Below, in pieces: positions 1 through 64,000 of a stretch of 64,000 bases of DNA. Position 1 is the first letter of the stretch. Every line of letters starts with the position of its first letter. Under the pieces are notes generated by a model. That model saw nothing but the letters and a program-made list of their open reading frames with translations. It did not search any database and was not told where the DNA came from. Position numbers and translations under genes: made by a program. The DNA is from Eutreptiella sp. 'Long Island Sound 2002' (Eukaryota > Protista > Euglenida): assembly GCA_964036045.1 (NCBI GenBank), contig OZ038378.1, positions 156,922,001 through 156,986,000 of the forward strand, written 5' to 3'.

Positions 1-326
1 ATGCACACCTTACGCAGCCGGCTTTTTGTCGACGACAGTGATACCAGGAACTGCCACAAGGTCTAATCGCACCTACAGATAATTAGGGTAGAAAGGGGAA
101 GATTTGCACCTGCAGCCTTCGCCAAAATGCAAGTGGTTTCTTAAATACGACCAGCAACTGCATCCTAATGGGAGCCCTTGCAGCCCTCCCAAAAAAAAAT
201 AAGGGGCGCATGCCATGAAGGCAAATGGAATCGGAAACTGGGTGCCAAGGGCCACAAAACCTATTTCCTCCACATGAATCCCATTGAAGGGCTCTGTGGG
301 CCAGCTTGGGGTTGTGGAGCTAGAGG

Positions 327-1442
327 TAGGGATGCATTGGAAGGGGGCAGATTTGGCACAAGGCCTCGGTATTAGGTATTGGAAGGGGGGAGGTACCCCC
401 CACCCCCTCCAGGGCCCCGAGCCTATGCCCAGCCCCTGTCCCCCTGACGGCAGGTGCCAGCTTCAATGGCATTTCTCTCGGGGACATTCATTGTGTGCCA
501 ACGCGGTTTTGGGTTTTGGCATTGTTCCCGGGTTTTTTCAACTTTTCATCCGATGTGCCAAAATATTGTTCCCTGGGGGGGGGGGGGGATATGTATACTT
601 TTTGAAATCTGTGTGAAAAGGCCAGTTCAGAAATGTATGGGTTGGGGGGGGGGGGGGGCAGGTGACCATAATTTTGAGCAAACAGCTGGAAATTCGACGA
701 TACACGAGACGGAGCAATGCACAGGGGTCCGCATTGTTGTCCCGTTCCACAAGGGCTGGGACTCCACTGGGGCACACGCCGCCAAATCAAGATCGATGCA
801 TGTGGCCAAGAACTCGTGCTGTGAAGCCTTCGTGGGGTGCACTTTATGATCCCAAAATTGGCTTGCAAAAGAAGCGGCCTCTGCGGTGGTCAAAATCTGG
901 TGTTCCTTGTGGGTGCATGCAAGTTGCTGTGAACCAGCTACATGAGGTTTCTCGGCCTGCTTGGCAGCATGTCGAGTGACCCGCACCCACTCCGCACCCA
1001 GAGCGAGCCCTTTTACGCACCAGAGGCTTTTGTGGTGCATCAGGGGAAGCAACGGCGCGTGGTGTGAAGTTGTATGAAGACATGGCAGCTGCCTGTCGAC
1101 AAAAAGAGGCAGTGGGAAGCACACGTGCCGTCCAAAACGGACAAAACTCTCAAACATACCGCCAGTACAGCCTGCAGACCCAGGGTGTTCCGAATGGCCC
1201 TTTTCAAGGGCTTTCCAAACATACCCCACATACCCCCCCGTACGGGACACACAGTGGGCACAAAGAAAGCAAGAAGGACAACAACCAGCAAAAACCCACC
1301 GAATTGGCGCAAAACGCGGTGTCCCTGAGAGATTTGTAACCGACAGTAACTGCCCCCAATCGCTTTGGCGACCTCATCCAACCGCCTGTCTGACCGCTCC
1401 TGGAGCCGCCTGCGAGGTGCCTTCCATTGTACTGCATCCCTG
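327..1442. mobile_element. hAT-type MITE interrupted by a nested insertion (475-1331)
   Basis: Ends TAGGGATGCATTGGAAGGG ... CTGCATCCCTG. Flanks GCTAGAGG (319-326) and GCCAGAGG (1443-1450) give a 7/8 match to an 8-bp TSD. Internal sequence matches the intact copy at 63420-63627. Confidence 0.85.
475..1331. mobile_element. Non-autonomous TIR element with 4-bp AWWT TSD (Sola1-like)
   Basis: TIR CTCTCGGGGACA / TGTCCCTGAGAG. ATTT is duplicated at 471-474 and 1332-1335. The empty site CAATGGCATTTGTAACC is visible in the 63420 MITE copy. Confidence 0.85.
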
Positions 1443-1862
1443 GCCAGAGGGCATCAAAAGCTGGCAACCGAGGCCAGCTGCTGATGGGCTTTGACAGCTC
1501 CCTGGCACCTAACAATGCAAACTGTTCAGTCTTAGGCCCCTTTAGGCTGCAGAACGTGTTACATCCAGGTAATCCCTGCTTTTCTCTAAACTTTTGCCCT
1601 TTTCTAACATTTTGGGCGTTTCATTATTAACCCTTTGCCCTTTTCCATTATTTTAGGCGCTTCATTATCCCGAAGAAAATGGACATGGACATGCATGGGG
1701 TAGTTTGTGAATGCCAACCCTTGTTTGTGCTTTCTTGCGGTGCTATCTTCAGACTGTTGTCGGTTCAGAATACTACTCCCACCCCACATACGGATTTCTG
1801 CTCCGCCCCCACCCAGCTGCTCCCATTCCCATGAAGGGGAGGTGGTTATGGGCTCTGCCCAC

Positions 1863-2036
1863 CTTGTTCCTGTGCCCCTGCCCCTCACACTTCTCTTTCC
1901 ACTCGTCCATCTTGCCCTCCTGCTGCTCCTCCTGCAACCCCTTTCCCATTTTGGGCATCAAGTTGGCCCTTTGTTGGAAGATGGCCAGCCAATGGCCAGC
2001 CTCTGTGGCCATCGTGACAGCGGTGAAACTGTCGCC
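1863..2036 (-). CDS. Possible further 3' exon of the DEAD-box helicase-like gene
   Basis: Phase-0 acceptor CTTTAG| and donor AAG|GTGGGC bound an open frame (GDSFT...EEQQEGKMDEWKEK). No recognisable motif. Confidence 0.3.
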
Positions 2037-2641
2037 CTAAAGGCCGCGGGCTGAAATGTCATTGAGCAGGGTCGTCAGCTTGCCATTCCACCTATTCCGC
2101 TGCTCCGGCTAGCCCCGAGGCATCTTGGCCCTGACACCATTCTTCTGTTTGTGCGTGTGTGCGTGCGTGCGTGCGCGCGCGCGTGTGTGTGTTGCAGGCA
2201 CACACATTGCAGCAAGAAGAAGTGGAGCGTGCAGACCGGGCTCCAGGAAGGGGCTAACAAACAGGCTGTCCCTCAATGGGGGGCCCTTCCCCTGTGGTTG
2301 TGCTGGAAGATGACTATTGCATTTGGGGCCCAAGGACCAGGCTGCTCCGTACTTGTTACGTTCTTGGCACGGACCCAAAACTCAAAGAGCAGAGCTGATG
2401 CAAATGATTTTGTTGGCGACATACAAAATGCAGGGGGATGCATGGCCCTTAGAACACTTAAAACCGAATGCCCAACATGAGCAACACAGTCCAAAATGCA
2501 ATTGGGAGCTATGGTGTCCCGGGGGCGGGGAATTGGGCCGTCTTCGATGGCTTTTGACTCTGATATGGTCCTTTGAAGATTGTGTGGCGTGGACACAATG
2601 AAGAGGGTCGAGCGAGAGAGATGGTTTGTTCAGGGACACAC

Positions 2642-2719
2642 CTGCGTGGAGCGCATGATGGCAGGGGGTTCCTTGCAACTGAACAACCACATGATGAAAT
2701 GATTTGCCAGCTCAACAAC
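2642..2719 (-). CDS. Helicase exon, C-terminal extension
   Basis: tctcag|VVELANHFIMWLFSCKEPPAIMRSTQ|GTGTGT resembles the Mss116-family ELAN.F...PP.I segment. Confidence 0.75.
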
Positions 2720-5045
2720 CTGAGACGAAATGAGGACGATGCAAACGGGCTTTGCTTGTTTTGTTGACCAAAAGGAAAGGAAACTGCGGCGTGTGCAGCA
2801 CAACCGCAGAAGCACACTGGACAAGTCGTTGGGAGGCTGAGCAGCTACCAACTGACGACACGTGGCAGGTGGGTTGATGCTTCACCCAGCACCCAGGCGT
2901 GAGACCCACACACTGACTTCCCCGCTCACACTTTGGCACCGGGAAGGGAGGGGTGGGAGGTATGCCAAGAAACAGAGCTGATCAATACTTCCCGTGCAAT
3001 GCTCTTGTTCATGTTTTGTGGGGGAAACCGCTTGTACTGTGGATGGCCAATGCTGTGCGACATCGCACACAAGCTGCTCACTGCACGTTGGGCCTTGATT
3101 GTTTCTTGTGCTGACAGGACGCACGAGTAGACATGTTGGTCTCTCTCTGGTGCCGGGTGGCAGCTCACGACGCGTGGGTGCCACTCCAACCTTGTGCCAG
3201 GTGAGCACGGGAAGGGGCTTAGGTGCCTCATCAGTGGCTTGAATGCCTACACTCCACAGGCCAGACCTGAATGATGGCTGACAGCCATGCTTGCTTCTGG
3301 CTCTGGCAAGCTGGGGCCTCCCCTCACTTGAGTGAGGGCACTCTGAGGGTGCTAGATGCCAAAGTTAGTGGGACACACCCGGGGGGGCGACTACAACTGG
3401 TCCTGATGTGACAACCCCCCAGCTATCTGTCAAAACTTGCGGGGGGGGGTTGGCGAGAGGGTGGGGGGGGGGTATTGGCAGCTTGGCTGGGGGGGGGGGG
3501 GGGGCTGCGCGCAACCCACTACTATCACATGCATACCTCAAGGGGGTGTCTGGGGGCATGGGGGTACAGAGGTATGTATGCGATAATAGCGATATCTTGT
3601 CTTTGCCCGGAAGAAAGTCTTAAGTGTCTTAAAGACTAAAGGCATAGTACCCCTCTCAACTAAGCATGGGACAAAAAATTTGGCCCCATGGCCCCCACAC
3701 TGCTATCTTTCAAAACTCGAGGGGGGGGGGGGGGGGCTGGGGGATGTTGCATACAAGGACCGGGCCCGGCCGCCCCCCCCCCCGGGGGGACACAATTGCG
3801 TCCCTCACAAACAAACCGGTTCATGAAGCTCTTGGTGCACGACTGTGCCAAGGCCGAGTTTCCGCTGCCTGTTGGCCAGACCTGACAACGTGCCTGTCAT
3901 TGTACCGGGTGCATGCACCACCGTTCCCTATTCCCACGGGAGCCTCCATCGGCCAGGAGCGCCTGCTTTGTGCGGAGTGAGGGGAGGTTCACCACATGAT
4001 TGGCAGCTGGACCCTGCCATCCTCCAGCCCGAGAAGGAGTAGTATGGGGAGAGCGAGGAAACTGAAGAAAGGGATGCAATAAAATTTTGTGGCACTGGGA
4101 GGACTTGGAACGCCCCCTCCTCTGGGCCCCACAGCCCGGAGCAATCCACCACACCCAGCTACTAACTCTCCTTCTCTGGCTGTAAGTAAATGACTGCACA
4201 ATAGATAGATCGTATAAATGTAGCATATTTGGACGCAAACAGGCCGCAAAGGGGGGCAGATATCAAACTGGAGCAAATGAAAAGAAATAATGGCACCAGA
4301 GGAAACATGTGCAGGAAACTCTTTTCTCTCTCTTTGCAGGAAATTCACAACAATTCACAACAATAATTGCACCCGGGTGCAATTTGGCCCCCCTCTCTTC
4401 AAGGAAAGGGGGGGGGGGCTTATATGTATACGGGGGGCCAGGGTCACATGCAATCAGATGGGGTGGGAAAACAAAAAAAATATGGCAACTTCTCCGAAAT
4501 GTGATAGAAACATGACGCCATGTTTGGAGTGAGAAGACCGAAAAAGTTTTGCAGCTGAATATGTGCAATTTTGACGAGTAATTCGGGTTATTGGCCCTGG
4601 CTGTGTCGTAGTGTGCGAACATGCTTGTAGCACAAACCATTGCTCGTGGCTCTCCTTTTTTGCGTTTTCCCTTGCATGCGCCTTCATTTTGTATGCTGTT
4701 AGGAGCAGTTGGCGTAGCAGATGTTAAGAAGGAATGGCGTTGTCGATGCGTCTTGGGGGCATATACTGTTCCAGCCTGCGACTGGCCTGAATTTGCAACA
4801 AAATGAGGCAAAAAACTGCAAAATGAGCTTGCTTTTTTTGCCTTGAGTTCAGCCATCTGCCAAAATGATGGAATGCCGCCATTTTTCTCACTGAAACCTT
4901 TCTTTATAATGGTAGTGGTGGTGGTGGTGCGGGGGGGGGGGGGGGGTGGTCAAAAACCCGAGCGCAAGGGGTGTGCGCAAATCAGTACAACACTTCTGGG
5001 GATGAACCCAAGGAGGGGGTACTCCATAAGGGCACAAGGGGCAGA

Positions 5046-5092
<47 letters not shown>

Positions 5093-8000
5093 GTTGCAGG
5101 TCTTTGGGGGGCTGGGGGGCTGGGATGAAGGAGCCTGTCTTTGCCGTTGTGTGCAGTCTTTGCAGGTCGCCTGGTGAAGGGGGGGGGGGGGGGCAAGGGG
5201 ACTCAGCTTGTACCTCAGAAGGATCACAACATGGCGGCGGTCATTTTGAGGCACATTATGGCAGAACCTTTTTGATGAACTTCACGCCACTTTGGTGGTG
5301 CAGGAAATCTTTGCTGTCGGGAGGGGCACAAGAGTGAGGGCTTGACCCTCCCCCAACTCTTCTCCCTGTCATTCACCACAACTCAGCGCCAACCATCGCC
5401 AATTCACCTGCCATCCCCCACTACTCCCCACTCCCCACTGAAACACAGCAACACCCTCAGCACCAATGCGGCCGAATGGAGAAAAAATCGTAGGCAGACC
5501 AAAGGTTTTCTGTGTTCAAGGACTGCTCGTTTTGCAAAGAAATCAAATGTCTTTGGAACGAGGTTGGAATGCGAGTGGAGAGGAGGGTGGAGGCGGGGAG
5601 GGGAGAGGGAAAAAGGACTGGGGCATCGATCGTGACGCGGTGGACTAATGTCCAGCCCTGAGACTTACTGGTGTGGTTTTGGTTGAAAGGTCCAGGCATT
5701 CAAGCGCGGCAATGAACACCTGCTGCTTGGACAGCCCCACTTTACTTGCCACTTCGAGATAAAACCCCAGGAAGGAGACATAGACCTGATGAGCGCAGGC
5801 GACCGTTGGAAGGAGCACACATGCGATGGGCATCACCCCAAGCAGCATTTGGGCAGCCGCTGCTGCCCAGGTCATGGGTCATCCTCGAAGTACTCTCCGT
5901 CACCGGTGCGCCGTGCGCTGGCCCTCTTGTTTGCACCATCTACGGCGGCTGTCGGCCTATGGCTTTGTTGTGACTGTCCGTACGTTGCTGGTCTGAGCTC
6001 GCGTGTACACCATCTGCTCTGTGGCACATTGGGATGCCAGCCATCTCCCCTGCCCTGCCCCAAATGCGCCTTTCACCGTTCCACCGTGAACCAATACCAT
6101 TCCTTCCCACAGAAATCGGCCTTCTTCAGACCTTCTCGCCTGCTCGTTCCCTACGGTCTGTACGAGCTGCCTCCCTCAATCAGCCACACGAAGACGAAAA
6201 CAAAAAATCTTCTAGCTTCCTTTTGCTTCAGCAGAAAATGCATACTTGATGGCAGTTGGTTGACAAACCACTGATGGTGGTGAGGGTGTTGAGTGGGCAA
6301 CAGACGAGCGTTGTTGGTGGTTAGCTGACAAAACTCTGCCGCGCTTTGCAAAGTACACATGGCGCACAAAGCGTTTTGCAATCTTTCACCTCAAAGCCTA
6401 AAAGGGGGACACAATCCAAGTGAACATCACCCAACAGCATTCTTACCATGAAAAACAACCACAAAAAACCACCATAATATCAGCCCCCTGGTCATTTGTC
6501 ACTTGCTGCAGGCCACTGTCCTGCACAGTGGTCATGGCAATGGTCTAAAGCACCATTCAAAATTTTTGGGCCTTGCAAGGGACGGAGGTTGACCAGGGCA
6601 CGGTGGCGGCACTTTCGAAGAAATCTGCGAAAAAATCCAGGAGCGTTGGGCCAATGTGCTAAACTTCACCTTTGGTGCTCCTTACTGTTGTTTCATGTGA
6701 TGTTCAAGCTGATACAAAAAAACACAGTGCTTGGACTGCTGTGCTGCACTCCCTAATCACTAAAGAAAAAGGCGTCGTCCAACCCGCAATAATCAAAATG
6801 GTAGGAGAGGATTCCACACAATCCCGCGAGGCATGTGATCCTGCGAGGCTTCTGGACAACTGTTGTTATTTCCCGGAGGCTTCATGGTTTCTGTAAATTT
6901 CTTGAGGCCTCTGGATGGTTGCTTCTTGGAGGACTAGAAAACGTTCGAAACAATGTGAACTCTGTGGGGGGAGTACTGTTGACTCGGCATGCAAAACCTT
7001 GCCAAAAGTGGAATTCGAAACGCCTTCTGAAACAAGCGTTTTGATTCCTTGTTGTAGACTGAAATGAGGGGCGCTCCCCGACGGCACTGCTGAATGAAGC
7101 AAACGGGTGGGCAACCAGCGCCCTGGCTGCGGTCGCCTGCTCTGGACAGGCGCATTTGCGGAGTTGGTGACGACCTTTAGGCTCCACTTTGGACCCGACA
7201 CTCCGCAGAACTGGCCGCAGCCAATCGCACGACTGGTCGAGGCCATGCAATCCACCTCAGACCATGCAATCCGACGCTGGGTCCCTTCCCAGACATTCAG
7301 CTACCCCAAATGCTTGGTGCCTCCATCAGGCGTGCAATCAGCGTCATCAATGGAGGTCGCTCGGTGCGGATCGCTGAGACCGGTCATGATTTGGGGCGGG
7401 TGTCAAGTTGCGACCCCTCCAAATCCCCATCCCCTGTTTCCTGAGTGCTCTATCAGCCGTGCCGTCTTCAGTGCAACAGATCTGTTGGGGTGCCAAAGGG
7501 GTGGAGTGTATATCTCTCTGGGACATTCGGTTCATGCCAACACGGAGCGACTTCACATTTTTTCAGACTTTACTCAACTTTTGGTCCAATGCACCAAAAT
7601 GTCGTCACCTTAGGGGGGGTATGTGAATGCTTTTCGAAATCTGTGAGAAAACGTCGTTTCAGAAATGTATGGGTTGGGGGGGGGGGGGTAGGTGACCATA
7701 TTTTTGAGTACTGAGGCCGAAGTTTTCGGCGTTTCAGGGTTTTCGGGCCTGAGGTTGCTGCGCACACGCGTGCCAGACACCAACTCATCGGTGTTCCCCT
7801 GGGTGCTCCGACATACTGTGGAGTTGGAGGAAAGTGAAAGGAGATAAGTGGATGCATTTTGACGTGCTGAATCCAAATATTGTGGTCGCATGTCCCAACT
7901 TGACAGCCTGTTTGAGATATTCTGCCATCTTTGATTTCTTGCACTCTGGTGAGCTTGATGCTGCAAGTTGCACCAGGCATCACCTGGGTGTCCAAGGTAG

Positions 8001-11000
8001 TTATTGGTCAAAGTCTTCAGCATATTGGGGTCTTGAGGGGACCCATGTTGCACATGTCTTCTCCACATCAAATGCAACAAATCCACCCGAATGAATTGAC
8101 CCTCATATGCCCATATGTTGGAGTAATGGGGGTAGGGGTGCGGTGCAGTATGTCTGAAACCGGACTAGAACAGGCAAAAAAAACCCAATCTGTCAACGGT
8201 AACGGCCAATTTTGAAAAAATATGGTTCCGGACCCCCCCCTAACCCATATATCTCCGAAAAGCCCTTTTCAAGGGCTTTCCGAATGTACCCCACATACCC
8301 ACCCCTTTGGGACACTCAGCGGGCACAAACGAGGCAACAATGACGGCGACCCCTGAAAACGCTCCGTGTTGGCATGTTCCTCAACGTCCCAGAGAGATAT
8401 ATGTCTCTGTTTTTGACCCCACATCGTCTTCAAGCAACCACGTCTTGGGGTGTCCCATGGGGGCAGTGTGTAAATATCCCTGCTCCAGGGGGAAACCGCG
8501 CCTGCTTTCAACTTTGCATCGTGTTCCAGCGACCACCTAGCTATTTTTGCGTTGGCGAGTCACTGTATTTGGTGGCCACACCAAATACTTTGCCCTTTGT
8601 GGACTCAGCATCCCACCATTGAGGTGGTTGTGGCGTGCCATATGAGACCAGTAAATGCACATACCTTATCTTGCTTTTGATAACAACATTCATACAAAGG
8701 AAATAAATAGTTCCCATCACAGTGAATAAAAAAATTGGACATGCATTACAGCGCAAAAAAAACCTGTTTTCACATTTTTTGAAAGTATATTCGCATTACA
8801 ACATACAAAAAGTTGGCCACATTCCACTTTCTTGTACTGGTTCTGCAAACCCCCGACCCCTGCTTCGGGATGCAGAGATTTTGAAAACCTGGGGCTCTCT
8901 GACTTGAGTATCGCAGATTCGCTGCATACTGCCCAACAAGCGTCGAACCCCATCACACCAGCCACACATTCCGAACAGAGCATAATGCAGTTACCATTCT
9001 TCTGATCAGGTTGTGGTGAGGGCTGCTGTTTAGGGGGAACCAATTTTGTGTTTTTTCCCTCAGAAAGGAACAGCCTTCAAGCCCGTCCCTCAGGCTGGCG
9101 ATTGATAGCCAAAACCACATCATAGATATTGCCTCAAGCAAGCCCTGAATGGCTGGAAGCGGGCCGTACACCTGCAGGGTACGTTCGCTGAGGTCTACAA
9201 TGGCTTTGTCCTGGACCATCTGCTTCAGCCCCCGCTGGAGTATGGCTTCGTCGCCGCTGGTCACATCTGGGGGCTGCACGTTCTTCACACCAAACGGGGC
9301 CACCTGCTCAAGATAGGCCTGTGCAGGGAAATGCAGGTAGTCTGGGTGAGCCTAAAGAGCACGAAGGGCGAACAGATGCAGAACGATGTGCACACTCATG
9401 TCTCGAACGCATAATTGCTATGATAACCTCAAAAACGACAGATCTGAGCTCACATCGCATGTGCTCAACGAGCGTGTGGGAGCAGGGCAATGTTGCAAAG
9501 AGGCTGCAAGCACCACAACAACGACGCTGCCTGTGAGATATGAGGCATCAGAACATTATCTGATGGCAAATGGTCCTGAATAGGCGCTGTTCTGCTGCAA
9601 GTCGATTGTTCACACGTTGTTCCACGTCATGCATTTTCTCATGTGCTCGTCTCCTTCCACAAATACTTGCTGTGGCATCGCAATATCCACCTTCGGCCTC
9701 TCTCTAAAAACTCAAGCCCAATCCTCGCGCAAATGCAAGCCTACATCTGACGCAACCTCCTCGAAATCGGCCAGAAGAAGCACCGTGTGATCCGGTTGGG
9801 CCAGACTCTTCTCTCCAGGCAATGGCGGCTGCTGCCCGGTGCGCACGGCATATGAACTGACTGATGCAGTCATCCCAACCTGGTAATCAGTGGCAGGGGG
9901 ACAGGACGGGGCTGTATACTGCACCAAACCCACATATGATGCACAACATGGCACCACCTCTTTGTCTGCTGCTTTGAACTCATATTTGGAGCAATTCCTC
10001 ATCTTCCGTTGGGTGTCTGATTGTTGTGTTAGCTTTCCTGACTGAAGCTGAAACAAATGGCAGGCCAAACGGATCAGAAATGACGACGTCCAGTCCCAAA
10101 GAGCGTTTCCTCGGAAAATGTCCCAGGAATCACCCACTTGACAGTCATCATGTTTTGTTGCTGTCTGCAACAAAACCAGTGAAGCATTATTCATCTGCGG
10201 GCCACTTTTGGCGCATCAGGAGGTGGAGGTCCGGGGTTTAAGTGAGGCGATGCCTAGGGCAGATTGCCTGGAAACATACCACACCGGGAATGGATCATCT
10301 GGTGGTTGCGCCGGAGGCCTGGATCTGGCCTGCCCCCCCCTCCCCCGTCTTCCTCTAGTGACAACACCATCGTGACGATAAAATCAATCTCTCTAGACCA
10401 CTTGCAGTGGGTGTGAACCACCACGCGCCTTTTTTTCAAACAATTGGCACGGGTCCGAGGGGGGTGAGGGCACCACCAGTGACGAGTTACAACAGATGCC
10501 AACTGTCGAAATAGCATCGCGCCGGAATGTGTCTGCCGTAGACTATTGTGATTGCAGTTTCTGCCTGTCATCCTGCACGCCCTTCTTATTCTGTGCATCA
10601 TGTTGTGCCCCTACATGCACAAAAATGTTTGCCTTCTTCATCTCCTCTTTCTTTTGGCAGCGGAGACAATCACTGAAACATGGACCTGTGCGCTGTCCGT
10701 ACCTGTGCGAATGGGCGATTGGGTATCCAGTGCAATCCTACTCCAAATGCAGTTCTGACGGTGCGTGACGGCCGAAACGTAGTCAGACTAAGATGCACCG
10801 TGAGGCAGAATTGACCAAGGTGCTGCCGCTGTAGCTGTCGCGGCCGTTCAGCTGGGCCTTCCTCAAGAACCACCTATAATCCCTTTGCCATGTTCGTTTC
10901 GAGTTTCAAAGGGATGCATCGACACCATCTCATTGCCAAACAGAGTAGGGAGCAGGTCAAGTTTGATCTCCTGCACTCAATTGCATCTGCATGGCCAACA

Positions 11001-14000
11001 CATCTAGTGTTGGGTATGGGTTCAAATGAAGAGCAGGCTTGCCACTTTCGCTGGGGCTGGAATGGAAGGGCTGACTCCTACTGAGTCATGCATCGGATCG
11101 GGGTGATCCCTACTGAGTGACGGCTGTGACCGGGCGAAGCATTGGTGGGCAAGTGCAGGAGATGAGGGTATGACGGTGAGTCCTAGCCAGTGTCAGTTTC
11201 CGGGCAATTTCCAGTACAAATCTTGACCATGCATCAATCCCTTGCACTGCTCAGTGATGCCCAGCCCCATCACATTAATGACTGCCGCATGGCACGTGTG
11301 AGTACAATCGCCATAGAGCGTCACTCCCCAAACATCCGTGTCCCAGTGTCTGAATTGCACCCGATAAAAATGTGGTCGGGGAAAGGAGATGCACGCAGGA
11401 ACGGCCAACCTGAATGACGCACGACACTTCCCCATAGCTGAGCCCTTTTGCAGGCACCTCTGTGGCAAACAGTATCACGTTCTTTCCTGTTGAAGTAGAA
11501 TGAGACAGGCGGTGGGTCGGGGCAACCAGAACCTCACCTCTTGCTCTCTCTGCCCACTTTGTCCCTCGTTGTGGTTGCTCATACTCCCATTAGCACAGGT
11601 TGTGCATGCCTAGATGCCACATGCTTCTGACAACGCGACTGTTGATGTATTGACATGGACTTTGCTTGAAGGACTTCGGAATTGGGGTGCGATTCGGGAT
11701 GGGAGTATCACAGTGCAAAATGAGCTGGAACGGACTGAAGTAGCGCCCTCTCCTGCGGGAGCATTGGGTGCGCCGGGGATCAGGCCACATTAGAAACTGA
11801 GTTTCGCACACTTCTGCAGCACCGAATTCAGCTGCAACGAGATGTCACAAGGCCAAGATAGAAAGGCTCGGGACAGACTTCCGAGGCAGGCTGCCGAGAG
11901 ATGTCTGTGAAGCACACAACGTGTCGCAAGGCAGCCCCCCCCCCCCCCACGGGGAACAGCACAACATCCAGGTCAGCAATAGAGGGAAACTGACAGCTCC
12001 AGGAGATGGGGTCACCACGCAAAAGAGCAACAGAAGTGGGGTCACACATACAGAGCGGTGCACGGAACTGCAGAATGCAAAACGCAGCGAGGCCGGAAGC
12101 CAGCGCCACTTTCCATCCCTCTGCCACCCCACCTCCATGTCACGCAACAAACTGAACCCATCCCATACCTTGGCGGAACTGTTCGGTGACTTGCGCCCGG
12201 TGAGCAAACGACTTCCGGCGATGGGTCTCCAACACTGGAATTCCCATTCCTTTGAACAATTCTGCCATCACTTGAGTCAAGCGACTTGTTGCGAAATACA
12301 CGACGATCTTGTACGGGGGACGCTGTGCACCAAGCCAAAAAGCTCAGCAGGGGATTGAGTAGCACATGGCAAGGGCATGACAAGGAGCCAAGACAATAAC
12401 AAATTGGATAAGTGGTCCTTCACCGATCCCAAATGTACTGCGGGGCCCCATGATGCAACGCTTCCATAGCCTTTAGCCAGGTCCTTCTTGTAATGAGGGG
12501 TGGAGAGCAAGCGTATGGGCGAATGAATCGTCTTCAACACCACCAGTCCCATCCTCTGGAGGAGTCCCGATCAAATCCAAAAATCCAACTGGCGCTTGTA
12601 GATGCCCAACATCAACAATCCAACCCATCCTCTTGTGAGGGCCCGCCCGGTTCCTGGCCTGCCTAAAAAGCAGGCCTTCTGACCCAAGACGACGAAACAG
12701 GCGAATGGGGGCGGTGAGGTGGGCCACAGCGGCCTGAAAATAGCTGGAAGCCCACTGCAGGCCGATAGCAGCTGCTATAGGCAAATATATTGGTATCACC
12801 GCTGATCTCCCGGCAAAAATGTGCCTTTTGGTCGGGGGGTTGTCGGGGGAGATCGAGAAAAATACTCCTCAGAAGATTCTGGAGCCTCGCAAAAAAACAA
12901 CCCAATCTTCTCAATGGCTAAATGCCCACACACTGCCCACACGACATCCCCTCACAGGGCCCCCAGACATCCGCAGACTGCCTCTGGAACGCCACCACAC
13001 ACTGCCCCCCCTGTACACGGGATTACGGACGGCTCTTCCCATATCTGCAGGCCCGCCCCTTTCGATGTGACGACCTCTGCAAAGCAGTCATGCGTGAAAG
13101 AAAACCGATGCATTCAAGCATGGCCTTATGCCGTGGGTGCACAACCTGAATCTCTTCTCGCAGTAACGACATCAGCATGGGCCAGACCTCCATCCCTGGC
13201 ACCAAAATTGCCCTCTGCCGGACAGCCACATTGCTCACTGCCGCAGCACTGTTCGATTGCTTGATGACCTGCATATTGTCTGCAGGCACACACATTCCAT
13301 GGGATAATATGGGCTCATGGCACACTTGGGTTGGGGCTGAGTGTAAAGGCAGACACACGGGCAGAACTGAGGCGTGTAGCAAAAGATCTGCAAACCAAAC
13401 CTCAGCATGCATGCAGCCATGGCGGTCCTGAAAACCCAGCATTGCAGTGACTGAGGACCGCTCAGAGCAGGTTTAGCCAAGAGATAGACAGGGCGCATGT
13501 GTTCTAATTTGCAGAAAATGTGGTAAAATATGACAAGAAAGAAAGGAAGGAAAAGGAAATGCGACGACCAGGCACTGGCAAATGGAAATGATCCCATCAG
13601 TATCCCTCCATTTCCTTGCGTTTACCAACCCCAACACTGCCAAACACATTCACCAGGGCATTGTCAAAAACCGAGTAGACTGGTTGGCTCTTGGGTTTTC
13701 TTCATTGTTTGGTAGAATCCATCACACCAGTTTCATTGGAACCTTCTGAGGAGCATCTTAGCTTGCGACACAACATGTGAAAAGTCCTGCACATCAGACG
13801 AACAATCTTGTGGATAGAAATTGCGATTTTCAGGCAAAGAAAAGGCCACAATCGGGTTCATGTGGTCCAAAAACACCGCCGTTGGTATCGGAGAATGTTC
13901 TTGCGCTTTCAGAAAAAGTTGGTTTTCACCCGTTCGCAAGGGCACAAGGGACCGGGCCCAGCCACCCTCATGAATTCTCCTGAGCTTTAATTCTTCATCG

Positions 14001-17000
14001 TGGCAATCTTACTTGTTACCACAAAAACCAAAACATGCACTTCAATGGGCCATTGGCATTGGGGAATGGCATCTTCGGTGTGTGTGCTACGGTGGGGCTG
14101 CTCGGGATCACGCAGAGTCAAAAATTGGTCAAGCATGTTTTTTTCCAAAACTGATGGGGGACCACTTAGGACCGTAACAATCATGCTCTGGAACCATGGA
14201 GACCCATTTTGGGCCCATGTGCATGAGGAGACTTTCCAAAACCCCTTGAAACTGGCACCCTTTGGGACCCAAAACGGGTTCAAAAACAGGTAGAAAATGA
14301 CCTTTTCCATCTCCTTAAGGACCATCAACAACAATTTATGGACACAAGCTTGCCACACCACACCACACCACACCACACCACACCACACCACACCACACCA
14401 CACCACACCACACCACACCACACCACACCACACCACACCACACCACACCACACCACACCACACCACACCACACCACACCACACCACACCACACCACACCA
14501 CACCATGCTGCACCAAACCACCACACGGTATCGTACCGTATCGCACCGCACGGCACCGCACCACGCCAGTTTTTGTTGTGGGAATAGGCATCTGCTTTCA
14601 AGAATGTTGTGAGCAGCAGATTTTTAGTAAGCAGGGACGGAGGGTGTGTGGTGCTTGCCCAGCCAGTTAACCCCCTTCCCTTTTCCAAGTGCGCGACCCC
14701 CCAACACTACCCATCCTCATCCTTCTCCTCCAACCTCCTCTCACTCTCCCCGCTCCTACCCCTGAATCCCTGAAATCCCCCTCCCCCTCCCCCTCCCCCT
14801 CCCCCTCTGGTTAAACCCCACAGGCCCCCAGATATTTGGGAGATAGGTCGCAGCGGGACCGGTTCCAAGCGCCGCCCCGGGCAAAAGACAGAAGCCATGC
14901 AAGGAGTCAGGCACGATAGTATCCCCATAGAAATGATGACCATCTCGTGTCAGGGGCTTTTTTGCAGAACACAGAAATTAGTGGATGCATCTCACATTTG
15001 GGTGGAGACTTTTCCAAACATTGCTTTGCACTTGAACAGACTCCTCCGTGTCAATACAAGGGGCGGCCACTTGTTGCCCATCAAATGCACAACAACTTGT
15101 TACAGCAGGACGACGAGAGGGAGGGCAGACAACGGGGATGAGACAACAGTGCCACAACCCAATGGTGGATTCAATGAACCTGATGGAGACGCGCAGTCCA
15201 AAGTCAATAACACCCGTGAACGCTTTTTCTTTTGGTGTAGCTCCATTTTTCAAATGCGCTGAATATCATTTGTATTACGTCGACTGAGGCTCCGTGGGAT
15301 TTATTACGGCGGCTGTAATGTAAAGGCCAAGCAATGCGTATGACAATGGCTGAGCTGCATAGGACTTCCACGGATTCTCAATGGCATTTCGACTCATGTA
15401 TCAACTATTTTTTGAAAGGAACAAAGCAAACATTGATGAGATCGTTGGGGATACAAACCAGCAAGAATGGGGTGTGTAGGAGTGGAAGACCTTTGCGGGT
15501 GATCATGCGAGCATGGTCCAGCAATTCATCAGAGAGAGAATTGCCCAATAACATGGTTTGCCGCCTCTCAGCTGTGGGCAAGAAACCTGTGAAAAGCATT
15601 GTGAATAGGCTGTATGACAGCAAGGGGTCCTCTCCTTCCTGACGGTGGACGTGGTGCAGAAGCCACTACAAGTCTGCATTGAATTGATTCCCATCAATGG
15701 TTTCCTGTTTTGTGTTCCAATTAGGTTCCGTGTTAGCAGGTGCTGGAACTGTATTGGGGGAAAACATGCACCTGCAGCAAATGTGGTGGGTCTCAACGCA
15801 CAATATTACATCGGTGGTGCACAATGGGATCGCACCATTGTGCACCGGGTGCACAATGCTGCATTGGAAACAAGTGCCAGGAAGTAGTATTCCTTCCCTG
15901 AAGATCAAGATAAAAAGTGGAAGCGCAATCCATTATGAAGGCCCGCTCTATCCGAGACCCTCCAAACTTTACCATCTTGGGAATGACTGAATGTGAAGCA
16001 TGCCGGCGCCGGCAGGGGAGGGCTGCCAAGCAGCAACACTTGTGAGTAGAGGGTCACCTGCACTCTGATCTCGTTACGTCCAGGAGAGGGAGCTGCTATG
16101 ATGGTCAACCAAGTTGTGCTCTAGGTGGGGCAAGGGCAGGGATGTATTAGAAGGGGCGGAGGGGGGGTCTGAAGGGGAGGGGGAGGGTGGTGGTGGTGGT
16201 GGTGGTGGTGGTGGTGGTGGTGGTGGTGGTGGTGGTGGTGGTGGTGGGGCTGCAGGAGTCTCACCTGCTATGGTATGGGCTGCAGCTTGGCTGGGACCCA
16301 CCCTCCCCACAATTGACCACCATGCGTCGTGGGGTGGTTGGGACCGGGCACACAAACTCTTCCCTGCCGGCTGAGGCAGGTTCTGAAAAGCTGCGAGGGT
16401 CCCGATGACAGGGGGCTCAGAGCTCGCTTCTCCCACGTAAGGCATGTGCTCCGGAGGTCTTAACTCCATCTGCGGTTACCCTGTGGCGGGGTACACGACG
16501 AAGTGAGTTGTCCCCTGTCACCCCGCTGTTGTGCAGAAAAACGAACCGGCTTAGTGAGGGAGAGCCGCCGCATGGCAAGTCCGGCGACTCCAAGGGTCGG
16601 GGTGCACCTCCGAATGTTACCGCCAGCTGGGTCCGATCCGCCGACCCCACGTTCGTACCGCTTACGCTCTGACCACTGAACTAAACCGGCTTTGTGAGGG
16701 AGTGTCGCCGCATGGCAAGTCAGACGACTCCCAAGGGTCAAGTGCACCTCGAGGGAGTGACGCCGCATGGCGAGCCCGATGACTCCCAAGGGCCGTGTGC
16801 ACCTCCGAAATGGCTGGGGGTGGGAGAGCCGCCGCTTGGCGAGTCTGGCGACTCCCAAGGGTCGGGGTGCACCTTCAGCGACTGCCACCAGCTGGGATCG
16901 ATCCACCGACCCCTCATTTGTACTTCTGGTGCTTGGTAACCGGCTCGACTGGAGGAACAGGGGTCGTTTCCTCCTGTGTCATCACGAGGTGGTGGTCGTG

Positions 17001-20000
17001 TGGCCCTGTCCTCACGCCCTGCCCTCACCTGCACTCGCAACGGGTGTGGAGCTTTCGGGGGTGAGCCACACCCTCGCAACGCACCCGACTTGCACACCCT
17101 GCCTGCACCGTGTGGTGCCCGGGTGCTCCCGGTGGGGGCCTCGGTCCCCACCCGTGCCGCGCCGCCTGGGGGGGGACACGCCCGGCCGCTGCCTGGGGGA
17201 GGGAGGAGGGGGGGGGGGCTCCTCGGGATCCTTGGGTCCCCCTATGGTCCCCACCAAAGGCGGGCCGAAAAATTGTAAGCGTAAATCCTCTTGGCGCCGA
17301 AGGTGCCGAAGCAAAATTTTGGCTGTCAGCCTCAAACATTGGAAGGGGAGGAAGGGGGAGGAGAGGGGTCCAGGGGGGCTACCCCCCCCCTCCTCCTCCT
17401 GCGGTGTACAGCCGTTCTAATTCATCCCTGGGCAAGGGGTCCCACAGCACACAAACGCCGTGACTGCGCACCTGCCGGCGCTTGGATCTTCACTGCAACT
17501 CTGCCATGCAATGATATTGCTATGCTTCGATGGTTTCTCGCAGGTGCTCTGGAAAAAACTGTCTCGATATGAGCGTTGAGTATTTCAGTCTTAGAAATGA
17601 TGCGCAGACAAACCCTGCGAACAGGAGACAGGTATACCAAGTAGACGTTCAACGTCCGGCCATAGGCCTTGCAGTAACAGACGGTCCGCCTCATCCAAAA
17701 TCAGCATCCGGACGCTGGAGGTTTTCTCTTGCACACCAGGAGTCCCCCTAAAATGCTCTAGCAGCCGCCCCGGAGTTGCAATCAGGATATCCAAGTCTCG
17801 CTGAAACTTCGAGATGTCTCGGTTCATATTGGTGGTTTCGACAGCCTGCAAAACACAGCACACAAGACACTTTCACTGCTGGCAGACCTTGGGTGGGTCT
17901 CCCAATCCGTGCCTGTTTGCAGGACAGGGGTGCACCCACACAGGCTATGGCCAAACCTGTGCCTGAAAAAGCGGCCTCCCTGTACAGGGGTTGACTGCAC
18001 AAAAAACTGGAACAGCTCCGCATTAGATAGTTGCTCCCAGTAAAATGATCTGGTGATGATGGTATGAGGGCTGCGTGACCCACACTACTGGGCAAGGGCA
18101 ACCGCAAACTCACCAGCCAGGTGTTGCAGAGGTTTCCGTCTGTTCTTACAATGTAGACTTTGGTTCCAGTGGGGCACTCAATCACCTGCTGTGCGCCACG
18201 GTGAGCTGAGACTGGGCTTGAGGTGCATTGCATTGAGTTCAAAACGACAAGCAGAAGGGACTGTCGGACATCCTAGTCCCGATCTTAAAATGCCATATTT
18301 TCGCCCAATACGCCCCAGCACAACCCAACCCAACCCATCCTTCCGCCTACTTCATTCGCAAAAAATGCCTTTATCCAATACTTCAGGCGTGTCAGGCCTG
18401 TCAGTTGGTATGGCTCTGAAACTGTACACTTTGCACTTTCCAGTGCATGCAAAATTGCAACAACCTTGGGCACACAGCAGGGGGGTGCTGAAGTGTAGAC
18501 CCGGACCCTGTAACGCAGGGTCCAAGCACACCTAGGGTGGCAAGGCCGAAATCAAACCAAGCAAGACCGGCCCGTAAGTTAGGGCTGATTTTCAAAATTG
18601 TCACGCAATTAGGGGTCGCGACAACCCTGCAATCTTTTTGCTCGCTGCCGCCCATGGACGGGGATGATGCATTGGGAAAAACATCGGGAAAAGGGGTTGT
18701 TGTGACACATGTCATGTGCCCCGTGTGCCTCGTGTGCATCATTTGAGAATTTGAGTCCGGATTGCACCAGATTAATAGCAAAGGTGACCTCCTTTCAGAC
18801 CAGATTAGGAGTAGGTGGAGTATTGTCCACAACATTTCTAGGGTAGGGAAAGGGCACCCCAGCCAAGGGGAACATGCCCCCACATAAACAGCAATCGCAG
18901 ACAAGACGACCTGAAATCTATCTTCACTGGGATAGGTGCCAGGAAAGGGGGGCCCAAAATGCGAACAGAAGGTAGCAATGTTAGTAGACAGTTGGACCGA
19001 AACAGGGGGGCAATATGTCAGCCACAACAGTGTGGTCGACTATCGGTTGTACATGACAACCAGGCTGCAGGGGGCATGCAGTGGGGGGTTTGAACAAACT
19101 GGCACTTGGATCCTGGGTAAGAGGGTGACAGGGCATGTGTGTGTATATTGTCCCTAACAGCAGCAACAACAACGAAAACGACGACAACATGGGTTGTATC
19201 GTGTTGTGTTGTGCTGTCGTGTGCTGTGCTGTGGTGTGGTGTGCTGTGTTACGTTGCGTCGCGTTGCGCCCTTTCGCGTTGCGTAGCTTATGTTGTGTTC
19301 GTTCATGTGCGGGCCAAACGACCAGCAGTCATAAACCCCAACAGGTGCCCACCACTGGGACCTTCACGGCACTACAGGAGCTCAGCTCATCTGGGCAGTC
19401 CAGTGCTCACCGACACTCTTGCACCATCCCCAGCCCTGCGGTGGGCTCCCGCCACTCCGTGGCCCCTGGCGTCCACATGTGCTGATGCCCACCCAGCCTG
19501 AGCGACACCAGCCAACGCTTTGCCTTTCTATGCCCGGCCGCACACCAGCCTGCGTCCCAGGGAGGAAAGAGGGGAAGCTTTCAACGCACCGCCTTCCTGG
19601 ACACTGCGGCTCGTAGGTACTGGGCCTACAGCACGGCTTCCTTAACCACCGCCCAGCATGACACTTCTGCTTGCGGGCACGACAGGAGGGGGCACATTGC
19701 AGCGCATTGGTTTGTGAAGTGCACACATAAAGAACAACGCCAAACGAATGAATCGAGGCGAGGCTGTTCCGTGGTCTCAAATACTAAAGTGGTCTGGGGC
19801 TCTTTCAGGAGGGGACGGTTGCTGTGGTCTTCTTCTGGCTGCATTTTTTCAATTTGGTAATTGGAGGTTCCTGGTCTTGCCGCCATTGGTTTTGGTTGTG
19901 CTCCTTCATGATCACCCGATATCTGCGGCATGAGATCGGGTGTCTGCATCCCGTGCACAGTGGCTCGAGATGCGGCGCAGACCCGCCTGGCGCTGTGCAC

Positions 20001-23000
20001 TGCCCACATCACTGGCGGCGAGTGCCGTCCGAGCACTCCACCGGCCGGGCTGCTGGACGTGGTCACGGAGTGGCCGGCAGTTTTGCACACGTCGGTTTTT
20101 TTCGCTTCCGGGTGCTGCCTGGTTTGTGTCCGGGTTTGCGTCCGTGGTGGTGTGCAGTTTGCTTGACGGGGTTGCTTCCGGGTGTGCCTCTGGATTTGTT
20201 CTGGCCGGGTGCTCTTCCGCTGGATGTGCTTCGGGGTTCGCTTTGGGAGCTTCCAGGAGTCTTTCCGGGTGTGCTTCCGGGTTTGTGTCACTGCCAGCAA
20301 CCGTTTTGTCACTTTCTTGTGCTTGATCCAGGCCAACAGCACCTGGCAGCAGGTGAGAAAAAAAAACCAGGGGCAGAAAACAGTAAGAGAGATGGCCTGC
20401 AGCAGGTACGCCCTTGGCACAACTCACTGGAAGGCTGGAGCTTTGGGTAAGGGTGCATTCTCCCACTTTACCGGAATAAACCAGGGGTCTCCGCAGTCCA
20501 TTGGATGACGCAGGTAGGAAAATTGGGGTTCTTTTCATCAGCGGACACGTCCCTCATATGACCATGAAGAGCACCAAGCAAACGCTGGGAGGGGGCTTGC
20601 CCGCTCCCCAGCCCTCCTGATGGCACACCATTGCAGTGTTGATGTCCGTGTACTTGGTCAACTTGATGCACGTACCCATGACCTGTGCAGCAGCGTCCTT
20701 TGAGGCAGCCAATATGATGGCAGAGATCTTGTTGCGGGGCCGCGTGGCGTGATACAAATGGTCCACAACAGGGACCAGGAAAGCAAGGCTTTTGCCTGAA
20801 AAATCGAATGAAGCAAGGTCAGAACTCCAAGTGCCTGAGTGTTTTCTATGCTCAGTTCACACATGTGGATCCTGGTTGTTGGTCTGTTTGAGGCTGTACT
20901 GCGACCACTGTTGATACCGGCAATGCTAAAACTGCACCATAAATGCCGCCCAGCTGCTATCCGCTCCGGAGGTGACTGCCAATAGTGCTGTGCCCCATAC
21001 TGCACCTCATGCACCACACCAGGTCCTAGTATTTGTAGGTAAATTTCAACGTATCAGGGAGCACGAAAATTGGACGAAAACACTAGCTAGGCCCCCTTTT
21101 GGGGTTTCGACGTTTCATTGTCTCTGGCATCCCTTTGGCATCCCGATGTCATGCCCCATGCAGTCATGTGCTTGGAATAGGGAGACCTGAGGGGGCTGGG
21201 GGCCGGCCCTGCTCCTTGCCAACTGGCGTCTGGATTGTTTTGGCGCTGTAAGCGCCGAAAATGTCTTTCCGGGTGGATGACGTTGATAAATTCCTTTGGG
21301 TATTGCTCTGGATTGTTGCTGTTCTTTCCTCGTGGCTCTGGATGGTTGCTGTCCTTTTTCATTTTCATACAAGAGTCACAGGACACAACAAGCATAAGAC
21401 GGTGCACATCAATCAGGTAGGACGGATCAGTACAATTTAATCGGAGTCCGATGAGGAGCTTGAGGATCCTGAAGATGAAGATGAAGATGATGAGGGGGAT
21501 GATGAACTTGAACAATCGGTCAGGCACTCAGTATCCTCTGGGCCAACACCCTCTGCCGCTGAGCCTCTGTCCTCATCAAAATTTCCCTTTTTCGTGCCCT
21601 TATCTCTGCGTGCAGCCCTCAATTGGCGAATGCGGCGCTTCCTGCGCCACAGGTCAACCACAGGGTCAAAATCATACTGCAGCCATGGACCTGCATCTGT
21701 ACAGACCCAAGAAGCTGCTCCAACATGCACATACCAATTTTCAGACGACCTAGAACTGGAGGAGGGGGCTGGACCCCGGGGGGGGGGGGGGCAGGGGGTT
21801 GGCATGTTGCCATGTTGTGTTGTTCTCGTCTGCAGCTGGCGGCGCCTACTGGCCGATCGCCATTCGCTGTCTTTCCCTTGGAACCTTTCCCTCCATCGGC
21901 GGTGGTGCCCATCGGTCTGGGTCCCTCCTCTTCCTCCTTGCCCTATCTGTGTTGCGTCCCATTCCCCACGGGTGGCGCGCGTGGGTGTGGTGTGTGTGGC
22001 GGGTGGTGTAGGTTGTTGGGCAGGGATGAGAGAGGGGGGGGGGGGGGGCGGGCCCTCCTCCTGACCATCTTCGGATTCAAGCACGTGACTGCCCGTACCC
22101 GATGGAATCGCACACCACAAACGCTGAGCCACAGCGCGCAATACGCCACTTGCCACACACCTGCACCCCGATCGGCCTGAACCACCAAATCCAGGCCATG
22201 CAGCGCAGCAGGGATGACACTCTCCTGGACGGCTGTGGCCTTCGTCACGCCCAGGTCGAAATGCAGCGCTCGCTGCACGGGGATGGACAGGGGCAGCGAC
22301 TGCAAAGTGGTGTTGGTCAGGTACTGCTGCAAGCGCACCTCGGTCACCACTTCGGCCGGCACTGCCTCTGGAGCACGTGGAACAAGCGTTCGGCGGAACT
22401 TCTGGGGAGCCCTTGATGTAGTCTGAGGTTCAGACTGCATGGACCTGCGCGAAAAACGTTGAGGCAGGGGCGGCTGATGCTGTAGAGGCCTGCACAGGCT
22501 TTGGTGAGGGCTGGTGAGAGGTCGTCCATAGATTGTTTACGTCGGTGGTTGGCGAATTGCAGCGGGCTGCGGAGGGTCGCTTGATTACGGTTAAAGAGGC
22601 TTGATGATAGCTTCGGCAGGTTGTAAATGTTTGCTGGAGGGTGCAGAGGCAAATGAGCGCTCCAGATGGTCGTTGAGGCGACACAGAGATGCAGAGGATT
22701 GGACATGTACAAGGCGGTGGAGGGGGGTAGGCAGAAAAGGGTTGTGAAGGGTTGCGGCGGGCACTATCAATCCTCTACACCCTCTGCAATGTGTGCCCAA
22801 CGCCATCAATCCTCACCAGCGCTGAATCGACCCCACCAAGAGCTTTTCAGCACAACCAACAATCCAAATCAACAGCCTTCACGGAATTCCTCCAACATCA
22901 ACTGGCATGCCAGCCCAAATAGGCGAACGCACCTTGCGTCTGATCTCGTGTTTACGGATCGTCGCCGCTGCATCTTCCGACCGGAATTGTAGTAAGGGGC

Positions 23001-25468
23001 AGTGCTGTAATCTGAGCTGCCAGCTTGCCTGCCTCTTCCCTGTGATCTTCGTTTCCAGGTCCCGCTTCCTTTGCCCCAATTGTCCCAATTGCGGTCGCTG
23101 GCAGATGCCCACCCTGCATCCCACCCTTGCCAATTTGCCTCAGCTGAGTCAGGTTTCTGGCCCCAGCCACCTGAGCCCCAGTCCTCTACCTGCCACCACC
23201 CCTGGTCAGAATTGGCATATTCACGGCCAGATCCGGTCTTGCCCCCCTGTCCGCGCTGCTCTGGCCCCCACCAGGCCTCCTGCGCTTGGGACTGTTGCCA
23301 GCCCCTCCCATTGCTGTACCAATTAGCGGAGCCTGTGTCTGTGGGCTGAGCGGAGTTCCAATACTTTGCCTCTGCTGCTGCTGCTCCAAAGTCCGCCTGT
23401 TGGTCCTGTGGAAGGCAACCACAGGCAGGATGAAAGTGGCGGGCAAAGGAGGAGGAAGGCGTACATGCAAAGTGCGCTGGGTGGGCGCTCGCTGGAGCCA
23501 CGCGCACGTCACATGCCAAGGCCCAACATGGGCAGAGCAGAGTGGAGCGCAAAGCGATGCGGCGGGGTGGTCACCAAGATGGCCCTGTGGCGTGCTTGTT
23601 GCTTACTGCGACTTGCGTTGGGGTTTTATGGGAGAGGGGCGTAGATATATATACGACTACGCCCGTCTCCACTTAAAATCGAGCTGATAAACAACATGGA
23701 GCAAGGAAAAAGAATACATTACCGAGCCTTTTCACCCTTGGCGCTTTGGCACCCTCTGACTCGACCCTTCCCCAATGCAAGGTGTGGGCAATCCGTGTAT
23801 GAGGGGTAGTATCACTCAAATTGCCCCCCCACTTGAAAACTTGGCTGCTTTCAGGTCGGCGTGGATCGGCTAGATTGTGTTTTCAGGTCGGCGTTCAGGT
23901 TGCCGACATTGTGATATTGGGTCGCCTGTGGCCTTCCTTTTTGGAGGTTGCGACAAGTAGGACACAATGAGTACATATAAACATTTGGAAGCCACCTCGG
24001 CGCACTCCTCGGTGCAATTATGGGTCCAACAAATGGGTCTGGGCTAGTGCATGGTAGCCGCAATCGCCCAACAAAGTACCAAATGTGCCCACGCTGACTG
24101 CGAAAAACTGGACTTTATTTCGGCATATTTTTGGGATTCATTGGACAGATATTGGACATGTTGTGGAGGTAGACGGAACAAGTTTCGTTGTCAGAAGCAA
24201 GTGGGTTTGGCAGAGTAAGCATCATTTCTTGGCATGTGGGGAAGGGGGGTAATTGGATAGTGGACCCAAGACCCCCCCCGCCTTTGGTTCGCATCAACGG
24301 CCGCCATTGGCCAAAGTTGTGCACCCCCCTCCCTTTAACATTTGTTTGTGTAGGTGTTCTGTAGGGGGGACCCAACCAAAAACTCTTGTGCGGATACGTC
24401 TGTCAATGAGGGATCAAAAGGTGGGGTGTTGTGGGTGATCCTTAGAAGTGAATATACACTCTCCCTGAGGGGCTGTGTGATTGTTGGGCAGGGAAAACGC
24501 ACAAGAGGGGGGAGGAGCTTGCTGGACAAAACCCTTACCCGGACGGGTTGATGCACCTTGAACTCGCTGGCCATGCCATCCGCAGTAGGGCCAGTATCCT
24601 GCTCAGGTTGCTCAGGGGCTGCGTTGGGGCCTGGAGATTGCAGATCGTCGTCTGGAAGTGCCCACACTCTGCAAACATGCAGGGTCAAGCCGCAGAACGC
24701 GAAATTCACCCCAAGCCAACGTGTCACATACTGCACATCTTTGAAAATTCGAGCGCCAACAGAAGGAGTGAAATGAACCCTGTAGCGCTTCTGCAGAATC
24801 ATTAACTGCTGTGTTGGATCCGTTTGGGCAACTGTTTCCTTCCTTGGCTGCCTTCACCAAGATTCTTAGTGAACAATGGCAACTTTGCCTTGGCTTGGAC
24901 ATTAGGAATATTTCAGGCAAATCAAAGCCATCTGCACCAAGCATGGTTGCCAGTTATTTCGTGTTGGGGCAGAGTCCTGCTTGGAAGCGACACAAAAAAG
25001 CCTGAGAAATGCGAACCCGTCACCGTGAGGTGAACGACTAGGCAGCAATACGCTTCCAGGGCAGCCGAAGCGCACCTCATCCCCAGCCCCCAAACATAAC
25101 TGTAAGTGGATACCTGGTAGTAAGGCGTATGCTGCCAGGGCGCGAATGGGTAGCTGCGGCAAAAAATTGTACCGCGGTGGGGCCTGGAAAAAAAGAAAGG
25201 TAGCACCAACCCCTGGTGGGAATGTCTTTGCAAATCACGAGTTCAGGGCCCATGATGCAGCGTCCAAAACGGTTGGTTGGGCATGAAACCTCGCACAGGC
25301 CACACCTTTGCACCAGGCCAGCATCATGAAGCACACCACTACAACAACAACCGCCAAAATTCGCTTCCCAAATTTGAATGCCCGCACATCACTGCGAGTT
25401 GCAGGCTTTCTGTCCCACGTATCATAACGAGGATGATTGTCCTCGCAATAATAAAAACAACGAGCCAT
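2642..25468 (-). CDS. Multi-exon DEAD-box RNA helicase-like gene (Mss116/RH25-26-31-like), degenerate motifs, putative plastid presequence
   Basis: Phase-consistent GT-AG exons: 25468-25306, 25183-25114, 24668-24557, 23405-22933, 22444-22161, 20795-20629, 17845-17638, 15586-15491, [one or more unresolved], 12322-12169, 11486-11410, 9879-9757, 9318-9172, 5785-5720, 2719-2642. The Q motif and motifs I, Ia, Ib, II (DEAD), III, IV, V, VI plus the C-terminal extension appear in the correct order. The 3' end is unresolved. Confidence 0.85.
5048..5090. repeat. (GT)n microsatellite
   Basis: Direct reading. Confidence 0.95.
5720..5785 (-). CDS. Helicase exon, C-terminal extension
   Basis: catcag|VYVSFLGFYLEVASKVGLSKQQ|GTGTTC resembles the AY.S.LG.Y segment of Mss116-like helicases; phase 0/0. 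Confidence 0.75.
7514..8396. mobile_element. Second AWWT-TSD (Sola1-like) non-autonomous element
   Basis: CTCTCTGGGAC ... GTCCCAGAGAG termini. ATAT is duplicated at 7510-7513 and 8397-8400. About 150-200 bp of each end resembles 475-1331; the interior is different. Confidence 0.85.
9172..9318 (-). CDS. Helicase exon
   Basis: gcacag|AYLEQVAPFGVKN...SERTLQ|GTGTAC; phase 0/0. Confidence 0.7.
9757..9879 (-). CDS. Helicase exon carrying the degenerate motif VI region
   Basis: taccag|VGMTASVSSYAVRTGQQPPLPG...HTVLLLADFEE|GTTGCG, colinear with QVG.P...Y.HR.GRT.R.G...LLL..FE. Confidence 0.75.
11410..11486 (-). CDS. Helicase exon, motif V
   Basis: caacag|(G)KNVILFATEVPAKGLSYGEVSCVIQ|GTTGGC; phase 1/0. 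Confidence 0.8.
12169..12322 (-). CDS. Helicase exon, motifs IV-IVa
   Basis: gcacag|RPPYKIVVYFATSRLTQVMAELFKGMGIPVLETHRRKSFAHRAQVTEQFRQG|GTATGG. Confidence 0.85.
14353..14506. repeat. (CACAC/CACCA)n pentanucleotide microsatellite
   Basis: About 30 perfect units; source of the spurious HHTTP/CGVVW ORFs. Confidence 0.95.
15491..15586 (-). CDS. Helicase exon, motif III region
   Basis: tcacag|(G)FLPTAERRQTMLLGNSLSDELLDHARMITRK|GTCTTC; phase 1/1. Confidence 0.8.
16137..17430. mobile_element. 1.3-kb hAT-type non-autonomous element (intronic)
   Basis: TIR CAGGGATGTATTAGAA / TTCTAATTCATCCCTG. Perfect 8-bp TSD GGCAAGGG (16129-16136, 17431-17438). Contains (GGT)n at about 16188-16245 and 55-60-bp tandem repeats at 16560-16875. 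Confidence 0.9.
17638..17845 (-). CDS. Helicase exon, motifs Ib and II
   Basis: ttgcag|AVETTNMNRDISKFQRDLDILIATPGRLLEHF...LILDEADRLL...ERLL|GTATAC. Confidence 0.92.
20629..20795 (-). CDS. Helicase exon, motifs I (3' half) and Ia
   Basis: tttcag|(G)KSLAFLVPVVDHL...SAIILAASKDAAAQV...TAM|GTGTGC. Splicing to the previous exon gives ADRGAGKS. Confidence 0.85.
22161..22444 (-). CDS. Helicase exon, Q motif and motif I (5' half)
   Basis: cgcag|...LQSLPLSIPVQRALHFDLGVTKATAVQESVIPAALHGLDLVVQADRGA|GTGTGT. Confidence 0.88.
22933..23405 (-). CDS. Helicase exon, Trp/Gly-rich low-complexity N-terminal region
   Basis: ccacag|DQQADF... to AAG|GTGCGT; phase 0/2 fits both neighbours; 15 Trp in about 158 aa. 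Confidence 0.75.
24557..25468 (-). CDS. Putative exons 1-3 of the helicase gene (25468-25306, 25183-25114, 24668-24557): signal peptide plus transit-peptide-like segment
   Basis: ATG at 25468 lies downstream of a polypyrimidine-AG. Canonical donors and acceptors have matching phases 1, 2, 0. Hydrophobic ILAVVVVVVCFMMLAW is followed by S/T/A/R-rich PTAVQFFAAATHSRPGSIRLTTRVWA. Confidence 0.55.
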
Positions 25469-27685
25469 GCCACAACCCCAGGACTATGTCATTGCGGAAC
25501 CTTCGAGAAAGAAGTAGGGGAAAGTGGGTCTAATAACGTAAGGCAGGATCCGTTTGCAAGAGGTCGGAAAATCACGGTGATACATGTATTTCCAGAGAGT
25601 CCTCTGAGGGAGCAGGATCGGCATGCGTAGTTGCTTGTAAAAAGAAATTCGGAATGCAATAGTTGCAACACGTAGATGACTGGGAAGTCAAACCAAGCAA
25701 ACAATGGCAATTTACGGGACAGTGAATGGCTAAGTAGTAGGGTGGACACGGGAGATGTCACGAAATGGGAAACCACCCAACTTTTGCTCAACCAACCGTC
25801 ATTTTGCTTTATAATGGTCTAAAAAGAACAAATGACGTCCCCCCGACCATAGCGTACATGTATACATGTGGACGGGCCAAATCGTGCTCATTTTGGGGGC
25901 AGAAAGTCCCTCCGGAACGCATCTTCAAGCCTAAAACAAGTTTAAAATGGTGCCTCATGCGCTATATATGTACACAATATGGAAGGGAAAGATAATTTTG
26001 TGGTGCAAATTGCATTGGGGACCGTCTTGCGACCTCGGTGAGGCGAAAAAGCAAAAAAAGCAAAAAAAGCACTTGTTAGGAAATCCCCATACTCCCTCCA
26101 ACAACAAGAAAAAAAGCTTTATGAAAAGGTAGTAACAACTTTTGGGGGGATGTCAACATCAAACGGCCTTCGCCCTGTCGAACCTCGAGCGTCAAACGGG
26201 ATGTCAAAGAAAATTGTGAAAACCAAATCCGCAAACTAACTCATATATGTTCCAATTTACTCTCCAATGTACCCGGCTAAACCCATTACTCTGCCCAAAG
26301 GCTGGGTACCTTTGCTCAGATTGTAGGTAGGTACGTATGGGCACCAAGATGGGCACACGATAGTTGCTCCAACGATAGGCACACCCACACACACACCTTT
26401 GGCCCCCTTGCACCCAACCCTTGTCTACAACATCTTTAGGCTACGATGTTGTCCGCAATATGACACCAACAATGTGAAGTGGAGACAGCTTTCCTTTTCA
26501 CCGTTTGTGCTCCCAACCTACGTGGCAAAAGGAGGCCACAAGGGCCAACATTGATGTTTTGCAAGTCATTTTGGTGCAAAGGAAAGGTAGTGGGTTCAAT
26601 GCTTGAGCCATGGTGTATGACCATGGGCATGGCAAGCTAGCATGTTAAGCGGGCTGAGCTCTAAGCTGGCATGTTAAGGGTGAAATATATTAAAATCCGA
26701 AAAATTTAGATCTCCGGCCTACCACCTCAACGTCGAATAACCCGAAAGTTGAATGAATGCAGTTTTGGACCTTGTTCACGATTTTGGCATCCAAATTTGA
26801 GCACTGTGCATCAAGATGCCAAAATTGCGGATATGCACCGCCGATCCAGAAATCGCGCTGTTTCGCGCATGATAATTTCACAGGTGCTCATCTGTATAAA
26901 TTTTCACACAGCAATGCATTCAGATCGATTTCTGGTGGCAGAAATCGAAATCGCAAAATCCGCCAGATGCCAGACGATACGCGCGCGCCCCGCCTGTTCG
27001 CGATATAGACGGAAGCTATATCATATATATATATATATATATACATTTATCCTCCAATCTACACCCCTCTCCCAACTCTAGGTGGCTCCACCACACGGCT
27101 CTAAGGTACGTGCGAAAGGCACTATACAAAAATTGGGCCTATGACCCGGATATCTGCGCTGTATCCCGGGGCATATGCCCCGGATATCTCCCTACGGTCG
27201 ATATCCGGGGCATATGCCCCGGGATACAGCGCAGATATCCGGGTCATTAGGCCCAATTCTTATATCCGGGGCATTAGGGCCCGAGGATATCCGCAGATAT
27301 CCGGGGCATATGACCCGGGATCCTTGCGCGCAACCCTTCCCTCGCCCTTGATGCCTCAACACTTCAAGTGGAACAAATCCGAGACACACTTTCTCTCATG
27401 GTGCTACAAGTAAGCTCTCTACAAACATGGAATATAGGCACATATTCCTTTGTCTACCACGCGCAGAACGGAATCAACGTTTTTTGTTCGTCAAAAATGA
27501 ATCCATAAAGTTTTGTTGTTCCGGGGGGTTTTCGAACGTGCCGGACGTCATGGAAGCATCCGTTTTGTTCATTTCCACCGTTTTCCATGTGAGAAGCGTA
27601 TCGTGCCGTTGCCTCTACCTTGGCTTTCGTGCTCCGTGTGCCGCGCGTGTTACGCGTGTTACGTGTTCTAAGCGTTCGCTTCTAG

Positions 27686-28452
27686 GTGTGCCTCTGGAAC
27701 TCGAATAACTCGTGTCGCATATCCGTGCAAGGCGTGTTCCGCGTTCCGCACGTAACCGACATCACGCTTCTGGAGGCCGGAACCCACGTTTTGCGCGAGC
27801 TACGCGTCCTCCTGTACCTCAGCCCTTTCTTTATGCCCGCACCGCTTTTCCCGGATAGCCACAAGCAGTGGCTCGCCAAGGGGGGCCACCTGGGCAGTTG
27901 GGGGAGCGCGGCCACGCTGAAGCACAACGCGTTCATCGTGTTCCAGATCAAACAACAGACATGTATGTGATTGTTCAATGGGGTGGAGTACGGGTGTTGT
28001 GCCTTTCGATGTCCCCCACGTCGATGTGGTTCGTTTCACATTTTTTTTTTCTGTTTCTGGGCCGTGCCACACATTTCTGCACAGCTGGGTGGCACGCAGC
28101 CTGGGTCAACCGCAAGAAGCCCGGCAGCAAGGATCGCCGAGAAGATGAGATGTACCTCACCAACGTCACCGCATATCAAGTATGCATGCATGACAAGTGC
28201 CATTATGTTCCGTTTCGTCGCACCGTGCCGGTCCCTAGTCTCCATTGTCGATCCATTTTCGATTTCGTAGAGGCAGATGTGGAGGAGGAGGGCGACGAGG
28301 CCGAGGTGGATGGCAGCGAGAGGGAGGAGAGTGAGGATGACACGGAGGAGGAGAGTGAGGAGGAGGGGGAGGAGGATGAGGAGGAAGAGAGTGAGGAGGA
28401 GGAGGAGAGTGACGGGGAAGAGGACGAGGACATGGAGGTTGACGAAGATTAG
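27686..28452 (+). CDS. Hypothetical protein with acidic tail (probably spliced 27962/28085)
   Basis: Donor ACAT|GTATGT and acceptor gcacag|CTGGG join the 27686 and 27868 frames in phase; D/E-rich C-terminus. Start unresolved. Confidence 0.4.
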
Positions 28453-28857
28453 GAAGGAGAAGGTGGTGGAGGGCGGACGTGGTGGAATCGTGAACTTCAT
28501 GGCCGCCAAGCCTCTGCCATCCCTACCCATGGGACCAGTGCGAACCCTGGGGGACAACCGCGTAGGCTGGATACCCAAACTGTGAGGACGCGGCCCCCCA
28601 AAAGTGCGCGCGTGTGCAATAGTGACGTGCTACGCGTGCTACGCGTTTTGCGCGTGCCGGAAGTCTGCTTCTAAGTCTGCCTCTAGAACTCCGTGCTGCG
28701 CGTTCTGCGCGTTCTGCGCGTGATGCGTGTGTTGTTTGCGTTCTGCACGTGCTGCGCGTGCTGCGCGTTTTGAAGCAACACGCGCAGCACGTATTGTGCC
28801 GCGCAGACCGCTTCCGGACAATAACGTCCCCTCCGTAGACAAAGGAATATTGATGGT

Positions 28858-29400
28858 CTATTGGGAGCCAATCATGTCTCTGACACAAGATTCGCAGGCC
28901 CAGGAACCAAACTTCGGAGGAAACCTGAGCTTGGCACAAGACATATGGCACACAGCATGGCAAATGTCACACGATCGTTGGACAGCAACTGCATTCTTCT
29001 TAATGGCATAATCACAACGGTAACGTAGCATTTCCTTTTTCACCTGCACTTCCTTTTTCACCTTTTTTTTGGGTTGCTCTTCAAATGCAGCCTGGGCAAA
29101 AGGAGATGGAATACTGGACAAATCTTGACTTACTGGGGCCTTGGCAGGTGCTGCTGGGGCAGCCCATGCACGAGAACGGTACATCTCACGTTCATATACA
29201 ATGCTCTCTTTCTCATTGAGCACATATATAGAAGGTTCTTTCTCACTCAATGGTGTGAGAGGGAAGGTGGCATACTCCTCCTCCGCTGTTAGATCAATGA
29301 CGATCTTCGGAGAGGATGGAGAAGGTGTCCTATCCCTCCGTTTCTTCTCTACTTTGACTCGACTGAGGCTAACACACACGACCTCACGCTTTGGTGACAA
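28858..29400 (-). CDS. PHD-finger-like protein
   Basis: C-terminal C..(YRCD)...CDICHAVCHMSC...WACESC matches C4HC3 spacing with the conserved W before the last CxxC. Confidence 0.6.
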   Translation of the reverse strand: MSPKREVVCVSLSRVKVEKKRRDRTPSPSSPKIVIDLTAEEEYATFPLTPLSEKEPSIYVLNEKESIVYEREMYRSRAWAAPAAPAKAPVSQDLSSIPSPFAQAAFEEQPKKKVKKEVQVKKEMLRYRCDYAIKKNAVAVQRSCDICHAVCHMSCAKLRFPPKFGSWACESCVRDMIGSQ

Positions 29401-31917
29401 AGTGGCACTATTAGAGGCCTTCTCTTCCTTAGCTCATTGGAACCGCCTCGGAAAGGCGGTTTCATTGATTGGTCACAACCCTCGGTGATTCTGTTGTTCG
29501 CGGTGATTAATCTACAAATTTGATGATTTCCTACATGCCCCAGGGATATCAGCAGATATCCGGGGCATATGACCCAGGATATCACCGCTGCTGTATCCCG
29601 GGTCATATGCCCCGGATATCTGCGGATATCCTCGGGCCCATGCCCCGGATATAAAGTGGTGCATACATGTGGTGGAAGGGGCTAAACTCGGTCAAAACGG
29701 GCTCAAAACGGGCTAAAAACACTTGTTTGAGCATCCCAAATGGTCCGGGATCACTTCAAGAAAAACGCGTTTTTGACCCATTTTTGACCCATTTTTAGTC
29801 CCAAAATGGCCCATTTTCAAGGCATTTTGGGAGTTTCCAGGAGCCAAAACCCGTCGCCACGGGCTCAAAATGGGCTAAAAACACTTGTTTGAGCATCCCA
29901 AATGGTCCAGGATCATTTTTGGAAAAACGCGTGTTTGACCCATTTTTGACCCATTGTTGGTCCCAAAACGGCCCATTTTCAAGGCATTTTGGGATTTTCC
30001 ATGGCCCAAAACGCGCCACCACGGGCTCAAAATGGCCCAAAAAACACTTGTTTGAGCATCCCAAGTGGTCTAGGAACAACTTTGGAAAAAATCAATTTTT
30101 TCGCCCCGGGGACCCTGGTGGACCCACCGTTGGCCCCCACTGTGCGTGGGCTAGCCGGCCCTCCGGCTGCACCAAGTGACCACTGGTACGGGGGTCTACG
30201 TGTCTCGTTCGGCGATTCTGAGGCTTGGAAACCATAAAAAGTGGGGGGTTGCGGGTGGACTAGGTGCCCTCAGAATTCGTTTTTGAGCCACGTAGCCCAA
30301 GATACGGCCCGTTCTTGGTTTCGGGGTGCTGGTGCACATTGCGCAGTTTTTGGGGCTTTTTGGCGCCTTTTTGGGCCGTTTCTCGGACATATCGTGGAGT
30401 TAGAGGGCACCAAAGGTCCCTTGGTCGCGAGAAAGTCAAGCCGCACGTGCAGTGTACCAGCCGTTTGCCTTCGTTTGGCTGTTTTTGCACCCTTACTAGG
30501 GCTGTTTTGGGCGAAAAATGGCTGTTTTTGGCCCAAAACTGCGCAGATTTGGGAGGGCACCTCCCGACTTGGCGCCACCGCCCCGGGCCGCCACCGGTGA
30601 GTTTTTGGCTCAAAACTTGGATTTGGCAAGGCCACCACCTAGGCTCTAGGATGGCTAACGTAGGGTCAAGCCCGAGGCGATGGGAAGGTGCAGTGGCCAA
30701 AACGGAATGGTGACGTGTTGTTGTTGTTGTTGTTGTTGTTGTTGCTTGTTGCTTGTTAGCTAAATTTAAGGGGAGAGGGGTGTAGTAATATATCCTCTAA
30801 TCTACACCCCTCTCCCAACTCTAGGTGGCTCCACCATACGGCTCTAAGGTACAGGCGAAGGGTACAACTTGGTGCATACACGTGGCGGAAGGGGCTAAAT
30901 GCGGTCAAAACGGGCTCCAAATGGTCTCTAAACACTTGGTTGAGCATCCCAAATGGTCCAGGATCACTTTTGGAAAAACGCGTTTTTGACCCATTTTTGA
31001 CCCATTTTTGGTCTTGAAACGGCCCATTTTCAAGGCATTTTGGGATTTTCCATGGCCCAAAACGCGCCACCACGGCCTCAAAACGGGCCAAAAACACGTG
31101 TTTGAGCATCCCAAGTGGTCCGGGAACAACTTTGGAAAAAATGATTTTTTTCGCCCCGGGGACCCTGGTGGACCCACCGTTGGCCCCCGCCGTGCGCGGG
31201 CCGGGCTGCCCTCCGGCTGCACCAAGTGACCACTGGTACGGGGGTCTACGCGTCTCATTGGGCGATTCCGAGGGGTGGAAACCAGGAAAAGTGGGGGGTT
31301 GCGGGTGGACTAGGTGCCCTCGGAATCGGATTTTGAGCCACGCAGCCCAAGATACGGTCCGTGCTTGGTTTCGGGGGGTTGGTGCATATTGCGCGGATTT
31401 TGGGTCTTTTTGTCATGGCGCCTCTTTGGGCCGTTTCTTAGACATATCGTGGAGTTAGAGGGCACTAGAGGGCTCTGTGAGACGTCGAAGTCAGGCCGCA
31501 CGTGGAGTGTAGCCATCGTTTCCCTTCGTTTGGGCGTTTTGCCCGGGTTTGGGGGCTATTGTGGGCGAAAAATGGCTGTTTTTGGCCCAAAACTGTGCAG
31601 ATTTGGGAGGGCACCTCCCGACTTGGCGCCACCGCCCCGGGCCGCCACCGGTGAGTTTTTGGCTCAAAACTTTGATTTGGGCACCACCTAGGCTCTATTA
31701 GGATGGCTAAAGTAGAGTCGGGCCCGAGGCGTTGGGAAGGTGCAACGGCCAAAACGGCATGGTGACGTGCTTGTTGCTTGTTGCTTGTTGTTAGCTAAAT
31801 TTAAGGGGAGAGGGGTGTAGTAATATATCCTCCAATCTACACCCCTCTCCCAACTCTAGGTGGCTCCACCACACGGCTCTAAGGTACGTGCAAAGGGCAC
31901 AAAGTGGTGCATACACG

Positions 31918-32726
31918 TGGGGGGGCAAAGTATGCTTCGAAGGTGAAGCTATGGGCCTCATGGTTTTGCATGGATGGCGGGGATGAACAGGCTTTTTTGA
32001 GAAGCCTGGACATCTCCGCCAACCTCAACCAAGAGGTGAGGGATGTGGAGGAGGACGTTGTCCTCTTTCAAAACCAATTTTTGACTTGCACTGTCATTTT
32101 GACAGGGGATGGGAAGGGGATGCAAGCAATGGGGGGGGCTGGGTCTAAGTGTTGGTTGTGCAAAGACCCCAATGGTATTGTTGAGCAAAGGGGGGTGGAG
32201 TCCACCTCAAGATGGGGGGCATTCTTGAGAAGTGTGACCCCTGATAGGCGGCCGGGGGACTACCAACATGCAGCATGCCGCATCCTAAACGGCATTGCAA
32301 AGCACATTGAGACCACCCTTCAGGCCCTCCCCCCTGGTACCCGTGGTAAGGCCCAAGCTCTTGCAGCTTTGCAGGCCTTCAAACAAGCCCTCAAGGATGA
32401 GACCTCAGGCATCCCTCTGAGGGAACGTCTCCCCTCAGCCTCAAGGGCCACAGAAAAAGATTTCGATCTTACAAGCACCAAATTTTTCCTAACCTCCCCC
32501 CCCTTCCAAAGGCAATTTGTGGATTGCCTCAAAGAGCATGTCCCCACAGTGAGGACCCCTGGGGGACCTCTGTTATGGGTTGTTGTGCATGTCATGGTGA
32601 AATGCATTGAGGGTTTGTATGAGCTTTGGAGGGTGAGGGAGATGTACACTCTAACCCAAGTGGAACGCCACCGTGCGTTGACCACAAAAATTTCAAAAGC
32701 GTGGGGAGACTCAGGTTGGTCCCCCA
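31918..32726 (+). pseudogene. Captured internal fragment of the RAG1/Transib-like transposase
   Basis: Inverted near-identical copy of 35581-36391 (11 aa differences over about 270 aa); lacks the first catalytic D and the E. Confidence 0.9.
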
Positions 32727-33991
32727 TCCTGAAGTGGCGTGTAGTTTTTGCCTTTTCGGGTGTAGCGTTGCAGAGCTTCGCCAAGCTGTGCGGTCGGACA
32801 CTGCGGCTGCTACTGAATGAGTTGTATGCAAGTGTTCACATTACATCCATTGCCCTGCCGGTGATGATGGGAGTGAGAGACTTGGTACAGGCAGTAAGCA
32901 GGATTCAGACATCCAGATCACGCGTGGAGCCCATAGAGATTGATATTGATGATATGTATTGGGAGCTTGGGAAGGACACATGCATGGACGCAATACGTTT
33001 TGCCATACGTATTAATTATTATTATTATTATTATTATTAATACAGCGCGTGAGTCCAGGCGTGAAAAGGTGATGACTTTTGCGCTACACAAGGGAGGTGA
33101 TAAAACGTTGGACCGTCTGGGAGGGTCGACGTCTGACGAATATCGAATCCTCACAGAGCGGGAGGTCCTGGACTTTGTACAGTGGGATCTCTTTCATAAT
33201 ACCATTGCGGTCATCGGCCGAATCATTTTGATGCAAGGCAAAAGGGGTGTCCCCATTGGAGGACACCTGGCAGGCCTCATTGCAGAGCTCTGGGCTATAT
33301 ATAACTATATGTAGCTGTATAAGCTGTAGCTGTATATAAACTGTAAAATATAGGTATTTCCTCACATTTCATGCACAAGGCGTAGCAACAACACAGTGCA
33401 CAAGTACAAGCAAGTTGAATGCTCTCGACATGGAGTTGACCAGGAGTTGGCGAATGTACAGTATCTGGGGTTGGCTTCGTAGTTACATATATGCAGAGCA
33501 TCGTGCGTTTGCGACCGAATCCGAATCACGCAGCGAGATACAGACAGCATGGCAGGCAGGGGTTGAGGGCCTGAAGCTGGGGAAGAGAGTGGAGGTAGTG
33601 CTGCCCGGAGCGGAGGTATTTATGTGCATGCATGACGCATCATCACATCAATTGCTGGGGGACATCTTGGCCTCAAAAAAGCGTCACACAATAGGACTAG
33701 AGGATGTCCAAAGGGCAGGCCTGAAGGGTTGGTGGTCGCCAGCAGACAGACTTCTGGCCTGGGTGACCATCGAGAACCAAGATGTACCGATATTGGGGAT
33801 TGTGCCGTGGGATTCAGCTCCTAGGGGGAGAACACATCATATACTCCAGCGCACGCCATGGAGAGACATTGAGCGGGTTCGAAATTTTTTGTCACAGTTC
33901 CACCCGTCAGATTTTCTGATGGGGGAACTAGGGTAGAAATCGACACCAGCAGAGCTGCAGGGACCATGTGTGCTCCTGGCCAGGTTTAGGG

Positions 33992-34022
<31 letters not shown>

Positions 34023-34546
34023 TCCTGATAAATATTCCAGAGAGCATGTCCAGCAATATAAAACAAATTGTTATGCAGCTGCTCAAGTCCATGTATGGTG
34101 TCCCTCTTAAATGGGAGGCACATGGCCCCACAGTCCAATGGTGTGAAGCATGCATACCACCCACAGCAGAGCTCAGACTATTACGCAAGGGTGTTGTGCT
34201 TGACTTGAATGATTATGATAGGGACCAGGCAGAATGGTCCAGATGGCTACCAGCCACGGCGCCTAATGCAGGTGGAGTGATGCAGGGGCAGATGCCTTCC
34301 CTGATGCAGAAATCACTATGGCTCACCCTCGCATGGAGAGACGTATATGCCAATGTCAGGTCATTAGTGTGGGGGCTGGGCATTACAGGTTATGGGCATC
34401 AGTGGTGGAAGCCACGGCTCAACAGGTGTGTAAAGCAATATGCCCTCAGAGCTCGGCTGCCAGAGGCGCTGGTTGACAGCTGGTACAAAGAGGGCAGGGA
34501 GCACGCCTCGCTGATCCAAGCCGACGCCACATTGCAGCACGAGTGA
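32727..34546 (+). pseudogene. Degenerate Penelope-like reverse transcriptase, copy B
   Basis: Colinear with 42260-44332: EIDIDDMYWEL, QGKRGVPIGGHL, LLARFRDNIY, WSRWLPATAPNA. Broken by insertions at about 33011, 33302 and 33997 and a stop at 33934. Confidence 0.9.
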
Positions 34547-35109
34547 GTGTCGAGAGAGCACAGGGAGCAAGGAAAGGGCGACAGTGGTGAAACACGCACA
34601 GCACGAGGGCCAAGGGAGGCGGGCCGGGACAAACCCGAGGGCGCAGCACACACACATGTGGAAGTCAGGGAGGGAGTGGCCTGGCCGCCAGCCGAGGGCC
34701 CGGGTACATGCAGTGTGTGTAAGTCAGTACGAGAGATGCCCAGAGCAGGACAGCGAGGTACGGAGAGTATGTCCTGCACGGAGCACCCAGCGAAGCCTTC
34801 ATGGGATGTACATAATAGAGCGATCACATGTGATGTTTGGTGCATGCCACAGTGATGCAAGTAGGTGTGTAGAAGTCATACGCAAGGGATCAGCGAGTAA
34901 GAGGGCAGAGGACCCCAACAAACACACAGACGTGTGTGGGATGCAGCGTTCTAGGGCGTGGTGCGGAACCCCTAGTTAGAACGCAATTTCTGGAACACCC
35001 ACCTACCCTCAATTTTGGGGCAAACCACCTAAAAAAATGGATTCAGCACCCTCAAAAACCCCCCATCCCCTTTCTTTCCCCACATAACCCGCATCATGGG
35101 GGTGGTTTT

Positions 35110-35245
35110 TGGGGGGGGGGTCAAAGAGTTAGAGCACAGTTAGAACAGAGTTAGAACGCAGTTAGAGCACCTTGCTCTAACTAGTTATCGCGCTAGTTAT
35201 CGCGCGATAACTCAGTTATCGCGCAGTTATCGCGGGTAGTTATCG
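35110..35245. repeat. GTTAGAGC / GTTATCGCG repeat array (mostly opposite orientation to the other arrays)
   Basis: Repeated TAGTTATCGCG and GTTAGA(G/A)C units downstream of the transposase. Confidence 0.85.
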
Positions 35246-35317
35246 CGCACCCCTCCTCCATCCCTCACTAGGACAAACAACACAAAACACTTGGCACAAA
35301 GCATCTGTGGTCGTTTT

Positions 35318-36976
35318 TCATACAAAGTCATCAATGTCTGAGGCCTTGGCTGCCTCCAGTCCCAAAAGCCCTTGCTCCAGGGCGTTCATGGACATGCAAT
35401 GGTGCATGTGGCGGAGGGACATACTTGGCCTCACCAAAGACCAACCCTTAAAACAATTTTTGAGCCTCCTCTTGTAAGGCCCATGCCGATACTCCGTTGG
35501 GATGGAGGAAAACTGAAAAATGTTCCTCCATTTCTCGGCAAAAAAGGTGGAATGTGCCAAGCACCAATGGATCCACCTGGTGGGGGACCAACCTGAGTCT
35601 CCCCACGCTTTTGAAAATTTTGTGGTCAACGCACGGTGGCGTTCCACTTGGGTTAGAGTGTACAACTCCCTCACCCTCCAAAGCTCATACAAACCCTCAA
35701 TGCATTTCACCATGACATGCACAACAACCCATAACATAGGTCCCCCAGGGGTCCTCACTGTGGGGACATGCTCTTTGAGGCATTCCACAAATTGCCTTTG
35801 GAAGGGGGGGGAGGTTAGGAAAACTTTGGTGCTGGTTAGATCGAAATCTTTTTCTGTGGCCCTCGAGGCCGAAGGGAGGCGTTCCCTAAGAGGGATGCCT
35901 GCGGTCTCATCCTTGAGGGCTTGTTTGAAGGCCTGCAAAGCTGCAAGAGCTTGGGCCTTACCAGGGGTACTAGGGGGGAGGGCCTGGAGGGTGGTCTCAA
36001 TGCGCTTTGCAATGCCGTTTAGGATGCGGCATGCTGCATGTTGGTAGTCCCCCGGCCGCCTATCAGGGGTCACACTTCTCAAGAATGACCCCCATCTTGA
36101 GGTGGACTCCACCCCCATTTGCTCAACAATCCCATTGGGGTCTTTGCACAACCAACACTTAGACCCAGCCCCCCCCATTGCTTGCATCCCCTTCCCATCC
36201 CCTGTCAAAATGACAGTGCAAGTCAAAAATTGGTTTTGAAAGAGGACAACGTCCTCTTCCACATCCCTCACCTCTTGGTTGAGGTTGGCGGAGATGTCCA
36301 GGCTTCTCAAAAAAGCCTGTTCATCCCCGCCATCCATGCAAAACCATGAGGCCCATAGCTTCACCTTCGAAGCATATTTTGCCCCCCCCCATACATTAAC
36401 CCATACATCCGCACGGGTAGAGGATGCCTTCCACAAGGAAGTCGCATCAACTGAAATAACAATAATGGCAACGCCACTAGGGGGGGGTTTCCCAATAACT
36501 CGGGCCATAGATATTGCATTTTGCACAATTGATTGCAAAGGCACATGGGCAGCTGCCCTATTGCGGCCTGTGGTAGACTTTACAATGGTGGTTTGGGGAA
36601 AGTAGGGCATGATCCGTTGCCGAACGGTCCTTAGGTCCCGTTGTGTGCAACGGCGGGGCATTCGCAAAAGGGCCCGTTGGGAGAGATGCATGCTGCATGC
36701 CATGCGTAGCATGCTCAGGGCCTCATGCTCCTGAGCTGTTAATGCAAGATGGCCGCCAAGTGGGCCAGACAGGGCAGTGCACGCCCCACCACTTAAACAA
36801 ACTTCGCCTTTGGTGTTGGTGCCACACACGACGTCTGGGTCACCCAATAGAACTCGCACCAGCCGCTGAACCGCCTTCAAACGCCGCCGCCGGGCCTTGG
36901 GGCACTGCAGATCGGTGTACCGCCGCAGGTTGGCTGTGTTGAGAGCCCGCAGGGCCTCATTGACAGCATTGTCCAT
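35318..36976 (-). CDS. DDE transposase, RAG1/Transib/CMC-like (552 aa from ATG 36976)
   Basis: IIVISVDA (D177), VILTGDGK (D260), CWLC (C2C), PGDYQH, W.HWCLAH (H4H), SSIPTEYRH (E495). D-E spacing is 235. Acceptor cgcccag| at 36992. Confidence 0.8.
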   Translation of the reverse strand: MDNAVNEALRALNTANLRRYTDLQCPKARRRRLKAVQRLVRVLLGDPDVVCGTNTKGEVCLSGGACTALSGPLGGHLALTAQEHEALSMLRMACSMHLSQRALLRMPRRCTQRDLRTVRQRIMPYFPQTTIVKSTTGRNRAAAHVPLQSIVQNAISMARVIGKPPPSGVAIIVISVDATSLWKASSTRADVWVNVWGGAKYASKVKLWASWFCMDGGDEQAFLRSLDISANLNQEVRDVEEDVVLFQNQFLTCTVILTGDGKGMQAMGGAGSKCWLCKDPNGIVEQMGVESTSRWGSFLRSVTPDRRPGDYQHAACRILNGIAKRIETTLQALPPSTPGKAQALAALQAFKQALKDETAGIPLRERLPSASRATEKDFDLTSTKVFLTSPPFQRQFVECLKEHVPTVRTPGGPMLWVVVHVMVKCIEGLYELWRVRELYTLTQVERHRALTTKFSKAWGDSGWSPTRWIHWCLAHSTFFAEKWRNIFQFSSIPTEYRHGPYKRRLKNCFKGWSLVRPSMSLRHMHHCMSMNALEQGLLGLEAAKASDIDDFV

Positions 36977-37039
36977 GAAGAATAAGAGGACCTGGGCGCG
37001 AAATGAGGGAGGGTTTTGAAGCAAGGGCCCAAAAAACAC

Positions 37040-37230
37040 ACGCGATAACCCACGCGATAACCCCCGCGATAACTAGGTTATCGCGCGATAACCCCCGCGA
37101 TAACCCCCCGCGATAACTAGTTAGAGCGCGATAACCCCCCGCGATAACTAGTTAGAGCACCCAGTTAGAGCGCGATAACCCCCGCGATAACTAGTTAGAG
37201 CAGGGGTTAGTGCGCACTAACTGGTGGTGT
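37040..37230. repeat. CGCGATAAC(TAGTTAG) array upstream of the transposase acceptor
   Basis: About 9 CGCGATAAC units. Confidence 0.9.
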
Positions 37231-37465
37231 TAGAGCAAGCGTTGGGCACCCTAAAACCTTCACAAACGTTGATTTTGCACCCAGGAAACCTTGGAGATGT
37301 CAACAATGTGCAGGCACGGGGTACATGGCGCCACAATCACAAATTCAAATCAGTCACACAGTCTTTTGGATGATTTGGATAGGGTGCCTCTCAAATCAGT
37401 CAAGTCAGTTGCCCCTCCTCAGAGTCCACAGAGTACAGTAATAGAAATAGTGAACAATAATCGAA

Positions 37466-38101
37466 TCAGCTGGAGGGGTTAGAGGAAGCATTGGGCACCC
37501 TAAAACCCATGGACAGCAGCTGCTGCCGCCACACAGGCGTGCAGTGCAGAACCCCCCCCGCACTATAAAAAATCACGCTCCATCGCTCGCCCTCCCATGG
37601 CAATGGAGCGTGTAGTGCCCTGGTGTTGAACAACACCGGGGCTTGGGGGGTGGCGGTGCATGCCCAACCCTCCACCGCCCTACCCTGGCACACACGGGTG
37701 TGCCGCTTTTTTTCCCTCAAGGAGGGATTCAGCAGGCCACCACTCTCCACCCAAAACTCACCCCCCGTGAAAGACCCCACACACACAATAAGCGCCATGG
37801 GCGCCCCATCCCGCAAATGGGAGTGGAGGCCCATGGTGTCCGTCCCTTGGGGGCGAACAATTTGGATGCTACACCATGTGAACCATGGTGGAGCATTGGA
37901 GGTGCAATACCCATTGAGGTCTGCTACCAAGGGGGTGAGGGCAGGCCTGAGGGTAGCAGCGGCCATGTGGGTCGCCCTAAAATTAGAGGGGTTGGGGTTT
38001 CCACTTCCCACGAGGCCAAAGTGGCACATGTCCACTTGGGCCCCATATCGCTCCTCCCCACGAAAAATGCCCTTGGGCAACCCCCTGAGCAAATCCACTA
38101 G
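37466..38101 (-). CDS. TET/JBP-like 2OG-Fe(II) dioxygenase domain (in frame behind the UGA of the upstream ORF)
   Basis: WCSIQI...MGLHSHLRDG...ALIVCVGSFTGGEFWV...PVLFNTRALHAPLPWEGERWSVIFYS, i.e. the G.F.GG.l, F....H and GeR.s..fy signature. No ATG near the start. Confidence 0.75.
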   Translation of the reverse strand, partial: LVDLLRGLPKGIFRGEERYGAQVDMCHFGLVGSGNPNPSNFRATHMAAATLRPALTPLVADLNGYCTSNAPPWFTWCSIQIVRPQGTDTMGLHSHLRDGAPMALIVCVGSFTGGEFWVESGGLLNPSLREKKRHTRVCQGRAVEGWACTATPQAPVLFNTRALHAPLPWEGERWSVIFYSAGGVLHCTPVWRQQLLSMGFRVPNASSNPSS

Positions 38102-39310
38102 TCATTGGCTCCCACTCCTACTCCCGCTACCCTGACTCTGCAACCCTTGCGGCGCCAGCCCCTGCTGGGCCTGCTGCGCCCCGAAGGAGGCACAGAGGGT
38201 GGAGGTGAGGCTGCGCACCTGCGCCTCAGCCACCCCCAAGCGCTGCCCAAGGTCATCCCCCCTCCTCCGCTGCCCCTCCACCTCCACCCTAAGCTGGGCC
38301 ACCTCCACCTCCGCCTTCCGCCTCCCCTCCTGGGCCTCCCTCAGGGCCTCCCTCATCGCCTCCACCTCCTCCCCCCTCTTGGCGGCCAGGTTGAGGGCCT
38401 GGTCCAGGGCACGCTGGGTGTTGCCCTGGGCCTTTTCGGCCTTTGCCAAGGCCGACCTGTGGTCGGCCGACCGACCCTTGGCCAGTGCGGCCTCGACCCC
38501 CGTGGCGGCCGCCTGCTCCACCAAAACCTGGCAAGCGTCCGTCACGTGGGTGGCCACACTGGCCCCCAAGGCCTCCACGTCCAGGGCCTCATGGGGGGGC
38601 TGGGCTGCCGCCACCTTTGCCACCTTCGATGGCTTGGGGGAGGGCTTGGGGGCGGGGGTTTGGCCCTTACCCCTAAGGGGGGGGGGGGCATCCGGCTCAA
38701 CCACCACCACGTCTGGTCCCCGCTTCGTCTGGCCTTTTCCCGGCCTTCCCCCCTTGGGTGCATACTGCCGAATCCATTCGGCAGTGGCGTCCGCCACAGA
38801 AGGGGGGGGGTCATACCCACCAACCTGGTGGATGTCCCCCCCCCTGTGCAGCTTCTGCCACACTTCCCTCCCCGTATACTCCCCCTCCCACAAAAAACAC
38901 ACCCTCAAAAGGAAATAAGATTTCCTTTGGGGGGGGTCGCTCATCCCAAACAAACACAAAAAAGCCGCAACCGTTTCCCCCTCTGCGGCTTGCGGCCACT
39001 TGGCCGTTTCCCCCCCAACCCACACATAGGAGGGGAGGGTGAGGTTGGTCTTCCTCTCCACCCCCCCCTCCTTCTCTGTGATGGTGACCTGCCGGTACCA
39101 TCCCGTCCCCCCCATCCTGCAGGCCTCATCCCCAGGCTCCCCAAACCGCCACGACGCCCCCTCCGGCAGCCTCTTCTCCCCCTCCAGCTCCAACCGGGCC
39201 GCCACCGGCTTGGCGGGCCGTGCCCCCGCTGCTGCTGCCGCTCCGCCCGCTGCGTCGGCTGCCTGGGCGTCGTCCTTGACGAAGATGCGGGGCAGCTGCA
39301 AGATGGTGGC
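38102..39310 (-). CDS. Uncharacterised domain plus coiled coil; probable exon 2 of the dioxygenase polyprotein
   Basis: Strong acceptor (T-rich tract + TTTCAG| at 39311), no initiating ATG, in frame with the donor at 39553. Heptad-rich ALAKAEKAQ...AEAQVRSL. Ends in TGA CTA G. Confidence 0.75.
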   Translation of the reverse strand, partial: ATILQLPRIFVKDDAQAADAAGGAAAAAGARPAKPVAARLELEGEKRLPEGASWRFGEPGDEACRMGGTGWYRQVTITEKEGGVERKTNLTLPSYVWVGGETAKWPQAAEGETVAAFLCLFGMSDPPQRKSYFLLRVCFLWEGEYTGREVWQKLHRGGDIHQVGGYDPPPSVADATAEWIRQYAPKGGRPGKGQTKRGPDVVVVEPDAPPPLRGKGQTPAPKPSPKPSKVAKVAAAQPPHEALDVEALGASVATHVTDACQVLVEQAAATGVEAALAKGRSADHRSALAKAEKAQGNTQRALDQALNLAAKRGEEVEAMREALREAQEGRRKAEVEVAQLRVEVEGQRRRGDDLGQRLGVAEAQVRSLTSTLCASFGAQQAQQGLAPQGLQSQGSGSRSGSQ

Positions 39311-39344
39311 CTGAAAAAAACAAAAGAAACAAAAAAAAAAACAC

Positions 39345-39530
39345 GCGATAACCCGCGCGATAACCCCCGCGATAACTAGGTTATCGCGCGATAACCCCCG
39401 CGATAACCCCCCGCGATAACCCCGCGATAACTAGTTAGAACGCGATAACCTAGCGCGATAACTAGTTAGAGCACCTAGTTAGAACGCGATAACCTAGCGC
39501 GATAACTAGTTAGAGCAGGGGTTAGAGCAG
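39345..39530. repeat. CGCGATAAC array inside the predicted 243-nt intron (39311-39553)
   Basis: About 11 CGCGATAAC units plus TAGTTAGA units. Confidence 0.9.
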
Positions 39531-39553
39531 GGTGTTGTGGGAGGTTTTCACAC

Positions 39554-41677
39554 CTGGTGACATGGACACATGCCTTGGCCCTCCTTCTTGGCGTCGTCCA
39601 GCACCAGGCCCAGCCTCCGCAGCCACACGAAGTCCGTGACGGCCGCATACTCCCCCACCTGCCGCCACTCCACCACCTGGGCCACCCCCTCCGCCTCAGG
39701 GGCCACCCTTGCCACTCCCCCATACAACCCCCTCCTCACCACCAAAATGGTGCCCGCCGGCACCTTCATCCCAACATGCCCTTGCAGGGTGGGCCAGGGC
39801 AGTGCCTCCCCATGGCACACCTTGGCCAAGGGGCACTGATCGGGGTGGCCTGCGACCGCCCCCGCCTCCTCATTAGTGAGGGGGGCAATCACCTCCCTCC
39901 CAACCCCCCACCCCGACAACAAAAAATGCCCGGTGGTTGTTCCCACCGGGAGCAAGCACTGAGCAGATTGCTCAATGCTGACCCCATTGGGGTCCACCAC
40001 CACCTCCTCCTCCTCCCCCCCCTCCACCTCCTCCCCCTCCTGGCATGGCACACAAAGGCCATCTTTGTGGGCGGTGCACAAAATCAGCCGATTGCATCCG
40101 TAGCAATTGGCTACCACCTTCCCCCTACACCTAACCGCCCCATCACACTGGACTGTCCTGGCCACCCGGCCACCAGGTGCCCCCAGCTGGGGCCTCTTAA
40201 TGGACTGGGTCACGTGCAGGTTGGGGAATCGAAGATTCCCCCCCACGGTAAGCTCAATGGCAAAAAATGCCATGAGGCGGGGGTGGGACACCCCCGTGGG
40301 GGAGGCCTTGGGAATCCCCGACCCCCTGTGGACATCAAGGGCATTAAAAAAAAAGGCAGTGCCCCTCTTGAATGGCACAGCCCTCTCCACCCAAGGGTCA
40401 GGGAACCCCGAACTGCTGGAGGGCACAAAAAGAAAATGTGACCCATCCTCCTCCTCATGATTATGGGTTAGCATAATAAGGCAATTGACAATCAATGTGC
40501 CTTCAGGAATGGTGTAGGGGGGGGCGTCGCGATGGAGGTGCTGGGGGGTGTGGTCATAGCTCGAAATTTCGGCCATGTCAAGGATGGTGCAGCTCCATCC
40601 AACCCCCCCCACCACAGTCTTCTTCGCCGTCTCAAGCACACGATCTGCCACCCTTTTGAGGACTGGCAGATCATGGAGCTTGTGGGGGTTGTGCCTGTGG
40701 TGGTTGGCACCCCCATAGTTGCCGTACAATGTACGGCGGGTCCCAGAATCTTGGGGCCTGCCGACAATGGGGGGGTTCTCATTGAAAATGGGTGCCTTCT
40801 CTGAGAGAGGCACCCTATCCAAATCATCCAAAAGACTTTGGAGCTGCACAGCACTCAAAAAATCGTGCTCCAGGAGGTGGTTGACCACCAGCTTTCCCCC
40901 CACCGTTTGCACAAGGTCATTGGGGTCCCTATTAAAGGCCCCCAAGGGCTCGGCGGCAACCACCTCCTCCGCCTCCCCAATAAGGGGGGGTGTTGCCCCA
41001 AATGGAAAAAGAATCACCCCCTGCCCCGCAACAATGTTGGGAGTGGTGACCCCATACCACTCACGCTCCCACTCCCTTGTGGGGCAAAGGGAGTGCATGG
41101 GGAGCTTGTTTTCGGGGTCGTCAGTGCAGACCCGGCGGGTGTTGTGGGTGAGGGGTTGGGGGAACCAACCATCCGACTGCCCCTTCCCCTTACCCGGTCG
41201 GATCCTTACCTTCTGGACACTAATCATGAGGGGGTTGTGGGGCTTCTCCTTCCTCCCCCCAGCCCCCACCCCCCCCGCATCCTCCTCCTCCTCCTCCACT
41301 TCCTCCACTTCCTCCTCCTCCTGACCCACATAGAGGGTCGTCTTCGTCCCCGCACCCTTCTCGGCATGGGCGGTGACGGACTCCACCACCGCGTCCACAT
41401 CGTCCGGATGAAGCTGGATCAAAAATCCAGCAACCCCTGGATTTACCTCTAGCAACTCGAAGATGTAGTTGCTGAGAACCAGGGGGTCTCGGTTGTCCGC
41501 CATGAAGGGGGACTTATGGACAAGGAGTCCAAAGTCCACACCATGTTCAAAGCGGGTCGCCACAGGGCGCCTCACATTGGCATCACCCATCGTAAACCCC
41601 TCAGGACCGCCAAGGCGACGGACCCCAAGGAGCTTTTGATGGTGCTCGCACCAAGCGTGGGCAGCAGCAAGGGCCAT
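39554..41677 (-). CDS. PhyH-like 2OG-Fe(II) dioxygenase + B-box-like Zn finger protein (exon 1 of the predicted polyprotein)
   Basis: QHLHRD (HxD), GTAFFFNALDVHRG (distal His), HPRLMAFF (Arg), then C..C...CYGC...LCTAH...CVPC. ATG 41677 lies 27 nt after a polypyrimidine-AG. CAG|GTGTGA donor at the end. Confidence 0.8.
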
Positions 41678-41734
41678 TATCAAAGAATATGAAAGTTTTG
41701 AGAGCTAAAGCGAAAAGGGGAAACATAAAATGAA

Positions 41735-41882
41735 GCGCGATAACCCACGCGATAACCCACGCGATAACTAGTTATCGCGCGATAACCCCCGCGATAACCC
41801 CCGCGATAACTAGGTTATCGCGCGATAACCCACGCGATAACTAGTGCTCTAACCCCGTTCTAACCCCGCGATAACTAGTTAG
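41735..41882. repeat. CGCGATAAC array upstream of the first acceptor
   Basis: Includes the perfect palindrome CGCGATAACTAGTTATCGCG. Confidence 0.9.
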
Positions 41883-42259
41883 AGCACACAAAGATCAAAT
41901 CGCAAAAAGTGCAAAACGGGCAATATCGAGCAAACGAAACATGGAAGGCACATTGTTGCATCATAGTGCACCCATGTAACATGTGAAATTCCGGGTTCCA
42001 ACCATATTAACAACACCCAAAATTGGGGGGGTTCCGCACCACGCCCTAGAACGCTGCATCCCATGTGCACATGGGCGAAGGGAGCCAGAAAGAGCGAGGG
42101 CCGGGACAGGTCAGGGCAGCATGGGCACAATTCTGAGACGGCGGAGTCATAGCAACAATTTTCATGTAATGACGCAGCTAACCCCATAAGCGCACAGTGC
42201 ACTGTCCTGCTACTTGCTTCCCAGCTTTTCGGAGTATGCTCTGCTGACGACGGCTTTCT

Positions 42260-44332
42260 TTGTGCGCGTATCTGCTTAGTCCTCTAGCACCCCGGAGACT
42301 ATGCAGAACTCTCGAAGAGATACATGCGGTGGAGGACCTCATACTAGGGAAGAGATTTGTGGTATGGGGGTGGGGAGAATCCGAGAGAACAGCCAAAGCG
42401 GTGGCGCTCGACGAGATCCTGGAACGAGCCAGAAAGGGGGGGATCCTGGAGCTTGCCACAGCGCACAACCTGGGACACCCCCAACACAATACACAGGATA
42501 TGTGTCGCACAGCGCTTCTGAATGACCTACAGACGAGAGAGAGCACAGGGCGAGAGGAAGGGAAGCAGGACAGGACGCCGGAGACAGTCCCGAGCGGCGG
42601 TCAGGCACGGCGCCGCACCAAGAACGCCAGGTACCACCCCCTCCCACCCAGAGCCTTCTCGATCATGAAATGGAAAACAGATGTATTCAGGATACCACCA
42701 CTGGTGAAGTGGAGGGATGTCTTTGCATTTACATCAGTGGTGGTACAAAGTTATGCGAAGCTGGTAGGGAGATGTCTCAGACTACTGCTTGGCGAGATGT
42801 ACGTTACCCTAGACACACTGGCGTTGCCAGTTATGCTAGGGGTCAGAGATGTGGTGCAAGCAGCCCGCAAAATTCAGCCAGACAGAACGAAAATGCATCT
42901 GCATGAGGCGGACATTGATGATATGTACTGGGAAATATATAAGGACGAATGCCTGCAAGCAATCGATTTGGCTATCAGCAAAGTACGAAAGATGAGACGA
43001 GAAAAATCACTCACATTTGCGCTACACAGGTCGGGAGATAAATCACTGGATCGAATAGGCTCATCAGTGTGTGACGACTTTTATCTTCTGACGGCCTCTG
43101 AGGTCAGCAAATTCGTGAGTTGGGATTTGTTCGAGAATACCATTGTAGTGTATGGCAGGCTTATCCTGCAACAAGGGCTGCGAGGAGTCCCCATTGGGGG
43201 CCACCTGACAGGCCATTGTGCAGAGCTATGGGCCTGTGTTCGGGAGCATATTGCTTTTTCAGTGACTTCTGAGGACAGACGGGACAGACAGGAAGCCTGG
43301 CAAGCAGAGGTGAACCACCATAACACGGTCTTACAGCCGGTTGTAACACTGCCAGGGGCAGACACGTTTGTCAGCATGGAGAACACACAGAGTGCGGACC
43401 TGCTGGGGGACATCTGGGCAGCCAAGGACAGATACAGGGCTCGCCCTGAGGACGTTCGACAGCAGGGCCTGGGGGGTTGGTGGAACCCCTCCCTCAGACT
43501 GCTAGCCTGGATGTCAGCCCGTCAGACCGATATCCCCATCCTGTCAACTACCCTGTGGGACTCGGCGCCAGGAGGGCGGGTTCAGCATATCCTGCGCCAG
43601 ACCCCCCGGCGAGACGTAGAAAGGGCACGTGACTTCTTGTCACAGTTTGCCCCCTACGAGTTCGTCCTGGCAGAGTTCGGCGTGACGACCCCACAGACAG
43701 ACCTGATCTATCCCTGTACCCTCCTGGCCCGGTTTCGGGACAATATCTACATTTTTTTGATGAACATCCCAGATGAATGGAGAGCGGACGTACTAACCTG
43801 CGTGATGGCTCTCCTAAAGACCATCTACAATGTTTCACTGAAATGGGAGGTGCACGGCCCTACAATGGAATGGTGCGAGTGTGCCATACCACCCACAGGG
43901 CGTCTGCGGCTCCTTCGTAAAGGTGTTGTTCTGAACCTCACCAGTGATGACCTGTGGTGGCGGGAATGGGATCGGTGGTTGCCAGCCACGGCGCCGAACG
44001 CGGGAAAAGTCATCAAGGGACAAATGCCAGCCCTCATGCAAAAAAGTCTATGGTATGCGCTGTCATGGCAGGACGTCCATGACAACCTGCGATCACTTTT
44101 TTGGGGTTTGGGCTTTCACGCATACGCCGTGGCATGGTGGATGGCGCCAGCGAACCGATTCCTGAACGCCAACGGCCTGAGGGGACGTTTTCCTGAAGCC
44201 CTGGTTGACCAATGGTATAAACAGGGCAGAGAGAGGGGGATGGCACTGCGGGAAAGACACACAGAACCCCATGATGCCAGAGCTACAGGACACCGAGCAC
44301 ACGGGGAAGAGGACAGCCATACGAGGGTATGA
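42260..44332 (+). CDS. Endonuclease-less Penelope-like reverse transcriptase, copy A (open 690 codons, 5' end uncertain)
   Basis: Motif A EADIDDMYWEI, motif B' QQGLRGVPIGGHLTGHCAEL, motif C LLARFRDNIY (F at 43733), followed by a thumb-like region. No GIY-YIG, APE or RNase H recognised. Confidence 0.8.
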   Translation: MCAYLLSPLAPRRLCRTLEEIHAVEDLILGKRFVVWGWGESERTAKAVALDEILERARKGGILELATAHNLGHPQHNTQDMCRTALLNDLQTRESTGREEGKQDRTPETVPSGGQARRRTKNARYHPLPPRAFSIMKWKTDVFRIPPLVKWRDVFAFTSVVVQSYAKLVGRCLRLLLGEMYVTLDTLALPVMLGVRDVVQAARKIQPDRTKMHLHEADIDDMYWEIYKDECLQAIDLAISKVRKMRREKSLTFALHRSGDKSLDRIGSSVCDDFYLLTASEVSKFVSWDLFENTIVVYGRLILQQGLRGVPIGGHLTGHCAELWACVREHIAFSVTSEDRRDRQEAWQAEVNHHNTVLQPVVTLPGADTFVSMENTQSADLLGDIWAAKDRYRARPEDVRQQGLGGWWNPSLRLLAWMSARQTDIPILSTTLWDSAPGGRVQHILRQTPRRDVERARDFLSQFAPYEFVLAEFGVTTPQTDLIYPCTLLARFRDNIYIFLMNIPDEWRADVLTCVMALLKTIYNVSLKWEVHGPTMEWCECAIPPTGRLRLLRKGVVLNLTSDDLWWREWDRWLPATAPNAGKVIKGQMPALMQKSLWYALSWQDVHDNLRSLFWGLGFHAYAVAWWMAPANRFLNANGLRGRFPEALVDQWYKQGRERGMALRERHTEPHDARATGHRAHGEEDSHTRV

Positions 44333-44815
44333 GGGAGTGATGTCACATACAATGGATGAAGTGTATGCATGATGAAGTGAAGACATCACACGTGTGCTCA
44401 TGGCATGGCAAGGAAGCGCCAGGGATCCGTGCGACAGTGCGGAATACAGCAAGGAAAGGACAACACAGTGGACCTCATAGGGATGTATTACACCGTATAG
44501 AGGTGTGGACAGCCCAGCTTTGGCCACGCGCGGCCATGGGGCGAAGAGGGGTAGAAAGGTGGGGTGGGTACGATTAAGAGGACAGGGGGACAGAGAAAGC
44601 GGGACAGGTCAGGGGATGCAGCATGAAGCATCAGTGAGACCAGTGTACCATGTACATGCGTACGCCCACCACCTTCACCCACTCCATCCCCAGCGCACAG
44701 TGCACTGTCCATCATGTACCCAGCCTCCGAAATGTCATTTTGCTGACGACGCTTTTCTTCGTGTTCTGCTTGCCTGCTTGCACGTCCACAACTTCCGAGA
44801 ACCCAACCCAACACG

Positions 44816-44955
44816 ACACAACACAACACAACACAACACAACACAACACAACACAACACAACACAACACAACACAACACAACACAACACAACACAACACA
44901 ACACAACACAACACAACACAACACAACACAACACAACACAACACAACACAACACA
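44816..44955. repeat. (CACAA)n pentanucleotide microsatellite
   Basis: About 27 perfect units just after the RT element 3' region. Confidence 0.95.
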
Positions 44956-45494
44956 AAATCTTCGGGTTCGTGTGTTTAAATTGCCATGGGGTGGACAGAG
45001 GGGGGGGGGGTACTTTTCAGGTCCGTGTTGGGCCTGTGTTAACACAACATAGGAGGGGGTGGGGGGGTACTTTCTACCTCTGTGTTGGCCGGCCGTGTTA
45101 ACATGCCTAATGTCCCAAAGCAACATATTGAACCAACAATGTGTGTTATAAATGATCCAAAAATGTAAATTCACTTGTTCCAACAATTTGGCTTCCAAAA
45201 AATGATGCACAAGTCCACAAGACCATTGGCACAGAGTTGAAAGTACAGTGAGCAAAATGGTCGAAAATGGTCCAAGAATGATTCATAAGTGATCCACGGA
45301 TCACCTACCCCATAAACCCCCCCCCTCCCCACTGCCTAGTGTTTGGATCAAAAATGATCCGGATCACCCACCCCTTAAACCCCCCCCCCGCTTGCCGCAC
45401 TCAGGTGTCGTCAACATGGACTCATGTGGCGGCCAAAATGGGATTTTACGGTGGTTTTGAGTGGATTCGGTGATTTTCGAATTTGCGCCCCAGG

Positions 45495-45828
45495 TACCCT
45501 GGGGGGAGGGGGGTGTTTTGGATGGGGTCCGATCCACGATTCGCTCCGATCCATGGGGGGGGCGGGGGGGGTGTTTTGGGGAAGGTCCGATCCACGATCC
45601 ATGGAGTACCTAGTCCCCTCATTGCTACTGTTCTGTATGCTTTGTCGCTATATATTACAATTGGCAGGACACGGGCAATTACGGACAATAAACCATGGAT
45701 CTTCAATGGAGACTAGGTACCGGGGGGGGGGGGTTGGGGTCCGATCCACGATCCACTCCGATCCTTGGGGGGGGCGGGGGGAGTTTTCGGGAAGGTCCAA
45801 TCCACGATCCATGGAGTACCTAGTCCCC
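45495..45828. repeat. ~95-120-bp direct repeat pair (GGTCCGATCCACGATCC-rich), part of an unclassified repeat
   Basis: 45525-45618 is similar to 45737-45828; both end CCATGGAGTACCTAGTCCCC. Confidence 0.7.
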
Positions 45829-47996
45829 AATGTCCTGAACACAAAAGTGGCAGGCCGACAAAACCCGGGCGCAAGTGGGTCGAGAAGTGCACCACTTGCT
45901 TGTTTTGGCTTTCACTCAACACTCTATGCCCACCCTTGGTCTGGGGCCACCACCGTATGGTTTAATTAGGAGCCGTGCAGTGCTTGTGCTGTGGCTGTGC
46001 GTGGATGTCAAGGGCGCACGCTCATGCACCATGCCATGTTTGCCTCTACCAATCAATCTCAGTCCGCCACGAAGGCCGGTGCGAAGTGCGGAGTAAGAGT
46101 CAAACCCACACTCATTGAAAGTTTCATGGACAATTGCAGTAGGTGGGGTGTACCATGCGACAACAACATAGGGAGGCCTCCACGTCGGGCTATTGGGTCC
46201 CATCACTTGCACCGTGAGAAGTCCCAATGGTGGAGCACATTCAAGGGTCCAAAGAAACCTTGGCTCAATTGGGCACACGAGTCCGTTCCGTTCCGCATGA
46301 AATCCCGGAACCTAGCCCCCCCCCCCCCCCCCATCCAATTGTTCCACGGCTAGTCCCCGTGGACTCAAACCCAAAGCCCAACTGCTCATGTGGTGTAACA
46401 TGCAACCAAATGTAAGGGAATGATGAGTCTTGGTAAAAAAAAAAGTGAAAAACCGGCCTTTCTAAGGAGAGCAGTCACCGTGCACCATGGAAAGGGATGG
46501 TACGCTAAAGGATGAAATGCACGCCCCCCCCCCCCCACCTGAATCAACCTGTCAACCCAGAAACCTGGCCCAAAATTTTTTTTGAACCATGCAGTACAAG
46601 CAGTGTTTTGCCCCGTCTCGGTCCGTGTGTTTGGTATGGTTGTATGGGTTTGTATGGTTGAATGTGGCGGTGGAGTCGCCCTACGTATGCACCTAGATTT
46701 CCCAGTATGTGCAGCTGGAATAGCCTCTGAGACTTGCTCTGTGATGCTGTGTGTGCATTTCGGTCCTTGCTTGTTGTTTTGACGGCTTACCCCTGTCCCC
46801 CGATCATGTGGGGTCATGAAATGTATTATTGGTGTCCTGAAGCGTTGCATCTATGCAGAGGCATTACCTCAGTGGTACGACAGGGAGTGCCTTGAGAGGA
46901 CGCATGCCCACGGGGAGGATGGCAATGGCAAAGGAGTCCCCTCTAGGGCATGGGTCTGCCCGTTGTTTCCATCCCCTTCACCCCAAGACTTGGTAACCAC
47001 CCGAGTCCCAGGACCTCTACTCACCCACTATTGCGAGGGTGATGGGCAGGACAGGTACAGAGAATGGACACCTGAATTCCAGCCCGCCACGGTGCTCACA
47101 CACATGGTTAGCCAACCCTTGCCCCCAACACCTCCCACAGCGGAGGAGGGAAAGCTCATGAGAGAACACGATGTCTTGCACCCCGCTGACGACACCACAC
47201 AGGCATACTTGGAAATGCTATGCAGCACTCCCCTTGGCACTGTATTGCTATTCCTACTTTGTTCCTGCACAAACCCCTCGAAGATTCAGTATTGGGATGA
47301 CTGAACGTTAGGCTGCTAGTGTTGGTTGGTGAGGGCAGTATGCTGCAGTTGCGAGCAGTAGGAGAGGCATTCCACGCAACAGCAGGTGGCCCGAAATAGA
47401 CGTTTTCGTTTTCGCTGAGGACCGCTCTAATCAACCGATGGCCAATGAAAATTAGTTGACAGTTGGCTGGCAGCTGATGCTCAACGACGCCGAGCTGCTG
47501 CCGCTGCTGGTGCTGTTGCTGTTGAGGTTGCTACTGCTGCTGTTCTGGGTGCGATCTCAGGCACCTAATGGGAACAGAGGGGTTCTGAGATCCAAGGGGT
47601 TTGTGTCCCAAATATGACCAAGAAAAATTTCTTTTTTCTAAATTTTGACCCTCCCAAGAAATATTTTGTCACATCCCCACAGGAGCTGGTTGGCGGGCAT
47701 GATCGTTCCAAAGTATTCCTGGGGATTGGGGCAGGACAATACTTCAGGAAGTGGGGTATGTGAAACATATGAGCTGCTCCTGCTGTTGTTGACTCACAAG
47801 ATGGGTGGGGTGGGGCAGTGGCAAACACAAGGCGGTCGCAAACGCAGCTTACCAAACATGCTATTGCAACTCACTGATATGAAAAGTGCCCAAGAATACG
47901 AAAGGACATTCGGTAACGCAAACCAGTGTACCAAGAGCACCGAAGGAGCAAACGAGCGGCCAATCCTCCTTTCAGGTTGTTTCTTCTGTTCTGCCA

Positions 47997-49079
47997 ATGT
48001 CCAAAGTCCTCAGCAAATGGCCTGAGCTGGCTTTGAGTACACTGGGCTTCTTACCATGGCAGCACCTCTCGGATTGTGCCCCAGTGTGCAAGCTCTGGGC
48101 TAAAACCACCCGCTATCTGCTGGATCAGCCGCGGAAGGTCGCCTGCGCGTCACGCTCCACGAAGCAGGACCCTGAATTGTATACTTTCGTTGCGTCCCTT
48201 CCATTCCGTCCTGCATTTGCTTTTCTGCTTTGGAGCGGTCGTAAGGTGGCTCCCAACGTGCCTGAAATCCGGCAGCACTTGCCATACGACTGCCCGCTCG
48301 TGGCCGGCGAGACAGATGGCACCATTTGCTGCAAAACCCACAGTGCCAGTTTGGAGGTCCACGAAGTGGAGAGCGGGTCCTGTTGCACCCTTACGGTGTT
48401 TCCAGCGATGCCCGGGGTGGCGTACACGCCTTGGCGGTTGACGAAGGGCCATGCAGAAGGGCTAGAGGGCGACTTCAACCGCCCACTGCGGGCGTTGGTG
48501 TTCCTCTGCACCGAACACCGGTTCATCCCAAGTGTGCTGCAGCTGGTGCAGCAGTACCACGGCGGCGGTATCCATGTCGCTGGCGGAGTGACAGGCGCCA
48601 AGTTGTGGTTCAACGGAGTCAAGGAATCAAAAGGCGCCGTCGGGTTTGGCATTTGCGGTGATGTCCAGTGCGAGTCTGCCGTCGCCACCCGCATGGACAT
48701 CGACGTCCTCAAGGTGATGCCGCCCCTCAAAGCCGCAGTCGAAACCCCGACGTATGGCATGCTTTTCCCCTGCGTAGCCCGTGGGATGTCCTTGCACGAG
48801 GATCCAAATGTGGAGAGCAAAGCCTTCCTGTCGATGTTCCCTCATACCCCACTGACTGGCTTTTTCTGTCAGGGGGAGATCCACTACATCACCTCTGATG
48901 ACAGCCCGGATGCAGAAGACCTTGAAGAGGGCATGCACGCCTATTCTTCCGTTTTCTTGGTCTGGGGCCCATCACCTCAGCCCCGTGAGTATCGACATGG
49001 CCCCCTGCCTCCTTCTGGGTACCGATTGGAGGGCGGGCGCGTCGTTGTCCCTCGTGCGCTGAAGGCGCAGACCATGTGA
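47997..49079 (+). CDS. F-box + FIST domain protein (FBXO22-like), intronless
   Basis: N-terminal PELALSTLGFLPWQHLSDCAPVCKLW (F-box). FIST motifs VAGGVTG, AVGFGICG, GMLFPCVARG...Y/HE..NVES..F...FP..PLTGFFC.GEI, HAYSSVF. Acceptor cctttcag| at 47975. Confidence 0.85.
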   Translation: MSKVLSKWPELALSTLGFLPWQHLSDCAPVCKLWAKTTRYLLDQPRKVACASRSTKQDPELYTFVASLPFRPAFAFLLWSGRKVAPNVPEIRQHLPYDCPLVAGETDGTICCKTHSASLEVHEVESGSCCTLTVFPAMPGVAYTPWRLTKGHAEGLEGDFNRPLRALVFLCTEHRFIPSVLQLVQQYHGGGIHVAGGVTGAKLWFNGVKESKGAVGFGICGDVQCESAVATRMDIDVLKVMPPLKAAVETPTYGMLFPCVARGMSLHEDPNVESKAFLSMFPHTPLTGFFCQGEIHYITSDDSPDAEDLEEGMHAYSSVFLVWGPSPQPREYRHGPLPPSGYRLEGGRVVVPRALKAQTM

Positions 49080-49427
49080 CAGCCTGTGGATGCCGTACAC
49101 GGGTTTCGAGCACGGCTTCCGGATCCGTACCCATTTGATTCCACACCCAGAGCCACCGCTATTGTCTGACAGCATGACGCTTGCCTTGCCAGGCGCGCTA
49201 TTGTACAGTATATAGGACAGTATATAGAATCTATATAGTATGATGCATCGATTCGCCTCCCAACCCAGTCTTAGCGTGATTGCAGGCCTGCACTTCGGTG
49301 GGGAAAGGGCATTGGGAGGGCGTTGCCGGAATTGCTTTGATTTCTCCGTGAATAGGTCTCCTGCAGGTTTAGGGCTATTGGAAAAACGGTGCTCCACTTT
49401 GAGATTCAACGAGGTGCAATGTATATA

Positions 49428-49459
<32 letters not shown>

Positions 49460-49463
<4 letters not shown>

Positions 49464-50075
49464 GGGCTGTCCATAATGTGCCAACGCGGTGGGGGTTTTA
49501 ACTTTTACCAGGTTTTCCGAACTTTCGGTCCGATGCCCCAAAATATTGCTCCCCACGGGGGGGTATGTGTATACTTTTTGAAATCTGTGAGAAAAGGCCG
49601 TTTCAGAAATGTCGGGTTGGTAGGGGGGGTAGGCGGTCACCTTTTTGAGCACAGAGCTGGAAATTGGACAACGCACAGGATGGAGCAATGCACAGGGGAC
49701 GACTGATTACTCCGAATTCGAATCGTCGCCATGGTTGTCCCTCTCCACAAGGGCTGGGACCCCATTGGAGCATACATCGCCCTGCTTGTGAATGGGAACA
49801 TATTTCATGTGGCCAAAAACTCCTGCTGTGAGCCCTTTGTGGGGTATACCTTTCGATACCAAAATTGGGCTGCAAAAGCAGTGGCCTCTGCGGTGGACAG
49901 TGTCCCTCGTGGGTGCATGCAGGTTGCTGCGAACCGGTTGTACGAGGCCTTTTTGCTTTGCTGGGAGTCGTCCCACGAGTTAGAAGTCGTCCCACGCACC
50001 CACTCTGCCCCACCGGAGCGCGCTCTTTTGGCGCACCAAAGGTTTTTGTGGTGCATCTGGGGATGCAACAGCATG
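49460..50075. mobile_element. Third, 3'-truncated copy of the AWWT-TSD family
   Basis: Follows ATAT(CT)n and is colinear with about 490-1060. Right TIR not found. Confidence 0.7.
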
Positions 50076-52529
50076 TGGCGTGAATTTGTATATGTACATA
50101 CATAGATAGATACACATATATACACACAGAATTGTGGTGGATGGCGAAGGGGGTGATTGGTGGTAATTCACCAATTGGGACCCGTCTGTCTCTCGCTGCA
50201 AGGACCTTCGCAGCTCAGTGCCGTCTCCGTTGAGTGTTCTGATCGGCGGAGATGTTTACCTTCGGCCTTGGAATTTCCGTTTCCTCCTTTTCTGGCATGG
50301 GCCTTTGGAGACATAGGAGGGTGTTGCGCTAGGTTGGATGCTCTCATTGTGGACGAAGACTGCCTGTGGTTGATTCCATGCTTTTTGGGGCGTGATGGGT
50401 GTGCGCTGAATGAGTTGCACCGGTGTTAGCGGCAATGTCGTTGACCTGGCTGCTGGGGCCCGTTTACGAGACTGTCTACGAGATAGGAATCGAAGCGGAA
50501 TGGCCAATTTGCGCGATGTATGCCATTGTTCAGTGGATTCTTCAAGTGTGAAGGTGCTTGCGCAGTCCGTGCATTGTTGTTGATGTTCTCCTTTCTCTTC
50601 TTCTGGGAATCCCTACGCTTGGGATGCTACGCAAAGGCCCAAGGTGCCAAATTTGGGTGGGTATATTTTTGCCACTTTTTGTAGCAGCGAAAATTGCCCA
50701 ACAAAAATTTTACTGGCTGACCCCCAAAAGCCGGGGAAACCAGGGAAATCACACCCTGATTTGGAGTTGCTTACCCCGACCTTTGCCTCAGACTAACCCA
50801 CCCAGCCCCAAGTCCAGACCTGGGTACGCCAGGACTTGCATAGGTTCATAATGGAAAGTGGAGTCTGGCAGGACATGTCAGCACGCAGCGACTCTGCAAA
50901 CAAATGTTTGGTCATGAGGCAGTGCACTGCAGCACAATACACCGTGCGCAGTTCCCCAGCACTGACTAGGTCCAACAAACTTGCTTCACATAAAATGGGG
51001 CTAATGAGGAACCTGAGATCATCAATTTGCAGACAAGGTGCGGGGAAAGGGTGCGAAGATATGCATGCACAGCAAAAGGGGAGATGGTTCCGTTCCACAT
51101 GGGTCCACATGGGCAGAGCGATTCCAACATGCAGTCAGCGAGACTATGTCACATGAACCCAGTCAAAACTTGAGAATTGAAAAAGGTCATAAGAAGCAGG
51201 GTCTTTTGCCTGCTAAGTTGAAGCAACACGGTGGCCGCAAGCAGCATCATGCGCATACACATTCCAGTACCCCCTGCATCAAAGACACCGAATGATACTA
51301 TTTCAGTGACCAGTCTCAATGTGCACACCAAAATGACTTCCATGTCCGTTGAAAAGCGGCTGGGCAAGGCCATCCTTGCAGCAACCGGGAGGACCCCAAC
51401 GAAAATGATGGGATGCTCTTTGGGCATCGACAGCATGCAGAGCGTTCATGAAGGGAGAGAAAGCGGTTGAAAGTGTACAAGAGCGCCTTGTGCCCAGAGT
51501 TGATAGGACCTTGAAGGGGCCATGCCTCTAGGTAACTAGCTGATGCACCGTGTCGAACACTCCACAACTGCTGAAAGTGGGAGTGATCCTAGCCAATGGA
51601 TCATCCATTCCAAAGCGATGATGACCACTGTGTGGCGTGCGATGCCGTAGGCGTCCCCCATGCTTCTCAAAAGGGGGCGGGGGAGGCTGGCCAGGCGGTG
51701 GGAGTGGCACCTTCCACCCCTAGCGTCCCCGCACCCCAACACTGTGTTGTTAGGCACCGCCCCCACATCCGCCACGGGAGGGACCATCGGCTAAATGACG
51801 TGCTGTTGGCGATGCGGCCTCGAGGCCGGTGCTCCCTGAAGAACGATTTGGTAGATCGAGAGCGGTTCGATGTTGATGTTCCTCCTCCCTCCTCCCCAAT
51901 GTGTGTTTCTCCCGATCCCCTGTCGCAGTGTCCCACTGAGCCCCTTCCCTCAGAGCACTGTGTCGGTGCTCTTGTCCTGCTGCCGGACCAATGCACATAA
52001 ATGCGACAAGCACTCGCGTCCTCCCCCCCCCCCCCAATCGGCCCAATTTTAAGCCACCACAAAGTGAGGGTGTTGGCCGTGGGCTGCTTGCCCCTTTCCG
52101 GGGACCAGGAAAATGGCCCAAAGAATGCATGGTCAGAGCAGTGTCGACTTGTGCGATCATGCAGGAGGGTCCGCAATGAAAAGCACCACCCGATGACTAT
52201 ATAACCAGAGCGGCAACAACCCGTGCGGCTATACAATAGGGTGCACCCCGGTCACCCCCTATTTTTCCTCTGCAGAAGCAACCAAAACCAACAACACCGA
52301 CACGAGGTGCGCAGAGTAAAACAAACGTAAACAAGCAATAGGACACCGCAGCAACAGATGGCGGATACAGATGGACCCATGGGCTGCATCACTGCCCATG
52401 CCCGGGAAGAGACCAAGGACATTCCCCAGCATGTAGCAGTTCAGAGGATGATGCTGTACCACCAAGTCCATGAAGTGTCCGGGTGGTGTCCTCTGCCCGA
52501 GTACATACCCAGCAATTATCAAGTACAAT

Positions 52530-52610
52530 CCCAGCATCAGAGGGCATCAGTGCACGCCCAGCATCAGAGGGCATCAGTTCAGGCCCAGCATCAGAGGGCA
52601 TCAGATGGCA
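52530..52610. repeat. 27-bp minisatellite x3
   Basis: CCCAGCATCAGAGGGCATCAG core repeated three times. Confidence 0.85.
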
Positions 52611-54005
52611 TCAGCAATGGCCCAGCATTAAAGGGCATAGGTGCAGACCCAACACAAGAGGGACGACAAAGAGCAGGCAGACCAAAAAAAGAGCAAGGTG
52701 TGAACACAAATGGACGGGCGCAACGGGGAGGAAAACGGGGGTAGGGGCACAGAAAAGGAGGAAAACAACGCAATAGGAGCCGGAGAACCTAGCGGTTAAA
52801 ACCCAAAGGGGTTTGCTGCTCGGGGGAGGACGTCCGGGTAAGGACACGCAGTCAAACGCGGGAGCACGGAGCATCACGCGTGTAACAAAAACAAGAGCGG
52901 TCGCAGAGTCAGAGCCAATGAACCCGGTGGTTAGATCTCCCCAGTGGCTGGGGGGTGCATCACACAGGGGAGGACGTCCATGCCCACCGATCTATGAGGC
53001 TTGCATTGCACAGGCAATGGGCTTTATAGGGAGGGTAAGCATAAAAGAATCATCTCATATCCAACACATGATGGTTACCTGGGATTACTCTTGTGGGGAT
53101 ACCGGGGGGATCACCATGGATTGCAGTACGGACACGTGTGTGTGGACGGACGCCCCATGGTACTCCGCTAGGCTCCCCGCTAGGGCGCCCAGGAACCCAG
53201 CTTCATGGGGCGCAGTCCTCCAGATGGTCTCCTGGGGAATGTGTCTTTCACCCATGCAAGCACAGCAGTATGCGGAGGTGGAACGCAGAGGATGAGTCGA
53301 AGGTCCGTCACGTGACCAGCCTTCGGCGCAGTGGACGGCCAATTACCGTACACTAGTCCTCCTCCTCCTCCCCCCCCTGAATGGGCTGCACATATCTTTC
53401 CAACCATACAACACATCTCAGTTGCCTGGTCTCTTGATGGAGAATTCCCAACTTTCGTACCTTGCAATATGTTCATCAGGCGAGATATGCACAAACAAAT
53501 TGTCATAAGAAGCAAAGTACGCACCACGTTTTCATGTGGTTCCTCAAAATCTCCCATTCTCTACTCTAACTACTTGAGATGGAACTTCATGGCTCCAAAC
53601 AAAACATTGGTGGTTTTCCCTTGAAAAAACTTGGCAACAACGTGTCCATGACAACCATGGGTTAGCACAAGCTTTACGTGTCCACAAAATGCAATACGCA
53701 AACCTTGTCCTGTGTTGTTGCTGCGTGTGCTGTCGCTGGGCAAGCGCTGCTGCTGCTGCATGGGGCCCAAGAGCAGGTTTGCATGACCTTTCTCATCATG
53801 TGTCTGCCCCAAGGGATGAACGGGGTGTGGCAGGCGAGGTGCGAATCTGACGGCATTACTGAAGTGCACATCGTGCCATGCAGCTCTGAACGCCTGGCGG
53901 AAGTACACTTTCTCGGGCCTTTGTCAACTGTTGGGTGTGTAAATCTCTGTGATTCCTGTTTCTGTGCTTCGTGCTTGCAATATCCGCTTCTTCTCTGTGC
54001 AGACA

Positions 54006-56327
54006 ATGTATGCGCAGAGCTGCTTTCAACCGCCCTACATCGGCGGCCCAGTGGGGCACCCTTTGCCTTTGACATCCCCCTCCCAGCAACCGATGTATTA
54101 CATCGCAGGACAGCAGACCCCTTCCCTACAACAGACTTCGTCCTTTCAACAAGCCTCATCCCTACAACAAGTCTCCTCCGTACAACAGGCTTCATCCCTC
54201 GGCTTTGGAGCCCCCTACATCGCCGGCCTGGGGAGTACAGCCTCCAGCACTGTCGCGGAGCAAAAGGAAGTGGAGCAGCATAGGACGTCCGAATTCGATT
54301 GTGGCGTCGCCAGTTGCCGCGGGCTGCGCTCATCGATGGAGGACGCACACGGCGTGCAGACGGGTACCGGAGTGGGAGTGTTCGGGGTCTTTGATGGGCA
54401 CAATGGGAGCTGCTGTGCAAAGTTTGTGGCACAGGCACTCACCGAGAGATTTCTGCGGTGCGAAGGGGCGCAGCTCCATCCCTCGTACTTGGAATACCTT
54501 TGCCTCTCAGTCGACAGGGATTTCGTTGCCGAGACCGGGGACGACAGTGGGTGCACGGCGGCCTTCGTCTTGGTGCATTCCGGAAGGGACCAGTACGACC
54601 TGACGGTGGGCAACGTGGGTGACGCCCGGGTGCTGGTTGGCTCTGGCACTCGGCTGTGCGTTGCCACGACGGACCACAAGCCCACAGTGCCGGAGGAGGC
54701 TGCCCGCATACAGGCGTGTGGGGGCCAGATCGAGTCCGGCCGAGTCGATGGGATGCTCGCAGTGTCCCGTGCATTCGGCGACAGGTATTTCAAGACCTGC
54801 TGGGAGTCGCCGTTGCAACAGAAGGTGATTTCCGCGCCATCCATCACCCGCCAGTCTGCCAACCCCGGCGACTTCATCGTTGTGGCCTGTGACGGGGTCT
54901 TTGAGGCGAATTTCACGAACGAGGAGGTGGTGCAGTTCGTCGGCAGCGCGTTGCAGCAGAACCCCGACAGCGGCGTGGCGTGCGCCGCCCTCTGCGATGA
55001 GGCGCTGCGCCGAGGCTCCAGTGACAATATCACTGCAATGGTTGTGCGGCTGTTGGCCCCACCTCAGCCCGCAGCCCCGGCGCTTCCAGAGTCAACAACG
55101 CCTTCAATATCGCCATCTGCAACGCCGTCTCCAGCCCCATCGCCATCTCCACCCTTGAGCCCTTCCCGGCTCCTCCAGACTGCAGTACCAGCGACGTCTT
55201 CAGGCGAACCCTCGTCCGCAACCGACAGGCCCCTTACTCCCTCCCGACTCCCGCTCCCACCGTCTGCAGCGTCCACCCCATTTGTGTCGCCACGAGAGTC
55301 CCCAGCAGCAGCAGATCGCCCATTGACGCCATCGAGGCTGCCGCTCCCACCGTCTGCAACGTCCACCCCATTTGTGTTGCCACGAGAGTCCCCAGCAGCA
55401 GCAGATCGCCCATTGACGCCATCGAGGCTGCCGCTCCCACCGTCTGCAGCGTCCACCCCATTTGTGTCGCCACGAGAGTCCCCAGCAGCAGCAGATCGCC
55501 CATTGACTCCATCGAGGCTGCCGCTCCCACCGTCTGCAGCGTCCACCCCATTTGTGTCGCCACGAGAGTCCCCAGTGGCAGATTGCTCACGAACGCTGTT
55601 CAGGCTTCCGCTTCCGCTGTCTGCAGCGTCCAGCCCATTCATATCTCCACGAGAGTCGCCGTCTCAGTTTTCCATCCCCTCAGACCCATGCACGCTTGAG
55701 CTGCCACCGTCTCGATCGACCCCTTTCACGTGTCCGCAGGCATCTTCTTCCCCGTACCATCCTTCGCCATCGCCTACCTTTCCGCCAGTATCTCAAGCTG
55801 AGCCCTCGGAAGGGCGTACGCCATCGGCGTGGGTGATCCCCGCTGCTGCTGACCCGCCTTTGCCAGGGCCCTGGGGCGTGACAGTGAACACGGCTTCACT
55901 TGGACAATCGTCCTGGGTGCTCCCTGGTGACCCCAGCTCGCCTGCAAAACCATCCTGGGTGGTACCTGATCCAGGTCCGCCTAAACCAGCTTCCTGGTGG
56001 TTGCCAGGTCGGTCGCCAGGTGATCTCGGTGTCCGGACCACCTCTTGGACGTTGCCAGGGGGCTCGAGCTCCCCTGCATCAGCATCCTGGGGGTTGCCTC
56101 CTCAACCAGTCATCCAACCGGAAGTACCATTATCACCACCAACAAACTCAGAGCATGCCTCCCGAATTCCATCCCGGTCCACTGCGTTCGCACACGTGCT
56201 GCCGTCTCCGAAACGGCCGGCCCCTGCTCCGTGCTACACAGTAATGGCATCACAAAGTTTGAGTGAAGCAGAAAAGAGCGTCCCGCAGACGGGCACAGTA
56301 GTGTACGTAGATGGCACTTGCCCATAG
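54006..56327 (+). CDS. PP2C-family Ser/Thr protein phosphatase with Pro/Ser-rich repeat tail, intronless (773 aa)
   Basis: RSSMEDAH, VFDGHNG, SGCTA, NVGDAR, TTDHKP, RVDGMLAVSRAFGD, VACDGVFE, GSSDNIT. Acceptor ctgtgcag|acaATG. Confidence 0.93.
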   Translation: MYAQSCFQPPYIGGPVGHPLPLTSPSQQPMYYIAGQQTPSLQQTSSFQQASSLQQVSSVQQASSLGFGAPYIAGLGSTASSTVAEQKEVEQHRTSEFDCGVASCRGLRSSMEDAHGVQTGTGVGVFGVFDGHNGSCCAKFVAQALTERFLRCEGAQLHPSYLEYLCLSVDRDFVAETGDDSGCTAAFVLVHSGRDQYDLTVGNVGDARVLVGSGTRLCVATTDHKPTVPEEAARIQACGGQIESGRVDGMLAVSRAFGDRYFKTCWESPLQQKVISAPSITRQSANPGDFIVVACDGVFEANFTNEEVVQFVGSALQQNPDSGVACAALCDEALRRGSSDNITAMVVRLLAPPQPAAPALPESTTPSISPSATPSPAPSPSPPLSPSRLLQTAVPATSSGEPSSATDRPLTPSRLPLPPSAASTPFVSPRESPAAADRPLTPSRLPLPPSATSTPFVLPRESPAAADRPLTPSRLPLPPSAASTPFVSPRESPAAADRPLTPSRLPLPPSAASTPFVSPRESPVADCSRTLFRLPLPLSAASSPFISPRESPSQFSIPSDPCTLELPPSRSTPFTCPQASSSPYHPSPSPTFPPVSQAEPSEGRTPSAWVIPAAADPPLPGPWGVTVNTASLGQSSWVLPGDPSSPAKPSWVVPDPGPPKPASWWLPGRSPGDLGVRTTSWTLPGGSSSPASASWGLPPQPVIQPEVPLSPPTNSEHASRIPSRSTAFAHVLPSPKRPAPAPCYTVMASQSLSEAEKSVPQTGTVVYVDGTCP
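55221..55665 (+). repeat. 90-bp (30-aa) coding tandem repeat x about 5
   Basis: AADRPLTPSRLPLPPSAASTPFVSPRESPA units; the middle three are nearly identical. Confidence 0.92.
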
Positions 56328-59300
56328 CATTGAGAGACAGGGAGCAACCGTGTCACGCAAATCGTGAGCAGTGTGTCGCAGAAGACATCGATGGAAGCGG
56401 TGTGACGCAGGTTACACCTTACTGTGGCCCCCAACCCCTCGTACAGACCAGACATGCCACTAAAGTCTGGCAGGGCAACCGGTGCTCAGTAGCAGTCGGC
56501 CCCAAACCGAAGGCCACTCAGCAATACCCGCCCTCTGCACCGCCAGAACTCAGTAGGGACGTGCTGCGTCCCGCGCGCAGTCTTGGTAGGACCCTGCTCC
56601 ATCTGATCACGTCTGGGCCGGCAGACGCGAGTGGCAAGTCTGGTACAGACTCGTTTCTCAGGTGCGGCCAGCGGCAGGCCCAGCAGTAGGGCAAGCAGTA
56701 CTGAACAGTAGCAGGAAAATTGGGAAAAGGGGGCCAATGGATGAAACGGTGAAATTTGTGAGAATTTTGCAGAAAAATGCTGAAAACCGCCCCTGAAATG
56801 ATGGAAAATGGAGGTTCCGGTGGGTCACGAGGTGTAGGGGATGCAGTAAATGGGCTGTGACTTCCAGAAAAATGGGGAAACGGGGGAAAAGATCGGGGGG
56901 TGGTGAAGGAAGACTTGGGGAGATGGTTGGTAATATGGAACACATGGCCTCTTTCCACAGTGTTGCCTCTTTTGTCCCATCTTGGCCGGCAATGGGGTAT
57001 GTGCACACCCACAACGGGGTGCATTGCATTCCGATCAAGGTTTTGTGAGACCCAAATGGGCAGCACCAGGAAAACCGGGGGGGGGGGGGGATGGGTGAAG
57101 CATGGGAAGTCGCGGTAAACTCTTCGAAAATATTGGAAGAAACCACCCCTGAAATGGTACAGCAAGGTGGTTTCCCCCCTCCCCCCTGCTTGCACCCCAT
57201 CCCCCCTCATTTTTCCTTTTTCCCCATTGTTCCTCGGATACGTTGTCGGGCCGGCCGAGTCAAGAAGCGCCGGTCTTTGGACCACGACGGAACAGTAGTA
57301 CCCCCACCCCCCCTTGTCCAGTAAGCGCCCTTGTCTAGTAAGCGGGTGGGGGGGGGGGCGAGGGTGCCGTCACGTTCCATTTTCCAAATTTTCTTAGAAG
57401 ATTGGAGATTGAGGTCCTCCTGTGTGTCTGCTGGTTGCACAAGGGACTGTTGTTGGTGCACTGCTGTGTACGTCGAACTTGGGATTAACCCAACAAGTGG
57501 ACCAAAGCGACATTGGGATTAACTTGGGATTATCCCAAAACGTGGGCCTAAATGGCATTGGGATTCACTGGGGATTAACCCAAAACGTGGGCCAAAATGG
57601 CACTGGGATTCCCTTGGTATTAACCCAATAATTGGGCCCAAATGGTACCGGGATTAGTTAGGGGTTAACCGAACAAGTAGACCATTTCTTGCATGGAAGG
57701 CACTGCACTGTGCCGTGTATCATGCAGAACACTTCATTTTTCGCAATTTCAGCCGTGAATGTCGATGATATTGGCACATACTCTCCTGGTTCTGTTGTCC
57801 ATTTCCAACGTTCAGACGGTAAAAATGTGTCTGCCAAGATTCTGGGCGCCGTGGAGTGTGGTGCTGACCACCTGTCCATCACATATGAGCGCTCCGGTAC
57901 TGTGGTGTGCAGGGCTGTGCCCCTGTAGCACGGATGTCCCTTCTCCGTGTGTGGACACCCCCACGACCCACCTCAGCTCCTGCAACGGCCAACCGGGCAG
58001 AGAGAAGGCAAACTGGGAAGAAGGTGCAGGTGAATCTGGACGCTTTTTTGCGCCCCTCATCCCCCCCCCCCCCCAACTGATGAGACGCACGCCATGCGGC
58101 TCACTAGTGAATCTAGCCCTCCCCCAAACAAGCGCACATTTCACAGCGGCGGTCCCCCTCGAAACCAGCACCCATTGCGCTGTGCTCTGGCCGTGGGGGA
58201 TGTACGCGTGCTGCCGCCTTCCGCCCTGTCAAGTGGGAACGAGTCGGTGCATCCCACCCTGGTGTGGGGTGGGCCGGAATGTGCGGCTTCTCCTTCAGGG
58301 TTCGTGGTGGCCGGGCCTCAAACCACGACCCCAACCCCTTGGAAAACCCCTCCACCACCCTCTTTGCCGCCCTTTGCCGCCCCGTGCCGCTCTTCACCCC
58401 CCTGGCTCTCCTGTGCCCCCTCTTTCTGCCCTGGGGAGCCAGATATTTATGGTAGATTGGAAGGCTTCAGGCCATGTGCTGGTGCAGCTGGTGAGAAGGT
58501 GGTTGGCTTTGGTGCAGAAGGTGAGGTGGGAGGGAGGATCAAGTGAGTATGCCTTCCAACAAGGGAAACGGAGAACGTTGGTGAGAATGCAATTTGGATG
58601 GGACCCCTTACAAGAGAATGGCTCATTAGTCCACGCGAATGGGGGGAAGAACAACCAAGGTCCCGTTGTTGGACTTTGCCTTCCCTCTTCTCTTGCCGGG
58701 AGCCATACCCAGTCCCACTCAGTCCCCCAGCCCAGCTCCCCCATTTGCCGCGAGTCTTCGTTTCCTCTGCGAGATTCCCCCCGGTTCTTCCTTCACGGAG
58801 AACAGCCCTCCAAGGACACCCCATTTGACCGGTGGTTCACTGGCAGTCAACCGCCAATTGTTGGCGATTGATTGCCTAATTCTCTTTCATTAAGCACGAC
58901 CAATAGTGACGATTAATAGAAACCAACTGCGCCTGAATGTCAATCCCCCTTCCCTCTCTAGTGGCGATGGTATATGACATGCAGCCCACTGATTCATCTC
59001 CGCCTGCAATCTTCACACCGCTGTCTTTTTCCGCCCACAGTCATTGTGCCTCACGCACACTGGGCAGCCTACGGGCGTGGCAGTCTCCCACTGCATCACC
59101 CGGTTTCAGACTCAGCCAATCCGCACTACGTGTCAGATCCGCTACCACAGCCACTGTGGGATCATCGTAGCACAGGACAGCTCTGAACCTTGATTCCGAG
59201 AGGTTATCTCGAGTTCTGTAAAGTGAGCAGGCGACGCCAGCTCATTTTTCTTTCATTAAGCACGACTGTGGGTGAAGGTTTGGTACCTACCCCCCCTCGC

Positions 59301-59394
59301 CCCCTCCTGCGTATACCACATACCGGGCACTGATCAGGCCATCAGGGGAGGATGCCATGGGCAGAAGTTGCATTCTGGATTCCCCCTCAGGCGG

Positions 59395-59435
59395 GCGGAT
59401 GCCCGCAGTAGTGCGGATGCCCGCAGTAGTGCGGA
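59395..59435. repeat. 18-bp tandem repeat within an interspersed repeat
   Basis: GCGGATGCCCGCAGTAGT x2.3. Confidence 0.8.
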
Positions 59436-60529
59436 GGCCTGCTTGTCATAGCAGAAGGTTCAAGGGCGAGAGGCCAATAGGCGCCGCCACAGGCTAACAA
59501 AGCCAACCACCAAGGCATTGTGCCAACGCCCCCCCCCCCTTTCTGGGAGAACAATGCCCTTGTCAGAACAACAGGACGTGTTGTTTCCACAGCTTTTGGG
59601 ACCTTACCCTACTCTGCCCTTTCATGATACCCTCCCCCCCCTCCCCTGTCAGAACAACACCAGGGGGTGTCTCCGTCAAATTTGTGGACTTTATTTTTGT
59701 TCTTGCCAGGGGGAGGGGTTCCGCCTTTTCTTCAGATGGATGCATGACTGGAGGATTCCAAACTCCGCCGTGTAGAGGGCCCACTTCTGTTCTCCCCGGC
59801 GGTGTGCGCATTTGTTGTCTCATGTGCACGTCAACGAGAATTTTTCTTCTTGCATTCAACCCCCACACCCCCTCCACTTGTTGCCACATCTTTGTCTCCT
59901 TCCGCTCCCCCTTCTGTGGGTACCTACCTGTGGATGTCCCTGACAATCCACCGCCCCTCCCGCCCTGGCCTTCTCCAACCCCCCCCCCCCTCCCCGCCTC
60001 CTGCGCCTACATCCTGCCACCTGCTGGAGGGCCGGCTCCTAGGACAGCAGACGGTCCCAATTACGGGCATGTAGCGCGTGGCAGCCATGGGGCCAGCCCG
60101 GCACAGTAGCAGAAGGGTGAGGGGCCCGGCCCTACTGCACTGGCCATGGGAAGAGGAGGCGGCCCCTGGCCCCCCGCGTCAGCCTTATTGCCCGCAGAGA
60201 ACTGCATGGGGCGCGCTTGCAATAGGGCCTCGATTAAGAGTGTGTCACAGGTGAGCAGGTGCTGCACCCTGTGATGTGCTTTTCAGCGAGAAGGTGGCGG
60301 CAAGGGGGGAACGTTAGCGTGCCGGGCATCTTTTTGGACCCGTGCCCCTCTAGTGGCCTTTTAGGGGGTGCACTAAGGGGGCGCACTTAGCACAGTGCAG
60401 CTATTTGGGCGCCTGGCTGTACTAGAGACCCACACTTTGAGATACTAGGAGCATCATGGTGACCCCTAGCGTAGGTTTTGACTTCTGATTTTGTTCCCGG
60501 GGTACCCGAGGTGATTTCTTTTATTTTGA

Positions 60530-61010
60530 AGTTGGGGGCCATGATGGTGCTTATAAAGGCCGGATTCATGTCATTGTGCCATTCATTGGAAGAAAGAATG
60601 GCACTTTGACAGCCCGCCACCAATGTTACAATGATGTCCATGGGTGGTACAGGGCACGTATTGAGCAGCTGTTTGCTCGGTTGTGGCATTGGGGTTTGGT
60701 TAGGAACATATGGCGTGGCGGCCCCAATGAGTTGCACCAGTCAGTCCGCATTTTGTTGCATTTCACTCAGTTTTGCATCCGGAGGCAAGTCCGTCACCCC
60801 CCCTACGGACCATGGGAGCATGTCCCGCCTCAGGTTTGGACTGACCAAAGCAACTCGGCCGCCACGCAAGATGAGGCAGAGGATGAGGCGGAAGTGTGTG
60901 TTTTGTGTTGCTAAAGGCGCTCCACCGTCGCAGTTTGTGATGAGTGTAAGGAGCACTATTGTAATGAATGTATTGACACCCGCACTTGTGGGACCAATGT
61001 TGTTTGTTAA
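60530..61010 (+). pseudogene. PIF/Harbinger (IS5/DDE_Tnp_4)-like transposase C-terminal relic
   Basis: HDGAYKG (D.GY-like), frameshifted to YNDVHGWYRARIEQLF (N..H...R..IE..F). A Cys-rich CVLC*...CDEC...CNEC segment with an internal stop follows. Confidence 0.6.
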
Positions 61011-63419
61011 TTACACTACAAATGACAGTTGGAGTGGTTGAAATCACAGATCCTGCTTTATTTTGCAACGTGCTTTGTAGGGAAGGTGTGCAGTGCAACG
61101 TGGTCTACTTGGGGGGCTTCTCCATGGGAGGGTAAATCTGGGGCTGAAGTCGGGATAGTTAATAGAAAAGTAGCGCGCCGGGCAAACATTCCCCCAAGGC
61201 GGTGGTCCCGCTTCGAAGGAGTAATGAAGGGCAGCGTGAGAGGCGTCCATAGAGTGCGGTGCAGACATGAACGCCTGGGCATGCTCGTTCGGGTGTGCAA
61301 GCTTGGTACCGTATCGCAGAAGAGAGGCGCGAGGACCAAGGTGGTGTGGGATGGGCGGTATCTAGTCCAAAGCCGACACCAGCTTGTGACGCCAGAGCAA
61401 TGGCATTGGTTCCGGATGGAGCATGATGATTGGGCGCTGTAGTATGGGGGCGCACCGTGCGCTGTGCCTGCGCTGTGCGAAAAGTCGGCTGTTGTCCACC
61501 ACCGGTAGCCACGGGTTCCAGCCCCTGCTGGTACACCAGGGATTTTCGTCTTCAGTCTGATGCTTGCCATGGGTCCCAGGGTCCTGAATTCTGCGACCCC
61601 CGATGCTGTTTTGAATGGATCATGCACGCTTCTGTAGGGGGGTGGTTTTCACGGGTGTTCCCGGGATAAGCAGCGTAATAACTGGCGCCGTGCCCGCGCT
61701 GTGCGAGAACGCCCCCTATGAGCCATGCCCCACCCTGCGGGTGCAAGAATGGACGGAGGCAACAAGGGGTCCTCGAGCGCGCCGTGGGCCCACTGGTTGA
61801 GCAATGCAAGGTGGAAGCCGAGAAGTGGGCCGCCCTCATGGGTCGCAAGAGACGATGGCCAGTGAGGGAGCACTTCATTGAACAGCAAACCCAGCAATTT
61901 GACCAAGGGTCAGTGGATGTGCATGCGACACGGCGGCGGGTGTTGCTAGCGCGCCATGGTACTGTTCTACGAGCTGGCGGCGCCGATGGGGCAGTATGGG
62001 ACACGGAAGCTCTGGATGCACTTCTAGAGATGGGGGGGAATTAAAGCTGACAAAAGGGTGTAGCAACCAAATCTAGGCACATACCACGCAGTAAGTCCCA
62101 GCCCGCTTCCCCTTCCCCTTTCCAAGGCGTCAGCCCCACGCCATTGCTTTGTGGCTGCTTGATACTGTACCGGGCCGGGGGGGGGGGGGGGGATTGAGGT
62201 GGGTTTGCCTGGTTTTCAGCTGATTTTTGGGAAAGTGCACGTACCCCTGCAGCGGGTGGGGTGTCAGCTCTTTTTGGTGGGTGGGTGCGTTGCTGACCTT
62301 GGTAGACCGCCAACGTTGTTCATGGGCCGAGTCACATTGTGACACATGGGGGGTGCTGCCACTTTGTGCAGACCTATTTTGCTTTACAATTTTGTCATGG
62401 CCACAAAAGGACCGCAGCTCAAGGGCGGTCATTCTTTGCAGGTGTCTTTATGTCCATCGGCAATGTTGGCTCTGTGACCCCCCGCCCCCCTTGGGTAGAT
62501 GGGTGGGTGGGCGAGCCAAAATGCCACAGAGGCCAATTCAACCCCCCCATCCCCCAGTATGACATACTCCCTGAACCCTTGACCTTGGGTAACCGACGGG
62601 TTGGCCGACTGAGTGCCAGCTTCCAGCAAGCCTGAAGGGTAGACCGTGGTCATTTGCAGTGTACTGTTACATGCAGGCTAGAGGTTTTGGCCGACAAAAC
62701 ACGGCCCATAACGGAGCAGCGAGTCATATCACTCCAATGTTCATACCGTGCAGAGCTGAGTTGCACACTCCTTGGGAGATTGAACTGCCTCCACATTGCT
62801 GCATATGCATACCAGGACGTGCATGTGTGGAGCGCTTTGTTGACCTGCGTGCGGCCCCCAGTATGACCAAGCAATGGTCTGACTGAGTCAACCCTTGGTT
62901 CCTTTTTCTTGTCCTGCCTCTGCAACCTGCCCCCGCCGCAACCCTCTTCCTGTCATTCAATACCTGGACACAGCCCTGGAACCTCTTCTCAAGCCCTGTA
63001 ATGGTGTGTCACATCCCACTTACCCTCAGCCAGTGTCAGCACACACCCCTGTACCTTGTCTGCACGTTCAAGGTTCTGTCGCCCTGCCCTGGCTCTGACC
63101 CCCCACAAGACCGATTTGAAAAGAGAAATGAAAACCCCAACTCAACCCGCGGGGACAGGCCTGAAACTTCATTTCTGCCCTCCCCTCTCCCCCATACCGC
63201 CCCTGAAGTTACCCCTGGCTCTTTCCCGCTGTTGCAGTGCCAGGCATGCAACCCATCCCCAAAAAAACGCCAATTGCTGTATCAACATGTATCCCGACCT
63301 TCAAAGGTGCGATTCATGTGTGCACCCCAAGAAAACAAGTGTGTTTCCCGTTCCAGCAGTGACACACTTGATGTAAACGTGGGCCAGCACCTGTCAGCGA
63401 ATAACCCACGCCTCTACCC

Positions 63420-63627
63420 CAGGGATGCATTGGAAGGGGGGGGAGGTACCCCCCCCCCCCGCCCCTCCAGGGCGTGCAGCCTATGCCCAGCCACTGTCTC
63501 CCTGACAGCAAGTGCCGGCTTCAATGGCATTTGTAACCGACAGTAACCGCCCCCAATCGCTTTGGCGACCTCCTCCAACCGCTGCTGGGGCCGACTCTGA
63601 GGTCCCTTCCCTTCTGATGCATCCCTG
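63420..63627. mobile_element. Intact 208-bp hAT-type MITE
   Basis: TIR CAGGGATGCATTGGAAGGG / CCCTTCTGATGCATCCCTG. Perfect 8-bp TSD CTCTACCC (63412-63419, 63628-63635). Confidence 0.92.
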
Positions 63628-64000
63628 CTCTACCCTCTGCAAAATTGTCCCAGTGATTTCAGAAGCGCCAGGAGAGGGCCAGCCACAATCCTGTCCCCCA
63701 CCAACACGCCCCGCCACGTCCCCTCTCACCCGCTTTCACCGCCAGAGGATCAGCCCTCGTTCCATCTGCTGGCCCCACCTCAGCACCAACCCCCTCCCAC
63801 ATCCCCCTCACCATTACTCAGTGCCAAAGGACAGCAATGGAACCTTCTCTCTCCCCCCGTCGTTCCCCCAACCCCCTGCCACATCCCACGTACCCTCCGG
63901 CAGCGCCCGGAGACACCTGGGGACATTGCCTGCCCCTTCAAGAACCGTCCCCCTGTCCCTGGCCCTGGCCCCGGCCCTGACCCCTCAGCCCGACCCCATG

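Follow-up and report, generated by a model that had tools for sequence, protein, structure and literature searches.

The window, by which we mean the whole 64,000-nucleotide stretch of DNA analysed, holds an autonomous cut-and-paste DNA transposon, an intact and young member of a family that has recently been active. The element probably encodes two genes, an accessory polyprotein (gene 1) and a DDE transposase (gene 2), and, as the original prediction had it, carries two different oxygenase domains of 2OG-Fe(II) type, a PhyH-like one in ORF A and a compact DSBH one in ORF C. We favour an explanation in which these domains would act on the element's own DNA, and we put the probability of this explanation as a whole at roughly 0.6. 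Its structural part, that is, the element, its genes and their architecture, is highly probable; the DNA-base-oxidation mechanism, drawn by analogy with fungal transposons, is put forward tentatively.

Results

The features of the element are collected in Table 1. An intact autonomous DNA transposon with perfect 36-bp TIRs had been predicted, and both points are confirmed by the 36/36 match between the ends, by the open ORFs and by hundreds of further copies in the same genome, with sequence clusters of 174–491 members. Young copies, including internal-deletion derivatives, are 98.5–99.7% identical. The termini are 5'-TG..CA-3' (TGGGATG...CATCCCA), and the same TIR also delimits copies in L001–L006, L009 and L011. 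Matching 2-bp flanks are present in 9/9 TIR-bounded copies (TG, CA, CA, AG, TA, AG, TA, AT, CA), and at 3 bp none of the nine matches except the window element, where the match extends to 4 bp. TGTG does flank the element at both ends, as originally noted, but the TSD of the family is 2 bp, and the two extra bases in the window are a chance match.

Table 1. Features of the transposon, in positions of the window
Feature	Position	Strand	Description
Transposon	34937-42063		intact, 7.1 kb; four open ORFs, all on the minus strand
5' TIR (gene orientation)	42028-42063		terminus reads TGGGATGC...; 36/36 complementary to 34937-34972
3' TIR	34937-34972		36 bp, perfect partner of 42028-42063
2-bp TSD (TG)	42064-42065		partner at 34935-34936
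Array 1	41735-41893	minus	about 9 GTTATCGCG copies, 16-bp palindrome GTTATCGCGCGATAAC and GCTCTAAC motifs, spacing about 12 bp
ORF A, 711 aa	39548-41683	minus	acidic linker, PhyH-like oxygenase domain, Cys/His zinc cluster, beta-rich C-terminal domain
PhyH-like 2OG-Fe(II) oxygenase domain of ORF A	40274-40864	minus	residues 274-470; H384-x-D386, H452, R469
Putative GT..AG intron, 243 nt	39311-39553	minus	holds array 2
Array 2	within 39311-39553	minus	11 GTTATCGCG copies, inside the putative intron
ORF B, 399 aa	38102-39301	minus	N-terminal domain of unknown function, Pro/Lys-rich linker, coiled coil (about residues 240-375), Gly/Ser tail
In-frame TGA	38102-38104	minus	context CAA-TGA-CTA-G, between ORF B and ORF C; candidate programmed readthrough site
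ORF C, 210 aa	37466-38098	minus	compact DSBH 2OG-Fe(II) oxygenase domain; H92-x-H94, H163, R172
Array 3	37040-37250	minus	10 GTTATCGCG and 5 GCTCTAAC copies
ORF D, 573 aa or 552 aa from ATG	35318-36976	minus	DDE transposase; D177, D260, C274-x2-C277, H470-x4-H475, E495
Array 4	35125-35250	minus	motifs of arrays 1-3 in opposite orientation; 3' subterminal

The four uninterrupted, co-oriented ORFs of the original prediction are indeed all open on one strand, but probably represent two genes, since ORFs B and C share one frame and ORFs A and B can be joined in frame. Taking out the 243-nt GT..AG stretch puts ORF A and ORF B in a single frame; its donor (CAG/GTGTGA) and acceptor (T-tract-CAG/) are conserved in most copies, and ORF B starts without a conserved ATG, with TTG, CTG or ATG depending on the copy. 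From these features we infer that the two ORFs are joined by splicing. Nothing but a TGA parts ORF B from ORF C; every copy keeps it, young or old (88–99% identity), and it recurs in family 2 as TGA-CTC, which makes it a candidate site of programmed readthrough. The coiled coil expected in this part of the element is borne out in ORF B by matches to Pfam ATG16 (E 0.022) and to SMC/DndD coiled-coil models (E 5e-4). Atlas features of ORF B point weakly to the plant Transposase_28 (0.88), and its dN/dS is 0.25–0.79.

By its motif pattern and protein-language features, ORF D is a DDE transposase of CMCT type (CACTA/Mirage/Chapaev/Transib-RAG1; the group as defined in PMC12730594). The D, D, C(2)C, H(4)H, E signature of that group is present, and at 20% identity its two aspartates, H(4)H and glutamate line up with those of the family-2 transposase, whose C(2)C lies a few residues further on. 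Protein-language features from the atlas place ORF D near RAG1, Transposase_21 and Plavaka (0.93), and the nearest atlas cluster has a model similar to Transposase_21 and Plavaka (TM 0.72–0.77). The H-to-E spacing is 20, as in RAG1. ORF D falls into sequence clusters of 275 and 174 members, and its dN/dS is 0.28–0.33, with confidence intervals that exclude 1. Profile searches returned no Pfam family at E<=1 (RAG1, Transposase_21 and Plavaka included), no RAG1 or Transib match at E<=10 among PDB sequences and profiles, and no NCBIfam profile, and no homologues were found outside this genome. The predicted DDE transposase is thus upheld by catalytic motifs conserved across families, though without any profile match, but the label "RAG1/Transib-type" was too specific. 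Elements of the Transib/RAG1 type have a 5-bp TSD and RSS-heptamer-like CAC...GTG termini, unlike the TSD and termini found here. In TSD length the element is like Mirage, whose TSD is 2 bp, and like ESTA, but its dinucleotide varies (TG, CA, AG, TA, AT) whereas that of ESTA is TA.

A PhyH-like domain of 2OG-Fe(II) oxygenase type is suggested in ORF A by a sub-threshold Pfam match together with conserved residues. The match to PhyH (PF05721) spans 192/213 profile positions with E 0.011 and 16.4 bits, below the cut-off of 22; 2OG-FeII_Oxy_3 matches with E 0.077, and PhyH accounts for 58/100 atlas neighbours. The HxD, H and R residues are conserved across three families at 19–28% identity, the Cys/His cluster is also kept in a second family, and dN/dS is 0.37–0.51 with confidence intervals that exclude 1. 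A PhyH-like dioxygenase with a zinc finger therefore keeps its place in the element as a likeness seen in sequence, but with a Pfam score under the cut-off and an AF2 model (pLDDT 26) that has no usable fold.

For ORF C the structure model (pLDDT 90.9) allows us to assign a DSBH 2OG-Fe(II) fold with confidence. Compared with the PDB, it gave 122 matches at E<=0.001, and 2OG oxygenases make up nearly all of the best 50 of these 122. The top matches (Foldseek, VIA) are mainly nucleic-acid oxygenases, namely AlkB, ALKBH5, FTO, TET2, NgTet1, CcTet and JBP2; Tet_JBP clusters are among its atlas neighbours, as are others that contain a TET-associated glycosyltransferase domain, relatives occur within retrotransposon polyproteins, and one relative matches 2OG-FeII_Oxy_3 at 2e-5. 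The model thus points to an oxygenase of the nucleic-acid-modifying, AlkB/TET-like type. The original prediction had named it TET/JBP-like, and of this the fold stands but the TET/JBP identity is not established. Pfam Tet_JBP (PF12851) gives no match to ORF C at E<=10, and only 2 among 40 relatives reach E 0.096; nor is there a profile match in Pfam, NCBIfam or PDB. Identity to NgTet1/TET2/JBP and to AlkB/ALKBH5/FTO is 8–16%, and AlkB, NgTet1 and prolyl hydroxylases are equally good matches to the fold, which is no nearer to TET/JBP than it is to the rest of the DSBH oxygenases.

Could the oxygenases then act on something other than DNA? The equal closeness of the fold to prolyl hydroxylases makes a protein or RNA substrate possible, such as chromatin or host silencing proteins, which would be hydroxylated, the transposase or RNA bases, and the enzymes would still aid expression or transposition of the element. 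We consider this unlikely, though worth keeping in view: nucleic-acid oxygenases dominate the top structural matches, and both the retrotransposon setting of the relatives and the TET-associated atlas neighbours argue against it.

In each of the five in-genome families the first metal motif of ORF C has HxH in place of HxD; H-R-D-x-H-N is retained in distant relatives. The usual chemistry of a 2OG hydroxylase can therefore not be taken for granted. This substitution, and the position of the domain behind a stop codon, would fit an altered or inactive ORF C retained as a nucleic-acid-binding or reader module, with the PhyH-like domain as the only enzyme. However, the second His (H163) is nearly invariant and the column of the 2OG-binding Arg is invariant, dN/dS is 0.36–0.53 with confidence intervals that mostly exclude 1, and iron is still bound by three histidines in other cupin-fold oxygenases; we regard this reading as improbable.

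Two further families in the same genome, at 19–40% protein identity, have the identical gene order and also keep the in-frame UGA before the second oxygenase; family 2 ends in TGTAAC...GTTACA with the TSD AT. Across the ORFs dN/dS is 0.25–0.8, below 1 for all, which speaks against neutral evolution. Retention of the architecture by three diverged families, together with dN/dS below 1, indicates that the oxygenases are core components rather than a one-off capture, and on these comparisons the accessory gene has long belonged to the core of this transposon lineage. Host gene fragments do get captured by DNA transposons, and many copies have lost the oxygenase ORFs by internal deletion, for example a 2.2-kb derivative with a transposase ORF from a sequence cluster of 174 members, as might be expected if these ORFs were passenger host genes, captured once and without function for the element. 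Yet the deletion break points are scattered among the shortened copies, as is expected of ordinary non-autonomous derivatives, the catalytic residues are conserved, and 19–40% identity excludes that the families sharing gene order and stop codon are recent recombinants. The passenger reading is therefore largely refuted and very improbable.

Each of the three families has its own CpG-containing palindrome, arrayed at the same four places. In the window element, array 1 is followed by a pyrimidine tract and AG ahead of ORF A, and array 3 by a pyrimidine tract and AG 15 nt upstream of the transposase ATG; the two arrays at the element ends are subterminal and in inverted orientation. CpG observed/expected is 0.55–0.61, and among copies transitions are 2.4-fold as frequent at CpG as at other C/G sites, a modest signal since transversions are also raised at CpG. 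The depletion and the excess of transitions hint at methylation.

Discussion

Transposons with their own base-oxidising enzyme have so far been documented in fungi, where TET/JBP genes lie inside DNA transposons of 11 lineages, including Kyakuja/Dileera/Zisupton, Plavaka, EnSpm and ESTA (PMC12730594). The last three belong to the CMCT group, and the ESTA transposases are RAG1-like by HHpred, with a 2-bp TSD, TA (PMC12730594). The earlier impression that no such element had been described thus needs qualifying: what we describe is a variant of a known phenomenon, in another transposon lineage, in a protist host and with two oxygenase domains. The likeness is a nucleic-acid-type 2OG-Fe(II) oxygenase gene within the TIRs, beside a transposase. 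In contrast to the fungal elements, the host is a protist rather than a fungus, the oxygenase falls outside Pfam Tet_JBP and has HxH, a second, PhyH-like oxygenase lies in the same gene, a conserved in-frame UGA stands ahead of the oxygenase, and family-specific palindrome arrays are internal as well as terminal. The TSD may be any dinucleotide rather than the TA of ESTA, and the element ends in TG..CA instead of CA..TG. Moreover, whereas fungal TET genes move between transposon lineages (PMC12730594), the module here is stably inherited within one lineage.

With CACTA/En-Spm, Mirage and Transib the element shares the D, D, C(2)C, H(4)H, E pattern and a short TSD. The subterminal short-motif arrays and a second element-encoded protein parallel TnpA/TnpD of En/Spm, and the inversion of the two subterminal arrays is as in CACTA. 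It departs from the CMCT group in that ORF D has no detectable profile similarity to the Transposase_21, Plavaka and RAG1 models, in its atypical TG..CA termini, in having arrays between genes and in carrying oxygenase domains in its accessory protein.

How might such an element use its oxygenases? Splicing would fuse ORFs A and B, and low-level UGA readthrough would add ORF C, yielding much A-B protein and little A-B-C protein. The gene 1 polyprotein would thus comprise the PhyH-like oxygenase, zinc cluster, domain of unknown function and coiled coil and, past the UGA, the second, compact oxygenase. The palindrome arrays are putative binding sites of a dimeric DNA-binding protein that the element itself encodes, be it the transposase or the accessory protein. 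The oxygenases may oxidise a modified or unmodified base (5mC or T) in the DNA of the element itself, with the CpG palindromes as the most plausible target, and so counter methylation-type silencing by the host or keep the binding sites usable. Escape from methylation-based silencing has likewise been proposed as the role of the TET/JBP genes of fungal transposons (PMC12730594).

At least three deeply diverged families have stably passed on two unrelated oxygenase domains, along with family-specific CpG palindrome arrays and a conserved in-frame stop. A long-term, selected role of oxidative modification in the life cycle of a transposon can thereby be tested directly, on young, intact copies with defined motifs and with a 210-aa domain of a size suited to expression. 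In addition, the unusual HxH metal site of ORF C and the broad distribution of its domain among the retrotransposon polyproteins of other protists suggest a clade of mobile-element oxygenases that has so far gone unrecognised.

A bolder version, which we think rather unlikely, is a self-contained epigenetic switch, in which both oxygenases would write or erase a modification on the CpG/T-containing palindromes that lie at the ends of each family's elements and between their genes, the state of the arrays would gate the element's DNA-binding protein, expression and movement, and UGA readthrough would set the enzyme dose. Candidate modifications for such a switch are the oxidation of 5mC, or the conversion of T into 5hmU, with which base J synthesis begins.

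The element and its copies

Family 1, the transposon family to which the element in the window belongs, is a mobile family whose oxygenase genes recur in diverged relatives of the same genome. As the original prediction had described, the element combines perfect inverted repeats (TIRs) with four uninterrupted, co-oriented ORFs, and the 552 aa that ORF D encodes from its ATG are the commonest predicted protein length in the family. Searches with family 1 proteins returned copies from one assembly only, in clusters of 174-491 member sequences, and the analysis covered loci around several of these copies. Identity among copies is 98.5-99.7% for young and 87-95% for older ones. Several arose by internal deletion, their break points being scattered; one of these is a 2.2-kb derivative in which a truncated transposase ORF is the sole ORF kept.

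The element is flanked by TGTG on both sides, which had been taken for a 4-bp target site duplication (TSD). However, nine of nine TIR-bounded copies in different flanks have TSDs of 2 bp (TG, CA, CA, AG, TA, AG, TA, AT and CA), which rules out a 4-bp TSD for family 1. Apart from the window's, no TIR-bounded copy matches at the third flanking base, and the 4-bp match is thus due to chance. The termini of family 1 are 5'-TG..CA-3'.

Transposon families also nest in each other, as seen at locus L009. The transposase-gene fragment to the left of the element, around which no TIRs were found, represents a second copy, either truncated or rearranged.

Features of the window and of related loci in the same genome
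Feature	Location	Strand	Size	Remarks
Transposon unit, family 1	window 34937-42063		7,127 bp	perfect 36-bp inverted repeats at both ends
ORF A	window 39548-41683	minus	711 aa	
ORF B	window 38102-39301	minus	399 aa	
ORF C	window 37466-38098	minus	210 aa	oxygenase
ORF D	window 35318-36976	minus	573 aa	transposase
ORF with transposase-gene fragment	window 31904-33040	plus	378 aa	808-bp fragment, homology 31919-32726, 97% identity; 2 kb left of element, opposite orientation
ORF adjoining right end of element	window 42260-44332	plus	690 aa	
FIST gene	window 47886-49079	plus		FIST N/C domains, E 5e-5 and 2e-7
PP2C gene	window 53949-56327	plus		PP2C phosphatase domain, E 2e-42
Full family 1 copy	L009 10346-17427			99.5% identical, TSD AT, within family-2 transposase gene
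Family 2	L008-L011			18-bp TIR (TGTAACTGCTAAGATCTG), TSD AT; 731-aa ORF1, 302-aa coiled-coil ORF2, in-frame TGA, 188-aa oxygenase, 559-678-aa transposase
Folded stretch beginning shortly before in-frame TGA, family 2	L009 8926-9051		126 nt	z -2.7, 2/200 shuffles
Family 3	L013			identity: ORF A 26%, ORF C 30%, transposase 40%; order unchanged
Further oxygenase families	L012 9001-9777; L015 9001-9645; L014 9001-9606			oxygenase 29-38% identical, other partner ORFs

Conservation across families and selection

ORF C relatives at 30-34% identity led to further families in the same genome, among them families 2 and 3. The architecture is kept across families 1-3, so that the oxygenases are not chance passengers, and this conservation rules out a one-off gene capture. 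For all four ORFs, dN/dS against diverged copies is below 1: 0.37-0.51 for ORF A, 0.25-0.79 for ORF B, 0.36-0.53 for ORF C and 0.28-0.33 for the transposase. The active lineage is under stronger constraint than these values show, because transposon copies decay neutrally once inserted. Bootstrap intervals exclude 1 for ORF A and ORF D, and mostly for ORF C.

A perfect palindrome that contains CpG is specific to each of the three families (GTTATCGCGCGATAAC, ACGCGTACGCGT and GTATACGGCCGTATAC). In families 1 and 2 the palindromes form arrays at four matching positions: one array is subterminal at the 5' end, one separates ORF1 from ORF2, one separates the oxygenase from the transposase, and one, in inverted orientation, is subterminal at the 3' end. 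Three of these arrays were found in the truncated family-3 copy. The arrays inspected ahead of coding regions in families 1 and 2 are followed downstream by a pyrimidine tract and then AG.

Gene structure

ORF A ends in CAG/GTGTGA, and the tract past the second array ends in ...TTTTTTTCAG/GCC, where slashes mark putative splice sites that most family 1 copies keep. Once the 243 nt between them are excised, ORF A reads on into ORF B without a frame change, and we infer that the two are joined by splicing of this putative intron. ORF B is probably not a cistron of its own, since its first codon varies among copies (TTG, CTG or ATG). Family 1 copies of all ages keep the TGA that separates ORF B from ORF C, and the next two bases are CT in both family 1 and family 2; CAA-UGA-CUA-G is a leaky stop context. 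Near the in-frame TGA of family 2, predicted RNA folding is stronger than in most shuffles, whereas the equivalent stretch after the UGA in the window gave z -0.5, which is not significant. Public contigs on the element (two metatranscriptomes and two organism runs) have very high copy depth and are without usable splice joints, leaders or signs of readthrough. A search for one spliced-leader sequence gave no match in either the window or the loci, and an Rfam scan of the window returned nothing.

Two oxygenase domains

ORF A had been described as a PhyH-like dioxygenase with a zinc finger. H384-x-D386, H452 and R469 are common to the first ORFs of all three families at 19-28% identity, a Cys/His cluster at residues 513-550 also occurs in family 3, and 58 of the 100 atlas clusters nearest to ORF A are PhyH. 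The Pfam PhyH match itself, however, lies below the cut-off (residues 274-454, 192 of 213 profile positions, E 0.011), with 2OG-FeII_Oxy_3 at E 0.077. As AF2 with a 13-sequence alignment gave an unusable model (pLDDT 26), we infer the PhyH-like oxygenase fold of ORF A from its sequence. A PDB search with ORF A returned nothing, a word-indexed homologue search returned same-genome copies only, and an NCBIfam search with the element's proteins gave coiled-coil noise only.

For ORF C, the original prediction of a TET/JBP-like dioxygenase holds for the fold, but TET/JBP is only a candidate subfamily. Exhaustive searching with HMMER yielded 170 relatives, and an AlphaFold model with 40 of them aligned reached pLDDT 90.9 and gave 122 Foldseek matches in the PDB at E<=0.001. 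2OG-Fe(II) oxygenases account for nearly all the matches listed, with AlkB, CcTet, TET2, ALKBH and JBP2 at the top, which makes the modelled 2OG-Fe(II) oxygenase fold certain. Pfam Tet_JBP does not match ORF C, and among 40 relatives it gives just two matches, at E 0.096; 2OG-FeII_Oxy_3 matches one relative at E 2e-5. PDB searches with ORF C, its family profile and the profile of its HxD subgroup returned nothing. ORF C is unrelated to the oxygenase domain of ORF A by hhalign.

The metal motif of ORF C is H92-x-H94, followed by H163 and by R172 within an R-W-S-V-I-F-Y strand. HxH thus stands in place of HxD, and a non-catalytic role of this domain is one of the two main, less likely rivals to an oxidase that targets the DNA of the element itself. 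Distant relatives have H-R-D-x-H-N and Y-H-A-T motifs, whose resemblance to TET motifs we take as a lead and not as a test. These relatives form part of proteins that also contain reverse transcriptase, zinc-knuckle and aspartyl-protease domains, and AlphaFold DB neighbours at TM 0.65-0.79 bear the names Copia or Pol polyprotein. It looks as if ORF C represents a widespread oxygenase clade that is borne by mobile elements and lacks a Pfam family of its own.

In relatives P0104 and P0115 and in AlphaFold DB clusters, all from other organisms, the HxD version sits inside Copia-like retrotransposon polyproteins, together with RVT_2, zinc knuckle and aspartyl protease. Near the oxygenases at L012, L014 and L015 no transposase of the CACTA/Mirage/Chapaev/Transib-RAG1 (CMCT) type was detectable; partner ORFs of L012 and L015 are 39-43% identical. 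The domain may also be carried by other types of element.

The transposase

The 552-aa protein matches no Pfam, NCBIfam or PDB profile. PDB sequence and profile searches with it, with a two-family transposase profile and with the family-2 transposase returned nothing, and word-indexed searches with the protein alone and with the two-family profile returned same-genome copies only. By protein-language features, it adjoins RAG1 fragments, Transposase_21 (CACTA) and Plavaka clusters, and the model of the nearest atlas cluster reaches TM 0.72-0.77 against Transposase_21 and Plavaka. Between the family 1 and family-2 transposases (20% identity), two Asp, H-x4-H and a Glu 20 residues past the second His stay aligned, with Cys-x2-Cys a few residues further on in family 2. 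A DDE transposase is therefore supported by motifs and features despite the lack of a profile match. The RAG1/Transib-type label is too specific: the TG..CA termini and the absent profile match argue against it, and an assignment to Transib was rejected on TSD and termini. The 2-bp TSD falls inside the 2-5 bp range of the CMCT group.

Relation to known systems

Oxygenase-carrying DNA transposons are already known: in fungi, TET/JBP genes lie inside DNA transposons of 11 lineages, among them CMCT lineages as well as ESTA, whose transposases are RAG1-like and whose TSDs measure 2 bp (PMC12730594). Family 1 is a variant that differs in its host, in having two oxygenase domains in one gene, in an oxygenase that lies outside the Tet_JBP profile with HxH replacing HxD, in a conserved in-frame stop codon, in internal palindrome arrays and in its TG..CA termini. 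In contrast to the fungal transposons, the module here is stably inherited within one transposon lineage. We found no paper on a transposon-borne JBP or dioxygenase in Euglena.

Possible function and surroundings

What might the oxygenase act on? CpG observed/expected is 0.55-0.61, and among copies the ratio of transitions at CpG to those at other C/G sites is 2.4, a modest signal compatible with some cytosine methylation. If the host is a euglenid, as the original prediction assumed, it is relevant that Euglena is reported to have both base J and heavy methylation of CpG (PMC12455990), and dinoflagellate TET/JBP homologues make 5hmU, which is enriched on repeats (PMC11572971). The best-supported reading, to which we give a probability of about one third, is that of an anti-silencing or site-licensing oxidase: encoded by the element and acting on its own DNA, it would counter silencing or license sites. 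The other main rival is that the substrate is protein or RNA.

About a quarter of the words sampled from the element occur in estuary metatranscriptome runs X1 and X2, with depth greatest at the 5' end and the arrays; we read this as presence of the organism or a close relative in such samples, not as transcription. In the window, the ORF adjoining the element's right end has no Pfam match at E<=0.01, and the FIST and PP2C genes look like ordinary host genes.
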